This document shows, piece after piece, positions 1 through 63,018 of a DNA stretch of 63,018 nucleotides (positions within the stretch are counted from its first letter, which is position 1; every line of letters starts with the position of its first letter). The position numbers and the translations under genes are program-made. Location: assembly GCA_021108435.1 (NCBI GenBank), contig JAIOQY010000170.1, forward strand, positions 1-63,018, read 5' to 3'. The notes below the pieces were generated by a model. That model had not been told where the DNA came from and searched no databases. It was given only the letters and a program-made list of their open reading frames with translations. This DNA is from Candidatus Aegiribacteria sp. (GTDB taxonomy: Bacteria; Fermentibacterota; Fermentibacteria; Fermentibacterales; JCC-6).

Positions 1-49
1 GAGGCTTACTTCAGGAGGAGAAACCGCGGTTCGATCCTGCGTGGTCATC
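1..49 (+). tRNA. Possible 3' fragment of a tRNA or tRNA-like end, truncated by the window edge
   Basis: Positions 25-41 fold as a canonical T-arm: stem CGCGG/CTGCG (one G-U) around loop TTCGATC, matching the GGTTCGATCC consensus. A 7-nt acceptor 3' strand TGGTCAT and a discriminator C follow. No CCA is encoded. The anticodon arm cannot be reconstructed from the 24 nt upstream, so the identity is unknown. Confidence 0.35.
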
Positions 50-67
50 AGATAGCCTATCCATTTT

Positions 68-143
68 ATGGGGACACGCAGCAGAGCCTGCATGTCCCCA
101 TTGCGCTCTGGTGCATGTCCCCATTGGGCGATGTTTTGTCCCC
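68..143. repeat. Cluster of four TGTCCCC/GGGGACA heptamers, including a 14-nt direct repeat GCATGTCCCCATTG
   Basis: GGGGACA lies at 70-76. TGTCCCC lies at 93-99, 116-122 and 137-143, giving spacings of 23 and 21 nt. GCATGTCCCCATTG occurs at 90-103 and again at 113-126. Confidence 0.7.
70..99 (-). repeat. 30-nt palindromic hairpin element, copy 1 (12-bp stem, 6-nt loop), REP-like
   Basis: The plus strand reads GGGGACACGCAG-CAGAGC-CTGCATGTCCCC. Its reverse complement, GGGGACATGCAG-GCTCTG-CTGCGTGTCCCC, matches 54951-54980 at 28 of 30 positions. The two differences fall on the two sides of one stem pair. The element is fully paired (one G-U) only when read on the minus strand. Confidence 0.7.
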
Positions 144-149
144 GACTCC

Positions 150-179
150 TTGACGCATCATAGCCTATATCACTAGATT
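150..179 (+). promoter_or_regulatory. Candidate sigma-70-type promoter for rpsD
   Basis: TTGACG at 150-155, an 18-nt spacer, then TAGATT at 174-179, about 125 nt upstream of the rpsD ATG. Based on motif match only. Confidence 0.3.
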
Positions 180-305
180 TCAGCGTTATTACAAATTGCG
201 CCATAGTATTGATAACGGCTGTCAAAGTACAGTTCACCGGTGAGTACCGGTGAGGTTATCGTACCGCGATAAATTCGTGAGGCGCAGAGACACGGAGGTT
301 GCTTA

Positions 306-914
306 ATGTCAAGATACCGCGGTCCGAAACTCCGCAAGATCAGATCCCTTGGGCCACTGCCGGGACTTACTCGAAAAGAACCCGCAAACCAGAATCCACC
401 AGGAGAGCATGGCGGAAGATGGCACAGAAGGCGTGAATCCACTTACAGGCTTCAGTTGATAGAGAAACAGAAGATCCGATTCAATTATGGTCTTTCTGAG
501 AAACAGCTGCGCAGGTATTTCGCCAAAGCCGCGACCATGAAGGGTGAGACAGGTCATAACCTGCTTCAGCTTATCGAGCGCAGGCTGGACAATGTAGTGG
601 CAAGATCCGGTTTCGTGAGGTCAATACCCGCTTCTCGTCAGCTTGTTGCACACGGTCATGTTACCGTGAACGGAAGAAAAGTTGATATCCCTTCATTTTC
701 AGTGAAGGTTGGAGATGTTGTTTCTCTCAAGGAGAAAAGCAAGAAACTCAAGGTGGTTGAAGAAAACATAACCGAAGGGGCTGGAATCGGTATTCCTGCT
801 TTCATGGATGTTGATCCTACTGCAAGAAAAATCATCATGAAGATGCTTCCGTCAAGGGAAGATGTCCCGCTGGAAGTTGATGAAAGAATGGTTGTTGAGT
901 TCTACTCCAAATAG
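306..914 (+). CDS. rpsD: 30S ribosomal protein S4
   Basis: The N-terminus MSRYRGPKLRKIRSLG is typical of S4. The S4 RNA-binding domain is present (RRLDNVVARSGFVRSIPASRQLVAHGHVTVNGRKVDIPSFSVKVGDVV). Length is 202 aa. Confidence 0.95.
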   Translation: MSRYRGPKLRKIRSLGPLPGLTRKEPANQNPPGEHGGRWHRRRESTYRLQLIEKQKIRFNYGLSEKQLRRYFAKAATMKGETGHNLLQLIERRLDNVVARSGFVRSIPASRQLVAHGHVTVNGRKVDIPSFSVKVGDVVSLKEKSKKLKVVEENITEGAGIGIPAFMDVDPTARKIIMKMLPSREDVPLEVDERMVVEFYSK

Positions 915-945
915 AAGATTGTAATTAGCTCGCAAAGAGAGAGCC

Positions 946-981
946 CGTGGAGCGCTGACGCGCTCCACGAGCTATTTTTTT
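946..981. terminator. Rho-independent terminator between convergent rpsD and the lipoprotein gene
   Basis: A perfect 10-bp stem CGTGGAGCGC (946-955) / GCGCTCCACG (960-969) with loop TGAC is followed by AGCTATTTTTTTA on the plus strand. Confidence 0.65.
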
Positions 982-1672
982 ATTCCATGTCCATGTAATC
1001 AAGAGTGACAAACCAGTAATATCCGTCGACATCGACCTCAACATCCCAGAGGGTGTATGTGTCGCCGTCTTCATCCTCGACGCGGATGTCGTAGGATCCT
1101 GGATCAACCCATACTGTGATTTCATCATCCTGTGCAAGGGTTTCGATACCGAGACAGTCATCGCCCCATGCATCACTTTCCGATGGGTCAACGTAGACAA
1201 AGAAGATATCCCATTCGCCGAGATTATTGGTTATTACAACAGGTGCGCTACCCTCACCTGTTTCAAGGATGAGCTGCTCACCGAATTCCTCTTCATCCCA
1301 TCCGGTGTCAATATCTTCCAGGGTTACATTCCAGATGTAACCTTCAGGTCCTATCTCAACCTGCCAGAGAGTATAGGTATCGAGGTCTTCATCTGTAACC
1401 ATTATATCCCATGAGCCCTCGGTGATCTCAAGTGTAAATGATTCACCCGGAGCGAGTATTTCATCCTCACCGAGTTTATCTTCACCCCAAGGAGAATCAG
1501 AAGGGTCAATCAGTATGGAATAGATATTCCATGCTTCAAGTCCATTAGTAATTGTAATTTCCGGTAATGTTTCCTGCTCCGGAGCCTGAACTTCTGCTTC
1601 CTGTTCCTGCTGACCGCAACCCGCAATCATTACGAGAGCGAAAATTCCCAGCAGAACTGCTGCTTTCCTCAT
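980..1672 (-). CDS. Highly acidic lipoprotein with two tandem ~85-aa repeat domains, function unknown
   Basis: Lipoprotein signal MRKAAVLLGIFALVMIAGCG. Two internal repeats share ITN-L--W-I...DPS-S-WG-D-LG...GS-DI-V-DED-DTYTLW-VE...GY-W-VTL. Confidence 0.7.
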   Translation of the reverse strand: MRKAAVLLGIFALVMIAGCGQQEQEAEVQAPEQETLPEITITNGLEAWNIYSILIDPSDSPWGEDKLGEDEILAPGESFTLEITEGSWDIMVTDEDLDTYTLWQVEIGPEGYIWNVTLEDIDTGWDEEEFGEQLILETGEGSAPVVITNNLGEWDIFFVYVDPSESDAWGDDCLGIETLAQDDEITVWVDPGSYDIRVEDEDGDTYTLWDVEVDVDGYYWFVTLDYMDME

Positions 1673-1762
1673 CAGGTATTTCCTCCTGTCATATTTTCCG
1701 GTTTACCGAACCGGTACGGTATTCAGTTATGAATATTTCTCAGTAAAAAAGTGAATTGGGAA

Positions 1763-2230
1763 TTAATAAATATCCCCGTGTTCTACAAATTTGAAATAAG
1801 ATCCTTCAAAAGCTCTGTCCAGACCATTTCTGCACAACTGCTCAAGGTCAAGCTTCCATATTCCATCCTCCAGAAGCATGGTATACTCCATTGATGAAAC
1901 TGTAACAGTTGCTTTGTTTCCCTGCACGAAAATAGTAGTTACATTCCCATTAAGGTTAATATATTCATTATACATCACGGAAAGGAGGTCAGATCCGGAA
2001 GTATATTCTGTTAGTCCCTGCTGCTCCAGATCCTCAGCAATCGTGTCAAGGAAATCCATTGTAGAGCAACTCACCATATCAGCCGCGCTATTCCAGTCTG
2101 CATCCTCGAAACACTGAATTGTCGAATTGAAGGCAGAAAGAACCTCTTTTTGTTTCGATGACCACCCGCAGGAAGCAGCGGCACATAACAATGAAATGAA
2201 TAACAGATTGAGAAAGAATGCTTTTCTCAC
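1763..2230 (-). CDS. Hypothetical lipoprotein
   Basis: The ORF is open to 2260. An in-frame GTG at 2230 is preceded by GGAAGGA and yields MRKAFFLNLLFISLLCAAASCGW, a classical signal peptide with a lipobox Cys. No recognisable domain. Confidence 0.55.
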   Translation of the reverse strand: MRKAFFLNLLFISLLCAAASCGWSSKQKEVLSAFNSTIQCFEDADWNSAADMVSCSTMDFLDTIAEDLEQQGLTEYTSGSDLLSVMYNEYINLNGNVTTIFVQGNKATVTVSSMEYTMLLEDGIWKLDLEQLCRNGLDRAFEGSYFKFVEHGDIY

Positions 2231-2359
2231 ATTATCCTTCCGATAGACCAATATATACACTATAGTCTGTCAGATGAAGCTGCCCGCGTCAATTGCCTCT
2301 GCTGTTTCTCATATGATATCGTGTTATTATTCATGAAAACCTTCGGGGAGGTTTACTCG

Positions 2360-3244
2360 ATGGCGGAAATTGCTGAAAAAGAAGCTCAGTTGAAATTTCC
2401 ATGGACTGGAGAGCTTGACTCGGTTACCGGAATTCCACCAAGAAATGCTCTGGATCACAATCTTCCTCTGCTGCTTCGCTTAATGGGACAAGAAGCCATG
2501 CCTCTGTCGGTAATTATGATTGATATAGATCATTTCAAGAATTTCAATGATCGATGGGGGCATGATATCGGAGATCGAGTTCTCAGACATGTATGCGGTA
2601 TTATCAGAAAAACAGTCAAGTATAGAGGAGAAGCTTACAGATACGGTGGTGAAGAGATAACCATTCTTCTTCCGAATGCATCTAGAGATGAAGCTATGGC
2701 TACTGCGGAGCATATTCGCGAACTAATATTCGGGAATCCGCTTGAATCAACCGACGGAACTTCCACGGAATCCTCAGAGGTTCCACTTGCTGTGACCGTC
2801 TCTCTTGGAGTCAGCACATTTCCGGATGTTGCCGGCAGCGAACTTCTTGTTGCTGCTGATCAAGCTCTATATGTCGCGAAAAGGGAGGGGAGGAACAGGG
2901 CGGTATTCTTTGACAGCACCGACAGAGATGACAGTTCTGCAGTTACTGTGAATGTAAGATTTCCAGAATCTTCATCCATCAGCGAGGGAAGTTACATAAT
3001 TCTAACCAGGTGGTTCAGGCATAGAGGTGAATTAACTGAGATTGAAGCCAGAGAGATATCAGATCCCGGCAGAGGAGTCAGGGAATTTGCTGAAGGTCCC
3101 GTTCCGCCAGGCGGCCCTGTAACCGCAGAGATCCGGGGGAGAGTAACTGCCGTGGAACGGCGCGGTAACTGTACATTCTTCAGTTTTGAAGTAGAGGCAG
3201 AAGTTCTCAATCTGATGTTTCATCATCTGAGAGATCGGGAGTAA
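2360..3244 (+). CDS. GGDEF-domain diguanylate cyclase with an uncharacterised ~110-aa C-terminal domain
   Basis: DIDHFKNFNDRWGHDIGDRVL, an active-site YGGEEI (GGEEF-type) motif, and LYVAKREGRNR. The start was chosen at ATG 2360 because GGGGAGG lies 8 nt upstream; the ORF is open from GTG 2321. Confidence 0.85.
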   Translation: MAEIAEKEAQLKFPWTGELDSVTGIPPRNALDHNLPLLLRLMGQEAMPLSVIMIDIDHFKNFNDRWGHDIGDRVLRHVCGIIRKTVKYRGEAYRYGGEEITILLPNASRDEAMATAEHIRELIFGNPLESTDGTSTESSEVPLAVTVSLGVSTFPDVAGSELLVAADQALYVAKREGRNRAVFFDSTDRDDSSAVTVNVRFPESSSISEGSYIILTRWFRHRGELTEIEAREISDPGRGVREFAEGPVPPGGPVTAEIRGRVTAVERRGNCTFFSFEVEAEVLNLMFHHLRDRE

Positions 3245-4716
3245 TGAGTTCCATTGTCTGCGGTGCGGCATGGACTGGACCGAATGATCGGCTTCTTCCG
3301 GCATCCCTGATCGAATTCTCCGAAGGGAGGATCACCGGTATTTCTTCTGCTCCCGATACAGAATCGAATCTTTTCATTATCCCCGCATTCGTTGACGCTC
3401 ACTGCCACTTCACATGGTCTGGACTCCAGGGTCTTTACCTTGATCTGGAGTCTGCCGGATCTTCCGGTGATTTTCTGGAGATGCTTGCATCCGAAGTAAA
3501 GGATGAAAAGACCGGAGGAATTCTCAGAGGATGTAACTTTGATGAAAGCCTGTGGTCGGATTCCGGACTTCCTTCACTTGCGGAACTGGATGCTGTAACA
3601 GGAGAACGGCCGATTTTCATCAGAAGGGTCTGCTGTCATAAGGCTCTTGTGAATACGGCGATGTTAAAGATGCTGCCATCCGGTTGCGAAGGTGTTGACT
3701 GGAGTTCAGGTGTTATCCGTGAAGGAATTATTGTTGGATTTGAGAATCTGTACCAGCCTGAACCACAAATTCTGAGAGAGGCAGCACTCCTTGCTGCCAA
3801 GCTTTGCTATTCATCCGGTGTCACTGCTGTATACAGTTTCGAACATTTATTCTCGATAGAGGCTCTTGCCCGGAACAAACCCACTGTGAGAATGTCAGTT
3901 TCTGTATTCGGAGAAGACTCGGAAATACTTGAGAAAGCTATGAAGGACGAATCAATTGACCTTTCCCGTTTGCGTGGACTGAAGTTCTTTCTTGATGGAT
4001 CACTCGGGGCAAAGACAGCTGCCGTGAGCGGTACATATATTGATGGAACTGTCATGAATCCGCTTATGAATGATGAACAGGTACTTGAATGTCTCCTGCT
4101 TTCAGACAGGCTCGGGCTTACACCTTCCTTTCATGCTATCGGCGCGAGAGCACTGACGCAGATTGACAGGACAGGCACGCTCTATTTTGAGAAAACCGGG
4201 CTGAATGGAATTCAAGAGATAAGAGTGGAACATGCGGAGGAACTTCTTCCAGCATGGCCGGGAAACTGGGATCCATCCATGTACTCATTCATAATGCAGC
4301 CGAATTTTGTGAAGAGGTGGCAGCAGGGTGGGGGATTGTATGAAAAAGCACTCGGCAGAGAACGAGCTCTGAAACTGAACCCGTTCGGACTTCTTGAGCG
4401 GTCGGGGTTCTCTCTAGGTTTCAGCAGTGACGGCATGCCATTCGGGCCTCTCAGAGGTCTTCAGGGAGCAACGGATCATCCTTCTGATGAATTCAGGCTT
4501 GACATCGATACGGCTCTTAATGCTTATACTCTTGGAGCAGCATCAGTATGTGGTTTTGATGATCTTTCCCTGCGCCTTGGCAAAGGAAGGATAGCTGATA
4601 TAACAGTATTGTCCGATAACCCTTTCAGAACCGCATGGGATGATATTCACGTTGTGGCCACTTTTCAGAACGGTGAGCTTGTATATGGATCGTCTGATAT
4701 TCTGGAGGAAATATGA
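3244..4716 (+). CDS. Metal-dependent amidohydrolase family protein (Amidohydro_3 / YtcJ-like)
   Basis: N-terminal metal-ligand HxH motif in IPAFVDAHCHF. Length is 490 aa with the amidohydrolase-like C-terminal GFSSDG region. The TAATG overlaps the upstream stop. Confidence 0.7.
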   Translation: MSSIVCGAAWTGPNDRLLPASLIEFSEGRITGISSAPDTESNLFIIPAFVDAHCHFTWSGLQGLYLDLESAGSSGDFLEMLASEVKDEKTGGILRGCNFDESLWSDSGLPSLAELDAVTGERPIFIRRVCCHKALVNTAMLKMLPSGCEGVDWSSGVIREGIIVGFENLYQPEPQILREAALLAAKLCYSSGVTAVYSFEHLFSIEALARNKPTVRMSVSVFGEDSEILEKAMKDESIDLSRLRGLKFFLDGSLGAKTAAVSGTYIDGTVMNPLMNDEQVLECLLLSDRLGLTPSFHAIGARALTQIDRTGTLYFEKTGLNGIQEIRVEHAEELLPAWPGNWDPSMYSFIMQPNFVKRWQQGGGLYEKALGRERALKLNPFGLLERSGFSLGFSSDGMPFGPLRGLQGATDHPSDEFRLDIDTALNAYTLGAASVCGFDDLSLRLGKGRIADITVLSDNPFRTAWDDIHVVATFQNGELVYGSSDILEEI

Positions 4717-5594
4717 CCAAATCGGTAGACTGGTCAGATCATGTTTCAGTAGGAGAATTCATTGTACGGAATGCGCTTTTGGAAGATGCTGTGCAGAATG
4801 ATATTACAACCGATGTTCTGGAACCTGACAAAAATGATCTGCAGACCTGCATGGTAGTCCCCCGCGAGGGTCTTATAGTGGCAGGCTGGTTTCTGGTTAA
4901 TCAGGTTTTTGACTCAATTGCTTTGATGTTTCGATGCCGCCCGATCGAGTACGTACAGTATATCAAGGATGGATCATCTGCCTCCTCCGGGGAATCACTG
5001 GGACATTTGAGAGGTTCAGCGGGGGTTCTATTGAGAGGAGAGAGAGTTGCCCTGAATCTGCTTTCCCATCTCTCAGGGATTGCTACCCTTACATCAAAAT
5101 ATGTTCTTGCGGTACAGGGAACCGGAGTAGAAATCCTTGACACGAGGAAAACCACCCCCTGTCTCAGAGCACTCGAGAAATACGCTGTAAAAGTTGGAGG
5201 AGGCGTCAATCATAGATTTGACCTGTCAGAACTTGCAATGATCAAGGATAACCATATTGCTGTTGCCGGTGGCGCGGGAAACCTTCACACCATAATTATG
5301 AAACTTCGGAAAAAAAGCCTGCCTGTAGAAATTGAAGTTGATTCGCTGAATCAGCTCAAGTATGTGCTTCTCGAAAGACCGGAAAGAATCCTTCTGGACA
5401 ATATGACGCCGGGTATTTTAAGGGACGCGGTCAGTATTGCATCAGGAAGCGGCTGCTATCTTGAGGCATCCGGAGGAATTACATTGAAAAACATTCGTGA
5501 AATCGCTGAAACAGGAGTTGATGGAATATCCTCCGGAACTCTGACACATTCGGCGAAATCCGCGGATATAGGATTTGATTGGAAGAGTAAATGA
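4713..5594 (+). CDS. nadC: Nicotinate-nucleotide (quinolinate) pyrophosphorylase
   Basis: ERVALNLLSHLSGIATLT, LDTRKTTPCLRALEKYAVKVGGGVNHR, MIKDNHI, LLDNM and EASGGITLKNIREIAETGVDGISSG. Confidence 0.9.
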   Translation: MTKSVDWSDHVSVGEFIVRNALLEDAVQNDITTDVLEPDKNDLQTCMVVPREGLIVAGWFLVNQVFDSIALMFRCRPIEYVQYIKDGSSASSGESLGHLRGSAGVLLRGERVALNLLSHLSGIATLTSKYVLAVQGTGVEILDTRKTTPCLRALEKYAVKVGGGVNHRFDLSELAMIKDNHIAVAGGAGNLHTIIMKLRKKSLPVEIEVDSLNQLKYVLLERPERILLDNMTPGILRDAVSIASGSGCYLEASGGITLKNIREIAETGVDGISSGTLTHSAKSADIGFDWKSK

Positions 5595-6352
5595 AAAGGC
5601 TGGTTCTTGATATAGGAAACACCCGGACATCGGTCGGTGTGTTTGTAGATCGAATTCTTGATGTCCAGTGGAGAATAACAACCACGCACTGGACCGCTGA
5701 TGACCTCTGGGTAATACTGAGATCACTTCTTAAGACAGATGACTGCGATCTGCCTGACAGAGTAGCTTTTGCCTGTGTAGTTCCGCAGGTGAGACATTCC
5801 GTCCGCATTCTATCCAGACGGTATATTGGTGTTGAAGCTCTAGAAGTAACTCAGGATTCATCCGGAATTGCGATCGATTACAGATTCCCCCATGAAATAG
5901 GTGCTGACAGACTTGCCAACGCAGCTGGAGCTATAGCACTCGGGACGCCACCCGCGATAATTGCGGATTTTGGTACTGCAACGACATTCGATGTGATAAA
6001 CGGGGACGGCACCTACCTTGGCGGAGCTATAGCACCAGGAGTTGGTACTGCTGCTGGAGAGCTTTTCAAGAAGGCTGAGAAACTCAATCCAGTTGATCTT
6101 GAGTTTCCTGAATCCCCGCTTGGTCAAAGCACATCCGAGGCTGTCTGTTCCGGAGTTCTTCTGGGAGCTGTTGGAGCTGCGGATTACATTGTTGATAAAC
6201 TGAAGAGTACGGTTGAAGGTATTCCGGAATTATGGGCAACAGGAGGATGGGCGCCTGGAATTGCAGGGAAATGCAGAAATAATTTCAGAGTATATCCGGA
6301 ACTTACTCTTGTGGGAATTGACCGTATAGGTGAAAGGGCAGAAAATGAATGA
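5591..6352 (+). CDS. coaX: Type III pantothenate kinase
   Basis: LVLDIGNTRTSVGVF, IGADRLANAAGA, IIADFGTATTFDVI and YLGGAIAPGV. Confidence 0.9.
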   Translation: MKRLVLDIGNTRTSVGVFVDRILDVQWRITTTHWTADDLWVILRSLLKTDDCDLPDRVAFACVVPQVRHSVRILSRRYIGVEALEVTQDSSGIAIDYRFPHEIGADRLANAAGAIALGTPPAIIADFGTATTFDVINGDGTYLGGAIAPGVGTAAGELFKKAEKLNPVDLEFPESPLGQSTSEAVCSGVLLGAVGAADYIVDKLKSTVEGIPELWATGGWAPGIAGKCRNNFRVYPELTLVGIDRIGERAENE

Positions 6353-6890
6353 GAGAATATTACTTGGAATAACTGCGAGTGCGGCTGCTTTCAAAGGAGT
6401 TGCTCTTGCCTCTCTTCTGCGGAAGGAGGGTTACGAAGTTGACGGAATACTATCAATGAACGCATTGAAATTCGTTTCAGATACACAGCTTGCATGTGTT
6501 ACAGGAAGACCTGTATTCAGCACTCTCTTTACCGATCAGCCGGGTGATCCAGTACCCCATATATCTCTTACCGAAGAATGCTCGCTTCTGGTTGTAGTGC
6601 CGGCAACGGCAGATTATATCGCGAAAACTGCAAACGGTATTGCTGATGATCTTCTAACCTCGGTATTTCTCGCTAATGAAGCACCGGTTGTGATGGCTCC
6701 CTCAATGAACACCAGAATGTGGTGTAATCCCGCTACAGTTGAGAATGTATCGAAGTTGAGAAATCGTGGTATTACCTTCGCAGGTCCCTTAAAAGGTCGT
6801 CTTGCGTGCGGGACAATGGGGGAGGGCAGGATGATGGAACCAGTGGAAATACTGTCGATCTGCCTGAGGATGCTTTCCGGTAAAAACTGA
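6345..6890 (+). CDS. coaC: Stand-alone phosphopantothenoylcysteine decarboxylase-type flavoprotein (CoaC domain only)
   Basis: VVPATADYIAKTANGIADDLLT, APSMNTRMW, and the substrate clamp GRLACGTMGEGRMMEP. About 180 aa with no CoaB (synthetase) half. ATG 6345 was chosen; the ORF is open from GTG 6330. Confidence 0.75.
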   Translation: MNERILLGITASAAAFKGVALASLLRKEGYEVDGILSMNALKFVSDTQLACVTGRPVFSTLFTDQPGDPVPHISLTEECSLLVVVPATADYIAKTANGIADDLLTSVFLANEAPVVMAPSMNTRMWCNPATVENVSKLRNRGITFAGPLKGRLACGTMGEGRMMEPVEILSICLRMLSGKN

Positions 6891-6891
6891 C

Positions 6892-7938
6892 ATGGATCCA
6901 TTACCTACTCTGAAATGGACTGGTGATTCGCTTCGTCTGCTTGATCAGCGTGAACTGCCCGGCAGCGAAGTGTATATTGATTGCAGGGATATAGAATCTC
7001 TTGTTTCCGCTATCAGGACTCTTGCAGTCAGAGGAGCGCCTGCTATCGGAATAGCTGCAGCTTACGGAGCAGTACTTGCAGCGATAACTACAGATTCCGG
7101 TCCTGGTTTCAGAGAGGGATTTAAGGCGAAACTTAACAAACTGGCGGGAACCAGGCCTACCGCTGTGAATCTTTTCCACTGTATTGAGATACAACAGGAT
7201 GTCTTCCGCAAAACGATCTCCAGAGAAGACGCAATTGAGGCTCTTCTTGAATCGGCTGATAATCTCCTTGTAGAAGATCTGGACGCCAGCCGGAGTATAG
7301 GGCGCCTTGGAGCTGAACTGCTGAAACCCGATTCAGCAGTTTTAACCCATTGTAATGCGGGCGGACTGGCCACAGCCGGGCTTGGTACCGCTCTTGCAGT
7401 CATTTATGAAGCATGGGATCGCGGTCTCTTAAGGAAGGTCTACGCTGACGAGACACGACCTCTTCTGCAGGGTGCCAGATTGACATCCTGGGAACTTGCT
7501 CGTACCGGTATTCCTGTTGATGTCCTTCCGGATTCCGCTGCAGCTTCACTTATACGTGACGGCAGGATTGACGCAGTGATAGTCGGAAGTGACCGGATTG
7601 TCGCGAATGGAGACATCGCGAATAAGATCGGCACATATCCGCTGGCACTTGCGGCATCAGAACATGGAGTTCCATTCTATGTAGCTGCTCCTCTTTCGAC
7701 CTTTGATCCTTCAACAAAAACAGGTGCGGAAATCGTCATTGAACAAAGAAGCAGGGCTGAACTTTCATCATTTGGAGAGAGGCAGCTGCTTCCGGAGAGT
7801 GCGGGATATTGGAATCCTGCGTTTGATGTTACTCCGGCAGCCCTGATAACTGCAATTATCTGCGAGAAAGGTGTTGTCTCACCTCCATACGGAAAGACTG
7901 TGAGAAGCATTCTGGATGGAGTTGACATGTTTCTGTAA
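6892..7938 (+). CDS. mtnA: S-methyl-5-thioribose-1-phosphate isomerase (eIF-2B alpha/beta/delta family)
   Basis: LRLLDQRELPG, VRGAPAIGIAAAYG, THCNAGGLATAG, ADETRPLLQGARLTSWEL and VGSDRIVANGDIANKIGTY. Confidence 0.85.
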   Translation: MDPLPTLKWTGDSLRLLDQRELPGSEVYIDCRDIESLVSAIRTLAVRGAPAIGIAAAYGAVLAAITTDSGPGFREGFKAKLNKLAGTRPTAVNLFHCIEIQQDVFRKTISREDAIEALLESADNLLVEDLDASRSIGRLGAELLKPDSAVLTHCNAGGLATAGLGTALAVIYEAWDRGLLRKVYADETRPLLQGARLTSWELARTGIPVDVLPDSAAASLIRDGRIDAVIVGSDRIVANGDIANKIGTYPLALAASEHGVPFYVAAPLSTFDPSTKTGAEIVIEQRSRAELSSFGERQLLPESAGYWNPAFDVTPAALITAIICEKGVVSPPYGKTVRSILDGVDMFL

Positions 7939-8080
7939 GTAGGGTACACTAACCTTGTCAAAATCGCGGATTAAGAGAGAACTTGTCTGATCAAGTTCGA
8001 TAACGAATATTACCGGATGCGAATCATGATCAGATACTATAAAATCAGCGTGTGTAGGGATTCTGTGTAAGGAGGTACTT

Positions 8081-9955
8081 TTGGGCAGCACAATTGGTAT
8101 TGACCTGGGAACGACGAATTCCTGTATGGCAATATACGAAGCTGGAAATGCGGTTGTAATACAAACCGGTGAAGGACCCAGGGTTATGCCTTCAGTTGTT
8201 GCATTCACACCGGCGGGAGACAGGCTTGTTGGAATTGTTGCCAAAAGGCAGGCAATTACTAATCCCAAGGATACAATAACAAGTGTTAAAAGGCTTATAG
8301 GAAGGAAATATGAAGAATTGTCTTCGGAAACCTTCAATGTATCCTATGATATAGTACCCAATGAAAAAGGTGATGCGGCAATTAAAATCAGTGATGGTAA
8401 AATATACACTCCGCAGGAAATATCATCCATGATTCTTCAGAAAATGAAATATCGAGCTGAGGAGTATCTCGGAGAAGAGGTATCGGATGTCGTCGTCACA
8501 GTCCCCGCTCATTTCAATGAAATTCAAAGAAAGGCAACAAAAGCTGCCTGTACCATTGCCGGATTAAACGTAAAGCGAGTACTGAACGAGCCCACCGCCG
8601 CTGCTCTCGCATTCACTGACGCTGTAGAACGAAAGAAAATAGCTGTTTTCGATTTTGGTGGAGGAACTTTCGATATCAGTATCCTTCAGGTAGTTAACGG
8701 CATATTTGAAGTTAAGGCAACCACAGGTAATACTCAGCTTGGCGGTGACGATTTCGACGCTCGACTTGTGGATTGGATCATGAGTGAATTCAAGCGTGAG
8801 AAAGGTATTGATCTCCGTAATGATCCGGTTGCTCCTCAGAGGGTTCGTGAAGCCGCGGAACGGGCAAAATGCGAACTGTCAGCAGCACTTGAAACATCAG
8901 TGAATCTGCCTTTCATAGCTTCGAGTGAATCCGGTCCGGTTCATCTGGAAATGTCAATTACCAGAGGTCTGTTCGAGGGTCTTATTAAAGATCTTGTAGA
9001 AACCACCAGACCTTTATGCAAACAGGTCTTGAAGGATGCCGGTATTTCTCCTGATGATCTTGAAGTTGTTGTTCTGGTTGGAGGTTCAACCAGAATTCCT
9101 CTTGTTAGACAGATTGTACAGGAATCGTTTGAGCAGGATCCGGTTCACAGCGTAAATCCTGATGAAGTTGTTGCGATGGGCGCAGCCATAGCCGGTTCTG
9201 TCGTGTCGGGTCAAAGGAAGGATCTTGTCCTTCTTGATGTGACCTCTCTGACTCTTGGGGTGGAAACTCTTGGAGGAGTAATGGCTCCGATTATAACCAA
9301 GAACAGTCCGCTGCCGATAAAGAGAAGCAAGATGTTCACGACTGCTGTTGACAACCAGCAGATTGTCGGGATTCATGTTCTTCAGGGAGAGAGAGATCTT
9401 GCTGAAGACAATAGAAGCCTGTCAAGATTTGAACTGGTTGGTATCAACCCCGCGCCCAGAGGGGTTCCCAGAATAGAAGTATCCTTTTCTATTGACGCAA
9501 ACGGGATACTCTTCGTTAACGCGAAAGATGCTGTAACAGGCAAGCATCAGGAGATTAAGGTGAATCCCAGCGGCGGGCTTTCGGATGAAGATATCAGGAA
9601 ACTTATGCGTGAAGCAAAGCATAATCAGGAAGCTGATCGTGATCGGATGAAACTCATTGAAGAAAGGAATTTTGCCGATCAGCTCATATACGAGTCAAAC
9701 CGGATACTCAGAACCAGAGTTGACAGCATAGATGTATCTTTATACAAGGAACTCGAAGATTCCCTGGATAAGTTGCGGAATGAACGAGATGGAACGAATG
9801 TATCCGGTATCGAGCAGGCAATGAAAAACATGAACTCGACTTTAACCATAATCAAGAATATGCTTCAAATGGTTGAATCTCTTGAGGATAAGGACGCACC
9901 GGACGATTTCGTGACACTTGATAACAAACCCGAGGATGATATACAGGATAAATAG
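8081..9955 (+). CDS. dnaK: Hsp70 chaperone DnaK (divergent)
   Basis: IGIDLGTTNSCMA, VVTVPAHFNEIQRKATK, VFDFGGGTFDISIL, LVGGSTRIPLV and LLDVTSLTLGVETLGG. TTG start with AAGGAGG upstream. Confidence 0.9.
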   Translation: MGSTIGIDLGTTNSCMAIYEAGNAVVIQTGEGPRVMPSVVAFTPAGDRLVGIVAKRQAITNPKDTITSVKRLIGRKYEELSSETFNVSYDIVPNEKGDAAIKISDGKIYTPQEISSMILQKMKYRAEEYLGEEVSDVVVTVPAHFNEIQRKATKAACTIAGLNVKRVLNEPTAAALAFTDAVERKKIAVFDFGGGTFDISILQVVNGIFEVKATTGNTQLGGDDFDARLVDWIMSEFKREKGIDLRNDPVAPQRVREAAERAKCELSAALETSVNLPFIASSESGPVHLEMSITRGLFEGLIKDLVETTRPLCKQVLKDAGISPDDLEVVVLVGGSTRIPLVRQIVQESFEQDPVHSVNPDEVVAMGAAIAGSVVSGQRKDLVLLDVTSLTLGVETLGGVMAPIITKNSPLPIKRSKMFTTAVDNQQIVGIHVLQGERDLAEDNRSLSRFELVGINPAPRGVPRIEVSFSIDANGILFVNAKDAVTGKHQEIKVNPSGGLSDEDIRKLMREAKHNQEADRDRMKLIEERNFADQLIYESNRILRTRVDSIDVSLYKELEDSLDKLRNERDGTNVSGIEQAMKNMNSTLTIIKNMLQMVESLEDKDAPDDFVTLDNKPEDDIQDK

Positions 9956-10122
9956 TACTTTTTCAGGAATTCTTCACGGGATGAATGTTCTTATGTATAT
10001 TCTCCGTTTGGACAATGATTCATGAATCCATGCATCATCTGAATCCTGATAAGATCAGTGCTCAGATCTGAACAGGAACTTTTTGAATTTGAAAAATAGA
10101 AAACATTACGGATGTGAAAATA

Positions 10123-11184
10123 ATGAGTAGGAGTCCCTATGAAATCCTGGGTGTTTCAGGGAACGCAGATCAGGATACTATTAAAAGAGCCTACAGAAAA
10201 CTGGCCCTGAAGTATCACCCTGATAGAAATCCGGGAGATATAAGTGCAGAGGACAAATTCAAAGAGATAACCAAGGCTTATGAGATTCTCAGTGACCCTG
10301 AGAAGCGACAGATCTTCGACAGGACCGGATCCTGGGACGGCACACCGAATATGTCGGATTTCTTCAGCGGATTCGGTATGGATGATGCTCTGAGAGCATT
10401 TCAGGATATTTTTGGTTTCAGCAGATCCAGAGGACCATCTCCAGGAGCAGATATCACTTTTGATGTTGATCTTGATTTGAAAGATGTTGTGACCGGAACC
10501 GAACGGGAAATCAGTATCTGGCGCAAGGAGCATTGCAGAATGTGCGATGGAACAGGCGCTGATCCATCGGAGGGTTTGGAAACATGCAGCAGTTGCGGAG
10601 GGCAGGGAAGGGTAAGAACCGTAAGAAGAACTCTTCTTGGAGCTATGCAGTCGGTGGTTATTTGTCCATCATGTAACGGGCGTGGAAGAATCCCGAAGAA
10701 GGTTTGTTCCACCTGCAAGGGCTCCAGGCTTGAATCCAGAGAAAGGAAAATAGTCGTAGATATTCCTGCCGGTATATCGACAGGTCATTTCATCCGGCTT
10801 CGAGGGCAGGGACATTTTCCCGAGAACGATGGTCCTCCAGGGGATCTGATCCTGAGGATAAGGAAAATTGACTATGCTGAATTCATCAGAGAGGGTGATA
10901 ATCTTGTTTACAGAACTAAAATTTCGTTTCCGAATGCTGCGCTTGGAACAGAAATAACGATTCCCGCCATTGAAGACGAAGCAAGAAAGATCAGTATTCC
11001 AGCCGGTGTTCAGCCAGGTGAGAAATTGATTATCAGGAAGAAGGGTATAAGAAGACTGAAAGGATTCGGCAGAGGAGATTTGATAGTAATTGCTGACGTA
11101 TATGTACCCGAGCAGCTATCCCGTAAGGAGAAGAAAACTCTCGAGGAGCTGAGTAATTCAAAACACTTCAATCCATCAAAATGA
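10123..11184 (+). CDS. dnaJ: Co-chaperone DnaJ
   Basis: J domain YEILGV...KRAYRKLALKYHPDRN. Four zinc-finger repeats: CRMCDGTG, CSSCGGQG, CPSCNGRG and CSTCKGSR. An alternative GTG start lies at 10114. Confidence 0.9.
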   Translation: MSRSPYEILGVSGNADQDTIKRAYRKLALKYHPDRNPGDISAEDKFKEITKAYEILSDPEKRQIFDRTGSWDGTPNMSDFFSGFGMDDALRAFQDIFGFSRSRGPSPGADITFDVDLDLKDVVTGTEREISIWRKEHCRMCDGTGADPSEGLETCSSCGGQGRVRTVRRTLLGAMQSVVICPSCNGRGRIPKKVCSTCKGSRLESRERKIVVDIPAGISTGHFIRLRGQGHFPENDGPPGDLILRIRKIDYAEFIREGDNLVYRTKISFPNAALGTEITIPAIEDEARKISIPAGVQPGEKLIIRKKGIRRLKGFGRGDLIVIADVYVPEQLSRKEKKTLEELSNSKHFNPSK

Positions 11185-13511
11185 ATAACTCTCTCCTCCG
11201 TCTTGAATATCATCTTGTACTCGAGGAGATCGCCAATCGAGCGATCAGCAGCATGGGTAAGGAAAAGGCGGAAGCGCTGCAGCCAGGGTGGAATTCCGAG
11301 ACATCCTCAAGACTTCAGGCGGAGACCGAATCCGCGTCTTTCATTCTTGAACAGGGCATACACCCTCCATCCGGAAGCCTTGATGATCTGAAAGAAATCA
11401 CTGATTCAATCGATTCCGGGATTATCATCTTCAGCCCTCGAAAACTGAGAAATACAGGCAATGCCCTCAGAGACATGGATCAGTTCGTCCGGTCTCTTGA
11501 GGAAATTTCGATTGAGAGTAAAAGAATACTACATCTTCAGTGCTATTGTGACCGTATTCCCCGCCTTTCGAAACTATCAGGAAGATTACTGAGAATGACC
11601 ACTCCGGAAGGGGATCTTTCCCCCGATGCGTCCCCGGAACTTACCCGTCTGAATAAAAAAGCTGACAGGCTTGAGCGAAATCTGTCGAAGCGGATTAACA
11701 AGATTTCAGTTTCTCTCTCGCGGGATAATATCATTCGTGATTTTCCACCCACACTGAGGGATGGACGATATGTCCTTCCGGTGATCTCATCAAGAAAACG
11801 CGAGGTTAAAGGTATCGTTCATGATCGTTCTGATTCGGGTGAGACAGTATATATTGAGCCATCTCAACTTGTTGATGATGGAAACTCGCTGAGAGAAGCC
11901 CTGCTTGATCTGGACTTCGAGAGAAGAAAAATACTCAGAGAGATTTCACTCTCTATCAGAGAACATTCAGATGAACTGAGAGCGGGAACAGAGGCTGTTT
12001 CCACTCTTGATGCCATTTTTGCGCGGGCTTCGTATCATAAGGATCTAAGAACCGTATTCCCATCCGAGGGATCGCTTTCATTACTCTGCCTGAAGCATCC
12101 TCTCATTCCTTCTGAGGAAGTGATTGAGAATGATGTAAGGCTGCCGGAAGACTGGAAGGCTCTCATAATAAGTGGTCCCAATGCAGGTGGAAAAAGTGTT
12201 CTACTGAAGGCAATCGGTCTTGCGGTTATCTGCGCGCAATCCGGTATCGGAGCATGCGTATCCACAGGTTCTACAATACCGTATTTCAACAGGATTCACG
12301 TTTCTATCGGAGATCAGCAATCCATTGCGAACCATCAGAGTACGTATTCCGCACGATTGCGGGAACAGCTGGATATGCTGAATGATCACGGGTCTGGTGG
12401 ACTCGTGCTTATAGATGAACCCGCAGCCGGAACTGATCCACTTACCGGTTCTGCTCTTGCTGCTTCTTTGCTTGATCATCTGGCTGACGCGGATAACAGA
12501 CTGGTTGTTACAACACATCAGGGACAGTTAAAAAGTCTGGCCCACGGTAAACCGGGTTTTTATAATGGCTGCATGAATTTTCACGAGGATACTCTTGAAC
12601 CTGATTACACTTTCACCTTTGGAATTCCAGGATCTTCTTTTACGCTTGAGATTGCCAGGAAAATGAATTTTCCAGCCGGTGTTCTTGAAAGAGCGGAGAC
12701 GCTCTCAGGGGATTCATTCAAACTTGACAGGATGCTTGAAGAGATTGCATCGATAAGGAGTGAGATTCAGCAGAGATCGGAGGAACTCGACCGTGAGCAG
12801 GAGAAGGACAGACTTATCAGAGAACGTATGAATATGGATCTGGAATCTTCAAGGACGGATCTTGAACGTACAAAGAAAAGAATTGAAGAGCAATCGAAGG
12901 AGTGGGAGCGTTCAATCAATTCGCAGGCTGATGCTCTGCTTTCCAGACTGGCAAAAACTGAGACTGCACAGGAGAGACGAAGCATCAGATCTGAAATACG
13001 GGAGATTTCCGGATCCTCATCAGGTATTTCGCTGAAGGATGAATGTAAGAAATCAAAGGACAAGAATATAGTACCGGGTGAATGGGTGACGGTAAAGGGA
13101 TGGAGCGGAAAAGGCATGGTCGAGGAGCTTGGAAAAGATCATGCGGTTGTGATACTGGGTAATCTCAGGCTGAAGAAACCTTTTTCTGATCTTTGCGCTA
13201 CTGTTCCACCTGAGGAGAAACCGGTATCCTCTGACTGGAGTGTACCTGTTCAGACCAGGATTGAACTCAATCTGAGGGGTATGTCCGCTGATGAAGCTCT
13301 TGCGGAGCTTGACTCTGCTCTTGACGACAGCATCGTTGCAGGTATTCCGCAGATACGCGTAATTCACGGCAAGGGAAAAGGTATTCTAATGAGGGTGGTT
13401 ATTGACAGCGCGAAAACTGACAGGAGAGTTGCGTCGTTCAGACAGGGAAGACCGTCGGAAGGCGGAACTGGTGTTACTATTATTATTCTTAACCCCCCGG
13501 AAGAATCATAA
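11181..13511 (+). CDS. mutS2: Endonuclease MutS2 (MutS ATPase plus C-terminal Smr domain)
   Basis: Walker A ISGPNAGGKSVLLK, LIDEPAAGTDP, and C-terminal Smr LNLRGMSADEAL...IRVIHGKGKGIL. Length is 776 aa. Confidence 0.9.
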   Translation: MNNSLLRLEYHLVLEEIANRAISSMGKEKAEALQPGWNSETSSRLQAETESASFILEQGIHPPSGSLDDLKEITDSIDSGIIIFSPRKLRNTGNALRDMDQFVRSLEEISIESKRILHLQCYCDRIPRLSKLSGRLLRMTTPEGDLSPDASPELTRLNKKADRLERNLSKRINKISVSLSRDNIIRDFPPTLRDGRYVLPVISSRKREVKGIVHDRSDSGETVYIEPSQLVDDGNSLREALLDLDFERRKILREISLSIREHSDELRAGTEAVSTLDAIFARASYHKDLRTVFPSEGSLSLLCLKHPLIPSEEVIENDVRLPEDWKALIISGPNAGGKSVLLKAIGLAVICAQSGIGACVSTGSTIPYFNRIHVSIGDQQSIANHQSTYSARLREQLDMLNDHGSGGLVLIDEPAAGTDPLTGSALAASLLDHLADADNRLVVTTHQGQLKSLAHGKPGFYNGCMNFHEDTLEPDYTFTFGIPGSSFTLEIARKMNFPAGVLERAETLSGDSFKLDRMLEEIASIRSEIQQRSEELDREQEKDRLIRERMNMDLESSRTDLERTKKRIEEQSKEWERSINSQADALLSRLAKTETAQERRSIRSEIREISGSSSGISLKDECKKSKDKNIVPGEWVTVKGWSGKGMVEELGKDHAVVILGNLRLKKPFSDLCATVPPEEKPVSSDWSVPVQTRIELNLRGMSADEALAELDSALDDSIVAGIPQIRVIHGKGKGILMRVVIDSAKTDRRVASFRQGRPSEGGTGVTIIILNPPEES

Positions 13512-15256
13512 TGCCCGATGCAGGCCATGGTAGAGGTTATTTTTCAAATGAATCTATTGAAAGAGTAAGAACAACTGTTGATATTGTCTCAGTTGTCGGA
13601 AGATACGTAGGTCTGAAACGTTCAGGAAGAAATATGAAAGGACTTTGTCCTTTCCACAGAGAAAAGACACCCTCATTTTTCGTATCTCAGGAAAGGCAGA
13701 TGTACCATTGTTTTGGATGCGGAGCAGGCGGAGACGCATTTTCATTTCTGATGAATTATCTCGGATTCACTTTTCGTGAAGCTGTAGAGGAGCTTGCGAC
13801 CGAGGCCGGTGTTGAACTGGAGACATCGGGAAGGGATACTTCCAGAACAGATGTGTTCACGGAGATACTCGCGGAGTCACACAAATTCTTCCGTGCTCAG
13901 ATCAGAGGAAGTTCCGGCATTCAGGCAAGAGAATATCTTAAAAAAAGGGATCTTTCCGAGCAGACAATCGAGAAACTCGGTATCAGCTGGGCACCTGGCG
14001 GTAATCGGCTTTCCGAACATCTTCGAGGGAAAGGTTACTCGGAAAGTCAGCTCATAGAATCGGGAATCGCTCTCAGATCCAAAAACAGTGACGGGATATA
14101 TGATCGTTTCAGAGAAAGGATACTCTTTCCAATCAGTGATCGAAGAGGAAGGATAATAAGCTTTGGTGGAAGGTATATCTCACAATCCTCCCCTGATATG
14201 CCTAAGTACATAAATGGCCCTGAGTCACCGATATACAGAAAGAGTGATTTTCTTTACGGTTACCGCGACGCTCTCATAGCAGCGCGAGATCTTGATATGA
14301 TCATCCTTGTGGAAGGATACTTTGACCATTCGCGATTTGTAGAGGCCGGTTTTGATTGTGTTGTAGCAACATGCGGTACCGCTATAACTTCGTCACAGGC
14401 CAGACAGATATGTGCCATGTCATCCGACATTCTCATCTGCTATGATGGTGATAAAGCTGGTCAGCGTGCGGCAGTGAGAGCTGCTGAAGTGATTCTTGAA
14501 CAGGGGCATCTGCCAGGGATCATATCGATTCCTGATGGCAAAGACCCCGATGATTACATCAGAGAAAATGGAGCCGGCGCAGTTCAGGAATTAACTGCGG
14601 GGGCTCAGGATCCAATTAGTTTTGCTCTTGGACTGCTTGGCTCCTGGTCCGGAATAAAGGGCTCCGGTAAAAAGGTAAAAGTTGTCAGAAGGCTCGCGGG
14701 GATTGCTTCAAGCACAACAGATCCGGTAATTATGGAAACATTGCTGAAAGTTATCTCTGAAGAAACCGGATATTCCTTAAAAACACTTGAGTCGCAGGTT
14801 TCAGAGGAAGACCGGAAACGCCAGAGATATACAAGCAGATTGATTAAGAACAATGAACTGAACAGATGGGATAAATCCATACTTGGATCGGTTCTCCTTG
14901 ATCCGGATGGTTTCAACAGTTCGTTGCTTGAATTTCTTGAAGAGGGGGACTTCAAAGCGGACAGTGGGATCAGGATTTTCCGTGAGATCAAGAAACAGGC
15001 AGAGGAAGGTGCTCAGATATTTCAGCTTTCAGGACTCGATACTGAAGATGCATCTGCCTGCAGTGAAATCATTACATCATTCCCGGATCAGAAGGATAAA
15101 TCAGCCAGAGACAGTATTGAGAATGCTGTGAAGCGTTACAGACTGGAACAGGAGTTAGACCGGTTTAAAACCAGATTGAAATCCGCCGGCGATAACGAGA
15201 TTGCTGAATTAAAGCAACAGATATCAGAAATCGGTAAAAAGCTGATAAAAATGTAG
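13511..15256 (+). CDS. dnaG: DNA primase
   Basis: Zinc finger CPFHREKTPSFFV...YHCFGCGAGGDAFSFLM, the TOPRIM motif ILVEGYFD, and DGDKAGQRAA. Confidence 0.9.
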   Translation: MPDAGHGRGYFSNESIERVRTTVDIVSVVGRYVGLKRSGRNMKGLCPFHREKTPSFFVSQERQMYHCFGCGAGGDAFSFLMNYLGFTFREAVEELATEAGVELETSGRDTSRTDVFTEILAESHKFFRAQIRGSSGIQAREYLKKRDLSEQTIEKLGISWAPGGNRLSEHLRGKGYSESQLIESGIALRSKNSDGIYDRFRERILFPISDRRGRIISFGGRYISQSSPDMPKYINGPESPIYRKSDFLYGYRDALIAARDLDMIILVEGYFDHSRFVEAGFDCVVATCGTAITSSQARQICAMSSDILICYDGDKAGQRAAVRAAEVILEQGHLPGIISIPDGKDPDDYIRENGAGAVQELTAGAQDPISFALGLLGSWSGIKGSGKKVKVVRRLAGIASSTTDPVIMETLLKVISEETGYSLKTLESQVSEEDRKRQRYTSRLIKNNELNRWDKSILGSVLLDPDGFNSSLLEFLEEGDFKADSGIRIFREIKKQAEEGAQIFQLSGLDTEDASACSEIITSFPDQKDKSARDSIENAVKRYRLEQELDRFKTRLKSAGDNEIAELKQQISEIGKKLIKM

Positions 15257-15356
15257 GTGGTGAATAATTTCCAGGTGTCAGCAGCAGAAGAAAAATCGAA
15301 GGATAGATCTGAACTCAGGAACTCTTTTCTTTCGGGAAATTGATATTGTCCCATCA

Positions 15357-16670
15357 ATGAATCCAGAGGAGGAAAAAGAACTTGCTGAAAGTCAGGAGAA
15401 TGTCAGATTTGTTATGCTGGAATCCATTCTCTTGATACCACTTGGCCGAAAGGATTTCTTCGAGCCTTTCAACAGATTATTGAAGGGTGAGATAGTTGAA
15501 GAAGGAGTTGTTGACAGGTCATTCTGGGGGATAAAACATTTTCGTTTACCCTATTCGCGGAGAAAAGGAATGAAACTGATTCTCAGCAGAATGAACAATC
15601 GATACCAGAACCGTGACGCGGTACGAAGACTTCATCTGTCATGGTTCAGAGTGGAGTGCATAGGAAAGGAACTGTTCAGTAGAATAGAAACATGCAGACT
15701 GCTTGTCAGTCGGATGAAGGAGCTTACAGATCTGCTTGGGGAGGATGTTACAGTCGCGCGAATGAGAGCTCTGGAATTCTGCAAAGCGTCAGACTCCTTT
15801 GAACGAGAAACCTATAGAGCCTGGAGCATCTATCCACAGTTAACAGCAATACGTAATGAACTTGATCTGATAGAGGTGAATATCGGAGTGGGTATTCATG
15901 ACTATATCACATTTGCTCAGCATTTCTATCGAGCATTCGAAAAACATAATGAAATACTTGAAAGATTTGTTGAAGCAAATCTCAGATTAGTTGTTACAAA
16001 AGTACGGAAATACTTTCCATGCGACGCAATGGAGGAGATGGATCTTGTTCAGGAGGGTTGCAGGGGGCTCATGGATGCTGTCAGGCGTTTCGAATACCAT
16101 AGAGGATATAAATTCTCTACTTTCGCTGTGTGGTGGATAAGACAGGCAATCCTTAAAGCGATACTCCGTCAATCCAGGCTTATCAGGCTTCCTGTATCCA
16201 TTTTAAAAGCAAATTCGTCCTTCCGGGAATATGTTGATGATTTTACTTCGGACAGCGGCCATCCCCCTACAATCGATGAACTGGCGGAATTAGCAGGGGT
16301 TGACCGTGATGAAATTGAACAGATATATCTTTCCACAGCGCGGCCATTATCCCTGGATCACACTACCGGTGAACAGGATGCGACTATCGCGAATTACCTT
16401 GAAAGCAAATTTCTGATGCCTGATGAGGAAGTTATCGAGAACGATCTCAGAGAAAGAATTGATGCCGTGCTGCTCTCGCTATCCGATAGAGAGAAAACGA
16501 TTATTACATTACGATTCGGATTATTCGGTGGTGAATCCTATACTTTGCAGGATCTGGGACGAATTTTCAGGATCAGCAGAGAAAGGGTGAGACAGGTGGA
16601 ATCCAGAGCTCTTGATAAATTGCGAAAACACGGACTGATTACTTCCATATCATACGGAAATACAATATGA
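15357..16670 (+). CDS. rpoD: RNA polymerase sigma-70 family factor, probably the primary sigma by its dnaG-adjacent position, with an atypical N-terminal ~200 aa
   Basis: Region 2: NLRLVVTKVRKYF, DLVQEGCRGLMDAVRRFEYHRGYKFSTFAVWWIRQAI. Region 4: TLQDLGRIFRISRERVRQVESRALDKLR. The N-terminal region does not resemble canonical region 1.1/1.2. Confidence 0.75.
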   Translation: MNPEEEKELAESQENVRFVMLESILLIPLGRKDFFEPFNRLLKGEIVEEGVVDRSFWGIKHFRLPYSRRKGMKLILSRMNNRYQNRDAVRRLHLSWFRVECIGKELFSRIETCRLLVSRMKELTDLLGEDVTVARMRALEFCKASDSFERETYRAWSIYPQLTAIRNELDLIEVNIGVGIHDYITFAQHFYRAFEKHNEILERFVEANLRLVVTKVRKYFPCDAMEEMDLVQEGCRGLMDAVRRFEYHRGYKFSTFAVWWIRQAILKAILRQSRLIRLPVSILKANSSFREYVDDFTSDSGHPPTIDELAELAGVDRDEIEQIYLSTARPLSLDHTTGEQDATIANYLESKFLMPDEEVIENDLRERIDAVLLSLSDREKTIITLRFGLFGGESYTLQDLGRIFRISRERVRQVESRALDKLRKHGLITSISYGNTI

Positions 16671-17488
16671 AAACCGTTATGCTTGCAGTAGTTCTGCTGC
16701 TGTCTGTATCCTGCAGGAGCATTGATGAGACTTCTGATGATACAAGATTTGTTGTTCTGGGGCCTTCTCTTGTTGAGATCATGTATGTTGCCGGGCTGGG
16801 GGACAGAATCGTAGCAGTTGACAGGTATTCGGAATGGCCGCAAATTGTACAGGAATTACCTTCAGTCGGCGGATATGTAGATCCTTCACTGGAACGGATA
16901 TCCTCTCTTTCACCCACCTCTATTCATGTCAGCGGTATCAGTCCTGTACTTCATGAACTTGCGGAAGTACTTGATATTCCCTGCTACTCTTACCGTTTTG
17001 ATACACTTGAAGATGTATTTGCAGTACTTGATTCTCTTGATGCAAGGTATGGAGCGGATGCAAAGAAGTATAAGAATGAGCTTGAGATTCGGCTTGATTC
17101 CCTCCAGTATTTAATGGAAAATACCTTACCTGTTTCCTGCATGATTGTTGTTTATCATGAAAACGGTTCTTCCAGCATGACAATTGCCGGTAGAAATACA
17201 TTTTTCGCAGATCTGCTTTCCGCAATGAACTGCGAAATAGCAGCGCCTTCTGCCGGAGCCTGGCCAATGATATCCGCTGAGGGAGTGCTGGAAATGGCAC
17301 CCGATCATATAATATGTCTGTATCCCGGACGAACAGATACAACGGCTGTTATTACTTCGGAGAACGACTTCTGGGTTGATTTAGGATTCGAGAAATCAAG
17401 GATTCATTGTCTCTTTGAGCCATATATCATGATTCCCGGAGGAAGGCTCGTGGAAATTGCTGAGAGGATATGTTCTTGTCTGCTCTGA
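16667..17488 (+). CDS. ABC transporter periplasmic binding protein, BtuF/FhuD class (cobalamin or iron-chelate)
   Basis: Lipoprotein signal LLLSVSC, then RFVVLGPSLVEIMYVAGLGDRIVAVDRYSEWP, typical of Peripla_BP_2. The ATGA overlaps the sigma gene stop. Confidence 0.7.
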   Translation: MKTVMLAVVLLLSVSCRSIDETSDDTRFVVLGPSLVEIMYVAGLGDRIVAVDRYSEWPQIVQELPSVGGYVDPSLERISSLSPTSIHVSGISPVLHELAEVLDIPCYSYRFDTLEDVFAVLDSLDARYGADAKKYKNELEIRLDSLQYLMENTLPVSCMIVVYHENGSSSMTIAGRNTFFADLLSAMNCEIAAPSAGAWPMISAEGVLEMAPDHIICLYPGRTDTTAVITSENDFWVDLGFEKSRIHCLFEPYIMIPGGRLVEIAERICSCLL

Positions 17489-18255
17489 GATTGGATGACG
17501 TTTCCGCTGGATACGGCACCAGACCTGTACTGTCCGGAATCAATCTTTCCATATCTTCAGGCGACATATGCGGGTTGATCGGTCCGAATGGTTCAGGGAA
17601 ATCGACACTTCTTCGCGCAGTTCTCAATCTGGGAGTCACTGTTTCAGGGACCATTGAAGTATGCGGCATAGAGACATCTGATCTCTCGGATAATCAGCAG
17701 GCAAGGATTGTATCATACCTTCCTCAGAATTTCAATCCTTTATCCAGGCTGACTGTAGCAGAAACAGTTCTCCTTGGCAGGCACCCCTATAGAGGAAGAT
17801 GGGCATTTGACTCTTCACATGATCTTGAAGTTGCCGGGGAATGCATGCTGGAAACGGACACATTGCATCTAAGAGACAGGATATTCTCGGAACTCTCAGG
17901 GGGAGAAAAGCGGCTGGTTCTGCTTGCTTCAGCGCTTGCTCAGGAGCCAGAGCTGCTGCTGCTTGACGAACCCGGGTCATCTCTGGATTTCAGACATCAG
18001 CTTAACATGTGGCTGCTTCTTAAAAAGCTGTCAGACAAAGGGATTGCCGTGCTGATCAGTACTCATGAGGTTGCACTTGCCGGCAGATATCTTGATTCCG
18101 TGCTTGTGCTTTCCAACGGGAATGCCAGAGCATTCGGCAGACCTGCTGATGTATTCACAACGGAGATTCTTTCGGAGGTTTTCGAAGTTCATCTTCACGT
18201 ATCGGAGGATACTGAAACCAGATCATGGATAATTGTGCCGGAGATGAAGAAATGA
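17470..18255 (+). CDS. ABC transporter ATP-binding protein (FecE/BtuD type)
   Basis: Walker A GPNGSGKSTLL, signature LSGGEKRLV, and Walker B LLLLDEP. Confidence 0.85.
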   Translation: MFLSALRLDDVSAGYGTRPVLSGINLSISSGDICGLIGPNGSGKSTLLRAVLNLGVTVSGTIEVCGIETSDLSDNQQARIVSYLPQNFNPLSRLTVAETVLLGRHPYRGRWAFDSSHDLEVAGECMLETDTLHLRDRIFSELSGGEKRLVLLASALAQEPELLLLDEPGSSLDFRHQLNMWLLLKKLSDKGIAVLISTHEVALAGRYLDSVLVLSNGNARAFGRPADVFTTEILSEVFEVHLHVSEDTETRSWIIVPEMKK

Positions 18256-19214
18256 TGGCCTCAGGAAGAAAACCGTCAACCGGATTCTGGATTCTGCTGA
18301 TACTGGCGATAGTTATTGCCGGTGTTATCTCACTGATGGTTGGTCCAATGGGTGATCCGCCGGGATGGGTGGTATTCCGCTTAAGACTGCCAAGATTTGT
18401 ACTTGCTCTTCTTACCGGCAGTGCTTTATCCATTTCCGGATGTGTTCTGCAGTCACTGCTTCGCAATGATCTCGCTACTCCTTACACTCTTGGCATATCC
18501 GCAGGAGCAGGACTTGTTGCCGGTTCTTTCATTATATCCGGGTTTGCTATCCCTGTTATTGGTCTTGTCGCGGCAGGAACCGCAGGAGCGCTTCTTGCGG
18601 TAATCGCGGTTTATGCTCTCGCATCGGGAGGCGCAAGGGGAGAGTATGGCGCAACTCTGCTTCTTGCCGGGGTTACAATGAACCTTATTGGGGCTGCTAT
18701 ACTTCTTCTGTTTGAATATTTCAGTGATGCATCCAGAATACTCGAGATCGTAAGATGGATGATGGGAGATCTTGCAGTGATCGGATGGGGAAAGCCACTG
18801 TTTCTGATTCTCCCTGCGGTTATCGGAACGCTGATAGTATTTTCGCGAACCGATGTGCTCAATCAGATATCGCAGGGTGATGATCTGGCTTCAACAAGAG
18901 GTGTCTCGGTCAGGAGAGAACGCAATCTTCTTCTTTTCGCAGCGGCTGTCCTGGCCGGCTCTACAGTGGGAACCGTTGGACCTGTTGGATTTGTCGGATT
19001 GATCGTGCCGCATATCATGCGCAGATTCGTCGGGGCTGATTACCGGTATCTCGTACCGGCTTCAGCACTAGGTGGAATGCTTTTAATGGTTCTTGCGGAT
19101 TCGTTATCCAGGATTGTCGTGAGTCCTGCAGAACTGCCTATCGGCATTGTCATGTCACTACTTGGAGGTCCATTCTTCCTGGTTGTTCTACTCAGAAGCA
19201 GCAGAAAGAAATAG
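18252..19214 (+). CDS. ABC transporter permease, FecCD/BtuC family
   Basis: A polytopic membrane protein with RLPRFVLALLTGSALSISGCVLQSLLRNDLATPYTLGISAGAGL and PIGIVMSLLGGPFFLVVL. The ATGA overlaps the ATPase stop. Confidence 0.85.
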   Translation: MMASGRKPSTGFWILLILAIVIAGVISLMVGPMGDPPGWVVFRLRLPRFVLALLTGSALSISGCVLQSLLRNDLATPYTLGISAGAGLVAGSFIISGFAIPVIGLVAAGTAGALLAVIAVYALASGGARGEYGATLLLAGVTMNLIGAAILLLFEYFSDASRILEIVRWMMGDLAVIGWGKPLFLILPAVIGTLIVFSRTDVLNQISQGDDLASTRGVSVRRERNLLLFAAAVLAGSTVGTVGPVGFVGLIVPHIMRRFVGADYRYLVPASALGGMLLMVLADSLSRIVVSPAELPIGIVMSLLGGPFFLVVLLRSSRKK

Positions 19215-19227
19215 TTGGTTGTGGATT

Positions 19228-19941
19228 TTACGTACTGTTATTATCGTCAGTCAGATACGGAAAGAACAGATATCTGATATTGTCAAGAGAATCTTCAATC
19301 ATATACGGAACAGTCTGAGCATATGTATCCAGTATTACAATGGCATTCAGTACGGAGTCTGCCTCGCTTGCCGCTCGAAGTCTTTCGGCGATCGCGCAGT
19401 TAACCTGCTGAACATTCTCATATAACTGTGTAAGGCCCTGGAGGCTGAAATCAGCCTGTTTCCCCTCTTTTTTCATGAAGTACTGTGACAAAAGATACAT
19501 TGATGTGACCCTGTAAGCGGTTTCCTCTCCGTTAGAGAGAGACAGATGAAATCGAGCCATCGGTTTAAAGAATGCAGTATGCGGACAGCCGCTGGAAGCT
19601 ATAACAAGGCCCATAAGAGAACTGAGACCGCGCTGAGCGGTTGTCTTCTGTGATATGTGTCTCTGACTGGTTATCACGTCCAGATAGATATCATCATATG
19701 AAATAACACGATCAAAACGTTGAACGATACTGACAAGGTTCAGAGCCAGCGGGCAATACGGATGTGTATTGCTCTTGAGGGGACAGTTGGGACATTGATG
19801 GAATTCCAGATTTACCCATTCGGGCAGGTTTTCCGGAACATTGCCGATAATCTGAAGATTCAGGGCATCCAGTTCGATCTGAAATGTTTCCAGAGTATCA
19901 TCCGCAAGCCTGAAGCGGTACGTAATCAGAATATTATTAAT
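19228..19941 (-). CDS. Cys-rich conserved-looking hypothetical protein with no canonical start; 5' end proposed at ATT 19941
   Basis: The first in-frame ATG/GTG/TTG is GTG 19677. The frame stays open for about 107 codons upstream (to about 19998) and encodes protein-like sequence (HQCPNCPLKSNTHPYCPLAL). GGAGGA lies 9 nt upstream of an in-frame ATT at 19941, 2 nt after the upstream gene's TAG. Confidence 0.5.
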   Translation of the reverse strand: MNNILITYRFRLADDTLETFQIELDALNLQIIGNVPENLPEWVNLEFHQCPNCPLKSNTHPYCPLALNLVSIVQRFDRVISYDDIYLDVITSQRHISQKTTAQRGLSSLMGLVIASSGCPHTAFFKPMARFHLSLSNGEETAYRVTSMYLLSQYFMKKEGKQADFSLQGLTQLYENVQQVNCAIAERLRAASEADSVLNAIVILDTYAQTVPYMIEDSLDNIRYLFFPYLTDDNNST

Positions 19942-19943
19942 TT

Positions 19944-21797
19944 CTACTGATCCTCCATCCGCTCCCGTTCTGCCTTGATTGAATCCTCGACCGCCTCAGC
20001 GTACTGCTGCCATTCCTCCCTGAAATCGTGAATTTCACTTGTCTCTCTCATATACTGAATGATATTGGTCATGCTGAGTTCCTGATGTCCTTGCTGAGCG
20101 GCAATATAAGTCATTAGTGTCATATTCGGATTTGCCGGTGGAACCTGACGTGAAAGAACTTCTGCAAGTACACAGCTGGTTCCGGTGCTGAACGGTCCAA
20201 TAACCTGGAATTCAGGCGCGATAATGGCTGCTTCCGCGAATTCCACGGAAGATAGGATTCCATACACGGCATCCGGATCAAATTCAGCATCAGTTCTGAT
20301 TTGTGAAGCGGTGAAAGGAGCTGTAGTATATATTGGCAGTGATTCAGATGCTGCCCATGCTCCAAGGTTGACACCGCTTAGATGGATTTCATCAAGTGCC
20401 TCAAGAGCAAGAGTTCTGGATATTTCTCTTCTGATGGAGTACATTGTCATTTCCTGGAGAGTTCCGGAATTGACTGCTTCTTCGTAACCGATTGTGTCCG
20501 ATGGATAGAATTCCAGCCTGCGAACAAGTGTGAATGCTGGATAGCCACCCCTGTATCCAGGGGAATAGAAAATCGGTCCAAGTGAATCCGACCAGAGTGT
20601 ATCCGTCGCAAAGGTAATTATCTCCTCTGTAATACTGCCTGTTAGAGGTGTATCTTCCTCAACCAGCATCTCACCAAAATCGATAACCAGAAGAGAATCG
20701 CTGATATTCGGTATGCTGCTTGCAAGAATATCTTCCATCTGCTGTTCTACAGTCCACATCATACTTCTTATTGTGGAGAACTGAGGTAGAACAGGTATTT
20801 CCCAGCTTCTGAGGTAGAGAGTGTCATCAAGTATTTCAGATGAAGTTAAGACGGAATCAAGAAGGAGAACATGGTAACTGCTGATAGATGGGTTGTTTGA
20901 GTACATCCCCAGGAATGGAACGGTTCTCTGTCCCTCTTCAGGAATAATGCCGTCTCCGTAGTATTCAAGGAACTGCGTTCTTGTCGCAGTGATGGGAGAT
21001 CCTGCTGTTGCATACGAAAGAGAATCGAGTTTTCCCGCTGCGAACTGCAGGTCATCTTCCTGTGGTGCTATCTGGATTGTTACGAATCTCAGCAGCGATC
21101 CGGCAGGCCTGGAAAACATTGAAGGATTAGTATTATAGAATTCTTCAAGTGCATTTTCATCCGGAATTGGTGGAATGGTATCAATGATAACATATCTGGC
21201 GGTTATCTGCCCCTGGCTGTCAAGAAGAAGGAAATTCACCTCTTCTCTGGAAGCCATACTTACCATTCCTGAAGCCAGTGGGAAGCGTCGGGCGTCTCCA
21301 CCTGCGTATGTCTGATAGAGATACTGCTGGTACATTCCGGGCTGTTCGGATTCAATCATATCAATGTATTCTTCAGCGCTCATGCCGCCAAGATCCTGCA
21401 TTCCAAGTTGAGCGGCTAGAAGCGCTTCAGCCTGCCCGATTGTGAAATGAGTCCAGTTTCTGCTATTCAGATAGATACCTTCAAGTTTGCTGTTTATCAG
21501 TTCTTTGTAGGCTTCTTCTGTTATGACTGCGCTCATGAGAAGAAGCATCGATTCAGGATCGGGATTTCCGCTCTGCTCAAGCATCTGTCTGTAGCGAAGA
21601 TTCCAATTTTGCAGCGCAGCCTGATACTCATCCGGCATGATTTCTATGCCATCAACTGTCGCAATAGCGCGTTCGAATGGGTTAGTCGGTCTATTATCTC
21701 CCTCGCCCATTCCCCACCGGAGAAAAATGAGAGCGACGAAGATGACAATGGTTGCGATCAGGAATATTTTAGCATTATCTCTGAGCCAGGTTAACAT
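19944..21797 (-). CDS. PpiD-like periplasmic chaperone (N-terminal membrane anchor plus SurA_N-like domain)
   Basis: MLTWLRDNAKIFLIATIVIFVALIFLRWGMG is the typical PpiD N-terminus. About 617 aa. The start was chosen at ATG 21797 (GGGGAA upstream); the ORF is open to 21845. I did not recognise a clear parvulin motif. Confidence 0.6.
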   Translation of the reverse strand: MLTWLRDNAKIFLIATIVIFVALIFLRWGMGEGDNRPTNPFERAIATVDGIEIMPDEYQAALQNWNLRYRQMLEQSGNPDPESMLLLMSAVITEEAYKELINSKLEGIYLNSRNWTHFTIGQAEALLAAQLGMQDLGGMSAEEYIDMIESEQPGMYQQYLYQTYAGGDARRFPLASGMVSMASREEVNFLLLDSQGQITARYVIIDTIPPIPDENALEEFYNTNPSMFSRPAGSLLRFVTIQIAPQEDDLQFAAGKLDSLSYATAGSPITATRTQFLEYYGDGIIPEEGQRTVPFLGMYSNNPSISSYHVLLLDSVLTSSEILDDTLYLRSWEIPVLPQFSTIRSMMWTVEQQMEDILASSIPNISDSLLVIDFGEMLVEEDTPLTGSITEEIITFATDTLWSDSLGPIFYSPGYRGGYPAFTLVRRLEFYPSDTIGYEEAVNSGTLQEMTMYSIRREISRTLALEALDEIHLSGVNLGAWAASESLPIYTTAPFTASQIRTDAEFDPDAVYGILSSVEFAEAAIIAPEFQVIGPFSTGTSCVLAEVLSRQVPPANPNMTLMTYIAAQQGHQELSMTNIIQYMRETSEIHDFREEWQQYAEAVEDSIKAERERMEDQ

Positions 21798-21899
21798 GTT
21801 ATTTCCCCTAAACTGGATTGATTTTAGTAAGATGCAAAAATACATTCGTTTATTACATTCTGCAAGGTTTGTTCGGGTCAGCGTACAGGAGATAGCCTC

Positions 21900-22901
21900 A
21901 TGAAGATCAGCAGGTACATCGATATGGAGAATATGGTTCTGGAAGCAGACGCAGGATGCATATTTGCTGTATCCGGTCCTGACATTTATCAGTCAACTCG
22001 TCTTCAGAAACTGATGACTGAGAAGTTCGGGAACGAACTCAAATATGATATAATCCGGTTTGACGGCGGTGAACTTCAGGAAGGCGACCTTCGCAGATAT
22101 ATTCTCGAGAACTCCCTCTTCGCGCCCGGGAAGCTTCTCATTATCTCCAGATGTCATAACATCGGGAAAGCTGCTCAGTCTGAATTGATGCTTTCCATCG
22201 ATGAGGGGCTGAAAGATTGCGCATTGTTTCTTGTATCCCTGAAAACTCCCAGAGAATCAGCCGTCCTTCGAAAACTGGAGAAGAAAAGAATACCGTTCTA
22301 TATCTGTTATGAACCCTATGAAAGAGAAATACCAGGATGGACAACCAGGCTTGCATCCCTGGAAAATATCAAGCTGAGTCGGGAAACCGTTCAGCTTCTC
22401 GCCGAGTATTCCGGAAGAAATCTTGGAAGAATGTCCGATGCTATCGTAAAACTAGCTTTGTATCACGGACCCGGTTCAACAATTGATAGAAATGGTATGC
22501 TGGAAGTATTATCAGGTAAGGATAAAGCTGATATTTTCCATCTAGGAGATATGATCTTCGGTAATCGGAGAGGGAAAGCCATTGATGCCGCATGGTCGCT
22601 TCTGCGGTATGGTGAGGATCCAGGCGGACTCATATCCTTTATATTTGGTCAGTGGCAGAAGGTTGTGCAGGTAATGGAAATTGTTGAGAGCGGAGGTGGA
22701 AAGAAAGAAGTCGCAAATGAAACAGGGGCAAGATTTCCACTGCTGGATAGGTTAATGAAATACTCTCGAAGTGCTTGCAGAGTTGATCCAGCTGTTGCTG
22801 CAGAAGCTTTTGCGGAAGCTGATAGAGCAATAAAAACCGGTGTTGATCAACTGGTTTTGCTGGCTCGATTAATCTTCACCTTGACAAGCGGTCATTCATA
22901 G
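21900..22901 (+). CDS. holA: DNA polymerase III delta subunit
   Basis: 333 aa. The domain pattern is typical of HolA: an N-terminal clamp-loader-like region (FDGGELQEGDLRRYILENSLFAPGKLLII) and LSRETVQLLAEYSGRNLGRMSDAIVKLALY. The call rests on overall resemblance only. Confidence 0.6.
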   Translation: MKISRYIDMENMVLEADAGCIFAVSGPDIYQSTRLQKLMTEKFGNELKYDIIRFDGGELQEGDLRRYILENSLFAPGKLLIISRCHNIGKAAQSELMLSIDEGLKDCALFLVSLKTPRESAVLRKLEKKRIPFYICYEPYEREIPGWTTRLASLENIKLSRETVQLLAEYSGRNLGRMSDAIVKLALYHGPGSTIDRNGMLEVLSGKDKADIFHLGDMIFGNRRGKAIDAAWSLLRYGEDPGGLISFIFGQWQKVVQVMEIVESGGGKKEVANETGARFPLLDRLMKYSRSACRVDPAVAAEAFAEADRAIKTGVDQLVLLARLIFTLTSGHS

Positions 22902-22969
22902 ATAAAAATTGAACTTGTATGTATATTTGAATTATGAGTAAATCTGGGCACAAATCATAGGGGGGGAAC

Positions 22970-23704
22970 ATGGCAGAAGTTCTTGAAAAGAAGATTCTGG
23001 ATCTACTTGATCGCAGAGAGGAACTTGTCGGTCGGTTGCACAATCTGGAAAACATGAAGACGGACACCAACGACAGGGTGTACGGAAAAATTCGTGATGA
23101 CTACAGCAGTCAGCTTCAGTCGGTTCTCGAAAAAATAAGCGATAAGCGTGGTTCGCTGGAAGTAAAAGCAAAGGAACTTGCCGATCAGATCAGCCAGCAG
23201 GAGGCTACCTTCACAGAACAATCAGACCAGGTCGATGAACTGCAGATAAGAGCAAAACTTGGTGAGTTCGATCATGGGAATGATGAGTTCAAGAATGAAC
23301 TTGTACAGTCGGAAACTGATCGCGATAAGACTTCAGGAAAACTGGATAAGCTCCGCAAAGAATTGAATGAACTTAACGGTGTCCTGAGCGATGTTGATAA
23401 CGCTACTTCAGCTGGTGTTCCAGGTGGCGGTTTTGTTGCTAAACAGAAAGCTTCAGATGAAGAAGAAATCATTGACATAGAGGATGATGAGCTTATTGAA
23501 GAGATCGATGGAGACGACATTGAGGAAATCGAAATTGATACCGAGGAAGTTACATCGGAATCCGAGGAGAACAAGTGCCCTTCATGCGGGCATATAAATC
23601 CTCCTCACCTCGTGATCTGCGAGGAATGCAACTCTGAGCTCGAGGATCTCAGTCAGGATATTGATGACGAGTTCGACTTTGATGATATGGATGTTGATAT
23701 CTAA
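22970..23704 (+). CDS. Coiled-coil / poly-acidic protein with a C-terminal zinc ribbon
   Basis: The N-terminal ~140 aa are heptad-like. An acidic run (DEEEIIDIEDDELIEEIDGDDIEEIEIDTEE) is followed by CPSCGHINPPHLVICEECNSEL. Confidence 0.6.
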   Translation: MAEVLEKKILDLLDRREELVGRLHNLENMKTDTNDRVYGKIRDDYSSQLQSVLEKISDKRGSLEVKAKELADQISQQEATFTEQSDQVDELQIRAKLGEFDHGNDEFKNELVQSETDRDKTSGKLDKLRKELNELNGVLSDVDNATSAGVPGGGFVAKQKASDEEEIIDIEDDELIEEIDGDDIEEIEIDTEEVTSESEENKCPSCGHINPPHLVICEECNSELEDLSQDIDDEFDFDDMDVDI

Positions 23705-24712
23705 CTAAGAAGCTGCATTTGGGGGCCGGGCATTTGGGACCCGGCCCCTTTGTTTCAGAAATACTTCCGCTATCTGAACTGCGTTCAATGCTGCGCCTTT
23801 TCTGAGATTATCAGCCAGAACCCAGAATTGAAGAATAGTCGAATCATCAGGATAATTGCGTATCCTGTCCACAATTACATTGTCAGTGTTCTCAACATCA
23901 ACCGGTGAGCAACCGCTCTGTGAAACTGTAATACCGGGGGTATTCATGAGAACTGATGCAGCTTCTTCAGCGAGAAGGGGACTTTCGAATTTTACCACTA
24001 CCGCTTCTGTGTGGCCTGTTCTGACAGGTACCCTTGCGGTAGATGCGAATACGGGCAAATCCAGGTTCATGATCTTACAGGTTTCATGCATGAGCTTCAA
24101 CTCTTCATCACAGTAGCCGTATGCATCGGGAGGACCTATAACGGTGATGATGTTTTCATGGAGGTGTGCAGTTCCCGGTTTGATTCCCATTCCGTTCTGT
24201 TGTCTTGAAAGCTCATCAAGGAAGGGTGATCCGGCGCCGGATACCGCCTGATATGTAGCGACGGAGACCCACCGGATATTTCTCATCGTATTAAGGGGAT
24301 TAAGAGCAACGACGAGCTGTATTGTGGAGCAATTCGGGTTGGCTATCAGGTTCTCAGCACCCGTAATGAGATGACCGTTTACTTCAGGTACGGCCAGAAG
24401 CACTTCAGGATTCATTCTGAACGCGGAAGAATTATCTATTATTGCTGCGCCGGATTCAATGCACTGAGGTATCCATTTTTTTGCCACTTCCGCAGAGGTG
24501 GCTCCAAACAGTATGATTCCCTTGCATAATGTTTCCGGTGTTATTATCTCAACCGGGTAGTTCTGATTATTGAATCGGACTGTTTTTTCCCTGGATTCAC
24601 CTGAGGCGAATGCATGGAATCGGTCAACAGGAAAGGAGCGCTCCTGAAGTACATTGATCATAGTCGTACCGACAAGTCCTGTTGCGCCAACAACGCCGAC
24701 GGATATCATCAT
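23705..24712 (-). CDS. asd: Aspartate-semialdehyde dehydrogenase
   Basis: ISVGVVGATGLVG, active site NPNCSTIQLV, and ATYQAVSGAG. Length is 335 aa. Confidence 0.9.
   Translation of the reverse strand: MMISVGVVGATGLVGTTMINVLQERSFPVDRFHAFASGESREKTVRFNNQNYPVEIITPETLCKGIILFGATSAEVAKKWIPQCIESGAAIIDNSSAFRMNPEVLLAVPEVNGHLITGAENLIANPNCSTIQLVVALNPLNTMRNIRWVSVATYQAVSGAGSPFLDELSRQQNGMGIKPGTAHLHENIITVIGPPDAYGYCDEELKLMHETCKIMNLDLPVFASTARVPVRTGHTEAVVVKFESPLLAEEAASVLMNTPGITVSQSGCSPVDVENTDNVIVDRIRNYPDDSTILQFWVLADNLRKGAALNAVQIAEVFLKQRGRVPNARPPNAAS
23722..23756 (+). terminator. Rho-independent terminator for the 22970-23704 gene, embedded in the last codons of convergent asd
   Basis: Stem GGGGCCGGG (23722-23730) / CCCGGCCCC (23740-23748) with loop CATTTGGGA, followed by TTTGTTTC. 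Confidence 0.55.
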
Positions 24713-26167
24713 TCAACCTCCAGACTGTTAGGACGATACTTGTTGATAGGTTTTCTCTGGTCAACCCTTTCATTAATATCCTGTTCCGGAACACGTATCA
24801 CTACTTTAGATCACCGTATATCTGATACTGCTGCCCCCGTACCGCATAATACAATGATTCTGCCTGTGCTCCAGGGGGGTGAGATAATCCGAACTGAAGT
24901 TCCTTTTACCGATATTCCCGCTTCACTCGCATCCTTCAGTGATATTCAGTACAGAGCTGAGAGTTTTCCCGGTAGAGGTAATATTAAAGACCTTGTCGAG
25001 AGAATCCTCAGAACCCAGGGTGTTCCGGTTGAAATAGCTGCACTTGTATGGGTAGAAAGTGATTTCAATGTTGGATGCTACTCTCGAGTGGGAGCTGCAG
25101 GTCCGTGGCAGTTAATGCCTGAAACCGCACGGGAAATGGGATTGCGGATAGATGATTCAGTGGATGAAAGGTACTCATGGGTAGCATCAACAAGAGCAGC
25201 CGCGAAGTACCTGCTTCATCTTTACGGGATGTTTGATGACTGGTCTCTGGCTCTGGCGGCATATAACTGCGGTCCAGGGAGAGTACTATCAGGTCTTCAG
25301 CAGGGTGGTACGACTTTCGGGGAAATTGAGCTTCCGGGCGAAACCGACGCCTTTGTTCCAAGATTTGCCTCTGCCGCAGAAGCATATATTGATGTAGAAC
25401 TGGAATCAGGTGTTCTGGCAGTGGTTTGGGTTCCCTCGGGATTTGATCTGAGACTTCTCGGTCCTGAAACAGGAGTTGAGATTGACTCTCTAATGGATTT
25501 AAACAGATCCTATCTGTTGGAGAGGACTCCTGATGATGGGCAGGCGTGGGAAATCATTGTGCCCGCGGAGAGCGTTAATGATGTTTTCAACGCCGCCTGG
25601 ACAATCGATCCTGAACGATACCTTGTTAAGGAAGGTGATACCTGGAACGGAATCGCATGGTCAACGGGAGTATCTCCGGAGGTTCTCAGAGGTTTGAATT
25701 CCGCTGGTTCCCTCAGACCCGGTGTTCTTATTGGACTTCCGGAGAGCCAGCGCCGACCTGTTAATGCAGGATACATGGATAATCCCCAGTTTATAAGGTA
25801 TACTGTTCGAATGGGGGATACCATGAGCGAGATAGCTGCAGGTGTTGGAGTCAGCTCCCGAGAGGTTGCTGCATGGAATAATATGTCATCTGATAATATA
25901 ATTTATCCTGGTGATGTTCTTCTTCTTCGTCGTTGCGATAGTACGGAAGCGCAGGATTCACCGCTTTTGGATAACGCACTTCCCGAAGAGAAAGAAATAG
26001 ATATAGTATCGAATGGGGTAAGAATTGAACATGTGATTGTCGAAGGAGACACTTTATGGGATATCGCAATCCGATATAGTGTATCTATTGAACAGATCAT
26101 GTATCTTAACTCTCTTGAGAGCAGTATCCTGTCATTAGGTGATGTTCTTCTAATTATACCTGAGTAG
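24614..26167 (+). CDS. MltD-like lytic transglycosylase (SLT domain) with three LysM repeats; lipoprotein
   Basis: SLT motifs ALVWVESDFN, GAAGPWQLMPETA and AYNCGPGRV. LysM repeats: YLVKEGDTWNGIA, YTVRMGDTMSEIA and HVIVEGDTLWDIA. Lipobox LSLISCSG. The 5' end is uncertain: ATG 24614 overlaps divergent asd by 99 nt, and an alternative TTG lies at 24740. Confidence 0.8.
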   Translation: MESVNRKGALLKYIDHSRTDKSCCANNADGYHHSTSRLLGRYLLIGFLWSTLSLISCSGTRITTLDHRISDTAAPVPHNTMILPVLQGGEIIRTEVPFTDIPASLASFSDIQYRAESFPGRGNIKDLVERILRTQGVPVEIAALVWVESDFNVGCYSRVGAAGPWQLMPETAREMGLRIDDSVDERYSWVASTRAAAKYLLHLYGMFDDWSLALAAYNCGPGRVLSGLQQGGTTFGEIELPGETDAFVPRFASAAEAYIDVELESGVLAVVWVPSGFDLRLLGPETGVEIDSLMDLNRSYLLERTPDDGQAWEIIVPAESVNDVFNAAWTIDPERYLVKEGDTWNGIAWSTGVSPEVLRGLNSAGSLRPGVLIGLPESQRRPVNAGYMDNPQFIRYTVRMGDTMSEIAAGVGVSSREVAAWNNMSSDNIIYPGDVLLLRRCDSTEAQDSPLLDNALPEEKEIDIVSNGVRIEHVIVEGDTLWDIAIRYSVSIEQIMYLNSLESSILSLGDVLLIIPE

Positions 26168-26176
26168 GATGGGAAA

Positions 26177-29100
26177 ATGGCATTATTTGAATCGGGTCCC
26201 AGAAAAATTCTTAAGAGAATCAGGAAGTTTGCCAGTGAGGGCAGCGTAAATCGAGTATCCTCCACAGTCAAAGAGGAGAGAAGCATTCTTCTGGAAGAAA
26301 GCGGCGTTGCCCTTGAACTGCTTGAACTCCTTCTTGAAATAGGTCATCCGAATCTTGCGGCTGATGTCGGTGCAGAAGTCATACATCGCCACAGACAGGT
26401 AACCGGTGAAGTGCAGAATCTATTCCTTGAGCGGCTCAATGAGTTTTCGAGGTCAACTGATCTCTTGAGAACAACATGGAAGAGCTTTATTGACAGGCAT
26501 GATTTCAAGAGCGCTCTGAATGTACTTGGGAAAGCAGATGAAATAGCTGTAGCTAACCTCTTTGCGCTGATAGAAGATCGGGCAATGAACTCAACCAGAT
26601 TTGACGGAACTGTTCATCCTGAAGCCGATCAATCATCCCTTATGGAATGGGCGCTGTGTCTGTACTTCAATGAACATAGAAATGATGCAATTGACTTCCT
26701 CTGGAAAATCAGCAGAGAAGTGGAGTTTCCGCACAGAGACATTTCACTGCTTGCGTTTTGGATAGGGAATCAGGTAAAACAGCTCGAAAGCGGTCAATTG
26801 ATAGCTCTGATGGGTATTTCAGCGATTTCAGGAAAGATGGATGTGGCGATGCAATATGCCAATCAGCTTACCGGAAGTGATCTGTCACAGGATGATGCTG
26901 TTGATGCTGCTGATGTTATCGAGAAATGGATGATTCCGACTGACAGATCCGGCAGATCATCAGCACTGCTTGCTGAAATGTTTACAGCAGCCGGGAAAAC
27001 TGAAGCCGCATCCAAAATTCTTGAAGATGTATACAGCGATACTCTGGACAGAGGACAACTCGAAACGGCCATTGATGATCTGGTCTCGCATCCGGAGAGT
27101 GGGGCTGCGCCTCTTCTTCTTGCTGCACGAATGGATCTTGAAAACGGGAAAACGGCAGAAGCCTCGGAGGCAATTGAAAGAGCTTTCGAGATTGGGAATG
27201 CCGACAACGGCAGACTGATTGAGGTCTGCAGAAACTTGATATCAGCGACGGGAGACGATACGGGCATCATAGCTATGAAGCTTGCGTCGTATCTTGTCGA
27301 TAATGGTGATGTGAGTAACGCGGTGATATCATTATTCCCGATTTTGAATTCTGACGCCTCATGGGTATTTGAGCAGGTTCAGAAACTTCTTATACATGAT
27401 AAAAACAGTGCTTCAGTTCTATCTCTTCTTGCTGCGGTTCTTTTTGAAACAGGTAAAAAAGGTAAAGCAGCCGCGACTCTCGATCACCTGTCACGGAGAC
27501 TTGACAAAAAATTCTGCTCAGAATCAGCTGAGGTTCTCGATTTACTTGAGGATCAGGTTATCAGATATCCGGAACTCAGGGAAGCTAGAGCTCTGTTCCG
27601 GTTCAGAGCTGATAGACTAACTGATGCTGCATCCGACTGGTTCTCGATATTCCTTACCGGCAGGAATCTATCAACGGAGGGGCAGGAGCTTCTGACAAGT
27701 GACAGTATTGAAGTCGGATCCGTTTCAGAAATGGAGAAAGCAGGCTTTATGCCGGCTGATTCCTGGCAGGCATATGTAGCTTCTCTTATCACCCTCAGAG
27801 AAAAGAATGCCGATGCCTCAAATGAATATTTGCTTCTGGCTCTTGATGATATTGAATATCAGAGCAGCATCGCGGAAAAAGTTTCCGGATTGTCGGCTGA
27901 TCTTCTATGCGAACTGGATCTGGGGAGTATTCTACCAAAGATCTCTTCAGGAAAGGCTACAGTAACAGTAGCTTCAATTCTGGAGTGTCTCGGAGGTACG
28001 GAAGACTGGAAGCTTTCCCTCGTTACAGAGCTTGAATGGGGTAATCCGACTGAAGAAGCTGAGTTCAGGCTCAGATATCTTCTTGCTCAGGGTAAGATTA
28101 TCCTCGCCGGATCATCTTATATAGATGGCAGTATCGATGATGAATTAATGTGGAGCGTTGCCAGTGCCTGTAGGACAGCTGTTCAGGACAGGATCAGAGA
28201 GTCTCTTGAATTCCTTGAAAAGCCTGTAACAGCGATCAAGACCAGCAAGATGGCCAGAGAACTGCTTGAGTATCTGTTGCAGAGGGCTCCAGCTTTTAAT
28301 ATCAGAACAAGGGAACTGATCGCAATATCTTATGAGACTGAGAAAAGATTTGATGATCTTGCCAGGATTCTTTCTCCCGTTCTATCGGAGAAGAGTATGA
28401 TTGGTCTGCTTGGAAAAATGCATGAACGACACCCCGGTGAGTTCACGATAATCGATTCACTCACCAGAGCATCAGTCCAGACAGGAGATTTCCAGCGATT
28501 TCAACAGTACTCTGCTCTGATGCTGGATCTTGATGCTGACTCGAGTGCTGAACTGGTTGAAATGGCTGTATCCATGGCAATAATGACATCGTCGGGAGAA
28601 GCATATCTGTATGCTGCCCGAACTGCGAACAGAAACGGGATTGATGCGGATATTGATGATCTTATCACTGAGGCTGTCCTTCTTAAACCGGAGCTCTCTT
28701 CTGAAGGTCTTCTAACAGAGTTTACACAGCTTGGGTCCGTCTCAAAAATTATCTGTTCAATTGCAGCCGGTGATTCGGATACGTTCAATGAGATTATCCG
28801 GAAACAACCGGATATTGACATCCCATTGACTGAGGAACTGCTTGATATTGCCATCAGAAACTGGTATCCGGCGGATAACGCTGAAGCTCTTTCTGGCCTG
28901 GTCAGATCTGCATCTTCACTCGGATTCAAGAAACAGGTTGAAGAAATACTCTGCGGTATTTCTATGGAGGGTGGAGAGCCCTGGGACTCAATCGCTTCAG
29001 AGAAACTTCTTCGCGAGGTGATTGCGGGAAACGCGAAGAGAGCCTCCATCTGGAAATATGTCAAGGTTGACAGAATAATAGCCGAGGCTCTTGAGAGGCT

Positions 29101-29848
29101 CTTCCCGGATGGATATGATGATATCGGTGCTGAGGAGGCAAAAACTGTTGCTGAAGCTGTTCTGAAGTCCGGTCAGGGTGTGAGAAGATTATTCAAGCTG
29201 GCTGATGATACTATGCTGTTTCCTCCTGATGACGCATCATTAATGCTTAAGCTGGCTGAAGCATGTATGAAGACTCTACCTCCCCCGGGTTCCGAGGATT
29301 CCCTGTCTTCTCAGGAAACAGTCAGACTCGTACGAATTCTGTTATCCGCGGGGATGCTGTCCGAAGCAGTATCTATCGCAAAAGAGGGAAGTACGGATGA
29401 GTTACTCTCCATATTGAGCAATGAACTGCAGAACGCAAGGATTAAGTCATCCGTATCAGGCATTGAGAGGGCTTCCATACTCGCAATATCAGGAGATGCA
29501 GAGGGAGCATTAAAGGAGATTGACAATCTTGACGGAGAATATCCTGAAGCTCCGGATATAAAAGCTCTTGCTCAATGGAATCTGGGTTTCCGAAATCAGG
29601 CCATTTCGACCTGGATTAATGAATACAGAAAAACAGGCGGGGGAATGCCACTTAAACGACTGGTCTGGGCTATAGGGCAGACCGGTGCGATGATGGAAAT
29701 ATCTGCTCTTCGCAGATTTCTGGCGAAAAAACACCCTGCTCTTGCATCAATTATGGAAAACACAGGCATTCTGGATAATAGCGGCGGACTTGACTTACTG
29801 TCCGGGCTCCGGATCAATCCGAAAATGAAGAAGGTGAATAATGGCTAA
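26177..29848 (+). CDS. Very large (1223 aa) predicted cytoplasmic all-helical repeat protein, function unknown
   Basis: A long uninterrupted ORF with coding-like composition. It is Leu/Ala/Glu-rich and has no signal peptide or TM segment visible. Antisense ORFs are short. Confidence 0.6.
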   Translation: MALFESGPRKILKRIRKFASEGSVNRVSSTVKEERSILLEESGVALELLELLLEIGHPNLAADVGAEVIHRHRQVTGEVQNLFLERLNEFSRSTDLLRTTWKSFIDRHDFKSALNVLGKADEIAVANLFALIEDRAMNSTRFDGTVHPEADQSSLMEWALCLYFNEHRNDAIDFLWKISREVEFPHRDISLLAFWIGNQVKQLESGQLIALMGISAISGKMDVAMQYANQLTGSDLSQDDAVDAADVIEKWMIPTDRSGRSSALLAEMFTAAGKTEAASKILEDVYSDTLDRGQLETAIDDLVSHPESGAAPLLLAARMDLENGKTAEASEAIERAFEIGNADNGRLIEVCRNLISATGDDTGIIAMKLASYLVDNGDVSNAVISLFPILNSDASWVFEQVQKLLIHDKNSASVLSLLAAVLFETGKKGKAAATLDHLSRRLDKKFCSESAEVLDLLEDQVIRYPELREARALFRFRADRLTDAASDWFSIFLTGRNLSTEGQELLTSDSIEVGSVSEMEKAGFMPADSWQAYVASLITLREKNADASNEYLLLALDDIEYQSSIAEKVSGLSADLLCELDLGSILPKISSGKATVTVASILECLGGTEDWKLSLVTELEWGNPTEEAEFRLRYLLAQGKIILAGSSYIDGSIDDELMWSVASACRTAVQDRIRESLEFLEKPVTAIKTSKMARELLEYLLQRAPAFNIRTRELIAISYETEKRFDDLARILSPVLSEKSMIGLLGKMHERHPGEFTIIDSLTRASVQTGDFQRFQQYSALMLDLDADSSAELVEMAVSMAIMTSSGEAYLYAARTANRNGIDADIDDLITEAVLLKPELSSEGLLTEFTQLGSVSKIICSIAAGDSDTFNEIIRKQPDIDIPLTEELLDIAIRNWYPADNAEALSGLVRSASSLGFKKQVEEILCGISMEGGEPWDSIASEKLLREVIAGNAKRASIWKYVKVDRIIAEALERLFPDGYDDIGAEEAKTVAEAVLKSGQGVRRLFKLADDTMLFPPDDASLMLKLAEACMKTLPPPGSEDSLSSQETVRLVRILLSAGMLSEAVSIAKEGSTDELLSILSNELQNARIKSSVSGIERASILAISGDAEGALKEIDNLDGEYPEAPDIKALAQWNLGFRNQAISTWINEYRKTGGGMPLKRLVWAIGQTGAMMEISALRRFLAKKHPALASIMENTGILDNSGGLDLLSGLRINPKMKKVNNG

Positions 29849-30761
29849 AGCACCAGAATCTGACAAAAAGGGTCTTTCGATGGAGGAGCTTCTAACCGGA
29901 ATCGGAAAACTGATATACAAACTCAATGAATCCGTTGAGAATGGTAATGATCGTCTTGAGAAGCTGGAAACCAACCTCCTGACTATGTTTCAGGAGAGAT
30001 TTGATGGTATTACCGAGCAGCTTGTGAAGTCAAATGAATTGCTGGCTGGAGATTCACCTGATCCTGTCGATAAAAAGGTTTTTGTCAAAGAACTTGGAAA
30101 AGTAACCAAACTGCTTTCTGAATCCGCGAAGTCAATTGAGAAAACCGTAAAGGATGTTATCAGCAAGCAAGATAAAAAGGATGGAGGCGCACTAGCTGAG
30201 AAAGTCAGTTCTATTGATAAAGCTATAAAGGAAAATACTAAATATCAGAAGGAACAGCTTGAGGAGATGAATAAGCTGCTTTCACTTCATTCCGTAGAAG
30301 TAAAGGATAACCAAGTGAAAGATTTGAATCGCTCGGCGATAATGCATTTCAATAACGCGGAATACGAACAAGCCTTATCCAGCCTGCAGGATGCCATTGA
30401 AATCAGTCCTGACAATCCTGGACTTCTGGCAAATATGGCTCATGTAAAAGCATCTCAGGGGAAGCTGGATGAAGCGGAGGAAGATTTCAGAAAAGCTCTG
30501 AAAGCTGATCCTGACCTTGAGCCTGCCATTTCGGGCCTTGGCACAATTCTTGTCCATACCGGACGAGCGAATGAAACAATCGAATTCCTTCAAAAATTCT
30601 TTGAGAGGGAATCAGAACCTTCAATTGGAGTCATGATAGCCATGAGCAGAGCTTATGCGGCTGAAGAGAACCATTCAAAAGCTGTTGCTTTGCTCGAACA
30701 GGCTGAGAAGGTAGCTCCCGGGCATCCGGAGCTGGAACAGGAACTTGCGAAGTACCGATAG
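29841..30761 (+). CDS. Coiled-coil plus TPR-repeat protein
   Basis: The C-terminal half carries TPR-like repeats (YEQALSSLQDAIEISPDNPGLLANMAHVKASQGKLDEAEEDFRKALKADPD). It overlaps the upstream gene by 8 nt. Confidence 0.7.
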   Translation: MAKAPESDKKGLSMEELLTGIGKLIYKLNESVENGNDRLEKLETNLLTMFQERFDGITEQLVKSNELLAGDSPDPVDKKVFVKELGKVTKLLSESAKSIEKTVKDVISKQDKKDGGALAEKVSSIDKAIKENTKYQKEQLEEMNKLLSLHSVEVKDNQVKDLNRSAIMHFNNAEYEQALSSLQDAIEISPDNPGLLANMAHVKASQGKLDEAEEDFRKALKADPDLEPAISGLGTILVHTGRANETIEFLQKFFERESEPSIGVMIAMSRAYAAEENHSKAVALLEQAEKVAPGHPELEQELAKYR

Positions 30762-32952
30762 CTTCTTGAAGGTTATTCTTCTTCCGCTTATTCTGCTGAT
30801 CGGCTGCACCACACATCAGCCGAACGGGAATCAACCTGATGACATATCGTTTGAGCAGAAAAGCTGCCTGGCTGAAACATGCGGGGATTCTCTTGCAGTC
30901 ATTGGATTGAATGAAGAAGCTCGCGAATGTTTCATCAGAGCTGCACTACTGAGAACTCCGGAGGATTCACTGAGACATGATCTGATCTGGAAGGCGGCAG
31001 ATGTCAGTGATGCTTCCAGTGTAATCTGTGCACAGCTCCTTCTTGAGCAGACGGATTCGCTTGCTCCTTACAAAGCTCTTCAACTTGGTGGACATGAAGT
31101 TGGAAGAGAATTGATTTCATATATTTCCATGCGTGATTGTGTCATGCCTGAGTACCTGTATCTTGTTCTTGCTGATTCTCTTCTTGCTGGTGGAGAAGCT
31201 GATCTTGCTCTTATGATCATTCCGAATATTCCTGATGATCTCCCGGAAACCGCTCTTCGCAGCAAAACCATAATCCTATATCGCGCTATGCTGGAAACAG
31301 GAAGATTGTCAGACGCTGATTCTGTTTTTCTATCTGCTGAGAGTTTCCTGGATAACGAACTGATATCATTGCTCTGTCATTATACGGGCGTCTGGATGCT
31401 GAAGGAAGGAATTGAGGGATACAGCGAGGTTTTTCAGAGGGCCTATGAACTCTGGCCCGCAGCTCCCGTTCATGCTCATGGGTACGATATGATTCGAGAA
31501 TTCATACTGAATGACAGAAGCATGGCTGCCGCAGTTGCTGATCCTTTCTATTCAGGCGGGCTGTGGAACGAACTCTACGATATCGCTGTCAACTCCCCTG
31601 ATCCCGATCCTCACCTGTGGTATCTTGCGGCAAGAACAAGGGACCGACTGGGATTTTACGAAACAGCAGTGGAAATGCTGGAGCAGTACCGTGAGAAATG
31701 GCCGACAGGTAATGATACACCCGAAGTGCTGATTTATCTTGGACGTAATCTCGGACGGAACGGTGACTGGAGAAGGGGGCTGGAGGTTCTCGAACAGTAC
31801 CGCTCGGACTTCCCGGATCATCACAGGATCGGAAATCTTCCCTGGTATATGGGGAACATGCTGACTGAGAACAGACAGTGGAATCAGGCTATTCCGTGGT
31901 TCCGCATGACACTCGAGAAATACCCGTTCAACGTTACGGCTGATGATGCCCATTTTTACCTGTGCTTCTGTCTGATGAAGACAGGCAGGATATCGGATTC
32001 GATGGCGGAATTCGGCGATTTCATTTCAAGATGGACAGGAAGCGTCTACCTTTCTTCAGCGAAGTACTGGCTGGGAAAACTTCTTCTCGCAGAAGGTAAT
32101 CCGGACGGAAATGTGATTCTTGAGCAACTGATTGAAGACGCTCCGGCAAGCCTTCCTGCGAGCTTCGCGAGGGAACTCCTTGGAGAACCTGCCTGGAAAC
32201 CAGTTTATACCGAAGAATCTCTTACTGACTGGATGACCAGACACGAACATCCCCCGGTCCTGCCACCAGAGGAGGCTTATCGCGGACTGTTTCTGCAGGA
32301 AGCCGGTCTGAGGCACTTCGCGGATGGAGAATTCAGAAAAGCGGAAGAAATTGCAGGGGGGCCTGATTATCTTGCGCCTTTCTACCTTCAGAACAGCGTG
32401 TGGGAGAGAAGGCCTATTTCGGGTTATCTGATGTGGGATCTTGCAGGAGATGATAATGATCGCCCTCGAGAGCTATGGATGCTCCGTTATCAGATGGCAT
32501 GGCCGGAATTTGTTGTGCCTGCCGGAGAAAAATACGGACTGGACTCACTGTTTGCATGGGCTATCATAAGGAACGAAAGCATGTTCCAGCCGACCTGCTA
32601 TTCGGTAGCGGGAGCCAGAGGACTTATCCAGATGATACCAAGCACTTCGGAATATGTAGCGCTGCAGCAGGGCTGGGATGACTACTCTCCTGACAGGCTT
32701 TACGATCCTGCGGTTTCGATTGAATACGGCATCTGCTACATTGCCGGTGTCCTGCATAAGTTCAGCGGTGATCCGGTCATAACAGCTGCTGCGTACAATG
32801 GAGGCCCTCATAACGCGATTCACTGGGGAGCAATCGATATGGAAACCGATGAATTCTTTTCACTGATTACGTATAATGAAACAAAGAGCTATGCGCAAAA
32901 TGTTCATCATGCATACATTATATACAGAGCTCTCTACCTGGAACAGGAGTAA
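30745..32952 (+). CDS. Slt70-like soluble lytic murein transglycosylase (helical N-terminal domain plus C-terminal SLT); lipoprotein
   Basis: SLT motifs AWAIIRNESMFQP, GARGLIQMIPST and AAYNGGPHNA. Lipobox LLIGCT. TTG start. Confidence 0.8.
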   Translation: MRSTDSFLKVILLPLILLIGCTTHQPNGNQPDDISFEQKSCLAETCGDSLAVIGLNEEARECFIRAALLRTPEDSLRHDLIWKAADVSDASSVICAQLLLEQTDSLAPYKALQLGGHEVGRELISYISMRDCVMPEYLYLVLADSLLAGGEADLALMIIPNIPDDLPETALRSKTIILYRAMLETGRLSDADSVFLSAESFLDNELISLLCHYTGVWMLKEGIEGYSEVFQRAYELWPAAPVHAHGYDMIREFILNDRSMAAAVADPFYSGGLWNELYDIAVNSPDPDPHLWYLAARTRDRLGFYETAVEMLEQYREKWPTGNDTPEVLIYLGRNLGRNGDWRRGLEVLEQYRSDFPDHHRIGNLPWYMGNMLTENRQWNQAIPWFRMTLEKYPFNVTADDAHFYLCFCLMKTGRISDSMAEFGDFISRWTGSVYLSSAKYWLGKLLLAEGNPDGNVILEQLIEDAPASLPASFARELLGEPAWKPVYTEESLTDWMTRHEHPPVLPPEEAYRGLFLQEAGLRHFADGEFRKAEEIAGGPDYLAPFYLQNSVWERRPISGYLMWDLAGDDNDRPRELWMLRYQMAWPEFVVPAGEKYGLDSLFAWAIIRNESMFQPTCYSVAGARGLIQMIPSTSEYVALQQGWDDYSPDRLYDPAVSIEYGICYIAGVLHKFSGDPVITAAAYNGGPHNAIHWGAIDMETDEFFSLITYNETKSYAQNVHHAYIIYRALYLEQE

Positions 32953-33072
32953 ATGTCTATATTGCTTTGTAGATAAAGATTTGTTTCCACTAATACTCTA
33001 ATGAATTGAATTCAAGTTGTATAAGAAACACCTGAGTCGTTCCTGCCCTTTGCTGATCAGCGGAAACGCTGT

Positions 33073-34203
33073 ATGAAAACACGCCGGCCCATATCGATTA
33101 ACAACAGCCTTGCGCACGGTATATGCAACTACTCCTGCAGACTGTGCGGTATAAATGAAGCCTCCTACAACGGCCCGAGAGAGTTTCAATCACATATTGT
33201 TACGAAAACCGTTATTCAGCGTGTATTGAAATCAGCTGAATCCGGTATTTATGTCCGTTACATAGCCAATTCGGGTGATGGTGAGCCAACGCTTCACCCT
33301 GAGTTCGATCAGAGAATGAGGATGTTCGGTAAGATGCTGAGGGAATGGAACATATCCTCAGTTCCGCCGCCGGAAGTTTCCGTTGTGACCAACGGTCTAA
33401 GACTGAATATGCCGGGAATAATGGAATCATTTCTTGAAAACGATATATCTCTGATTATTTCCATGCCTACAGTAAAAGCTGAATCATACGGTTTGATCAT
33501 GATGGGTGACAGCAACAGGGGAGAAGCGCTCCTGTCCAGGGTACTGCCCGGTGTTGAGAAGGCAATGGAGTTCAGAGCAAGGGGACAGCTGTCAAAACTT
33601 TTATTTCACATCTCTCCACCGGAGATTGAGATCATAAGACATGATTTTCCGGAGACGATTGACTGCCTGACGAGGCTTGCCCGCAGTAAAGGGCTTGGCG
33701 AGATAGAACTGGTACTATTTCCAGCGACCAGTAACCGGTCAGGTTTGATCCGGAGCACTGTTGTCAAAGTCGATATGTACAAAGATCTATTCAGGCGGTA
33801 CAACGGACGCACTGTTAATGGCGTGAATATCCGGATGAAGCTTGTCCTGAAGCGTTTTTTCTCAGACATAGGCGAGATAGCAGACCTATTGCGGAGTTTC
33901 AGATTTCCCTGTCTCTGGAACGCGAACTTTTTCATCGCCGCTGATGGAAGTTCTATCTGCTGCAACGACCAATCTGTGCGGAACCCTCTCGGTAATATTC
34001 TATATGATTCAATCGATACTTTAATGCAGTACAAAGAGAAGTATATGCCCGGCAGAATATGTGCCGGCTGCAATCAGTCACCGGAGCGACTCAAGGGAAC
34101 TGTTGAAGCTGTACTATTTTCCTACGTGGTGAGATTACGTATGCTGTCAGCTGTAATCCATGATAGATATTCAACATCCGGTGACGACTTTTTTGAAACA
34201 TGA
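33073..34203 (+). CDS. Radical SAM enzyme with a C-terminal SPASM/twitch-like Cys cluster
   Basis: CX3CX2C in GICNYSCRLCG, the SAM-binding motif SGDGEPTL, and a C-terminal CLWNANFFIAADGSSICCND...GRICAGCN. Confidence 0.8.
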   Translation: MKTRRPISINNSLAHGICNYSCRLCGINEASYNGPREFQSHIVTKTVIQRVLKSAESGIYVRYIANSGDGEPTLHPEFDQRMRMFGKMLREWNISSVPPPEVSVVTNGLRLNMPGIMESFLENDISLIISMPTVKAESYGLIMMGDSNRGEALLSRVLPGVEKAMEFRARGQLSKLLFHISPPEIEIIRHDFPETIDCLTRLARSKGLGEIELVLFPATSNRSGLIRSTVVKVDMYKDLFRRYNGRTVNGVNIRMKLVLKRFFSDIGEIADLLRSFRFPCLWNANFFIAADGSSICCNDQSVRNPLGNILYDSIDTLMQYKEKYMPGRICAGCNQSPERLKGTVEAVLFSYVVRLRMLSAVIHDRYSTSGDDFFET

Positions 34204-35060
34204 ATGCTCTTGCTTCTGAAAAAGACGTTATCAGACACAATGACGACCAGAGTGGAGGAGTTGCTAGCATTAGCGAAGAAAATAAAGATATAACATCAGA
34301 TCTCATGCTTGCGGAAAGCATTGATGAGATGAAAGAAGCATTCAGGTTGATATATGACAGATATCTCGCATCGGGTTTTCAAGAACCGGATCCTTCTTCA
34401 ATGAGGATAGGGTTTCACAATCTTCTCCCCACAAGCAATCTGATGATTGTAAAAAGAAACGGAAAAGTTGCCGGTACACTCACCATAATCAGGGAGTGTA
34501 ATGGAAGGCTTCCGATTGACGTGCTTTTCAGCGAAGAGATCGATAAAATCCGGAAAAAGGATTCTATGATATGTGAACTGTCCGGTCTAGCAACGGATGC
34601 AGCACTACCGCGTAGAGAGAGCAAAGATATTCTACTGTCTCTCTTCAAAAACACCTTTATCCTGGGGCATGACATTCTGGGTTGTACCGATTTCTGTATG
34701 ATGATCAATCCGCATCATAGTGCTTATTACAAGAAGGATTTTAATTGTGAAAATATTGGAAAGGTAAAGCATCTCGAAAAAGTGAACGGGGCACCTGCTG
34801 TCCCTCTGAGGCTTAATACTATAACAGGTGAGGAAGTGTTTCAGAAAAATAATCCGCAGCTATATCGATATTTTACTGCAAATGATCGCCGGAATATCAT
34901 AGAGCGACTTTCGCATGAACTGCGAAATCAAAGGAAACTGTACTCTACGGAATACATCAGCAGCCTTGTTAAGGGCAAAAGCAATTTACTGAAAACACTG
35001 ACAGAAAAAGAGAAAAATATTCTCTGCTGCTATTACCCTGAATTGAGAGAAGTTGTATAA
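34200..35060 (+). CDS. FeeM-like N-acyl amino acid synthase (GNAT/LuxI-fold acyltransferase)
   Basis: EAFRLIYDRYLASGF, VAGTLTIIRECNGRLPIDVLF, ICELSGLATD, and MMINPHHSAYYKKDFNCENIG...VNGAPAVPLRLN. These match my memory of the FeeM catalytic-core pattern (vnPrH..fY...F...g....v.gaPAv). The ATGA overlaps the upstream stop. Confidence 0.6.
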   Translation: MNALASEKDVIRHNDDQSGGVASISEENKDITSDLMLAESIDEMKEAFRLIYDRYLASGFQEPDPSSMRIGFHNLLPTSNLMIVKRNGKVAGTLTIIRECNGRLPIDVLFSEEIDKIRKKDSMICELSGLATDAALPRRESKDILLSLFKNTFILGHDILGCTDFCMMINPHHSAYYKKDFNCENIGKVKHLEKVNGAPAVPLRLNTITGEEVFQKNNPQLYRYFTANDRRNIIERLSHELRNQRKLYSTEYISSLVKGKSNLLKTLTEKEKNILCCYYPELREVV

Positions 35061-35073
35061 AGTCAAAGAACTT

Positions 35074-36561
35074 ATGAAGATACTCATTATCTCTTCCAAT
35101 AGAGAAAGACATCCCTGGCCGGTACCCCCCATAGGGGCTTGCTACATTGCTTCAAGCCTGGAACGAGAAGGTTTTAACGTTCAATTGCTGGACGTAATCT
35201 TTTCAGATAATCCATCTTCAGAGATAGCCGAAAAGATTCGACGGTTTTCACCTGGTCTGGTAGCCATATCGATCAGGAATATAGACAATCTTGACCAGCA
35301 GTCCTCCCGTTTTTATCTGGAAGATATAAAAGAAAATGTGATCAATCAGGTAAAGAATGCAACATCTGCGCCATTGGTGATCGGAGGTTCGGCTGTCAGT
35401 ATTATGCCGGAAAGGATTATGGATTTTCTGGATGTTGAATATGCCATATCCGGCGAAGGTGAGGATGCTCTGGTTCAGTTTGCTCGATACCTTGAGTCGG
35501 GATCCGATATTTCATCAATAGATGGCCTGTTATACAGGAAGAATGGAGAGATAAAAGCAAATCCTGTTGAAAGAATAGAGAATCTGGACGAACTGGCTTT
35601 GCCCCGGCTTTACAAGTGGATTGACTGGGGGAAATACCGGCTCAATTATGCCCCGTATCCCGTTCAGACCAAAAGGGGTTGTGCGCTGGAATGCAGTTAT
35701 TGCGCATACAATAAAATAGAAGGTTACCATTACAGATTAAGAGATCCCAAAAAAGTTGTTGACGAAATAGAGGAGATAGTTTCAAACTGTAAGCCCCAGG
35801 TAATCGAGTTCACTGATTCCACCTTCAACATCCCCCTGGAACATGCGATGGAAATCTGCAGAGAAAAGATCAAAAGGAACATAAAGGTATCATTCAACAC
35901 CATGGGAATCAATCCCGCCGGAGTTACAGAGGAGTTCGTTGCTCTGATGAAGGAAGCTAATTTCATGGAGATATCCTGCACGCCCGAATCCGGTTCTGAG
36001 AAAATGCTGAAGGCACTGGGAAAAAATTTCGCCGTGAAGGATGTTAAGCACACCGCCGCGCTCTTGGGCAAGGTCGATATACCGGTGATCTGGTATTTCC
36101 TTTTTGGCGGACCCGGGGAGAATGAAACTACTATCAGGGAAACGTTCGATTTTATCGAAAAGAATATCAGAAAACGAGATCTGGTCTTTATTACAAGCGC
36201 GATAAGATTGTTTCCAGGCTCACCGGTTTACACCTATGCTCGTGATATTGGCAAACTTCCTGATAGTATAGACATATTAATGCCGTTTTGGCTACAGCCG
36301 GAAGATATTAGCAGAGAAACGATGTTGTACATGATTAACAGGGAAGTGCTCACCCATGCCAATTATATCAACCTTCAGGACAATACTGATGAATCTGTTT
36401 TTGTAAGGGTTCTAAAAAAAGTTTACTCAATTTTCAGGATGAAGGAGCCTGTATGGACTAACGTCATACGAAGAGATATTATCTATAGGTTAACGGGCTA
36501 TAACCGATACAGATTGTGGAATCTGGAGAAAGAGTATAGAAAATTCTCTTTGAATTCATAA
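35074..36561 (+). CDS. B12-binding-domain radical SAM enzyme (class B)
   Basis: An N-terminal Rossmann-like B12 domain (KILIISSN...PPIGACYIASSLEREGFNVQLLDV...VAISIRN) and a CX3CX2C motif in RGCALECSYCAY. The ORF is open from TTG 35053, which overlaps the upstream stop. Confidence 0.8.
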   Translation: MKILIISSNRERHPWPVPPIGACYIASSLEREGFNVQLLDVIFSDNPSSEIAEKIRRFSPGLVAISIRNIDNLDQQSSRFYLEDIKENVINQVKNATSAPLVIGGSAVSIMPERIMDFLDVEYAISGEGEDALVQFARYLESGSDISSIDGLLYRKNGEIKANPVERIENLDELALPRLYKWIDWGKYRLNYAPYPVQTKRGCALECSYCAYNKIEGYHYRLRDPKKVVDEIEEIVSNCKPQVIEFTDSTFNIPLEHAMEICREKIKRNIKVSFNTMGINPAGVTEEFVALMKEANFMEISCTPESGSEKMLKALGKNFAVKDVKHTAALLGKVDIPVIWYFLFGGPGENETTIRETFDFIEKNIRKRDLVFITSAIRLFPGSPVYTYARDIGKLPDSIDILMPFWLQPEDISRETMLYMINREVLTHANYINLQDNTDESVFVRVLKKVYSIFRMKEPVWTNVIRRDIIYRLTGYNRYRLWNLEKEYRKFSLNS

Positions 36562-36629
36562 TCCTGGATTAAGAAGATTTCCTACGTGCTCTTAATTCAG
36601 GAAAATATTTATCGATAGGATAAAGAGAA

Positions 36630-37841
36630 ATGGTATACATAGGCATGAGCCAGGATACTGAATCAGAAAAAGCTGGCCGGGAAGCTGCCGGTGAGGCAAA
36701 AAACCAGATTATCGGTCAGGATTCAGTTTCCTGGGTACTCGCATTCTGCGGTGGGCGGCACGACCCCGACAGAGTGCTTTCCGGAATAAGATCTGAACTG
36801 GGCAATGTTGATATCTACGGTGGTTCTGCAGTTGGAATAATCACGAACAACTTACTTGGATACACCGGTTATGAATGTGGTCTGGCAGTATTTACAGCTC
36901 CTTTTCCTGTACCGGAAGCTGTAGTAATCGACGATATGAAAGCAGGCGAGTATAAGGCCGGTAGAAACCTTGGTGCTGAACTCGAAAAAATAACTGCAGA
37001 AGGTGACACCGTACTCGTATTTTACGATAATGCAAGGTCGGCTCCGCCTCCTGTGCTTTATACCGGGAGCCAGTTAATAGATGGCCTTTATGCCGGGCTT
37101 GGCGGGAACAATCTGCATATTATAGGTGCCGGCATGGTTGGCGAATTCACGTTCTCATCAAGTTTTATTTACAGCGGCAGCAGAACAATGAAGCATTCAG
37201 CAATTGCCATTGTACTTCCCGGAGAAAAACTGCAGCCTCATACAACACTTATGCATGGATGTTCTCCTGTTAGCTCTTTTCTGGAGATTACCAGGATAGA
37301 CGGCCCAGTTCTTTATGAACTTGATGGTCGGCCTGCAATAGAAGTCATATGTGAAAAACTTGCTATAGATCATGAAACTTTACCTGAGATCATCCAAGCC
37401 CTAATATTGACTATAGGGAAAAAGCATGGGGATATCTATGCTCCTTTTGATGAAAATTTGTATGTAAACCGCCTTATTATTAACTCAAATCCTGAAGAGG
37501 GCTCTGTTACGCTTTTTGAAGCGGATTTCCAACTTGGAACAAAGGTTCAGATAATGTCACGGGATAATCGGATGATGGTGGAATCAGTACAAAAAGGAAC
37601 TTCTGAACTGCTCGAAAACATCGACAGGGAAAAATTGAAGTTTGCCCTGTATATTGACTGTGCCGGGAGGGCTTCCAGCTTCAGCGGTTCTGAAGTTGAG
37701 GAGGCTGGCATTGTCAGGAAGATAATCGGGGATAGCATGCCGTTATTGGGTTTCTATTCCGGCGTGGAGATTGCACCGCTTCTGGGTCGCAGTCGTCCGC
37801 TGGACTGGACGGGGGTGCTGACAGTATTCACAAATGAATAA
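36630..37841 (+). CDS. FIST-domain sensory protein (FIST_N plus FIST_C)
   Basis: 403 aa, soluble. The pattern is typical of FIST proteins (VSWVLAFCGGRHDPDRVLSGIRSELGNVDIYGGSAVGII ... ALYIDCAGRASSFSG ... PLLGFYSGVEIAP). Confidence 0.7.
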   Translation: MVYIGMSQDTESEKAGREAAGEAKNQIIGQDSVSWVLAFCGGRHDPDRVLSGIRSELGNVDIYGGSAVGIITNNLLGYTGYECGLAVFTAPFPVPEAVVIDDMKAGEYKAGRNLGAELEKITAEGDTVLVFYDNARSAPPPVLYTGSQLIDGLYAGLGGNNLHIIGAGMVGEFTFSSSFIYSGSRTMKHSAIAIVLPGEKLQPHTTLMHGCSPVSSFLEITRIDGPVLYELDGRPAIEVICEKLAIDHETLPEIIQALILTIGKKHGDIYAPFDENLYVNRLIINSNPEEGSVTLFEADFQLGTKVQIMSRDNRMMVESVQKGTSELLENIDREKLKFALYIDCAGRASSFSGSEVEEAGIVRKIIGDSMPLLGFYSGVEIAPLLGRSRPLDWTGVLTVFTNE

Positions 37842-39930
37842 AAAAAATGATGATATTCAGGCTGAAAGGGATTTCTATCGTCGTCAATGTGACGACATGG
37901 GCCGGCAGATCCTGAGATTACAGCAGGAACTGACTCAGGTTCATAATGATGCAAAGCGCATACACACCACTACTTCCCTTATACTGAAAACATATGAACT
38001 TATTAATCATGATGTATCTGTTGAAGATATCGGGAAACGATTCCTCCAGGTTATTCTGAGCACAATGTGGGTTGATCGAGCTATGGTTCTTCGATACGAT
38101 AAGGAAGTTGAAGCTTTTATCTCACAGTATTATCTTGGTCTTAAGCAGGATTCCTCGTCGGTACTCAGGACCACTGACACTTTTCCTGAGTTCCTGTTCG
38201 TTAATTCGAATACTGAATCAACCCCTGTAACGGATTCTTTCTGCAATGCAATTGAATCAAAATATATCCTGTGGTATTTCAACCGGTACGAAGGGGTCGC
38301 TCTGCTGATTGGTAATGACATGGAGGATAGAAAATTCCGTCTTCCTTTCATGGAGAAAGACAGGGACATCATTGAAAGCTCCCTGAATGTTTTCATTGAT
38401 ATTGTCAGGCGAAAAGAAGCTGAGATTGCCTTGCTGGAATCGGAGGGAAGGTATCGCAGTCTCGTTCAATCTTCACCGGAGTCCATTTTTGTCTCCTGTG
38501 ATGACAGGCTGACGCTGGTTAATAATGCAGGGCTGAAACTCCTTGGAGCTTCCAGTTCCAAGGATGTTATCGAACATCCTTTACTGGATTTTATCCATCC
38601 GGACGAACACGAGATAATAATGAAAATGATTGCAGACATACTGGAGAATAATCACGAATCTCCCCTGACAGAGAGAAGGTTCAAAAGGATTGATGGCTCT
38701 ATTGTGGATGTTGAGATTGTCGCAATTCCCTTTACCTTCCAGGACAGGGCAGCAGTTCAGATAGTCGCTCTCGATATCACTGAGCGCAGAAAGATGGAAG
38801 AAGAACAGGCTAAAGTTCAGAAGATCGAATCTCTGGGCGTTCTTGCCGGTGGAATTGCGCATGATTTTAACAATATCCTAACCGGTATTCTGGGTAATAT
38901 TGACCTGGCAAAGACGTATTCCAACCCCGAAAGTGAAGCATATGAGTTTCTGCAGGATGCCCTGAATGCATCTACCAGAGCAAAAGAGCTGACCTATAAG
39001 CTGCTGACCTTTTCCAAAGGTGGATCACCCTTGAAGAAATCCACCTCAATAGCGGAGATAATCACCGATTCTGTCAATTTTATCCTTAGTGGTTCCAGTA
39101 TCAAGTATGAATATTCTCAACCCGATGACCTCTGGCCAGTTGATATAGATGTCGTTCAGTTCAGACAGGTAATTGAGAACCTCACTATTAATGCACAGCA
39201 GGCGATGCAGAATGGAGGTGTCTTAACGATCAGGACAGAGAATGCAGGTTCAGACACCGAGCAGATTCCTTCCCGAAGCATTAAAAGATATGTGAAGCTG
39301 ACGGTTAAAGACAGCGGAGTCGGTATCCCTGAAGAGAATCTTCAAAAGATATTTGATCCGTACTTCACAACAAAGGAAAAAGGAAACGGTCTCGGTCTCG
39401 CAACTGCCTATTCCATAATAAAAAAGCATGAAGGATTGATCAGAGTTGAATCTACGATTGGTGAAGGTACGACTTTTTTCATTAATATTCCCGCTTCAGA
39501 TAAGAAACCTTCAGCCAGAAAAACAAATTTAGCTGATATGAAAGCCGGCGAAGGGTATATTCTGATAATGGATGATGATAGAACTGTCAGAATGGTTGCT
39601 CTCGGAATGTTAAAGAGTTCAGGTTTTGAAGCGGTCAGTGCTAAGGATGGACAGGAAGCAATTGAGCTTTATACCGCTGCCGGAAATTCAGATAAACCGT
39701 TTGATGTTGTTATTCTGGACCTGACCGTACCTGGAGGTATGGGGGGACAGGAGACAGTTAAGAAACTGCTGGAGATAGATCCGGATGTTAAGGCGGTCGT
39801 TTCAAGCGGATACGCAAAGGATCCAATACTGGCCAACTATAAAGACTATGGATTTAAAGGTATTATTCCAAAACCATTCAATATTAAAGAACTATGCAAG
39901 AGCCTGCTTAAAGTAATGAATAAGGGTTAA
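37834..39930 (+). CDS. Soluble hybrid sensor histidine kinase (GAF-like, PAS, HisKA, HATPase, REC)
   Basis: H-box GGIAHDFNNILTGILGN, G-boxes DSGVGIP and GNGLGLATAY, and a receiver ILIMDDD...VILDLTVPGMGG...SGY. No TM segments. It overlaps the FIST gene by 8 nt. Confidence 0.85.
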   Translation: MNKKNDDIQAERDFYRRQCDDMGRQILRLQQELTQVHNDAKRIHTTTSLILKTYELINHDVSVEDIGKRFLQVILSTMWVDRAMVLRYDKEVEAFISQYYLGLKQDSSSVLRTTDTFPEFLFVNSNTESTPVTDSFCNAIESKYILWYFNRYEGVALLIGNDMEDRKFRLPFMEKDRDIIESSLNVFIDIVRRKEAEIALLESEGRYRSLVQSSPESIFVSCDDRLTLVNNAGLKLLGASSSKDVIEHPLLDFIHPDEHEIIMKMIADILENNHESPLTERRFKRIDGSIVDVEIVAIPFTFQDRAAVQIVALDITERRKMEEEQAKVQKIESLGVLAGGIAHDFNNILTGILGNIDLAKTYSNPESEAYEFLQDALNASTRAKELTYKLLTFSKGGSPLKKSTSIAEIITDSVNFILSGSSIKYEYSQPDDLWPVDIDVVQFRQVIENLTINAQQAMQNGGVLTIRTENAGSDTEQIPSRSIKRYVKLTVKDSGVGIPEENLQKIFDPYFTTKEKGNGLGLATAYSIIKKHEGLIRVESTIGEGTTFFINIPASDKKPSARKTNLADMKAGEGYILIMDDDRTVRMVALGMLKSSGFEAVSAKDGQEAIELYTAAGNSDKPFDVVILDLTVPGGMGGQETVKKLLEIDPDVKAVVSSGYAKDPILANYKDYGFKGIIPKPFNIKELCKSLLKVMNKG

Positions 39931-39936
39931 CCCACA

Positions 39937-41130
39937 TTAATCCGTAAACCTTATCTCGATTTTGTTTCCACCCATGCCTGTAATCTCGAAATCTATTCCT
40001 ATTTCCGGAGAAGCCAGCTCATCCATCACTTCCTGAGTCCCTATTTCAGATATTACTTCCAGTGTAGCTCTTGAACCGGTATAGTCCCGGATGATAACAT
40101 CCAGTACTTCCCTGAGCCTGAGGAGCAACTCGGATCTAAGCATTTGTACTCTTGTGTAATTCGAGTTTGACGCCAGAATAACCGTTACATTTTCTCGCAG
40201 GGTCCAGCTGTCCAGAATATCCGTTATCAGTTGATCTGCAGTAGTATCTACAGCAAGAATTCTGGCCTGATTTTCACTGAAGGGGACCTCGGTGGTTGTA
40301 GCTGCAGCGGCGAGCACTCTGGCAGTTCTGGTATTGATGGCCCGGCAGCTCACCTTATAATTATGAATGTCCCGAAGGGATCCGGCTATCATTCTGGAAT
40401 TGGTGCTGCGCAGAGCAGTACCGGTTATTACTATTTCCGCTCCGGCCTCAAGCCCGATGAGTGCTGCGGTCTGATCATCCCCCTCAAGAATGAGTCTGAG
40501 CTGATCCCGCCGGAGGATTTCTTCAACCGTGGCGGCGTCAACTACAGGGAAGCCTTTCTGCCGGAAGTGATCCAGCAGCATGGTTTCAAACATGATGCCG
40601 TCCATAAGTCTGTCTTCATTCGATAATCCGGATAGTTCATCAAGCTCCCTGACAACAACCATCAGTCTTGGTCTGTTCTGTTCGCTCAGCAGGATTCCTA
40701 TGGCAGCCAGGTCGTTCTCAATATTTCCTGTGTTTACAACCGCTCTGATCACAACCCGATAGAGGTCATCATCCTGTTCCTCATGGATTATCCGGTAGCT
40801 TACTACATACCCATGTGTCCTGGAGTAGATACGGTCGGAGAGAAGCTGGAGGTTCTCTACCTGTGTCTCAGCATCGATATAAGCTCCGACTCCTTGTTCC
40901 ACCGCTTTTCTGAGAGCATCATCAAGAGCATTGTCACGTGCAATATCCCATCCTCCCTGAACTGTCAGAGCGGAGACACCCTCTGTCAGTACTTCAATCT
41001 CTTCTTCGCAGCAAACCCCTGATTCCTCAGGTGCCGTCTCAGCAACGGAAAAAGAGGATGAGTCAGACATCAGAACCTGCTGTGAACACCCAGCCGCGAG
41101 ACAGATGAATACCAGTATTGTCCATTTCAT
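39937..41130 (-). CDS. Lipoprotein with an LPP20/FlgT-N-like domain followed by a CsgG/LpoB-like domain
   Basis: Lipobox LAAGCS. ARDNALDDALRKAVEQGVGAYIDAETQVENLQLLSDRIYSRTHGYVVSYRII is LPP20/FlgT-N-like. FPVVDAATVEEILRRDQ...ALIGLEAGAEIVITG is CsgG-like. Confidence 0.55.
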   Translation of the reverse strand: MKWTILVFICLAAGCSQQVLMSDSSSFSVAETAPEESGVCCEEEIEVLTEGVSALTVQGGWDIARDNALDDALRKAVEQGVGAYIDAETQVENLQLLSDRIYSRTHGYVVSYRIIHEEQDDDLYRVVIRAVVNTGNIENDLAAIGILLSEQNRPRLMVVVRELDELSGLSNEDRLMDGIMFETMLLDHFRQKGFPVVDAATVEEILRRDQLRLILEGDDQTAALIGLEAGAEIVITGTALRSTNSRMIAGSLRDIHNYKVSCRAINTRTARVLAAAATTTEVPFSENQARILAVDTTADQLITDILDSWTLRENVTVILASNSNYTRVQMLRSELLLRLREVLDVIIRDYTGSRATLEVISEIGTQEVMDELASPEIGIDFEITGMGGNKIEIRFTD

Positions 41131-41139
41131 CAGAAGCTC

Positions 41140-42126
41140 CTACATAATTACGCGGAGGAGAAACCGGCCCGCGCTCAGAAGAAACGGCAGCCCGTCCTTC
41201 AGCCAGCCCAGTTTGTCCGAGTCCGTGTTGCTTAGAATGATGTCTGAACCAAGTTGACCGGTTATCCGGCGTACATTAAGTACCAGGGGGGATTGGGCAA
41301 ATTCGGGCTGATCCAGTATCCGGTCAAGATCTGATATAAATTGTATGGCCGCCTGCCCGCCGGAACCAAGGTAGGACGCATAATTTTTCGTGTCAAGCAG
41401 AAGTCTGCCGTTTTCATCGTAGATCTTAGGATACATTGAAGGCTGGAGTCCGGTCTGACCGCCGTCAATTATCAATCCTGAGTACTGTTCCAGAAACTCC
41501 CTTGTCTGAGGTGACATGGACACCGCGCTGATATCTGTACCGCCAAGTGCAGCACTCAAAGCACCTGACAGACCCTGGGGGCTGTGTATCTCCATTTCCA
41601 GTTCCACCTCAACGATACCTGTGATAGAGTCAAACCTCGCGGAGCCGACCTGCCTGGCGTTTCTTACAATGCCCTGCACACGAGTATAGATAACATCGTA
41701 GTCAGTCATGAAGTTTTCAACACGGGTCTCAGAATCCACCCGTACTCCCTTTACCAGCTCAAGCAGGTTGCGCTGGGCAACCACAACCGCCGCCCGTTCA
41801 GCCATCAGCAGGGCTTGAGCGGAGTTGGGATTACCTGTATCCACAACGCCGGTGCCAACTGCTCTAACGGTGTTGCCAGACCAGTCGATATCACCGTCCG
41901 ATAGCATTTCCTCGACTTCACCGGGAAGAGCAACCCCGTTTGCAGGGGGCAGGAGTTCCAAATCCGGAAGGACAATCGATTCAGCTGTCAGAACCGGTTC
42001 AATCCTGGCTGCTGTATGGACAGGTTCAGCTGCCGCAGTAATATGCCGGTCTTCGTTTGAAGTCATGGTTCCGCAGCCGGCAAGAGCAAGAAATATCGCG
42101 AATGTGATTAAAAATGCATTTCTCAT
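41140..42126 (-). CDS. LPP20-family (FlgP-like) lipoprotein
   Basis: Lipobox LALAGCG. VRAVGTGVVDTGNPNSAQALLMAERAAVVVAQRNLLELVKGVRVDSETRVEN matches the LPP20 pattern. Confidence 0.6.
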   Translation of the reverse strand: MRNAFLITFAIFLALAGCGTMTSNEDRHITAAAEPVHTAARIEPVLTAESIVLPDLELLPPANGVALPGEVEEMLSDGDIDWSGNTVRAVGTGVVDTGNPNSAQALLMAERAAVVVAQRNLLELVKGVRVDSETRVENFMTDYDVIYTRVQGIVRNARQVGSARFDSITGIVEVELEMEIHSPQGLSGALSAALGGTDISAVSMSPQTREFLEQYSGLIIDGGQTGLQPSMYPKIYDENGRLLLDTKNYASYLGSGGQAAIQFISDLDRILDQPEFAQSPLVLNVRRITGQLGSDIILSNTDSDKLGWLKDGLPFLLSAGRFLLRVIM

Positions 42127-42154
42127 ATTTGTTCCTTTCTATTCTATCGAAGGT

Positions 42155-42730
42155 TTATCTGGTCAGACCGATAAGGGCGACCTCAAGAGCCATTCTCAGG
42201 GCGCCTTCTGCACCTTCAAAATCATTACCCTGGCCTGTTGATGTATAGAGAACCTCGGAAGTTTCCACCGAGATGATCTTCACATGAAGAACTGCATCCC
42301 TCTGCGCCGGTTCATCATCCCAGAAACTGTCGTGGGATATCCGTGTAACATTTATCGTCATAACAGCTTCAGCCCCGAGCAACGTGCCAAGTTGAACGGC
42401 AGTTGCCTGGTCAACCACGCCGGAGTAGGAAAACTCCTGTTCATCAAGAAGCTGGTCGACAACAGTTCTGTCCACCACAGTGAATCGACCTGTTCTAAGC
42501 AGGGCCAAACCCGCGTAATCGTAGAGTCCAGCTGTCTGGGAAAGGCTGTATCCGAGGCTTTCCATTGGCGGCAGAACTGCTGTTCGCCAGACCGGTTTTT
42601 CATCAAATGCCGGGGAGATAGCATAGTCTACAGGCAAATGCTGAAGATCGGCCATCTGGATCGTGTTAAAACAGGAAAAAAGCAGTCCACCTGAAACAAG
42701 CGTAACCACCAGTATCAGTATACGTTTCAA
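42155..42730 (-). CDS. CsgG/LpoB-like outer-membrane lipoprotein
   Basis: LYDYAGLALLRTGRFTVVDRTVVDQLLDEQEFSYSGVVDQATAVQLGTLLGAEAVMTINV is CsgG-family-like. The start was set at in-frame TTG 42730 (GAAGGGAG 6 nt upstream), which gives the perfect lipoprotein signal MKRILILVVTLVSGGLLFSC. The ORF is open to 42952. Confidence 0.6.
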   Translation of the reverse strand: MKRILILVVTLVSGGLLFSCFNTIQMADLQHLPVDYAISPAFDEKPVWRTAVLPPMESLGYSLSQTAGLYDYAGLALLRTGRFTVVDRTVVDQLLDEQEFSYSGVVDQATAVQLGTLLGAEAVMTINVTRISHDSFWDDEPAQRDAVLHVKIISVETSEVLYTSTGQGNDFEGAEGALRMALEVALIGLTR

Positions 42731-43054
42731 TATAGGCTCCCTTCGAATATCAGAAATCTGAATTGGTGCAGCAAAAGAAGCAGAAGTAAACAGCCACAAC
42801 AGTTGCGGCTCATAATACCTTTTAAGGCTGTGTTTGTTCCCCTGTGTCCGGCTGGATTTAAGGGCTCGAATACATATTCTAGTAATTTTGTATGTAATAC
42901 TGGTCTTGAAGAAGAGAACCTTCTGTCCGAAAACCAAAGAGAATCCTGACAATAATTACAAGTAATACACTAAGATGGAGTTGTCGTGAGCAGGTCGGAA
43001 ATGACAGCATAAATGCCCCTTGACAAGACTGGTTTCAAATTCTATTTCATTGCA

Positions 43055-44077
43055 ATGCTTTACATCAGACGGGGTAATCTTTTTCAGCTCCTGGAATCCC
43101 TTTCGGGGGATTACAGGGTATTTGTGCCTTCCCGAAAAGGGGATGGTATTGCTTTCACTGCATTTGGTGATTCGGAAGAAGATTATGTAATAGGAGAATT
43201 CAGATCCTTCGAACCACTTAAGGCATTTTACTTTCTTGGACGTGAGAAAGTAGCTGTTGATTTCAGTCCTGAAAACCCTCGAAATGAAAAACCTCCCTGT
43301 ATTGTCGGCGTGAAATCATGCGACTTAAAAGGACTTAAAATACTTGATTTTGTATTCATGGATGATGAATACGGAGATCCAACCTACATGAAAGCAAGAA
43401 CGGATGGATTGATCATATCTGCTGACTGTACAAAAGCTGCAGAAACCTGTTTCTGCACCGCGATGGGTGTTAATCCCTGGCCTGAAGCAGAATACGATAT
43501 TAATTTGTCGAAGGTTGATGAAGGTTATGTTGTAGAGATCGGAAGCGATAAAGGGCAGAAGGTTATCGATGATCATATGGCGCTTTTTCAGGAAGCAAAT
43601 GAAGAAAAGATTGAGCAACGTGACCATAATCGCCTTGCGGTAAAGCGGCATATTGAGAAGAGTGTCGGGAAAAAGAATATACCTCCAGTTGAAAGACTCC
43701 AGCGCGTTGTCAGAAAGTATTATGAGTCTGATATCTGGTCAGAGGAAGCTGCTCCATGCGTTGAATGCGGAGCATGCAATGTAATCTGTCCGACATGTCA
43801 CTGTTTCCTTCTGTACGATCAGAAGTCTGATGGCAGCCTGGCCAGATACCGGATATGGGATTCCTGCATGATAAAGGATTTCGCACGAGTAGCGGGGGGA
43901 GAAAACCCAAGAAATCGATTATGGATGCGGCTAAGGAACAGATTTGAAAAGAAGTTTGATTATTTCCCTTCTGTAGCGGATGATATTGCATGTACCGGAT
44001 GCGGCAGATGCATAGCCGCATGTCCGGGTAAAATTGATATAAGACAGGTACTCGCAAGACTGGGTGCACTAAGATGA
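43055..44077 (+). CDS. AsrA / sulfhydrogenase beta-subunit-like iron-sulfur protein
   Basis: C-terminal ferredoxin motifs CVECGACNVICPTCHC and CTGCGRCIAACP. The size and N-terminus (LFQLLESLSGDYRVFVPS) resemble AsrA/HydB. ATG 43055 was preferred over ATG 43013. Confidence 0.7.
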   Translation: MLYIRRGNLFQLLESLSGDYRVFVPSRKGDGIAFTAFGDSEEDYVIGEFRSFEPLKAFYFLGREKVAVDFSPENPRNEKPPCIVGVKSCDLKGLKILDFVFMDDEYGDPTYMKARTDGLIISADCTKAAETCFCTAMGVNPWPEAEYDINLSKVDEGYVVEIGSDKGQKVIDDHMALFQEANEEKIEQRDHNRLAVKRHIEKSVGKKNIPPVERLQRVVRKYYESDIWSEEAAPCVECGACNVICPTCHCFLLYDQKSDGSLARYRIWDSCMIKDFARVAGGENPRNRLWMRLRNRFEKKFDYFPSVADDIACTGCGRCIAACPGKIDIRQVLARLGALR

Positions 44078-44889
44078 AGAATCCATATCGTTCTATCGAG
44101 GCCGAAGTCCTTTCGGTCACAACTGAGACACCTACAATTAAGACATTTCTGTTCAAACCGAAGGAAGAACTCACTTTCAAGCCCGGCCAGTTCATGGAAC
44201 TCTCAGTTCCAGGCCTGGGTGAAGCTCCGTTCACCCCATCTTCTGACTCTGGAATTAAAGAAACGATGGAGATAACCATCGTAAAAGTGGGTAAAGTTAC
44301 CGATGAGATCCATAAGCTCAAACCGGGTGATACTGTTGGTTTGAGAGGTCCGCTTGGCAAGGGATACCCCATGATAAGATTCATCGGTCAGGAAGTACTT
44401 ATTGTAGGCGGCGGTGTTGGCCTTGCTCCTATACGAACTCTGATGTACGATCTGTTTCATATGAGTGACAAACTGTCAAAACTTGTTTACAGAGGCGGTT
44501 GCAGAAATCCCGAAGAGTTGATCTTTCGCAAGGAACTTGAGGGTTGGATGAAACGCGATGATATTGACATGGTTCTTACGGTAGATGAGGGCGATGATTC
44601 CTGGAACGGTCCCGTAGGTCTTGTTACATCGATCATGGACGGCATTGATATGAACTTTTCAAGAGTGAAAGCAGTCGTCTGCGGTCCTCCGATAATGATG
44701 AAATTCGCTACTTTCAAATTGAAAGAACTCGGAGTTGAAGACAGAAATATCTATCTCTCCATGGAGAAGAATATGTCGTGCGGTTTCGGAAAATGCGGCC
44801 ACTGCAGAATAGGTCCTTACTACTGCTGCAAAGATGGTCCTGTTTTTACATATAATATGATTCGGGACTTCCCGGGAATCTGGGACTAG
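44074..44889 (+). CDS. AsrB / sulfhydrogenase gamma-subunit-like FAD/NAD(P)-binding oxidoreductase with a C-terminal 2Fe-2S cluster
   Basis: A ferredoxin-reductase-type fold (FKPGQFMELSVPGLGEAPFTPSS; nucleotide-binding LIVGGGVGLAPI). C-terminal cluster CGFGKCGHCRIGPYYCC. Confidence 0.8.
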   Translation: MKNPYRSIEAEVLSVTTETPTIKTFLFKPKEELTFKPGQFMELSVPGLGEAPFTPSSDSGIKETMEITIVKVGKVTDEIHKLKPGDTVGLRGPLGKGYPMIRFIGQEVLIVGGGVGLAPIRTLMYDLFHMSDKLSKLVYRGGCRNPEELIFRKELEGWMKRDDIDMVLTVDEGDDSWNGPVGLVTSIMDGIDMNFSRVKAVVCGPPIMMKFATFKLKELGVEDRNIYLSMEKNMSCGFGKCGHCRIGPYYCCKDGPVFTYNMIRDFPGIWD

Positions 44890-44895
44890 GAAGGT

Positions 44896-45438
44896 ATGGG
44901 GATGAGCAGGACTTCACTTGATCAGCTTCATGGCAACCTTGATGATGGCCCATCGGGTAAAAAAAAGCTTTTCATAGATCTGGATATCTGTAATTCTGAT
45001 CAATGTGATGAGTGTGTAGTTGATTGCAGTTACTTCTATCATCCAGTGAATAACGGAATGATATCTCTCATAGAGCTTGCTACATATGTACTTGTCTGCA
45101 GAAAGTGCGAAGAACCTCACTGCGTCAATGCATGCCCGAAGGACGCACTTGAAAAACTGGAAGATGCTGACGGAATGCTGGTCCGGCATACTGTCAGATG
45201 TGTCAGCTGCCGATCCTGCTCACATGCATGTCCATATGGAACCATCTACCCTGAGCTGACCCCGCATTTGACGAATATCTGTGATTATTGTGAGGGCAGG
45301 GATGAGTTCACATGCGTTAAAACCTGTCCGTACGGTGCTCTTAAAATCGTGGATGACACATTCGAGGGTGATAATGTATTCAAAGTGGGTAACAGGGTTG
45401 TTGCTCATTCAATTCATTGGGACAGGGACAAGGCATGA
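44896..45438 (+). CDS. Poly-ferredoxin (HycB-like, multiple 4Fe-4S motifs)
   Basis: CRKCEEPHCVNACP, CVSCRSCSHACP and CDYCEGRDEFTCVKTCP, plus an N-terminal CNSDQCDECVVDC. Confidence 0.75.
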   Translation: MGMSRTSLDQLHGNLDDGPSGKKKLFIDLDICNSDQCDECVVDCSYFYHPVNNGMISLIELATYVLVCRKCEEPHCVNACPKDALEKLEDADGMLVRHTVRCVSCRSCSHACPYGTIYPELTPHLTNICDYCEGRDEFTCVKTCPYGALKIVDDTFEGDNVFKVGNRVVAHSIHWDRDKA

Positions 45439-46346
45439 CTTTTATCTACCTTGTTGTATTCGGCTTTATTGCCACTGCGGTTCTGGGACTGGTAACCAGC
45501 TGGATTGACAGAAAGGTTACTGCTCGAGTTCAATACAGGGTGGGGCCACCATTCCTTCAGCCATTCATCGATCTGGTGAAGCTTCTTGGAAAAGAAACTG
45601 TCATACCCTCGACGGCCTCACGCGGCGTATTCCTTTCAGCTCCTCTACTCGGTCTCGCCGGTGTGATTACTGCTTCAACAATATTATGGGTGAACCAGTT
45701 CTTCGCGGATGGTTTCGCGGGTGACTGGATAGTGATTATCTATCTGCTCACTATTCCGTCTCTCAGTCTCATTATTGCCGGTTTTGCATCAGGAAACCCT
45801 CTTGCAAGTCTGGGATCTTCAAGAGAGATGAAACTGGTAATCGCTTACGAGCTTCCATTCATTCTTGCGATGCTTGTTCCGGTTCTCAGTGCTCACTCTA
45901 TTCGTATTAGTGTAATACTTGAAGCTCAGATAACCGGGATTTTCGCAGGAAATATTTCAGGAATACTGGCCATGATTGTAGCTATACTCTGCGTACAGGC
46001 GAAGCTTGGTCTTGTTCCGTTTGATATTCCCGAAGCAGAAACTGAGATTGTGGAAGGTCCGCTTGTAGAATATTCCGGTCCCTGTCTTGCTGTTTTCAAA
46101 CTTATGAAGAGTATGCTCCTCTTTGTTCTCCCTTTCTTCCTTATCATCCTTTTCTTCGGGGGACTGAGACTGGATGGAATCAACCTTCTCTGGACAGTTC
46201 TGGAGTACGTAGGAATTGTGGCGGTAATTACCGTTATTCGAAATACAAACCCCAGGGTTAGAATAGATCAAGCGGTCAGGTTCTTCTGGGGACCTTTGAC
46301 AATAATTGCAGCAGCTGCTGTGATACTGGCGTTAAATGGATTATAG
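45435..46346 (+). CDS. Hydrogenase membrane subunit, NuoH/HycD/MbhM family
   Basis: IDRKVTARVQYRVGPPFLQPFIDLVKLLGKE is the NuoH-family signature. Polytopic. ATGA overlap. Confidence 0.85.
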   Translation: MTFIYLVVFGFIATAVLGLVTSWIDRKVTARVQYRVGPPFLQPFIDLVKLLGKETVIPSTASRGVFLSAPLLGLAGVITASTILWVNQFFADGFAGDWIVIIYLLTIPSLSLIIAGFASGNPLASLGSSREMKLVIAYELPFILAMLVPVLSAHSIRISVILEAQITGIFAGNISGILAMIVAILCVQAKLGLVPFDIPEAETEIVEGPLVEYSGPCLAVFKLMKSMLLFVLPFFLIILFFGGLRLDGINLLWTVLEYVGIVAVITVIRNTNPRVRIDQAVRFFWGPLTIIAAAAVILALNGL

Positions 46347-46367
46347 AAGGGTACGGCTATAGCTGTA

Positions 46368-46793
46368 ATGAGCTTAAAACTGAAAGCACTTCTGAAATCG
46401 CCATGGGTGTTTCACCTGTCTACCGGCAGCTGCAATAACTGCGATATAGAAATACTGGACTGTCTAACACCCAGGTTTGACATTGAACGTTTTGGAATGC
46501 TTCTTGTAGGGAGTATCAAGCATGCTGATGTTCTGCTTGTTACAGGCTCATGCAACAGAATGTCTGTCGAGAGACTGAAGGTTCTGTACGATCAGGTTCC
46601 GAAACCGTGCCTGGTTGTTGCCATCGGTACATGTACCGGATCAAGAGGTCTCTTCATTGACAGCTATAACTGCCCGGTGCCGCTGGACAAAATAATACCG
46701 GTTGATGTTTACATACCCGGCTGTCCACCCAAACCGGAAGCTATGATAGCTGGAATTGTCAAGTTAATACAGAAGGTTGGCGGAGCGCAATGA
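46368..46793 (+). CDS. [NiFe]-hydrogenase small subunit, NuoB/HycG/MbhJ family
   Basis: Cluster ligands GSCNNCDIE, VTGSCN and YIPGCPPKPEA. Confidence 0.9.
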   Translation: MSLKLKALLKSPWVFHLSTGSCNNCDIEILDCLTPRFDIERFGMLLVGSIKHADVLLVTGSCNRMSVERLKVLYDQVPKPCLVVAIGTCTGSRGLFIDSYNCPVPLDKIIPVDVYIPGCPPKPEAMIAGIVKLIQKVGGAQ

Positions 46794-47263
46794 CGAGAGA
46801 GGAAGTTCTTCAGGATCTCAGGGAACGTTTTGGTGATGACATTATTGAACTTCTTGATAAATCTCCATCACGGGTTTATATCGAGATCAAAACTGAATCG
46901 ATCGTTAAAATGGGTTCATATCTGTTCAGGAATCTTGGAGCTCGATTCCAGATAGCATCAGGTACTGATATGCCGCCTCATATAGAGATTCTATACCATT
47001 TCATTATCGAAGATCTCAACCTGATTATTTCACTTCGCGTATGGCTGAATCGTGAGAATCCTGAAATTGCTTCTCTCGCGAAAGAAATAGAGGCTTTCAA
47101 CTGGATAGAACGCGAGATCAGCGAACTGCTCGGAGTCACATTTATTGGACATCCTGATCCTCGGAGGCTTCTCCTCGCTGACAACTGGCCAGAATGTGTT
47201 TATCCTTTAAGACAGGACTATGAAGAGTGGGATGAAACCGCTGACAGGACAAGGGGGGTGTAA
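46790..47263 (+). CDS. NuoC/MbhK-family 30-kDa subunit
   Basis: FNWIEREISELLGVTFIGHPDPRRLLL is typical of NuoC-like proteins. Confidence 0.8.
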   Translation: MTREEVLQDLRERFGDDIIELLDKSPSRVYIEIKTESIVKMGSYLFRNLGARFQIASGTDMPPHIEILYHFIIEDLNLIISLRVWLNRENPEIASLAKEIEAFNWIEREISELLGVTFIGHPDPRRLLLADNWPECVYPLRQDYEEWDETADRTRGV

Positions 47264-48444
47264 TGGGTAAAACAATCATTCCCATAGGTCCGTATCATCC
47301 TCTGCTTGAAGAACCGGAGTTCTTCACACTTACAGTTGATGGTGAGACTGTTGTCGATATCGATATGCGAATGGGCTACAACCACCGCGGTATTGAAAAG
47401 CTCTCCGAGGGACTGGTCTTTGATAACAGCACATTCGTTGTTGAGCGGATCTGCGGTATCTGTTCCACAAGCCATCCCTGGGCGTTTACCAGAGCGGTTG
47501 AAGATATTTTTCCCATGGAGGTTTCCATGCGGGCCAAGTATATCCGGACGATAATCGCCGAGGGGGAAAGAATTCACTCTCATCTTCTCTGGCTCGGTCT
47601 TGCAGGGCATTTCCTTGGTTATAACACAGTTTTTATGTGGTCCTGGAAACTTCGCGAGGAGATACTTGATGTGATGGAGATCCTCTCCGGCAACAGGAAT
47701 TCCTACGCCATGTTCAAACCGGGTGGCGTCAGGAGAGATATTAATGCTGAAGATATCCCGTTATGTCTCAAGAAGATAGATTCAATCGTTCCAACTCTCA
47801 TTATGCTCAAGAAAGCTGTACTGGATGATCCAGTGCTTCATGCGAGGCTCAAGGGTGTAGGGGTTCTTTCATATCAGGAGGCGATAGATTTCAGTGCCCT
47901 CGGACCAACATCCAGAGCTTCCGGTGTTGCCCGTGACGTCCGAAAAGACTCACCGTACGGGGCATACCAGGAGATGGACTGGAACATGATTGTTACTCAG
48001 AACGGTGATGTATTCGATAAAGCTGTTGTCAGGATACTCGAAATGGTCGAGTCGACAAATATTATGAAGTACTGCCTTGAGAATCTCCCTGATGGTGAAA
48101 TTGATGCCTGTATCAAAGATGTGCTTGTTGGTGAGGGTATCGGTTATGTTGAAGCGCCCAGAGGTGAAACATTTCACTACGTCAAAAGCGATGGCACGAA
48201 CAGACCTGTGCGGCACAAGGTCAGAGCCCCGACTTTCATGAATCTTCCAACATACAAAGCGACTGTCATCGGGCAGACAATCTCTGACGCGACTATAATT
48301 CTGGCAGCCATTGATCCCTGCTATTGCTGCACAGAACGCGTTGCTGTCAAAAATGATAAGGGTAAAATGCTTTATAACGGGCAGGATCTTGTCAGACTAA
48401 GTCGTGAGAAAACCGAGAAGATGCGACAGAGGATGGGGGGCTAA
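47263..48444 (+). CDS. Group-4 [NiFe]-hydrogenase large (catalytic) subunit, NuoD/EchE/MbhL family
   Basis: L1 motif RICGICSTSH and L2 motif DPCYCCTER, so all four Ni-Fe ligand Cys are present. A 34-aa tail follows the Arg. Confidence 0.9.
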   Translation: MGKTIIPIGPYHPLLEEPEFFTLTVDGETVVDIDMRMGYNHRGIEKLSEGLVFDNSTFVVERICGICSTSHPWAFTRAVEDIFPMEVSMRAKYIRTIIAEGERIHSHLLWLGLAGHFLGYNTVFMWSWKLREEILDVMEILSGNRNSYAMFKPGGVRRDINAEDIPLCLKKIDSIVPTLIMLKKAVLDDPVLHARLKGVGVLSYQEAIDFSALGPTSRASGVARDVRKDSPYGAYQEMDWNMIVTQNGDVFDKAVVRILEMVESTNIMKYCLENLPDGEIDACIKDVLVGEGIGYVEAPRGETFHYVKSDGTNRPVRHKVRAPTFMNLPTYKATVIGQTISDATIILAAIDPCYCCTERVAVKNDKGKMLYNGQDLVRLSREKTEKMRQRMGG

Positions 48445-50148
48445 ATGAATCTCAATCTGATAATTGACGCTTTGAGAAATCCAGATGGATTTTTTGCAGC
48501 TACTCCCATATCGATTCTCTGTGCAGCATTTGCCGCACTGTTCTTTGTTTTTGTGATTCTTTATTCCATTAAGCATATGAAGGGCCGAAAAGGTCTATGG
48601 CGATATTATTTCTATCTCATACTGACGTTCATTTCCACTGTTGCTGTTCTCTTCACCACCAGTTTTGTTCTGTTACTGGTTTTCTGGGGATTTCTCGGGT
48701 TTCTTCTTTATCTGCTGATCAATTTCGGCAGGACTGAAGGAACACCCGAAGCAGCAAGGAAAGCGCTTGTAATAATAGGCGGCACAGATGTACTTCTGCT
48801 TTTCGGTATTGTTCTTGTATGGAAGCTTGTAGCGGGCAATTCGGGATTTCATGGATTGCTCTATCTACATTTTGGGAATCTTGGCATTCCACTTGCCGGT
48901 AGAGCATCCGTTATAGCGTATCTGTGCCTTGCCTCCGCTGCTCTGGCAAAAGCAGGATGTATGCCCTTCCATACATGGCTGCCGGATACAGCCAGAGATG
49001 CTCCGGTTCCTGTTACGGCTTATCTGCCTGCTTCATTGGACAAACTTCTTGGTATCTATTTTCTTGCGAGAATTACGCTTGATGTATTTCAAATGACACC
49101 TGCTATGAATACAATACTCATGGCTCTCGGAAGTATTACAATAATGGGTGCGGTCATGATGGCACTTGTTCAGCATGATCTGAAGAGGCTTCTGGGATAT
49201 CACGCAGTAAGCCAGGTCGGATACATGGTTCTCGGAATAGGAACCGGTAACCCGATAGGTATCGCCGGCGCGCTGTTCCACATGTTCAACAACACGATCT
49301 ACAAATCAAGCCTTTTCCTTGCGGGAGGCGAAGTTGAAAGAAGAACAGGCACATCTGACCTATCCAAACTTGGCGGCCTTGCTAAAGCGATGCCACTGGT
49401 ATTTGTAGCTTTCCTGATTGCTTCACTCTCGATATCCGGAGTTCCTCCATTCAATGGTTTTGCGTCCAAATGGATGCTGTATCAGGGAATTATCGGTTCT
49501 GGCGGAAGCGGTATTTGGATTGTATGGCTGGTTGCAGCCATGCTCGGAAGCGCTCTTACACTTGCCAGTTTCATGAAACTGATTCATACCGTATTCCTCG
49601 GACAACCATCGGAAGGTGTAAAAAAGATTGTATCCGGTGAGAAGGAGAAAATCGGTTTTTCCACAGGGGTTCCTCTTCTGGTACTTTCCATACTCTGTAT
49701 TGGCCTGGGTGTGTTCGCCTGGAAGATACCGTTTGCAGACCTCTTCAGACCTGAAACAGGCGGTCAGGTTCATCTCACAGGTGTCTGGCAGTCCGGACTG
49801 GCCACTCTGATGATCATTTCAGGTCTCATTATCGGATACCTTATCTACCTTGCTGGAAAACTCAAGAAAACCAGAACAGTTGCACCGTTTGTAGGAGGTG
49901 AAGTTCTTGAGGATAATCCTGATATGAGAGTATCAGGCGTTGATTTCTATAAAACTATCAGGGAGCTTGGTCTGCTGAAAGGTATCTACCGATGGGCGGA
50001 GAAGAAGTACTTCGATTTGTATGAGATTGCTGGTAAATTTGTCGGCGGATTTGGAGTAGTGTTCTCTTTCATGCATAATGGATTGCTGTCCAGATACATA
50101 CTATGGTGTCTTATCGGACTTGTGGTTCTATGCATAGTGCTGATCTGA
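48445..50148 (+). CDS. Antiporter-like membrane subunit, MrpA/NuoL family
   Basis: 567 aa, polytopic. Proton-conducting transporter motifs (MPFHTWLPDTARDAPVPVTAYL, LLGYHAVSQVGYMVLG, HMFNNTIYKSSLFLAGG). Confidence 0.8.
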   Translation: MNLNLIIDALRNPDGFFAATPISILCAAFAALFFVFVILYSIKHMKGRKGLWRYYFYLILTFISTVAVLFTTSFVLLLVFWGFLGFLLYLLINFGRTEGTPEAARKALVIIGGTDVLLLFGIVLVWKLVAGNSGFHGLLYLHFGNLGIPLAGRASVIAYLCLASAALAKAGCMPFHTWLPDTARDAPVPVTAYLPASLDKLLGIYFLARITLDVFQMTPAMNTILMALGSITIMGAVMMALVQHDLKRLLGYHAVSQVGYMVLGIGTGNPIGIAGALFHMFNNTIYKSSLFLAGGEVERRTGTSDLSKLGGLAKAMPLVFVAFLIASLSISGVPPFNGFASKWMLYQGIIGSGGSGIWIVWLVAAMLGSALTLASFMKLIHTVFLGQPSEGVKKIVSGEKEKIGFSTGVPLLVLSILCIGLGVFAWKIPFADLFRPETGGQVHLTGVWQSGLATLMIISGLIIGYLIYLAGKLKKTRTVAPFVGGEVLEDNPDMRVSGVDFYKTIRELGLLKGIYRWAEKKYFDLYEIAGKFVGGFGVVFSFMHNGLLSRYILWCLIGLVVLCIVLI

Positions 50149-50161
50149 TTGGGTTTGGAAG

Positions 50162-50710
50162 ATGATTGAACTTTACGTACTGCTTGGTTTGATGATTGCA
50201 GGTTCATTGATCGCTATCGAGATTAAGAACCTTCTGTCAGCCGTTGTTGCTGTAGGTGTTGTAGGACTCGGGCTTTCTATCGTATTCCTGCTTCTGAAAG
50301 CACCGGATGTAGCGCTTACCCAGATTGTGGTTGAAATCGCTGCCGTAATACTCCTCATTCGAGCTACTCTCAATCGTGAAATCGCCGCGAAATACTGTGG
50401 CACCAGACCTTTTGGTGCATTTATGGGAATTCTTTTCACCGGTTTTGTGTTTGTAATCGCGCTTATCACCTTCAAAGACGGGCTTAACATATTCGGTGCT
50501 CCTCTCATGACTGTTTCGCAGTTCTATCCTCAGAGTGCGATAGAGGGAACAGGCGCTACGAATGTGGTCTCTGCGATAATCCTTGATTACAGAGCATACG
50601 ATACTCTTGGTGAAGCTACGGTCCTGTTCACAGCTGTTGTTGGTGTTCTCACTGTAATGAGAAGCCCCGGAAAGAAAAAAGAAGAAGATTTGCAGGATAA
50701 GAATGAGTAA
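50162..50710 (+). CDS. MbhD-like (DUF4040) fused to an MnhB-like segment
   Basis: LLKAPDVALTQIVVEIA is MbhD/DUF4040-like. NVVSAIILDYRAYDTLGEATVLFTAVVGV is MnhB-like. Confidence 0.7.
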   Translation: MIELYVLLGLMIAGSLIAIEIKNLLSAVVAVGVVGLGLSIVFLLLKAPDVALTQIVVEIAAVILLIRATLNREIAAKYCGTRPFGAFMGILFTGFVFVIALITFKDGLNIFGAPLMTVSQFYPQSAIEGTGATNVVSAIILDYRAYDTLGEATVLFTAVVGVLTVMRSPGKKKEEDLQDKNE

Positions 50711-51158
50711 AGAACCAGATCGCGGAATGACTATTATTGTAAAAACTGTCACCAGGTTAACTGTAGGGCTGATATTTCTTTTTGGAATTTACATAATACT
50801 GCACGGTCATCTCACACCTGGTGGAGGATTCGCCGGAGGCGTGATTGTCGCTCTTTCTTTCATTAACCTTGATCTTGCCTTCGGGGGTAAGGTTTCAGCC
50901 AGGATATTTTCCAAGGGCAGCACATCGGTTATTGAGGCTTTCGGAGGGATCATGTTTCTGGCGCTTGCTCTTCTTGGGCTTCAATGGGGAGGATTTTTTG
51001 ATAACTTCCTTCACCCTGACGGAGAACCCGGAATGCTGATAAGCGCTGGAATAATACCTCTGGAGAACATTGCGATAAGTCTCAAGGTTGGTGCCGGTCT
51101 GTTTGCTATCTTCCTGACACTGATAACACTCCAGAAATTTGAATCGGAGAAGAAGTAA
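50703..51158 (+). CDS. Na+/H+ antiporter MnhB-family subunit
   Basis: LHGHLTPGGGFAGGVIVALSF is the MnhB signature. Confidence 0.7.
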   Translation: MSKEPDRGMTIIVKTVTRLTVGLIFLFGIYIILHGHLTPGGGFAGGVIVALSFINLDLAFGGKVSARIFSKGSTSVIEAFGGIMFLALALLGLQWGGFFDNFLHPDGEPGMLISAGIIPLENIAISLKVGAGLFAIFLTLITLQKFESEKK

Positions 51159-51511
51159 TGGACGCGTATCTGCCATATGTGCTATGCCTCGTACTCTTCT
51201 GCATCGGTATCTACGCAGTGATCTCCAAACGGAATATTATCAAGATTATCATTGGTGTTATCATTGCCGAGTATGCGGTCAATCTGTTTCTTATTCTCGT
51301 GGCTTACAAGGCTGGAGGCAGATCACCCATATTCTCCAGTACTCAGGAGATACTGCCGGAAGCTATGGTTGATCCCCTTCCTCATGCGCTTGTTCTGACA
51401 TCAATAGTTATCGGACTGGCAACCACAGCCTTTCTTATTGCGCTTGCTGTGCGTCTTTACGGTAAATACGGAACATTTGATATTTCAAGGATGCGGGAGT
51501 TAAGAGGATGA
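51158..51511 (+). CDS. MnhC/NuoK-family subunit
   Basis: 117 aa with 3 TM segments. IGIYAVISKRNIIKIIIGVIIAEYAVNLFLI and LTSIVIGLATTAFLIAL. Confidence 0.75.
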   Translation: MDAYLPYVLCLVLFCIGIYAVISKRNIIKIIIGVIIAEYAVNLFLILVAYKAGGRSPIFSSTQEILPEAMVDPLPHALVLTSIVIGLATTAFLIALAVRLYGKYGTFDISRMRELRG

Positions 51512-53001
51512 TAAACGAAAGCACAATTCCGCTTTTCGTAGCCCTGCCGCTTGCGGGAGCTTTCCTGACCGTGCTCCTGAAAAGGATTAAAGGTATTCCT
51601 GACACTCTTGGCGTAATGGCATCCATAGGAACCTTTGTCATGTCAGTATTTACTGTAATACAACTTGAGATCGGCCAGAGAATCATATGCAATATCGGCA
51701 ACTGGGGCGGATTTCAGGAAGTGCTGGGGAAAATAGTCGGCATTCAGCTGGTAGTAGATGGATTAACAGCCTTCATGCTTGTTGTGGTAAATCTTATTGC
51801 CTTCCTTGTTGCGGTATATTCAGTCAATTACATGACAAGATACACTGAAAAATGGCAGTTCTACTCGCTTTTCCTTCTTATGCTTGCCGGAATGAACGGC
51901 GTACTGATCACCGGAGACATGTTCAACCTCTTTGTCTTCGTGGAGATCGCGTCAATCGCCAGTTATGCACTGGTTGCCTTCGGCACAGGAAAGAGAGAGC
52001 TCGAAGCATCGTTCAAGTATGCTGTAATGGGAGGTATCGCCTCTTTATTAATACTTCTTGGCGTGATATTCCTTTACAGCAATACTGGAACGCTGAATAT
52101 GGCTGACATGACCCGTATTCTGGCGGGAAGAGACCATCCCGCTCTCCTTTACTTCGTATTCGCTCTGTTCCTTACGGGATTTGGCCTTAAAGCGGCTCTT
52201 GTTCCGTTCCACGCCTGGCTTCCTGACGCGCATCCCTCGGCTCCCGCGCCGATATCCGCAATGCTGTCCGGTGTTCTGATTAAGGCTCTGGGCGTGTATG
52301 TGATAGCAAGGGTATTTTACAATATATTCGGATTAACTTATGAATTATCCCTTATTTTGATGACACTTGGAGCAATCTCCATGGGAGTTGGTGCCCTGGT
52401 CGCACTGAGACAGTGGGATTTGAAGCGTCTGCTGGCCTACAGTTCCATAAGCCAGGTTGGTTTCATCATGCTCGGGTTTGGAATAGGAACCCCTCTCGCG
52501 GTACTGGGAGCGCTTTTCCACCTGTTCAATCACTCCATGTTCAAATCTCTGCTGTTCCTTGACTCCGGAGCGATCGAGTATGCGGCACATACTCGGGATC
52601 TGAAGGAAATGGGTGGACTCGCGAAGAAAATGCCCATTACGAACGGTTCTACAATCATAGGAGCCATGTCACTTGCGGGAGTACCGCCGTTCGCTGGATT
52701 CTGGAGCAAATTGATAATTATCGTTGCCGCTGTACAGGCAAGTCATATGAAATTGGCAGCCTGGGCTGTGCTTATGAGCATTGTTACAATTGCCTATGTA
52801 CTCAAAGCCGTTAGATTTGCCTTCCTCGGAGAACTCAAAGAAAAATTCGCCAACATCACTGAAGTTCCGGCGTTCATGAGAGTATCCTTAATAGTTCTTG
52901 CGCTGGTGTGCCTTTTTGGAGGACTGCTTCTTATTCCTGATCTGAGGAATGGATTCCTTGGACAGGCCGTTGATGTTCTAACCAGAGTAAGCGGGGTGTA
53001 G
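51508..53001 (+). CDS. Antiporter-like membrane subunit, MrpD/NuoM-N family
   Basis: VPFHAWLPDAHPSAPAPISAMLSGVLIK, LLAYSSISQVGFIMLG and HLFNHSMFKSLLFL. Confidence 0.85.
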   Translation: MINESTIPLFVALPLAGAFLTVLLKRIKGIPDTLGVMASIGTFVMSVFTVIQLEIGQRIICNIGNWGGFQEVLGKIVGIQLVVDGLTAFMLVVVNLIAFLVAVYSVNYMTRYTEKWQFYSLFLLMLAGMNGVLITGDMFNLFVFVEIASIASYALVAFGTGKRELEASFKYAVMGGIASLLILLGVIFLYSNTGTLNMADMTRILAGRDHPALLYFVFALFLTGFGLKAALVPFHAWLPDAHPSAPAPISAMLSGVLIKALGVYVIARVFYNIFGLTYELSLILMTLGAISMGVGALVALRQWDLKRLLAYSSISQVGFIMLGFGIGTPLAVLGALFHLFNHSMFKSLLFLDSGAIEYAAHTRDLKEMGGLAKKMPITNGSTIIGAMSLAGVPPFAGFWSKLIIIVAAVQASHMKLAAWAVLMSIVTIAYVLKAVRFAFLGELKEKFANITEVPAFMRVSLIVLALVCLFGGLLLIPDLRNGFLGQAVDVLTRVSGV

Positions 53002-53006
53002 GACTT

Positions 53007-53522
53007 ATGAAGAGCAGAATATTAATGTTCATAATATCCTTCGTAGTGTGGTGCATCCTTTGCTGGGAACCGGATACTGAACATCTGATCGCCGGCGGAG
53101 CTGTTTCATTAATTGTCGCAGCCGTCATGGGTTCGCTCTTCGTCACCAGACCGCACTTGATGATACATCCGATCAGAGTGTTTTACTTCCTTTTCTGGTA
53201 TGTTCCTGTGTTTGTGTGGGAACTGTTGAAGGCGAATTTCGATGTGGCGTACAGGGTAGCGCATCCAGGTCTTCCCATAAAACCCGGAATTGTAAGGCTG
53301 AAGACAGAGTTGAAATCAGATACAGGCCTTACATTCCTCGCAAACTCGATAACCCTTACTCCTGGTACTCTGACAATCGATATCAATAAGGATGATGGTA
53401 TTCTATACATCCACTGGATCAACGTTATCGGTTCTGATCCGGCTACAACCTTCAAGGAAATCGGCAGCAGATTCGAGCCGATACTTAAGAAGATTTTCGA
53501 AGAAAACGTGGTTTCAAAATGA
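53007..53522 (+). CDS. MnhE-family subunit
   Basis: LLKANFDVAYRVAHPGLPIKPGIVRLKTELKSDTGLTFLANSITLTPGTLTIDI. Confidence 0.75.
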   Translation: MKSRILMFIISFVVWCILCWEPDTEHLIAGGAVSLIVAAVMGSLFVTRPHLMIHPIRVFYFLFWYVPVFVWELLKANFDVAYRVAHPGLPIKPGIVRLKTELKSDTGLTFLANSITLTPGTLTIDINKDDGILYIHWINVIGSDPATTFKEIGSRFEPILKKIFEENVVSK

Positions 53523-53890
53523 GGTCATACAGGTGGCTTGCAGGTACCGTGGTTCTTGGAGTTATTCTTGCCCTTATAATCATCCTTCCTTTCAGAAGTG
53601 TGTTCTTCACGCAGAATGATATACATATCAGTTTCACGGGAAGAGCCGTTTACGTCCTGATATTAACTTCACTTATGGTGCTTTTCAGGGTTCTCAGAGG
53701 ACCGACTGCGGCTGACAGAATTGTAGCGATTGATATTTTCGGTATTCTTATCGTCGGGTTATGTGCTGTACTCAGCGTTACCACAGGACGTTCATGGTAC
53801 ATCGATATTGGTATCGCCTGGGGGCTTCAGAGCTTCATCGGCACGCTGGCTCTTGCCAAGTATCTGGAGGGAAGAAGCTTCGATGATTGA
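53519..53890 (+). CDS. MnhF-family subunit
   Basis: VLRGPTAADRIVAIDIFGILIVG. Confidence 0.75.
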   Translation: MRSYRWLAGTVVLGVILALIIILPFRSVFFTQNDIHISFTGRAVYVLILTSLMVLFRVLRGPTAADRIVAIDIFGILIVGLCAVLSVTTGRSWYIDIGIAWGLQSFIGTLALAKYLEGRSFDD

Positions 53891-54221
53891 TATTATTGGA
53901 ATGGTCTTTATTGGTTTTGGAATCGGATTTGATGTATTCGGCTGTATTGGACTAATCCGTCTTCCTGATGTCTACAATCGTCTTCAGGCAGCGACAAAAT
54001 GTGTTACTCTTGGAACATGCAGCATACTGTTCGGTACGTTTCTGATGGCCGGTGGATTTACACCTACAGGTTTTAAAGCACTGATAGCAATAGTATTCCT
54101 GATTCTCGCGTCTCCTGTGGCCGCCCATGCGGTGTCCAGAGGAGCTCACCGCGCCGGTATCAAGCTCTGGGACAAGAGCGTGGTTGACAGTTACGCCGAG
54201 GACAAAGAGGGAGAAGCTTAG
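53883..54221 (+). CDS. MnhG-family subunit
   Basis: MIDIIGMVFIGFGIGFDVFGCIGLIRLPDVYNRLQAATK. ATG 53883 overlaps the mnhF-like stop (ATGATTGA). The longer ORF from 53730 was rejected. Confidence 0.75.
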   Translation: MIDIIGMVFIGFGIGFDVFGCIGLIRLPDVYNRLQAATKCVTLGTCSILFGTFLMAGGFTPTGFKALIAIVFLILASPVAAHAVSRGAHRAGIKLWDKSVVDSYAEDKEGEA

Positions 54222-54260
54222 AATAACGAATCGCCACTGGCGATACTCACGGATGGAGAT

Positions 54261-54881
54261 ATGAAATATCCAAAGCTCAGAGAACTCGCAGAAGCAATTA
54301 AAGCGGTGGTTAAGGGACCTTATACATCGAAGTTTCCCTCGAAACCACACGTTCCTCATCCAAATTTCAGAGGACAGGTTGTTTATGACGAGGAAAAATG
54401 CCTTGGATGTCTTGCGTGTGTAGAAGCCTGTCCTGCAAATGCGCTGGCGTTCGAAGATATTATCGAAGGAGAGGGATCTCCAAAACGGGTGATGATCCAT
54501 TACACCGATACATGTATTTTCTGCGGTGTCTGTGTTGATACATGTATCAGGGAAACCGGAGATACAGGTATCGTTCAGACGAACGAATGGGAACTCTCAT
54601 ACTTCGATCGCGAAAATGCATTCGAAACTATTGAAAAGGAACTTCAGCTTTGCGAGTTATGCGGGGCTGCCATCGGCACAAAGGATCATCTTGTCTGGCT
54701 TGCTGAAAAACTCGGAGAGCTTTCATATTCAAATCCCACGCTGTACCTTTCACGACTGAAGGAACTCGGCCTGGTAGATGAGAATATAACAACGGTATAC
54801 AAAGACGATGGGCGATCTGACAGAGTCAAGATCCTCTGTGCTGAATGCAGACGGAGAACAGCAACATACCCTGAGGAATAA
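54261..54881 (+). CDS. NuoI/MbhN-like 2x[4Fe-4S] ferredoxin subunit with a C-terminal Cys-pair extension
   Basis: CLGCLACVEACP and CIFCGVCVDTC. Additional CELCG and CAECRR pairs lie in the C-terminal ~80 aa. Confidence 0.8.
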   Translation: MKYPKLRELAEAIKAVVKGPYTSKFPSKPHVPHPNFRGQVVYDEEKCLGCLACVEACPANALAFEDIIEGEGSPKRVMIHYTDTCIFCGVCVDTCIRETGDTGIVQTNEWELSYFDRENAFETIEKELQLCELCGAAIGTKDHLVWLAEKLGELSYSNPTLYLSRLKELGLVDENITTVYKDDGRSDRVKILCAECRRRTATYPEE

Positions 54882-54907
54882 CAGAAACGAATATAAAGTT
54901 ATTACTA

Positions 54908-54940
54908 CCGGTGACATTTGAAAATGTTGCCGGTATTTTG
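54908..54940 (+). terminator. Terminator-like hairpin after the last hydrogenase structural gene
   Basis: CCGGTGACATT (54908-54918) / AATGTTGCCGG (54923-54933): an 11-bp stem with two G-U pairs and loop TGAA, followed by TATTTTG. Confidence 0.45.
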
Positions 54941-54950
54941 CTATATACAC

Positions 54951-54980
54951 GGGGACATACAGGCTCTGCTGTGTGTCCCC
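54951..54980 (+). repeat. 30-nt palindromic hairpin element, copy 2
   Basis: GGGGACATACAG-GCTCTG-CTGTGTGTCCCC, a 12-bp stem (one G-U) with a 6-nt loop. It matches the reverse complement of 70-99 at 28 of 30 positions. Confidence 0.7.
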
Positions 54981-55028
54981 CCAAAACATGTTTCTGGTGC
55001 GTGCCATCGAATACAGAAGGATGGTCAT

Positions 55029-55490
55029 ATGTGCGAATTTAAGAAAAAAATCCGGGATCTGTTGAAAGGGAGAACCGTCTATATGGGGATGGGCAACATC
55101 CTCAGGGGAGACGATGGTATAGGGCCAAAGCTAGTTGAAGTGCTCTGGAAAAAGGGTGCTAGAGCTGTGGATGCCGGTACTGTTCCCGAGAATTATATAG
55201 GTTCGGTGAAAAGGCTTGAACCTGATATAATAGTTATGATTGATGCAGTGCACCTTGGAAAGGAACCGGGATCAGTTGAGCTGCTGAAGCGGGATGAAAT
55301 ACTGGAGAACAGCGGTTTCAGCACACACAGTCTTTCACCGGTTCTGGTGATGGAACGGCTGGAAAGCGAGACAGGAGCCGCAGTATTCATGCTGGCTATT
55401 CAACCTGGGACTCTCGAGTTTGGTGCTCCGTTGTCCCCGGCAGTTAACAGTTTATTGACAACCCTCCCCGACCTCCTCCCAGGGACGTAG
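55029..55490 (+). CDS. hycI: Hydrogenase maturation endopeptidase (HycI/HyaD family)
   Basis: VYMGMGNILRGDDGIGPKLV, MIDAV and FSTHSLSP. ATG 55029 was chosen. Confidence 0.8.
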   Translation: MCEFKKKIRDLLKGRTVYMGMGNILRGDDGIGPKLVEVLWKKGARAVDAGTVPENYIGSVKRLEPDIIVMIDAVHLGKEPGSVELLKRDEILENSGFSTHSLSPVLVMERLESETGAAVFMLAIQPGTLEFGAPLSPAVNSLLTTLPDLLPGT

Positions 55491-55526
55491 CACACTTCTT
55501 CAACTTATACTTCATCATCTCTTCAA

Positions 55527-57146
55527 TTGGATTGGGACCATGTGAGCATTGAAATTCGAGCTGAACAGAGATCAAGACGTTCCGAAGGGGGGAAAGTAGT
55601 TGTATATCTGGCAATCATTGTTGCTATTTCGGTTTTCCTTCTGATTAACACTTTCGGAGTTCAACTGGTTGACGATGGCTATTACTATCTGGAGATCGCC
55701 CGGAATATCTCCTGTGGAAACGGTATTACATTTGACGGAATAAACAGAACAAACGGTTTTCATCCATTATGGCAGGCTATGCTTGTTCCGGTATTTCTGA
55801 TGACCCGGAGCAGAGCTCTTGCCGCTCAGGCTGTAACCATGCTTCAGACGCTACTTTTTGCAGCAAGTGGTTTTGTACTTTACAGGATTTTAATTGAGAA
55901 TACGAAGAAAATCCTCCTTTCAGTCGCAGCTGCTGCTTTCTGGCTTCTGAATTTCTGGTTCTGGAGCAAGGGAGCCCTGTCAGGAATGGAGACCGGACTC
56001 CTGATCTTATGTTACGGGATAAGTCTTCTTCTCTTTGCCCGCTCACTTCGTGGATTGTACAGTACATGGCCGCTTTCCATTTCCCTTATCGCAACCTGCA
56101 TGGCCAGGCTGGATTCACTTGCCCTTGTTTTTGGAGTCTGTCTGATCTTCACTCTTTCTGGAAGGTTCCGTGATGCCCTTCGCACAGGACTTCCGGTGAT
56201 GATCTATCTGATACTGTATGTGATTGTCAATAAGCTGTATTTCGGGGGAATATTCCCCGTTTCAGGATACATTAAATCCGCTGCAGGTAGTGAACTTCTA
56301 AGACAGTTGCTCGAAAATGGAGACATTGGATTTTTTCAGCATGGAGTAAATAATTTTGTTAATTTTGCCACCCTTGGAGGACGCCTTCCTCTTCCAGCCG
56401 CGCTTGCGGTTGTTGGGGGAGTCATCTGGGCAGCTGTGTGGTTTATAAGAACCGAAGTTACTTCGAACAGGGAACTGATGGCTGTGTGCTGCTGCTACAC
56501 TGTTTTTCTTCTGTTCTATTACTCCTTCATGTACGAATCGCTTCTGGATGTATATACCTATTACTGGTTTCCTGTGATTTTCGGAGTAATGATTTCATTT
56601 GTTCTTCTATTATCAAGAATAAGAATCAGATTACTCAGACAGGGAATTACATGGATTCTTCTTGCGGGACTTGTCGTTTTCAATATCGTGTATGCCAATG
56701 ATCGTCTTCAGGGATATTCGTTTGTGATTCCGGATTCCCAAAGACCCGAGCGGAATGGTGTTGATTTTCTGAACACACTTGACGACGGGACAGTGATTGG
56801 ATCGTGGGATGCAGGATATGTAGGATATTACTGCAAACATCGGATCGTGAATCTGGATGGTCTTGTCAACAATTACGAATATCAGAGAATTCTGCATGAT
56901 CAGGGTCTCGAAAAATACCTTTATATGCAGAACATTACATGTATTGCAAACATTGATCATTTCACAGGCACTCGCGATATGATAGAACGCATGTCGGGGT
57001 GGTATCAGGTATTTGAGGATTCGAGCGAATTTCCCAATCCTGTTTCACTATTTTCAGTATCTGAGGATGGGAGTCTTTATGCGTCACGGCAGTCCAGAGT
57101 ATTTTTCGTATACTGCCGATCAGTCGTTTTTCAACCTGAAAACTGA
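55527..57146 (+). CDS. Polytopic membrane protein, possibly a GT-C-fold glycosyltransferase
   Basis: About 12 or more hydrophobic segments. The first loop reads LVDDGYYYLEIARNISCGNGITFDGINRTNGFHPLW, an acidic motif next to the first TM as in the ArnT/PMT class. A soluble ~150-aa C-terminal domain follows. TTG start. The family assignment is tentative. Confidence 0.45.
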   Translation: MDWDHVSIEIRAEQRSRRSEGGKVVVYLAIIVAISVFLLINTFGVQLVDDGYYYLEIARNISCGNGITFDGINRTNGFHPLWQAMLVPVFLMTRSRALAAQAVTMLQTLLFAASGFVLYRILIENTKKILLSVAAAAFWLLNFWFWSKGALSGMETGLLILCYGISLLLFARSLRGLYSTWPLSISLIATCMARLDSLALVFGVCLIFTLSGRFRDALRTGLPVMIYLILYVIVNKLYFGGIFPVSGYIKSAAGSELLRQLLENGDIGFFQHGVNNFVNFATLGGRLPLPAALAVVGGVIWAAVWFIRTEVTSNRELMAVCCCYTVFLLFYYSFMYESLLDVYTYYWFPVIFGVMISFVLLLSRIRIRLLRQGITWILLAGLVVFNIVYANDRLQGYSFVIPDSQRPERNGVDFLNTLDDGTVIGSWDAGYVGYYCKHRIVNLDGLVNNYEYQRILHDQGLEKYLYMQNITCIANIDHFTGTRDMIERMSGWYQVFEDSSEFPNPVSLFSVSEDGSLYASRQSRVFFVYCRSVVFQPEN

Positions 57147-57799
57147 TTTTCCAGGAAACCGCAGAATTCTTCGATTCCTTCGCCCGTTTTCGCCGAGACG
57201 GTGAATACAAGGACTTCCGGATTAAGACTTCTGCATTCATCTATCGTTCTGTCTACGTCGAAATCAATGTGGGGGAGAAGATCCATCTTGTTGATCAAAA
57301 GTACTGATATCCTGCTGAAAAGGGAGGGATACTTAAGTATCTTGTCATCACCCTCTGGCAGGGAAATGAGTCCTATCTTGAGGTTCTCACCAAGATCGTA
57401 ACCGCTTGGACAAATCAGATTGCCCACATTCTCGATACAGAGCAAAGCGAGTTCATCCGATTCAAGATCCATGTGTCCAAGAGCGTGATTAACTGCTTCA
57501 GCATCGAGATGACAGGAACCGCCGGTTTCTATCTGCCAGGCCTGGCATCCTGCTTTTCTTACTCGTTCCGCATCGCGGTCAGTTTGCACATCTCCTTCAA
57601 TAACAGCCATCTTCGATCCGAAAAAACGGGCCATTGATTCGAGAAGTGTGGTTTTACCGGCACCTGGAGAACTGATAAGATTAAGTGTGAATATTTTCTT
57701 CCCACTCAGCAATTCCCTGTTAGACGCAGCAAAACGGTCGTTCTTATCCATGACAGGGGTGGAGATGTTCACTGTCTGTTTTGTGGTATCATCGCACAT
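57131..57799 (-). CDS. hypB: Hydrogenase nickel-incorporation GTPase
   Basis: P-loop SSPGAGKTTLLE, IEGDVQT, metal site CHLDA, ENVGNLICP and NKMDL. Confidence 0.9.
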   Translation of the reverse strand: MCDDTTKQTVNISTPVMDKNDRFAASNRELLSGKKIFTLNLISSPGAGKTTLLESMARFFGSKMAVIEGDVQTDRDAERVRKAGCQAWQIETGGSCHLDAEAVNHALGHMDLESDELALLCIENVGNLICPSGYDLGENLKIGLISLPEGDDKILKYPSLFSRISVLLINKMDLLPHIDFDVDRTIDECRSLNPEVLVFTVSAKTGEGIEEFCGFLENQFSG

Positions 57800-57800
57800 A

Positions 57801-58148
57801 TCAGTCTGTTCCTTCCATGATCTCTACGCTGTCTACCGTAAATTCTCTTCCTGACAGTATCTTTCTGTTGAAGGAACCGCACGATGGACAGCCCTGGTAA
57901 AATTCCTTTGCCTGGTACTCAGCATCGCAGTCAAGGCAGATAAGTTTTGCTTCTGTTTCAGTTATTACAAGCCTTGGTTCACCGAATCCCTCCATCTTTG
58001 CCACTTCTGTGAAGCAGAATCGGAGGGATTCAGGAGATATTCCTGACAGCGGACCAATGGTAATGTTCACCGTATCCAGAGGTTTGCATCCTCCAAGAAC
58101 TTTACCAATGATCCTTGTCATATCTTTCGCAAGAGATAGTTCGTGCAT
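57801..58148 (-). CDS. hypA: Hydrogenase nickel-insertion protein
   Basis: An MHELSL N-terminus and the zinc motifs CLDCDAEY and CPSCGS. Length is 115 aa. Confidence 0.9.
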   Translation of the reverse strand: MHELSLAKDMTRIIGKVLGGCKPLDTVNITIGPLSGISPESLRFCFTEVAKMEGFGEPRLVITETEAKLICLDCDAEYQAKEFYQGCPSCGSFNRKILSGREFTVDSVEIMEGTD

Positions 58149-58192
58149 TACGCTCCGATCATTGATCGGTGTATGGTCTGAAACTGCTTTAG

Positions 58193-60532
58193 ATGGTAGA
58201 ATATACGCTGTATTCAGCAGGAGATGTACCCCGATCGAAGTCCGGAGAAGTTGATTTGAAGCGACTTAGAATGGAAATCCACGGAGCTGTACAGGGTGTC
58301 GGATTCAGGCCTTTCGTATACCGGCTGGCTGACAGTTTTGATGTTACAGGATGGGTATGCAATGCTGCAGCCGGTGTGATACTCGAGATTGAGGGAGAAG
58401 AAGCAGTTCTGCGGAGGTTCGGGGAAGCGGTGGAAAAAGAAAAACCGGCTCTTTCCATTATTCAGGATGTCACCAGAGAATATCTTGATCCTATTGGATA
58501 CATCGGTTTTGAGATCAGGAAGAGTACTGGAGGAGAGAGAAGAGTTCTTGTTCTTCCTGATATATCTACATGTGATGATTGTCTGGAAGATATAATGGAC
58601 CCTGAAAACAGAAGATATCGATATCCGTTTACCAACTGTACCAATTGCGGTCCGAGATACTCAATCATCAAATCCATCCCTTACGACAGACCTGCTACGA
58701 CAATGGCCAGTTTCCAAATGTGTAAGAAGTGCCTATCCGAGTACGAAAATCCTTCCAACAGGAGGTTTCACGCACAGCCGAACGCATGTCCTGAGTGTGG
58801 ACCGCATCTTGAACTCTGGAATCACAGCGGCAAAATTCTTGCGGAAAGAGATGAAGCCTTAAGGAGAACAGCATCCGCAATACTCGATGGTAAAATCGTA
58901 GCAGTAAAGGGGCTTGGCGGATTTCATCTGATTGCTCTCGCAAGCTCTGATAAAGCCATCCAGCTCCTGAGGAAGCGAAAGGGCAGGAAAACCAAACCTT
59001 TTGCTCTGATGTTTCCCTCTTCAGATATGATCTCAACCTTCTGCGAAGTATCAGAAATGGAACAGGATTTGCTCAGATCTCCCGAATCCCCGATTGTTCT
59101 GCTCAAAAAGCTGGAAGATCATGGATCTTCTAATATACTCTCGGATTTCATTTGTCCTGGGAACCCTGATCTTGGTGTCATGCTTCCATATACACCTCTT
59201 CACCATCTTCTCCTGCAGGAGATTGGCGAGCCTGTTGTAGCAACCAGCGGTAACCTTTCCGATGAACCCATATGCACAGATGAAAAGGAAGCCTTAAAAA
59301 GATTATCCGGTCTGGCGGATCTGTTCCTTATTCACAACCGCCCTATAGCAAGGCATGTTGATGATTCAATAGTACGGGTGGTGGATGGCAGGGAGATGGT
59401 TCTAAGACGAGCCAGAGGGTACGCTCCTCTGCCGGTAAGGATGAATAAGGAATCCGATGCGATATTGGCTGTCGGAGCACATCTTAAGAATACTCTGGCG
59501 CTCTCGATAGGTAATAATGTTTTTGTAAGTCAGCATATCGGAGACATGGAGACGCCTCAGGCAGTTAAAGCATATGAGGAAGTATGGAGCAGCATAGAGT
59601 CGCTTTACCATGCCAAACCAAAAAAAATCATTCATGACATGCATCCGGAATACATCTCTACAAAATTCGCTGTGGAATCCGGTCTTCCAGCGTTTCCGGT
59701 GCAGCATCATGTAGCTCATATCTGTTCCTGTATGCTCGATAACGGATTAAACCCTCCACTCCTTGGAGTATCATGGGACGGAACTGGATATGGCACTGAC
59801 GGTAAAATATGGGGAGGGGAATTCTTTTACATAGGCAAGGAATCCATTGAGAGAATTGCACATCTGAGAGAATTCAGGCTTCCAGGAGGAGAAAAGGCCA
59901 TAAGGGAACCGAGAAGATCAGCACTCGGACTTCTGTCAGAGATGTTCGATGATTCAGACCGGTACGTTCCGCCTGATGTATTTACGGAAGAAGAGCTTAC
60001 CGTATTGAAACGGATGCTGAAGAACGATCTTAATTCACCTTATACTTCGAGCGCGGGAAGACTTTTTGATGTGGTTTCGTCAATGCTCGGACTTTGTCAG
60101 ACAAATGAATTCGAGGGTCAGGCAGCGATGCTGCTTGAATATGCTGCTGCGGGAGTTGAAACTGATGATTCGTATAATCTTTTACTGGATAGAAGCGCTG
60201 GAAAACCCTGGATACTGGACTGGGAATCTCTTATCAATGATATAATCGAAGATATTGCCATCGGGGAGAAAACATCCTTGATCTCTGCTAGGTTTCATAA
60301 CGCGCTTGCTGAGGGAATAGTATCTGTGGCTGAGATAATCGGGGAGAAAAGAGTGGCTCTAAGCGGCGGGTGTTTTCAGAACGTATATCTGGCAGAAAGA
60401 ACAGCAGATCTGCTTCGGAAGAGAGGGTTCACGCCAGTTCTGCACAGGAGAATACCACCGAATGACGGCGGTATAGCTCCAGGACAGATATTTGCAGCGG
60501 TGAATCTATACGAACAAATGACAGGAGATTAA
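58193..60532 (+). CDS. hypF: Carbamoyltransferase HypF
   Basis: An acylphosphatase domain (GAVQGVGFRPFVYRLA), two zinc-finger pairs (CDDCLEDI...CTNCGPRYSI; CKKCLSEY...CPECGP), and YrdC-like and Kae1-like regions. Confidence 0.9.
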   Translation: MVEYTLYSAGDVPRSKSGEVDLKRLRMEIHGAVQGVGFRPFVYRLADSFDVTGWVCNAAAGVILEIEGEEAVLRRFGEAVEKEKPALSIIQDVTREYLDPIGYIGFEIRKSTGGERRVLVLPDISTCDDCLEDIMDPENRRYRYPFTNCTNCGPRYSIIKSIPYDRPATTMASFQMCKKCLSEYENPSNRRFHAQPNACPECGPHLELWNHSGKILAERDEALRRTASAILDGKIVAVKGLGGFHLIALASSDKAIQLLRKRKGRKTKPFALMFPSSDMISTFCEVSEMEQDLLRSPESPIVLLKKLEDHGSSNILSDFICPGNPDLGVMLPYTPLHHLLLQEIGEPVVATSGNLSDEPICTDEKEALKRLSGLADLFLIHNRPIARHVDDSIVRVVDGREMVLRRARGYAPLPVRMNKESDAILAVGAHLKNTLALSIGNNVFVSQHIGDMETPQAVKAYEEVWSSIESLYHAKPKKIIHDMHPEYISTKFAVESGLPAFPVQHHVAHICSCMLDNGLNPPLLGVSWDGTGYGTDGKIWGGEFFYIGKESIERIAHLREFRLPGGEKAIREPRRSALGLLSEMFDDSDRYVPPDVFTEEELTVLKRMLKNDLNSPYTSSAGRLFDVVSSMLGLCQTNEFEGQAAMLLEYAAAGVETDDSYNLLLDRSAGKPWILDWESLINDIIEDIAIGEKTSLISARFHNALAEGIVSVAEIIGEKRVALSGGCFQNVYLAERTADLLRKRGFTPVLHRRIPPNDGGIAPGQIFAAVNLYEQMTGD

Positions 60533-60534
60533 GG

Positions 60535-60837
60535 ATGTGTCTTGGAGTGCCGGGAAGGATTGAAGAGATTATCCAGGGAGACGATCCGATCTTCAGGACT
60601 GGAAAAGTGAGTTTCGGCGGAATCCTGCGTGATATAAGTCTGGCAGGGGTCAGTAATGCAGAAGTTGGTGACTGGGTTATTGTTCATGCCGGTTTTGCTC
60701 TGAACAAATTGAATGAGGATGAAGCAACTGAGGTTTTCAAATATCTCAGGCAGATTTCGGAATATGGTAAAGAAGAACTTAAAAGCGATCATAATACCTT
60801 ACAACGAAATATTATACCCGATACGGGTACATCTTGA
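60535..60837 (+). CDS. hypC: Hydrogenase assembly chaperone HypC
   Basis: The invariant N-terminus MCLGVPGRI. Length is 100 aa. Confidence 0.9.
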
Positions 60838-61931
60838 AATATGTTTCAGAATACCGTGATCGAGCAGCAGCTGAGGAGTATGCTGAAAGAATTAATCAGC
60901 TGGTTTCCAGGGAATGGACAATAATGGAAGTATGTGGTGGACAGACCCATTCCATTCTTAAATACGGTATCGATAAGCTTCTTCCGAAAAGTATATCACT
61001 GATTCACGGTCCTGGATGTCCTGTATGTGTGACCCCGATTGAACTGATCGATCAGGCGATTGAAATAGCCGGTAATAAGAATGTCATTCTCTGTTCTTTC
61101 GGTGATATGCTTCGAGTACCTGGCAGCACACAGGATCTGATGGGTGTCAGGGCTTCCGGTGGAGACATTAGAATAGTCTATTCACCAATTGATGCTGTGA
61201 AGATCGCAGAACAGAACCCGCTAAAAAATGTTGTGTTCTTCGGAGTAGGTTTCGAAACAACAGTTCCTGTAACAGCAGCAGCAATCATACAGGCAGATCA
61301 TCTTAACCTGGATAATTTCTATATGCTCGTATCGCACGTTCTTGTTCCGCCTGCAATGCAAGCGGTTCTCTCAAATCCCGAATGCCGAGTGCAGGGATTC
61401 CTTGCAGCCGGGCATGTCTGTTCAATAATGGGTTACATTGAATACGAGTCTATTGCAAGAGAGTACAACGTACCCATAGTTGTTACCGGTTTTGAACCAC
61501 TCGATATCCTTGAGGGAATTCACATGTGCCTGAAGCAGCTGGAGGAAAGCAGGGCGGAAGTTGAAAACCAGTACACGCGCTCAGTAAACAGGAATGGTAA
61601 TCCCGAAGCCATCGATATGATACGTGAAGTATTTAAAGTAATTGACAGGAAATGGCGGGGGATAGGTGCAATACCGGCAAGTGGACTCGGGTTGAGGGAT
61701 AAATATTCGAAATTCGACGCCGCAGAACGATTCGGTGTCAGCGGACATACAGTCGAGGAGTCAGGCGAATGCATATCAGGACAGGTTTTAACAGGTGAGA
61801 AAAAACCTGACGAATGTACCGCTTTCGGTGGTAAATGTACCCCGGAACATCCACTTGGAGCCCTGATGGTATCATCCGAGGGAGCATGTGCTGCATATTA
61901 TCGCTACAGATTAACCAGGAGTAACCGATGA
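60834..61931 (+). CDS. hypD: Hydrogenase maturation protein HypD
   Basis: [37 protein letters not shown] and GFETT. TTG start overlaps the hypC stop. Confidence 0.9.
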
Positions 61932-62971
61932 TTCCAAACGAAAGCTGCCCTATACCTCTATCTGATTACCCTGAAGTAACCATGGCGCACGGCGGCGGTG
62001 GAAAGCTCATGCATGACCTAATCAGCAGGATGATGTACAGAGTCTTCTCAAATCCAATTCTGGATGCTCAGCATGATGGGGCTGTTCTTAAAATCAAAGG
62101 CGGGAAAATTGCATTTTCTACCGATTCGCATGTAATTACCCCTCTGTTCTTTCCGGGAGGTGATATCGGATATCTTTCCGTATACGGAACTGTTAACGAT
62201 CTTGCTATGTGCGGAGCAAAACCCGAATGGTTGAGCGCCAGCTTCATACTTGAGGAAGGACTCCCAATGGAAACCCTCTGGAGGGTTGTTCAATCGATGG
62301 GAGAAGCCGCTGAAAGAACAGGTGTATCAATTGTAACAGGAGACACAAAGGTTGTTGACAGAGGTAAGGGCGACGGGATCTATATCAATACTGCTGGAGT
62401 GGGTGTTATCCCTGACGGTGTAGATATCAGCCCATCCAGGGTTAGAAAAGGAGATTCCATTATTCTCAGTGGTGACATTGGACGGCACGGAATCGCCATC
62501 ATGGCCATTCGTGAAGGAATCGATTTCCAGACGGTCATTCAGAGTGATCTTGCGCCCCTTGACAGAATAGTCTCAGAACTGCTTGAAGCTGATCTCGATA
62601 TTCACTGTATGAGGGATCTTACAAGGGGAGGGCTTGCCAGCGGTCTGAATGAAATCGCTTCTGCCGGTAAAGTTTCAATAAATATCAGGGAGAGCCTTAT
62701 CCCTGTTCGTGATGATGTTCTTGGAGCCTGCGAGATACTTGGATTTGATTCGCTCTACGTTGCCAATGAGGGGAGATTCGTTGTTATACTTCCCGAAGAG
62801 AATGCCGAAAAGGCTGTTGATATTCTTCAAAAATATGAAGACAGCCGACAGGCAACCATCATTGGACATGTTGCAGAAGCATCATATGCTGATGTAATCA
62901 TGGAAAGCAGCATTGGAGCTGAGAGAATCGTTGACATGATGAGCGGCGAACAACTTCCCCGAATCTGCTGA
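61928..62971 (+). CDS. hypE: Hydrogenase maturation protein HypE
   Basis: MAHGGGGK, the AIR-synthase-like fold, and the invariant C-terminus PRIC. Confidence 0.9.
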
Positions 62972-63018
62972 GAATATTGGAGTCTGTTCTTAAGTATTCA
63001 ATGTACATAATAACGCTT

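Follow-up and report, generated by a model that had tools for sequence, protein, structure and literature searches.

A complete Hun operon in a Candidatus Aegiribacteria contig and its proposed role as an ion-coupled NAD(P)H/H2 oxidoreductase

The window analysed here, the whole 63,018-nucleotide stretch of Candidatus Aegiribacteria DNA (contig JAIOQY010000170.1), carries a complete Hun operon (hunA to hunP), together with hycI and hyp maturation genes (Table 1). Gene content, gene order, homologies and conserved cofactor ligands are direct observations. The balance of this evidence leans towards an ion-coupled, probably reversible NAD(P)H/H2 oxidoreductase with the overall shape of complex I, though the electron donor has been predicted otherwise in the literature.

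Operon layout and published counterparts

The earlier note placed 17 co-directional genes at 43055-55490; these open reading frames are present in the claimed order and mostly overlap, and the domains assigned to each are matched by its Pfam content. Neighboring genes of the operon overlap by 1-8 nt or are separated by 0-39 nt (hunA and hunB overlap by 4 nt, hunB and hunC lie 6 nt apart, and hunC and hunD overlap by 4 nt). Between hunP and hycI, the gap widens to 147 nt and holds a hairpin with a T-run, the strongest terminator-like match in 42000-58500 and possibly an attenuator or terminator, so the tightly coupled unit is the 16-gene core hunA-hunP (43055-54881).

Table 1 Features of the Hun operon and its maturation genes in the window
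Feature	Position	Strand	Assignment and evidence
hunA	43055-44077	+	AsrA/sulfhydrogenase-beta-like Fe-S subunit; Pfam Fer4_22, E 1.5e-30
hunB	44074-44889	+	AsrB/sulfhydrogenase-gamma-like FAD, NAD(P), [2Fe-2S] flavoprotein; Pfam FAD_binding_6, NAD_binding_1, DHODB_Fe-S_bind
hunC	44896-45438	+	HycB/CooF-like polyferredoxin, 4 x [4Fe-4S] motifs; Pfam Fer4_11
hunD	45435-46346	+	NuoH/MbhM-like membrane anchor; Pfam NADHdh, E 4e-68
hunE	46368-46793	+	NuoB-like hydrogenase small subunit; Pfam Oxidored_q6
hunF	46790-47263	+	NuoC-like subunit; Pfam Complex1_30kDa
hunG	47263-48444	+	Group-4 [NiFe]-hydrogenase large subunit, 393 aa; Pfam Complex1_49kDa, NiFeSe_Hases
hunH	48445-50148	+	MrpA(N-terminal)/NuoL-like antiporter subunit, 567 aa; Pfam Proton_antipo_M
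hunI	50162-50710	+	Fused MbhD + MbhE-like subunit; Pfam MbhD, MbhE
hunJ	50703-51158	+	MrpB/MnhB-like subunit; Pfam MnhB
hunK	51158-51511	+	MrpC/NuoK-like subunit; Pfam Oxidored_q2
hunL	51508-53001	+	MrpD/NuoN-like antiporter subunit, 497 aa; Pfam Proton_antipo_M, Proton_antipo_N
hunM	53007-53522	+	MrpE-like subunit; Pfam MNHE, E 3e-44
hunN	53519-53890	+	MrpF-like subunit; Pfam MrpF_PhaF
hunO	53883-54221	+	MrpG-like subunit; Pfam PhaG_MnhG_YufB
hunP	54261-54881	+	NuoI/HycF-like 2 x [4Fe-4S] subunit; Pfam Fer4_7 and others
Hairpin and T-run	54906-54935	+	13-bp stem, between hunP and hycI; terminator-like scan
hycI	55029-55490	+	Large-subunit C-terminal maturation endopeptidase; Pfam HycI
hypB	57131-57799	-	Nickel-insertion maturase; Pfam cobW
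hypA	57801-58148	-	Nickel-insertion maturase; Pfam HypA
hypF, hypC, hypD, hypE	58193-62971	+	Fe(CN)2CO maturases; Pfam HypF domains, HypD, AIRS/AIRS_C (HypE)
hypC	60535-60837	+	Putative; placed by position and size in the ORF list

Contrary to what the earlier note implied, the operon is not new: its gene order was published from Atribacteria-rich sediments under the name Hun supercomplex (bioRxiv 10.1101/536078), with AsrAB-like HunAB, HycB-like HunC, a full Mrp set and NuoI-like HunP. The 16-gene core matches this description, and HunG carries the Hun-diagnostic CGIC…CYCC motif. The naming paper also reports the operon from Kosmotoga. Saganbacteria have the arrangement too, and their asrA/asrB/cooF-like genes have been compared to nuoE/nuoF (PMC6349859). 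The operon in the window is a new member of this known family, described from genomes in several papers, and Hun and group-4g enzymes are biochemically uncharacterised (PMC5037454).

A genome search for the asrA-asrB-hycB-mbh-mrp synteny, as the earlier note had suggested, recovered this order in 80 loci of other genomes, all collinear, placing the arrangement far beyond chance. These loci carry about ten phylum-level labels (counted from record titles) and include the cultured Desulfosarcina variabilis (locus L079). HunA occurs in 61, HunB in 67 and HunC in 69 of the 80, and HunABC was found in every locus with upstream DNA except the rearranged L018. Collinear loci and tight junctions with hunD, together with Atribacteria metatranscriptomes in which the hydrogenase was reported to be co-transcribed with an 'oxidoreductase' (PMC6469976), argue that hunABC belongs to the complex.

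The HunABC head

The best PDB match of HunA is the P. furiosus SHI beta subunit (9nez_B, E 4e-42), and the best solved relative of HunB is SHI gamma (9nez_C, E 2e-54), bearing out the proposed homology of the AsrAB-like pair to the NAD(P)H-flavin entry module of group-3b sulfhydrogenases. The AF2 model of HunB (pLDDT 87.7) superposes on NADPH-bound SHI gamma (9nf0_C, TM 0.87), the closest match listed; 49 of the 50 structure matches listed bear the names of NAD(P)-linked flavoprotein reductases or of their subunits, and the other is titled only as a dioxygenase-system reductase. The nucleotide, flavin and cluster motifs of HunB (GGGxGxAP, CGPP, RGPxG, PFTPSS and CGxGKCGHC) are invariant in the 31-68 sequences compared. 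HunA has 15 Cys invariant in 62 orthologs. HunC has 16 Cys in four cluster motifs, 14 of them invariant in 70 orthologs (C32 and C40 are each substituted in one sequence), and its PDB relatives are the AOR Fe-S subunit (8c0z_C) and HDCR HycB4 (7qv7_B). By homology, we identify HunAB as an NAD(P)H-type flavoprotein pair nearest to SHI beta and gamma.

SHI reduces S0 in vitro, and homologs of the AsrAB-like pair carry the database name 'sulfite reductase subunit B'. Both points would suit a role in sulfur chemistry, as would mentions of sulfur reduction in the Hyd24-12 and Atribacteria papers: the complex could be a membrane-bound 'sulfhydrogenase' in which HunA uses H2 or NAD(P)H to reduce S0 or polysulfide, or HunAB could work for a sulfite reductase (AsrC) encoded elsewhere and merely neighbor the hydrogenase. 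We consider this highly improbable. HunA stays under the curated ShyB, HydB and AsrA cut-offs (139 bits against 323 for the AsrA equivalog), and HunB scores below that of the AsrB equivalog (223 against 289 bits). Neither asrC nor a siroheme gene was found among the window ORFs scanned (those upstream of the operon with 120 aa or more, and the operon and hyp genes themselves), and with its [NiFe] ligands intact and hycI and hyp genes present, the operon has H2 chemistry as its purpose. In all informative loci, the position of the pair is fixed and its junctions overlap, indicating an integral, conserved operon head and not a stray sulfite-reductase fragment, in line with the earlier note.

Hydrogenase core, membrane arm and electron donor

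HunE falls within the NCBIfam NuoB subfamily (131 bits, cut-off 116), is 77-99% identical across loci and has eight Cys, including C22, C25, C89 and C119, which, from the NuoB/group-4 motif, we take to be putative proximal-cluster ligands. The L1 (RICGICSTSH) and L2 (DPCYCCTER) motifs of HunG are invariant in 81 sequences, in which a C-terminal tail of 35-46 aa would serve the predicted processing by HycI. HunG homologs are labelled Fermentibacteria, Aegiribacteria or Omnitrophota, and the solved structures nearest to it are those of MbhL (6cfw_L, E 4.6e-87) and HycE (7z0s_E, E 3e-79). HunP matches HycF (7z0s_F, E 2.6e-15), MbsN and MbhN in the PDB and, under the cut-off, an NCBIfam formate hydrogenlyase Fe-S subunit; its C-terminal extension adds four Cys. 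Its C47/50/53/57, C85/88/91/95 and C131/134/193 are invariant in 60 orthologs and C196 is His in one, so that the cluster Cys of HunA, HunC, HunP and HunG are all invariant except HunC C32 and C40 and HunP C196. In the membrane arm, HunH matches MbhH (6cfw_H, E 2.8e-47) and MrpA (6z16_A, E 4e-40), HunL matches the NCBIfam antiporter subunit D subfamily (367 bits, under the cut-off), and the MbhD and MbhE parts of HunI presumably correspond to the C-terminal part of MrpA, as in Mbh and Mrp structures.

From these features, we infer subunit assembly, substrate, direction and coupling ion as follows. A membrane arm comprising the full Mrp-type antiporter set (HunH-O) would be joined through NuoH-like HunD to a peripheral arm, the group-4 [NiFe] hydrogenase HunE, HunF, HunG and HunP, with HunA, HunB and HunC as a distal head. 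Electrons would pass from NAD(P)H to FAD and then the [2Fe-2S] cluster of HunB, through the [4Fe-4S] clusters of HunA and the four of HunC, and by way of HunP and HunE to the [NiFe] site of HunG. The arrangement follows that of formate hydrogenlyase and of the Thermococcus formate and CO complexes (HunP is similar to HycF, and HunC to HycB-type proteins), but with the formate or CO dehydrogenase swapped for the NADPH-entry flavoprotein pair of a cytoplasmic sulfhydrogenase.

In the reading published so far, pyruvate:ferredoxin oxidoreductase would instead supply HunABC or HunP with reduced ferredoxin, H2 would be made while the Mrp arm exports Na+/H+ as in Pyrococcus Mbh, and the HunB flavin would be a mere relay or side outlet. 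This direction is exergonic, would conserve energy and suits fermenters, and MbhL is the nearest solved structure to HunG; Mbh, however, whose ferredoxin probably docks on MbhN, works without a flavoprotein. The naming paper expects reduced ferredoxin to donate through HunABC (10.1101/536078), HydDB lists 4g as 'ferredoxin-coupled (putative)', and other MAG papers assume a ferredoxin donor for related 4g enzymes. Against this, the invariant NAD(P)-binding motifs of FNR-fold HunB are hard to explain without pyridine nucleotide binding, and the cited premise that AsrAB takes electrons from ferredoxin contrasts with NADPH binding by the closest solved homolog, SHI gamma (9nf0). We therefore regard ferredoxin as a possible but rather unlikely sole driver. 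The earlier note held that its reading would fall if both this gene order and an NAD(P)H partner had already been described; the order has been, while the literature reached holds no demonstrated NAD(P)H partner, so that objection applies by half.

For the NAD(P)H/H2 enzyme preferred here, the argument that ion coupling is meaningful because H2 evolution from NADH is uphill proves sound on standard redox potentials (~94 mV, +18 kJ/mol at standard conditions). Since that reaction is uphill, outward ion pumping could not accompany H2 production from NADH at the ~1-10 Pa H2 usual in anoxic habitats. Most likely, the enzyme works reversibly: in fermenting cells, Na+/H+ inflow would drive H2 release from NAD(P)H, and where H2 is plentiful, its oxidation to NAD(P)H would pump ions outward. 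Spending an ion gradient on H2 is costly for a fermenter, which counts against this reading. HunC and HunP, moreover, are plausible docking sites for ferredoxin, so that NAD(P)H may be neither the sole nor the main partner.

The energetics of NADH-only H2 evolution would be solved by a dual-donor hub, in which HunC or HunP would receive electrons from reduced ferredoxin and HunB those from NAD(P)H, the outcome being either confurcation onto H2 or an ion-coupled ferredoxin/NAD(P)/H2 exchanger with Rnf-like and Ech-like roles. A chain of more than ten clusters offers several possible surface entry points, but only a single flavin site is predicted, and the HunB relatives SHI gamma, PyrK and the NfnI small subunit are flavin subunits not known to bifurcate. 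The Pfam scan of the operon turned up neither a second flavoprotein nor any HydABC-, NuoF- or HdrA-like subunit. Bird et al. describe the Atribacteria complex as accepting 'ferredoxin or NADH' (PMC6469976); even so, we think such a hub improbable.

Maturation genes and gene starts

HycI scores 101 bits against TIGR00142 (hycI; cut-off 119) and 99.6 bits against TIGR00072 (47.45). Contrary to the earlier claim, the hyp genes do not follow it directly: a 539-aa membrane ORF without a family match (55527-57146) intervenes, followed by hypBA on the reverse strand and hypFCDE on the forward strand. For hypC, the window's own sequence served as the query in the locus comparison.

Ortholog alignments support the start of hunA at 43055, as first proposed, within an ORF open from 43013. 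They favor 55029 for hycI (GAAGGA upstream) over the 54918 given earlier, with ortholog alignments beginning at roughly residue 37-43 of its long ORF. The likely start of hunD is the ATG at 45435, which overlaps the hunC stop and has an SD-like GGGACAAGG upstream. The hunO ORF is open from 53730, with the PhaG_MnhG_YufB match beginning at residue 60 of this long ORF, and its likely start is the ATG at 53883 (GGAGGG upstream); for hunN, 33 orthologs align from residue 1.

Hun-type operon and its phylogenetic spread

The operon, whose novelty the earlier note had implied, has already been published in exactly this form as Hun, a '16-subunit respiratory complex' named from Atribacteria-dominated methane-hydrate sediments (bioRxiv 10.1101/536078). 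The naming paper describes HunAB as AsrAB-like and HunC as the next Fe-S protein, and recognizes a hydrogenase module (HunEFGP), a P-module (HunDHILK) and a Na-module (HunIJKLMNO); HunG falls in HydDB group 4g, yet clusters apart, and has CGIC…CYCC metal-site motifs, with carriers reported among Atribacteria, Omnitrophica, Elusimicrobia, Bacteroidetes, Firmicutes and cultured Kosmotoga (10.1101/536078). The window operon shares with it the 16 genes and their order, the AsrAB-like HunAB, the polyferredoxin HunC, the L1 CGIC and L2 CYCC of HunG, the Mrp-like HunH-O and the NuoI-like HunP, but its host belongs to the Fermentibacteria/Aegiribacteria, and it lacks the molybdopterin gene that some published variants have between hunB and hunC. 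The same arrangement had earlier been called 'enigmatic' in Saganbacteria, where a molybdopterin protein is added (Matheus Carnevali et al., PMC6349859), and was noted in Atribacteria (PMC6469976). Close enzymes of Omnitrophota and Cloacimonadota type have been reported as 4g and Mrp-linked, and genome papers on the window's lineage already show 'an energy-conserving hydrogenase'. Carr 2015 does not mention the hydrogenase. The Hun kind is known and named, and the window instance is one more member. ORF lists and Pfam scans bore out the claim of 17 co-directional genes (hunA-hunP plus hycI), from 43013/43055 to 55490, in the order first described.

Features of the operon and its flanks in the window (starts marked r are refined from ortholog alignments and Shine-Dalgarno-like motifs)
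Feature	Position (strand)	Content	Basis
Upstream cluster	33073-36561 (+)	radical-SAM protein; FeeM-type N-acyl amino acid synthase; B12-binding radical-SAM enzyme	
Upstream genes	36630-39930 (+)	FIST-domain protein; PAS hybrid histidine kinase/receiver	
Three upstream genes	39937-42952 (-)	FlgT_N-like; 41140-42126 without Pfam match; CsgG/LpoB-like domains	
Promoter-like hexamers (+ strand)	43020	TTGACA, 17 nt, TATTTC	outside scan criteria
hunA-hunC	from 43055r (+)	Fer4_22; FAD_binding_6 + NAD_binding_1 + DHODB_Fe-S_bind; HycB-like polyferredoxin	Pfam
hunD-hunG	from 45435r (+)	NuoH-, NuoB-, NuoC- and NuoD-like	Pfam
hunH-hunO	hunO from 53883r (+)	eight Mrp-type genes: Proton_antipo_M x2, MbhD+MbhE fusion, MnhB, Oxidored_q2/MrpC-like, MNHE, MrpF, MnhG	Pfam
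hunP	to 54881 (+)	NuoI-like, 2x[4Fe-4S]	Pfam
Hairpin	54906-54935 (+)	13-bp stem, then TTTTGCTAT (T-run)	terminator-like scan
hycI	55029r-55490 (+)	HycI	Pfam
Membrane ORF	55527-57146 (+)	539 aa, polytopic, between hycI and hypB/hypA	

We scanned for relatives with one genome per species, kept the best 80 of 160 as loci (L001-L080) and compared every window protein with all of them by tblastn. Large subunits in these 80 are 77-96% identical to window HunG and span about ten phylum-level labels. By record titles they comprise 26 Omnitrophota, 17 Fermentibacteria/Aegiribacteria/Hyd24-12, 11 'Planctomycetia', 11 unclassified, 4 Hydrogenedentota, 3 Spirochaetota, 2 Sumerlaeota and 2 Deltaproteobacteria, with one locus each from Elusimicrobiota, Atribacteria, Nitrospiraceae and Ca. 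Obscuribacterium. HunG relatives at 85-96% identity are named Candidatus Aegiribacteria or Fermentibacteria by their sources and those at about 80% Omnitrophota, while one of the two deltaproteobacterial loci (L079) is the complete genome of cultured Desulfosarcina variabilis, so that at least one cultured carrier of the full operon exists. The synteny that the earlier note had singled out for comparison proved collinear throughout the best 80 of 160 loci. At a coverage of at least 85%, the genes of the HunABC head (AsrA-like HunA, AsrB-like flavoprotein HunB and polyferredoxin HunC) were present in 61, 67 and 69 of the 80, respectively, and loci without the head end at a contig edge no more than about 1.5 kb upstream of hunG, with a single exception.

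That exception, an Omnitrophota contig (L018, 1-4135), is the only one of the 80 loci with upstream DNA yet without the head; RHS-repeat ORFs abut hunF, and hunA-E, hunP and hycI are missing. We rejected it as a natural HunABC-less relative and regard it as a rearranged, disrupted or chimeric contig, because hunD, hunE, hunP and hycI are lost as well. In three Spirochaetota loci (L021, L042 and L078), hunP and hycI directly follow hunG at 6-9 nt, with no Mrp genes between. A Mrp-less variant was rejected for L078, where divergent genes upstream of hunA encode a Mrp-like set (45-52% identity); the other two loci are too short to show theirs. Across L016-L080, identities between phyla are unusually high for HunE (77-91%) and HunG (77-83%), against 47-75% for HunA-C and the Mrp subunits. 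Such values point to a catalytic core under very strong constraint or else to an operon that has spread horizontally in recent times.

Hydrogenase core, membrane arm and flavoprotein head

The catalytic subunit HunG carries L1 RICGICSTSH and L2 DPCYCCTER, which are invariant in 81 sequences, each of them followed by a tail of 35-46 aa. Its closest solved structures are MbhL of the Pyrococcus furiosus membrane-bound hydrogenase, Mbh (6cfw_L, E 4.6e-87), and then HycE of Escherichia coli formate hydrogenlyase (7z0s_E, E 3e-79). A NuoD-related HunG with two Cys pairs, a NuoB-like HunE, and a C-terminal tail accompanied by hycI are the features of a group 4 [NiFe]-hydrogenase, an assignment that Pfam and NCBIfam models agree with, and the tail would be cleaved by HycI. 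Hun shares homologs of NuoB/C/D/H/I/K/L/N with complex I and would also share its L-shaped design and distal pyridine-nucleotide flavoprotein, but its N-module is not NuoEFG: the operon contains no NuoE, NuoF or NuoG domains. Since HunG, in contrast to the quinone-reducing NuoD of complex I, keeps all of its Ni-Fe cysteines, its acceptor or donor would be H+/H2, not quinone. Homologs of HunG in databases are often labelled 'NADH-quinone oxidoreductase subunit D'.

The connector subunits are rich in predicted iron-sulfur sites. HunC has four complete [4Fe-4S] motifs and resembles connector proteins of the HycB/CooF type; 14 of its 16 cysteines are invariant in 70 orthologs, and the other two (C32 and C40) are each replaced in one ortholog sequence. 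HunP has two NuoI-type clusters and four further cysteines in a C-terminal extension; across 60 orthologs C131, C134 and C193 never change, and C196 changes once, to His. These two extra CxxC pairs point to a further metal site that MbhN, at 139 aa, does not have. HunP is matched better by E. coli HycF than by MbhN, and HycF presumably carries extra Cys pairs similar to those of HunP; residues 100-206 alone gave no match when searched against the PDB. In the membrane arm, HunH matches MbhH and the N-terminal part of MrpA, and Pfam scans together with PDB matches to MrpA and MrpD upheld the description of a complete MrpA-G-like set, with homologs of MrpA (N- and C-terminal parts) and of MrpB-G and with two antiporter-like subunits, HunH and HunL.

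These parts recall two known designs. Mbh (group 4d, PDB 6CFW) is likewise Mrp-linked and ion-translocating, and besides MbhL its MbhH, MbhN and MbhD/E domains match Hun. Its 14 subunits (MbhA-N) include no flavoprotein or HycB-like head, which Hun adds as three further subunits, and Hun differs also in its L2 CYCC and in its second antiporter-like subunit; Mbh has only one in the 6CFW structure, and takes electrons from ferredoxin. E. coli formate hydrogenlyase (4a, 7Z0S) and the formate/CO Mrp-Mbh clusters of Thermococcus onnurineus (4b) have in common with Hun a modular logic in which a soluble dehydrogenase is followed by HycB-like and HycF-like proteins and then the small and large subunits. 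Their input is a molybdopterin formate dehydrogenase or CO dehydrogenase, whereas that of Hun is a FAD/NAD(P)-binding flavoprotein pair. By analogy, the peripheral arm appears to follow the formate hydrogenlyase or Thermococcus formate/CO plan, with a flavoprotein pair like the beta and gamma subunits of sulfhydrogenase I (SHI) of P. furiosus as the dehydrogenase.

HunB has SHI gamma as its best solved relative (9nez_C, E 2e-54), followed by PyrK, the NfnI small subunit, NqrF and other NAD(P)H flavoproteins of the FNR family. All of its Pfam domains score above cut-off, and they give a FAD barrel, a Rossmann-like NAD(P) domain with GxGxxP and CGP, and a C-terminal [2Fe-2S] Cys motif. The motifs PFTPSS (flavin), RGPxG, GGGxGxAP (nucleotide), CGPP and CGxGKCGHC…C ([2Fe-2S]) are invariant or nearly so in 31-68 sequences. 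An AlphaFold model built with 31 sequences (mean pLDDT 87.7) best matches the gamma subunit of NADPH-bound SHI (9nf0_C, TM 0.87, 37% identity), and 49 of the 50 matches listed are named NAD(P)-linked flavoprotein reductases or their subunits, the remaining one being titled only as a dioxygenase-system reductase. On these motifs and this model, HunB is an FNR/PyrK-type NAD(P)H flavoprotein predicted to bind nucleotide, and the possibility of a defective nucleotide site raised in the earlier note found no support. In the stretch after strand beta-2 of the NAD domain, HunB reads YRGGCRNPEEL and SHI gamma NTARYGKDLLF, with acidic residues in HunB where SHI gamma has Lys; this is at most a weak hint that HunB may prefer NADH over NADPH.

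HunA likewise has its best solved relative in SHI, the beta subunit (9nez_B, E 4e-42, 331 residues), and 15 of the 16 HunA cysteines can be aligned with SHI beta, none of the 15 varying among 62 orthologs. Neither protein reaches the threshold of any named equivalog, and both stay far below those of ShyB/HydB/HydG/ShyC: against NCBI curated models HunA scores 171 bits on ShyB (cut-off 690), 153 on HydB (750) and 139 on AsrA (TIGR02910; 323), and HunB 223 on AsrB (TIGR02911; 289) and 185 on HydG (650). Against group 3b models, whose cut-offs are 600-750 for HunA/HunB, the pair reaches 153-185 bits, and HunG scores 47.5 bits on ShyA (cut-off 700). SHI (group 3b, 9NEZ/9NF0) is cytoplasmic and has group 3 alpha and delta subunits, whereas the Hun catalytic subunits belong to group 4 and have a membrane anchor. 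Our scan of window ORFs, which took in the operon, the hyp genes and the ORFs of 120 aa or more that lie upstream, turned up neither an alpha nor a delta gene of a group-3 hydrogenase and no AsrC/siroheme (NIR_SIR) gene. By these scores, HunA and HunB form their own clade within the shared superfamily and are subunits of neither sulfite reductase nor sulfhydrogenase.

A role in sulfur or sulfite metabolism would fit the homology of HunA and HunB to AsrA and AsrB, but AsrABC includes a siroheme subunit, for which the scanned ORFs offer no candidate, and we rank this role last and consider it highly improbable. The earlier note had considered that the AsrAB-like genes might serve a separate reductase, for which the same ORFs provide no partner, and stray or pseudogenised asrAB was rejected given the invariant ligands, overlapping junctions and conserved synteny. 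Database homologs of HunB are called 'sulfite reductase subunit B', 'NAD(P)H-flavin reductase', 'FAD/NAD(P)-binding protein' or 'oxidoreductase'. Such labels on HunB and HunG homologs can mislead metabolic reconstructions into sulfite or sulfur reduction or complex I; the window's 'sulfite reductase A/B' genes are correctly annotated as hydrogenase subunits and give no evidence for sulfite or sulfur respiration.

Electron donor, direction and energetics

We infer a mechanism from gene content and order, homologies to solved proteins, invariant cofactor ligands and linkage across lineages. The 16 Hun products would form one complex whose clusters in HunB, HunA, HunC, HunP and HunE link the HunB flavin, where NAD(P)(H) reacts, with the [NiFe] site, and electron transfer along them would be coupled to ion movement through HunD and HunH-O. 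On balance we lean slightly towards a reversible NAD(P)H-linked enzyme, which we rank first mainly because HunB has a nucleotide-binding domain whose NAD(P)-binding motifs are invariant in all lineages sampled.

The naming paper, by contrast, takes ferredoxin as the electron donor (10.1101/536078), HydDB treats 4g as an uncharacterised group, 'ferredoxin-coupled (putative)' (PMC5037454), and a ferredoxin-driven enzyme is also what MAG-based studies of Omnitrophota, Cloacimonadota, Auribacterota and Hyd24-12 assume in their models. Ferredoxin as the only donor nevertheless seems to us rather unlikely, though second in rank, as Mbh shows that ferredoxin-dependent enzymes of such architecture need no HunB-like subunit. 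A hub using both donors comes third in rank, and we think it improbable. The NADH possibility and co-transcription have already been raised in print, and the question of substrate and direction is not raised first here; the literature that we searched contained neither biochemistry nor a structure of any Hun-type enzyme.

The energetics of an NAD(P)H-linked Hun depend on direction. The standard potentials are -320 mV for NAD+/NADH and -414 mV for H+/H2, from which we calculate a cost of +18 kJ/mol for H2 formation from NADH, and a value of about -5 kJ/mol at 10 Pa H2. Moving one ion against a gradient of ~150 mV takes ~15 kJ/mol by our calculation, and outward pumping by NADH-driven H2 evolution is possible only below ~0.2 Pa H2, under the 1-10 Pa usual in anoxic habitats. 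Three options thus seem likely: the ion gradient may drive H2 evolution from NAD(P)H in reverse, H2 may be oxidised to NAD(P)H with ions pumped outward, or ferredoxin may be the real or an additional donor. By our own estimate, the ~94 mV span from H2 to NAD(P)H seems to be of the same order as that with which Mbh works.

Tentatively, and with slightly less than even confidence, we read Hun as a Na+/H+-coupled NAD(P)H:H+ oxidoreductase that works in both directions and forms the missing third side of a ferredoxin/NAD(P)H/H2 triangle beside Rnf and Ech/Mbh. If so, NAD(P)H/H2 enzymes with ion coupling would make up a new class, and Hun would show that a complex-I-like machine with a pyridine-nucleotide head other than NuoEFG exists today. 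Fermenters and syntrophs in the many uncultured lineages with the operon could then release NAD(P)H electrons as H2 at the expense of their ion gradient or, alternatively, conserve energy by oxidising H2 to NAD(P)H. Group-4g/Hun enzymes are widespread (Fermentibacteria, Omnitrophota, Planctomycetia-labelled genomes, Hydrogenedentota, Atribacteria and others), and metabolic models of these lineages routinely assume a ferredoxin-driven, energy-conserving H2 producer; if the flavoprotein head couples Hun to NAD(P)H, the energy balance of these models would be wrong, with H2 evolution costing ion gradient. Substrate and direction can be tested because cultured carriers exist, D. variabilis and the reported Kosmotoga isolates among them.

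Gene starts, maturation genes and flanking regions

Once the four refined starts are applied, neighbouring genes from hunA to hunP either overlap by 1-8 nt or lie 0-39 nt apart, and a gap of 147 nt separates hunP from hycI. The hairpin in this gap is the strongest terminator-like site within 42000-58500; through it, hycI may be expressed separately from the 16 structural genes or at a lower level than they are. The likely hunA start has no Shine-Dalgarno motif; with TTGACA and TATTTC so close to that start, the transcript from which hunA is translated may have no leader or almost none. Our consensus promoter scan found sites to be rarer than in shuffled sequence, and an Rfam search of the window gave no matches.

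The hyp genes, placed immediately downstream in the earlier note, are in fact preceded by the membrane ORF and by hypB and hypA on the minus strand, after which come hypFCDE. The membrane ORF has no Pfam or NCBIfam match, and its conservation (73-90% identity) is confined to the closest Fermentibacteria loci (L001, L002, L003, L007 and L012); Hun loci of other phyla lack it. Its N-terminal loop 'DDGYYYLE' recalls, we presume, GT-C-type glycosyltransferases.

Upstream of the operon, nothing ties the FIST-domain and histidine kinase genes or the three minus-strand genes to the hydrogenase. The radical-SAM/FeeM-type cluster beyond them could, judging from its gene content, make a modified lipid or N-acyl amino acid.
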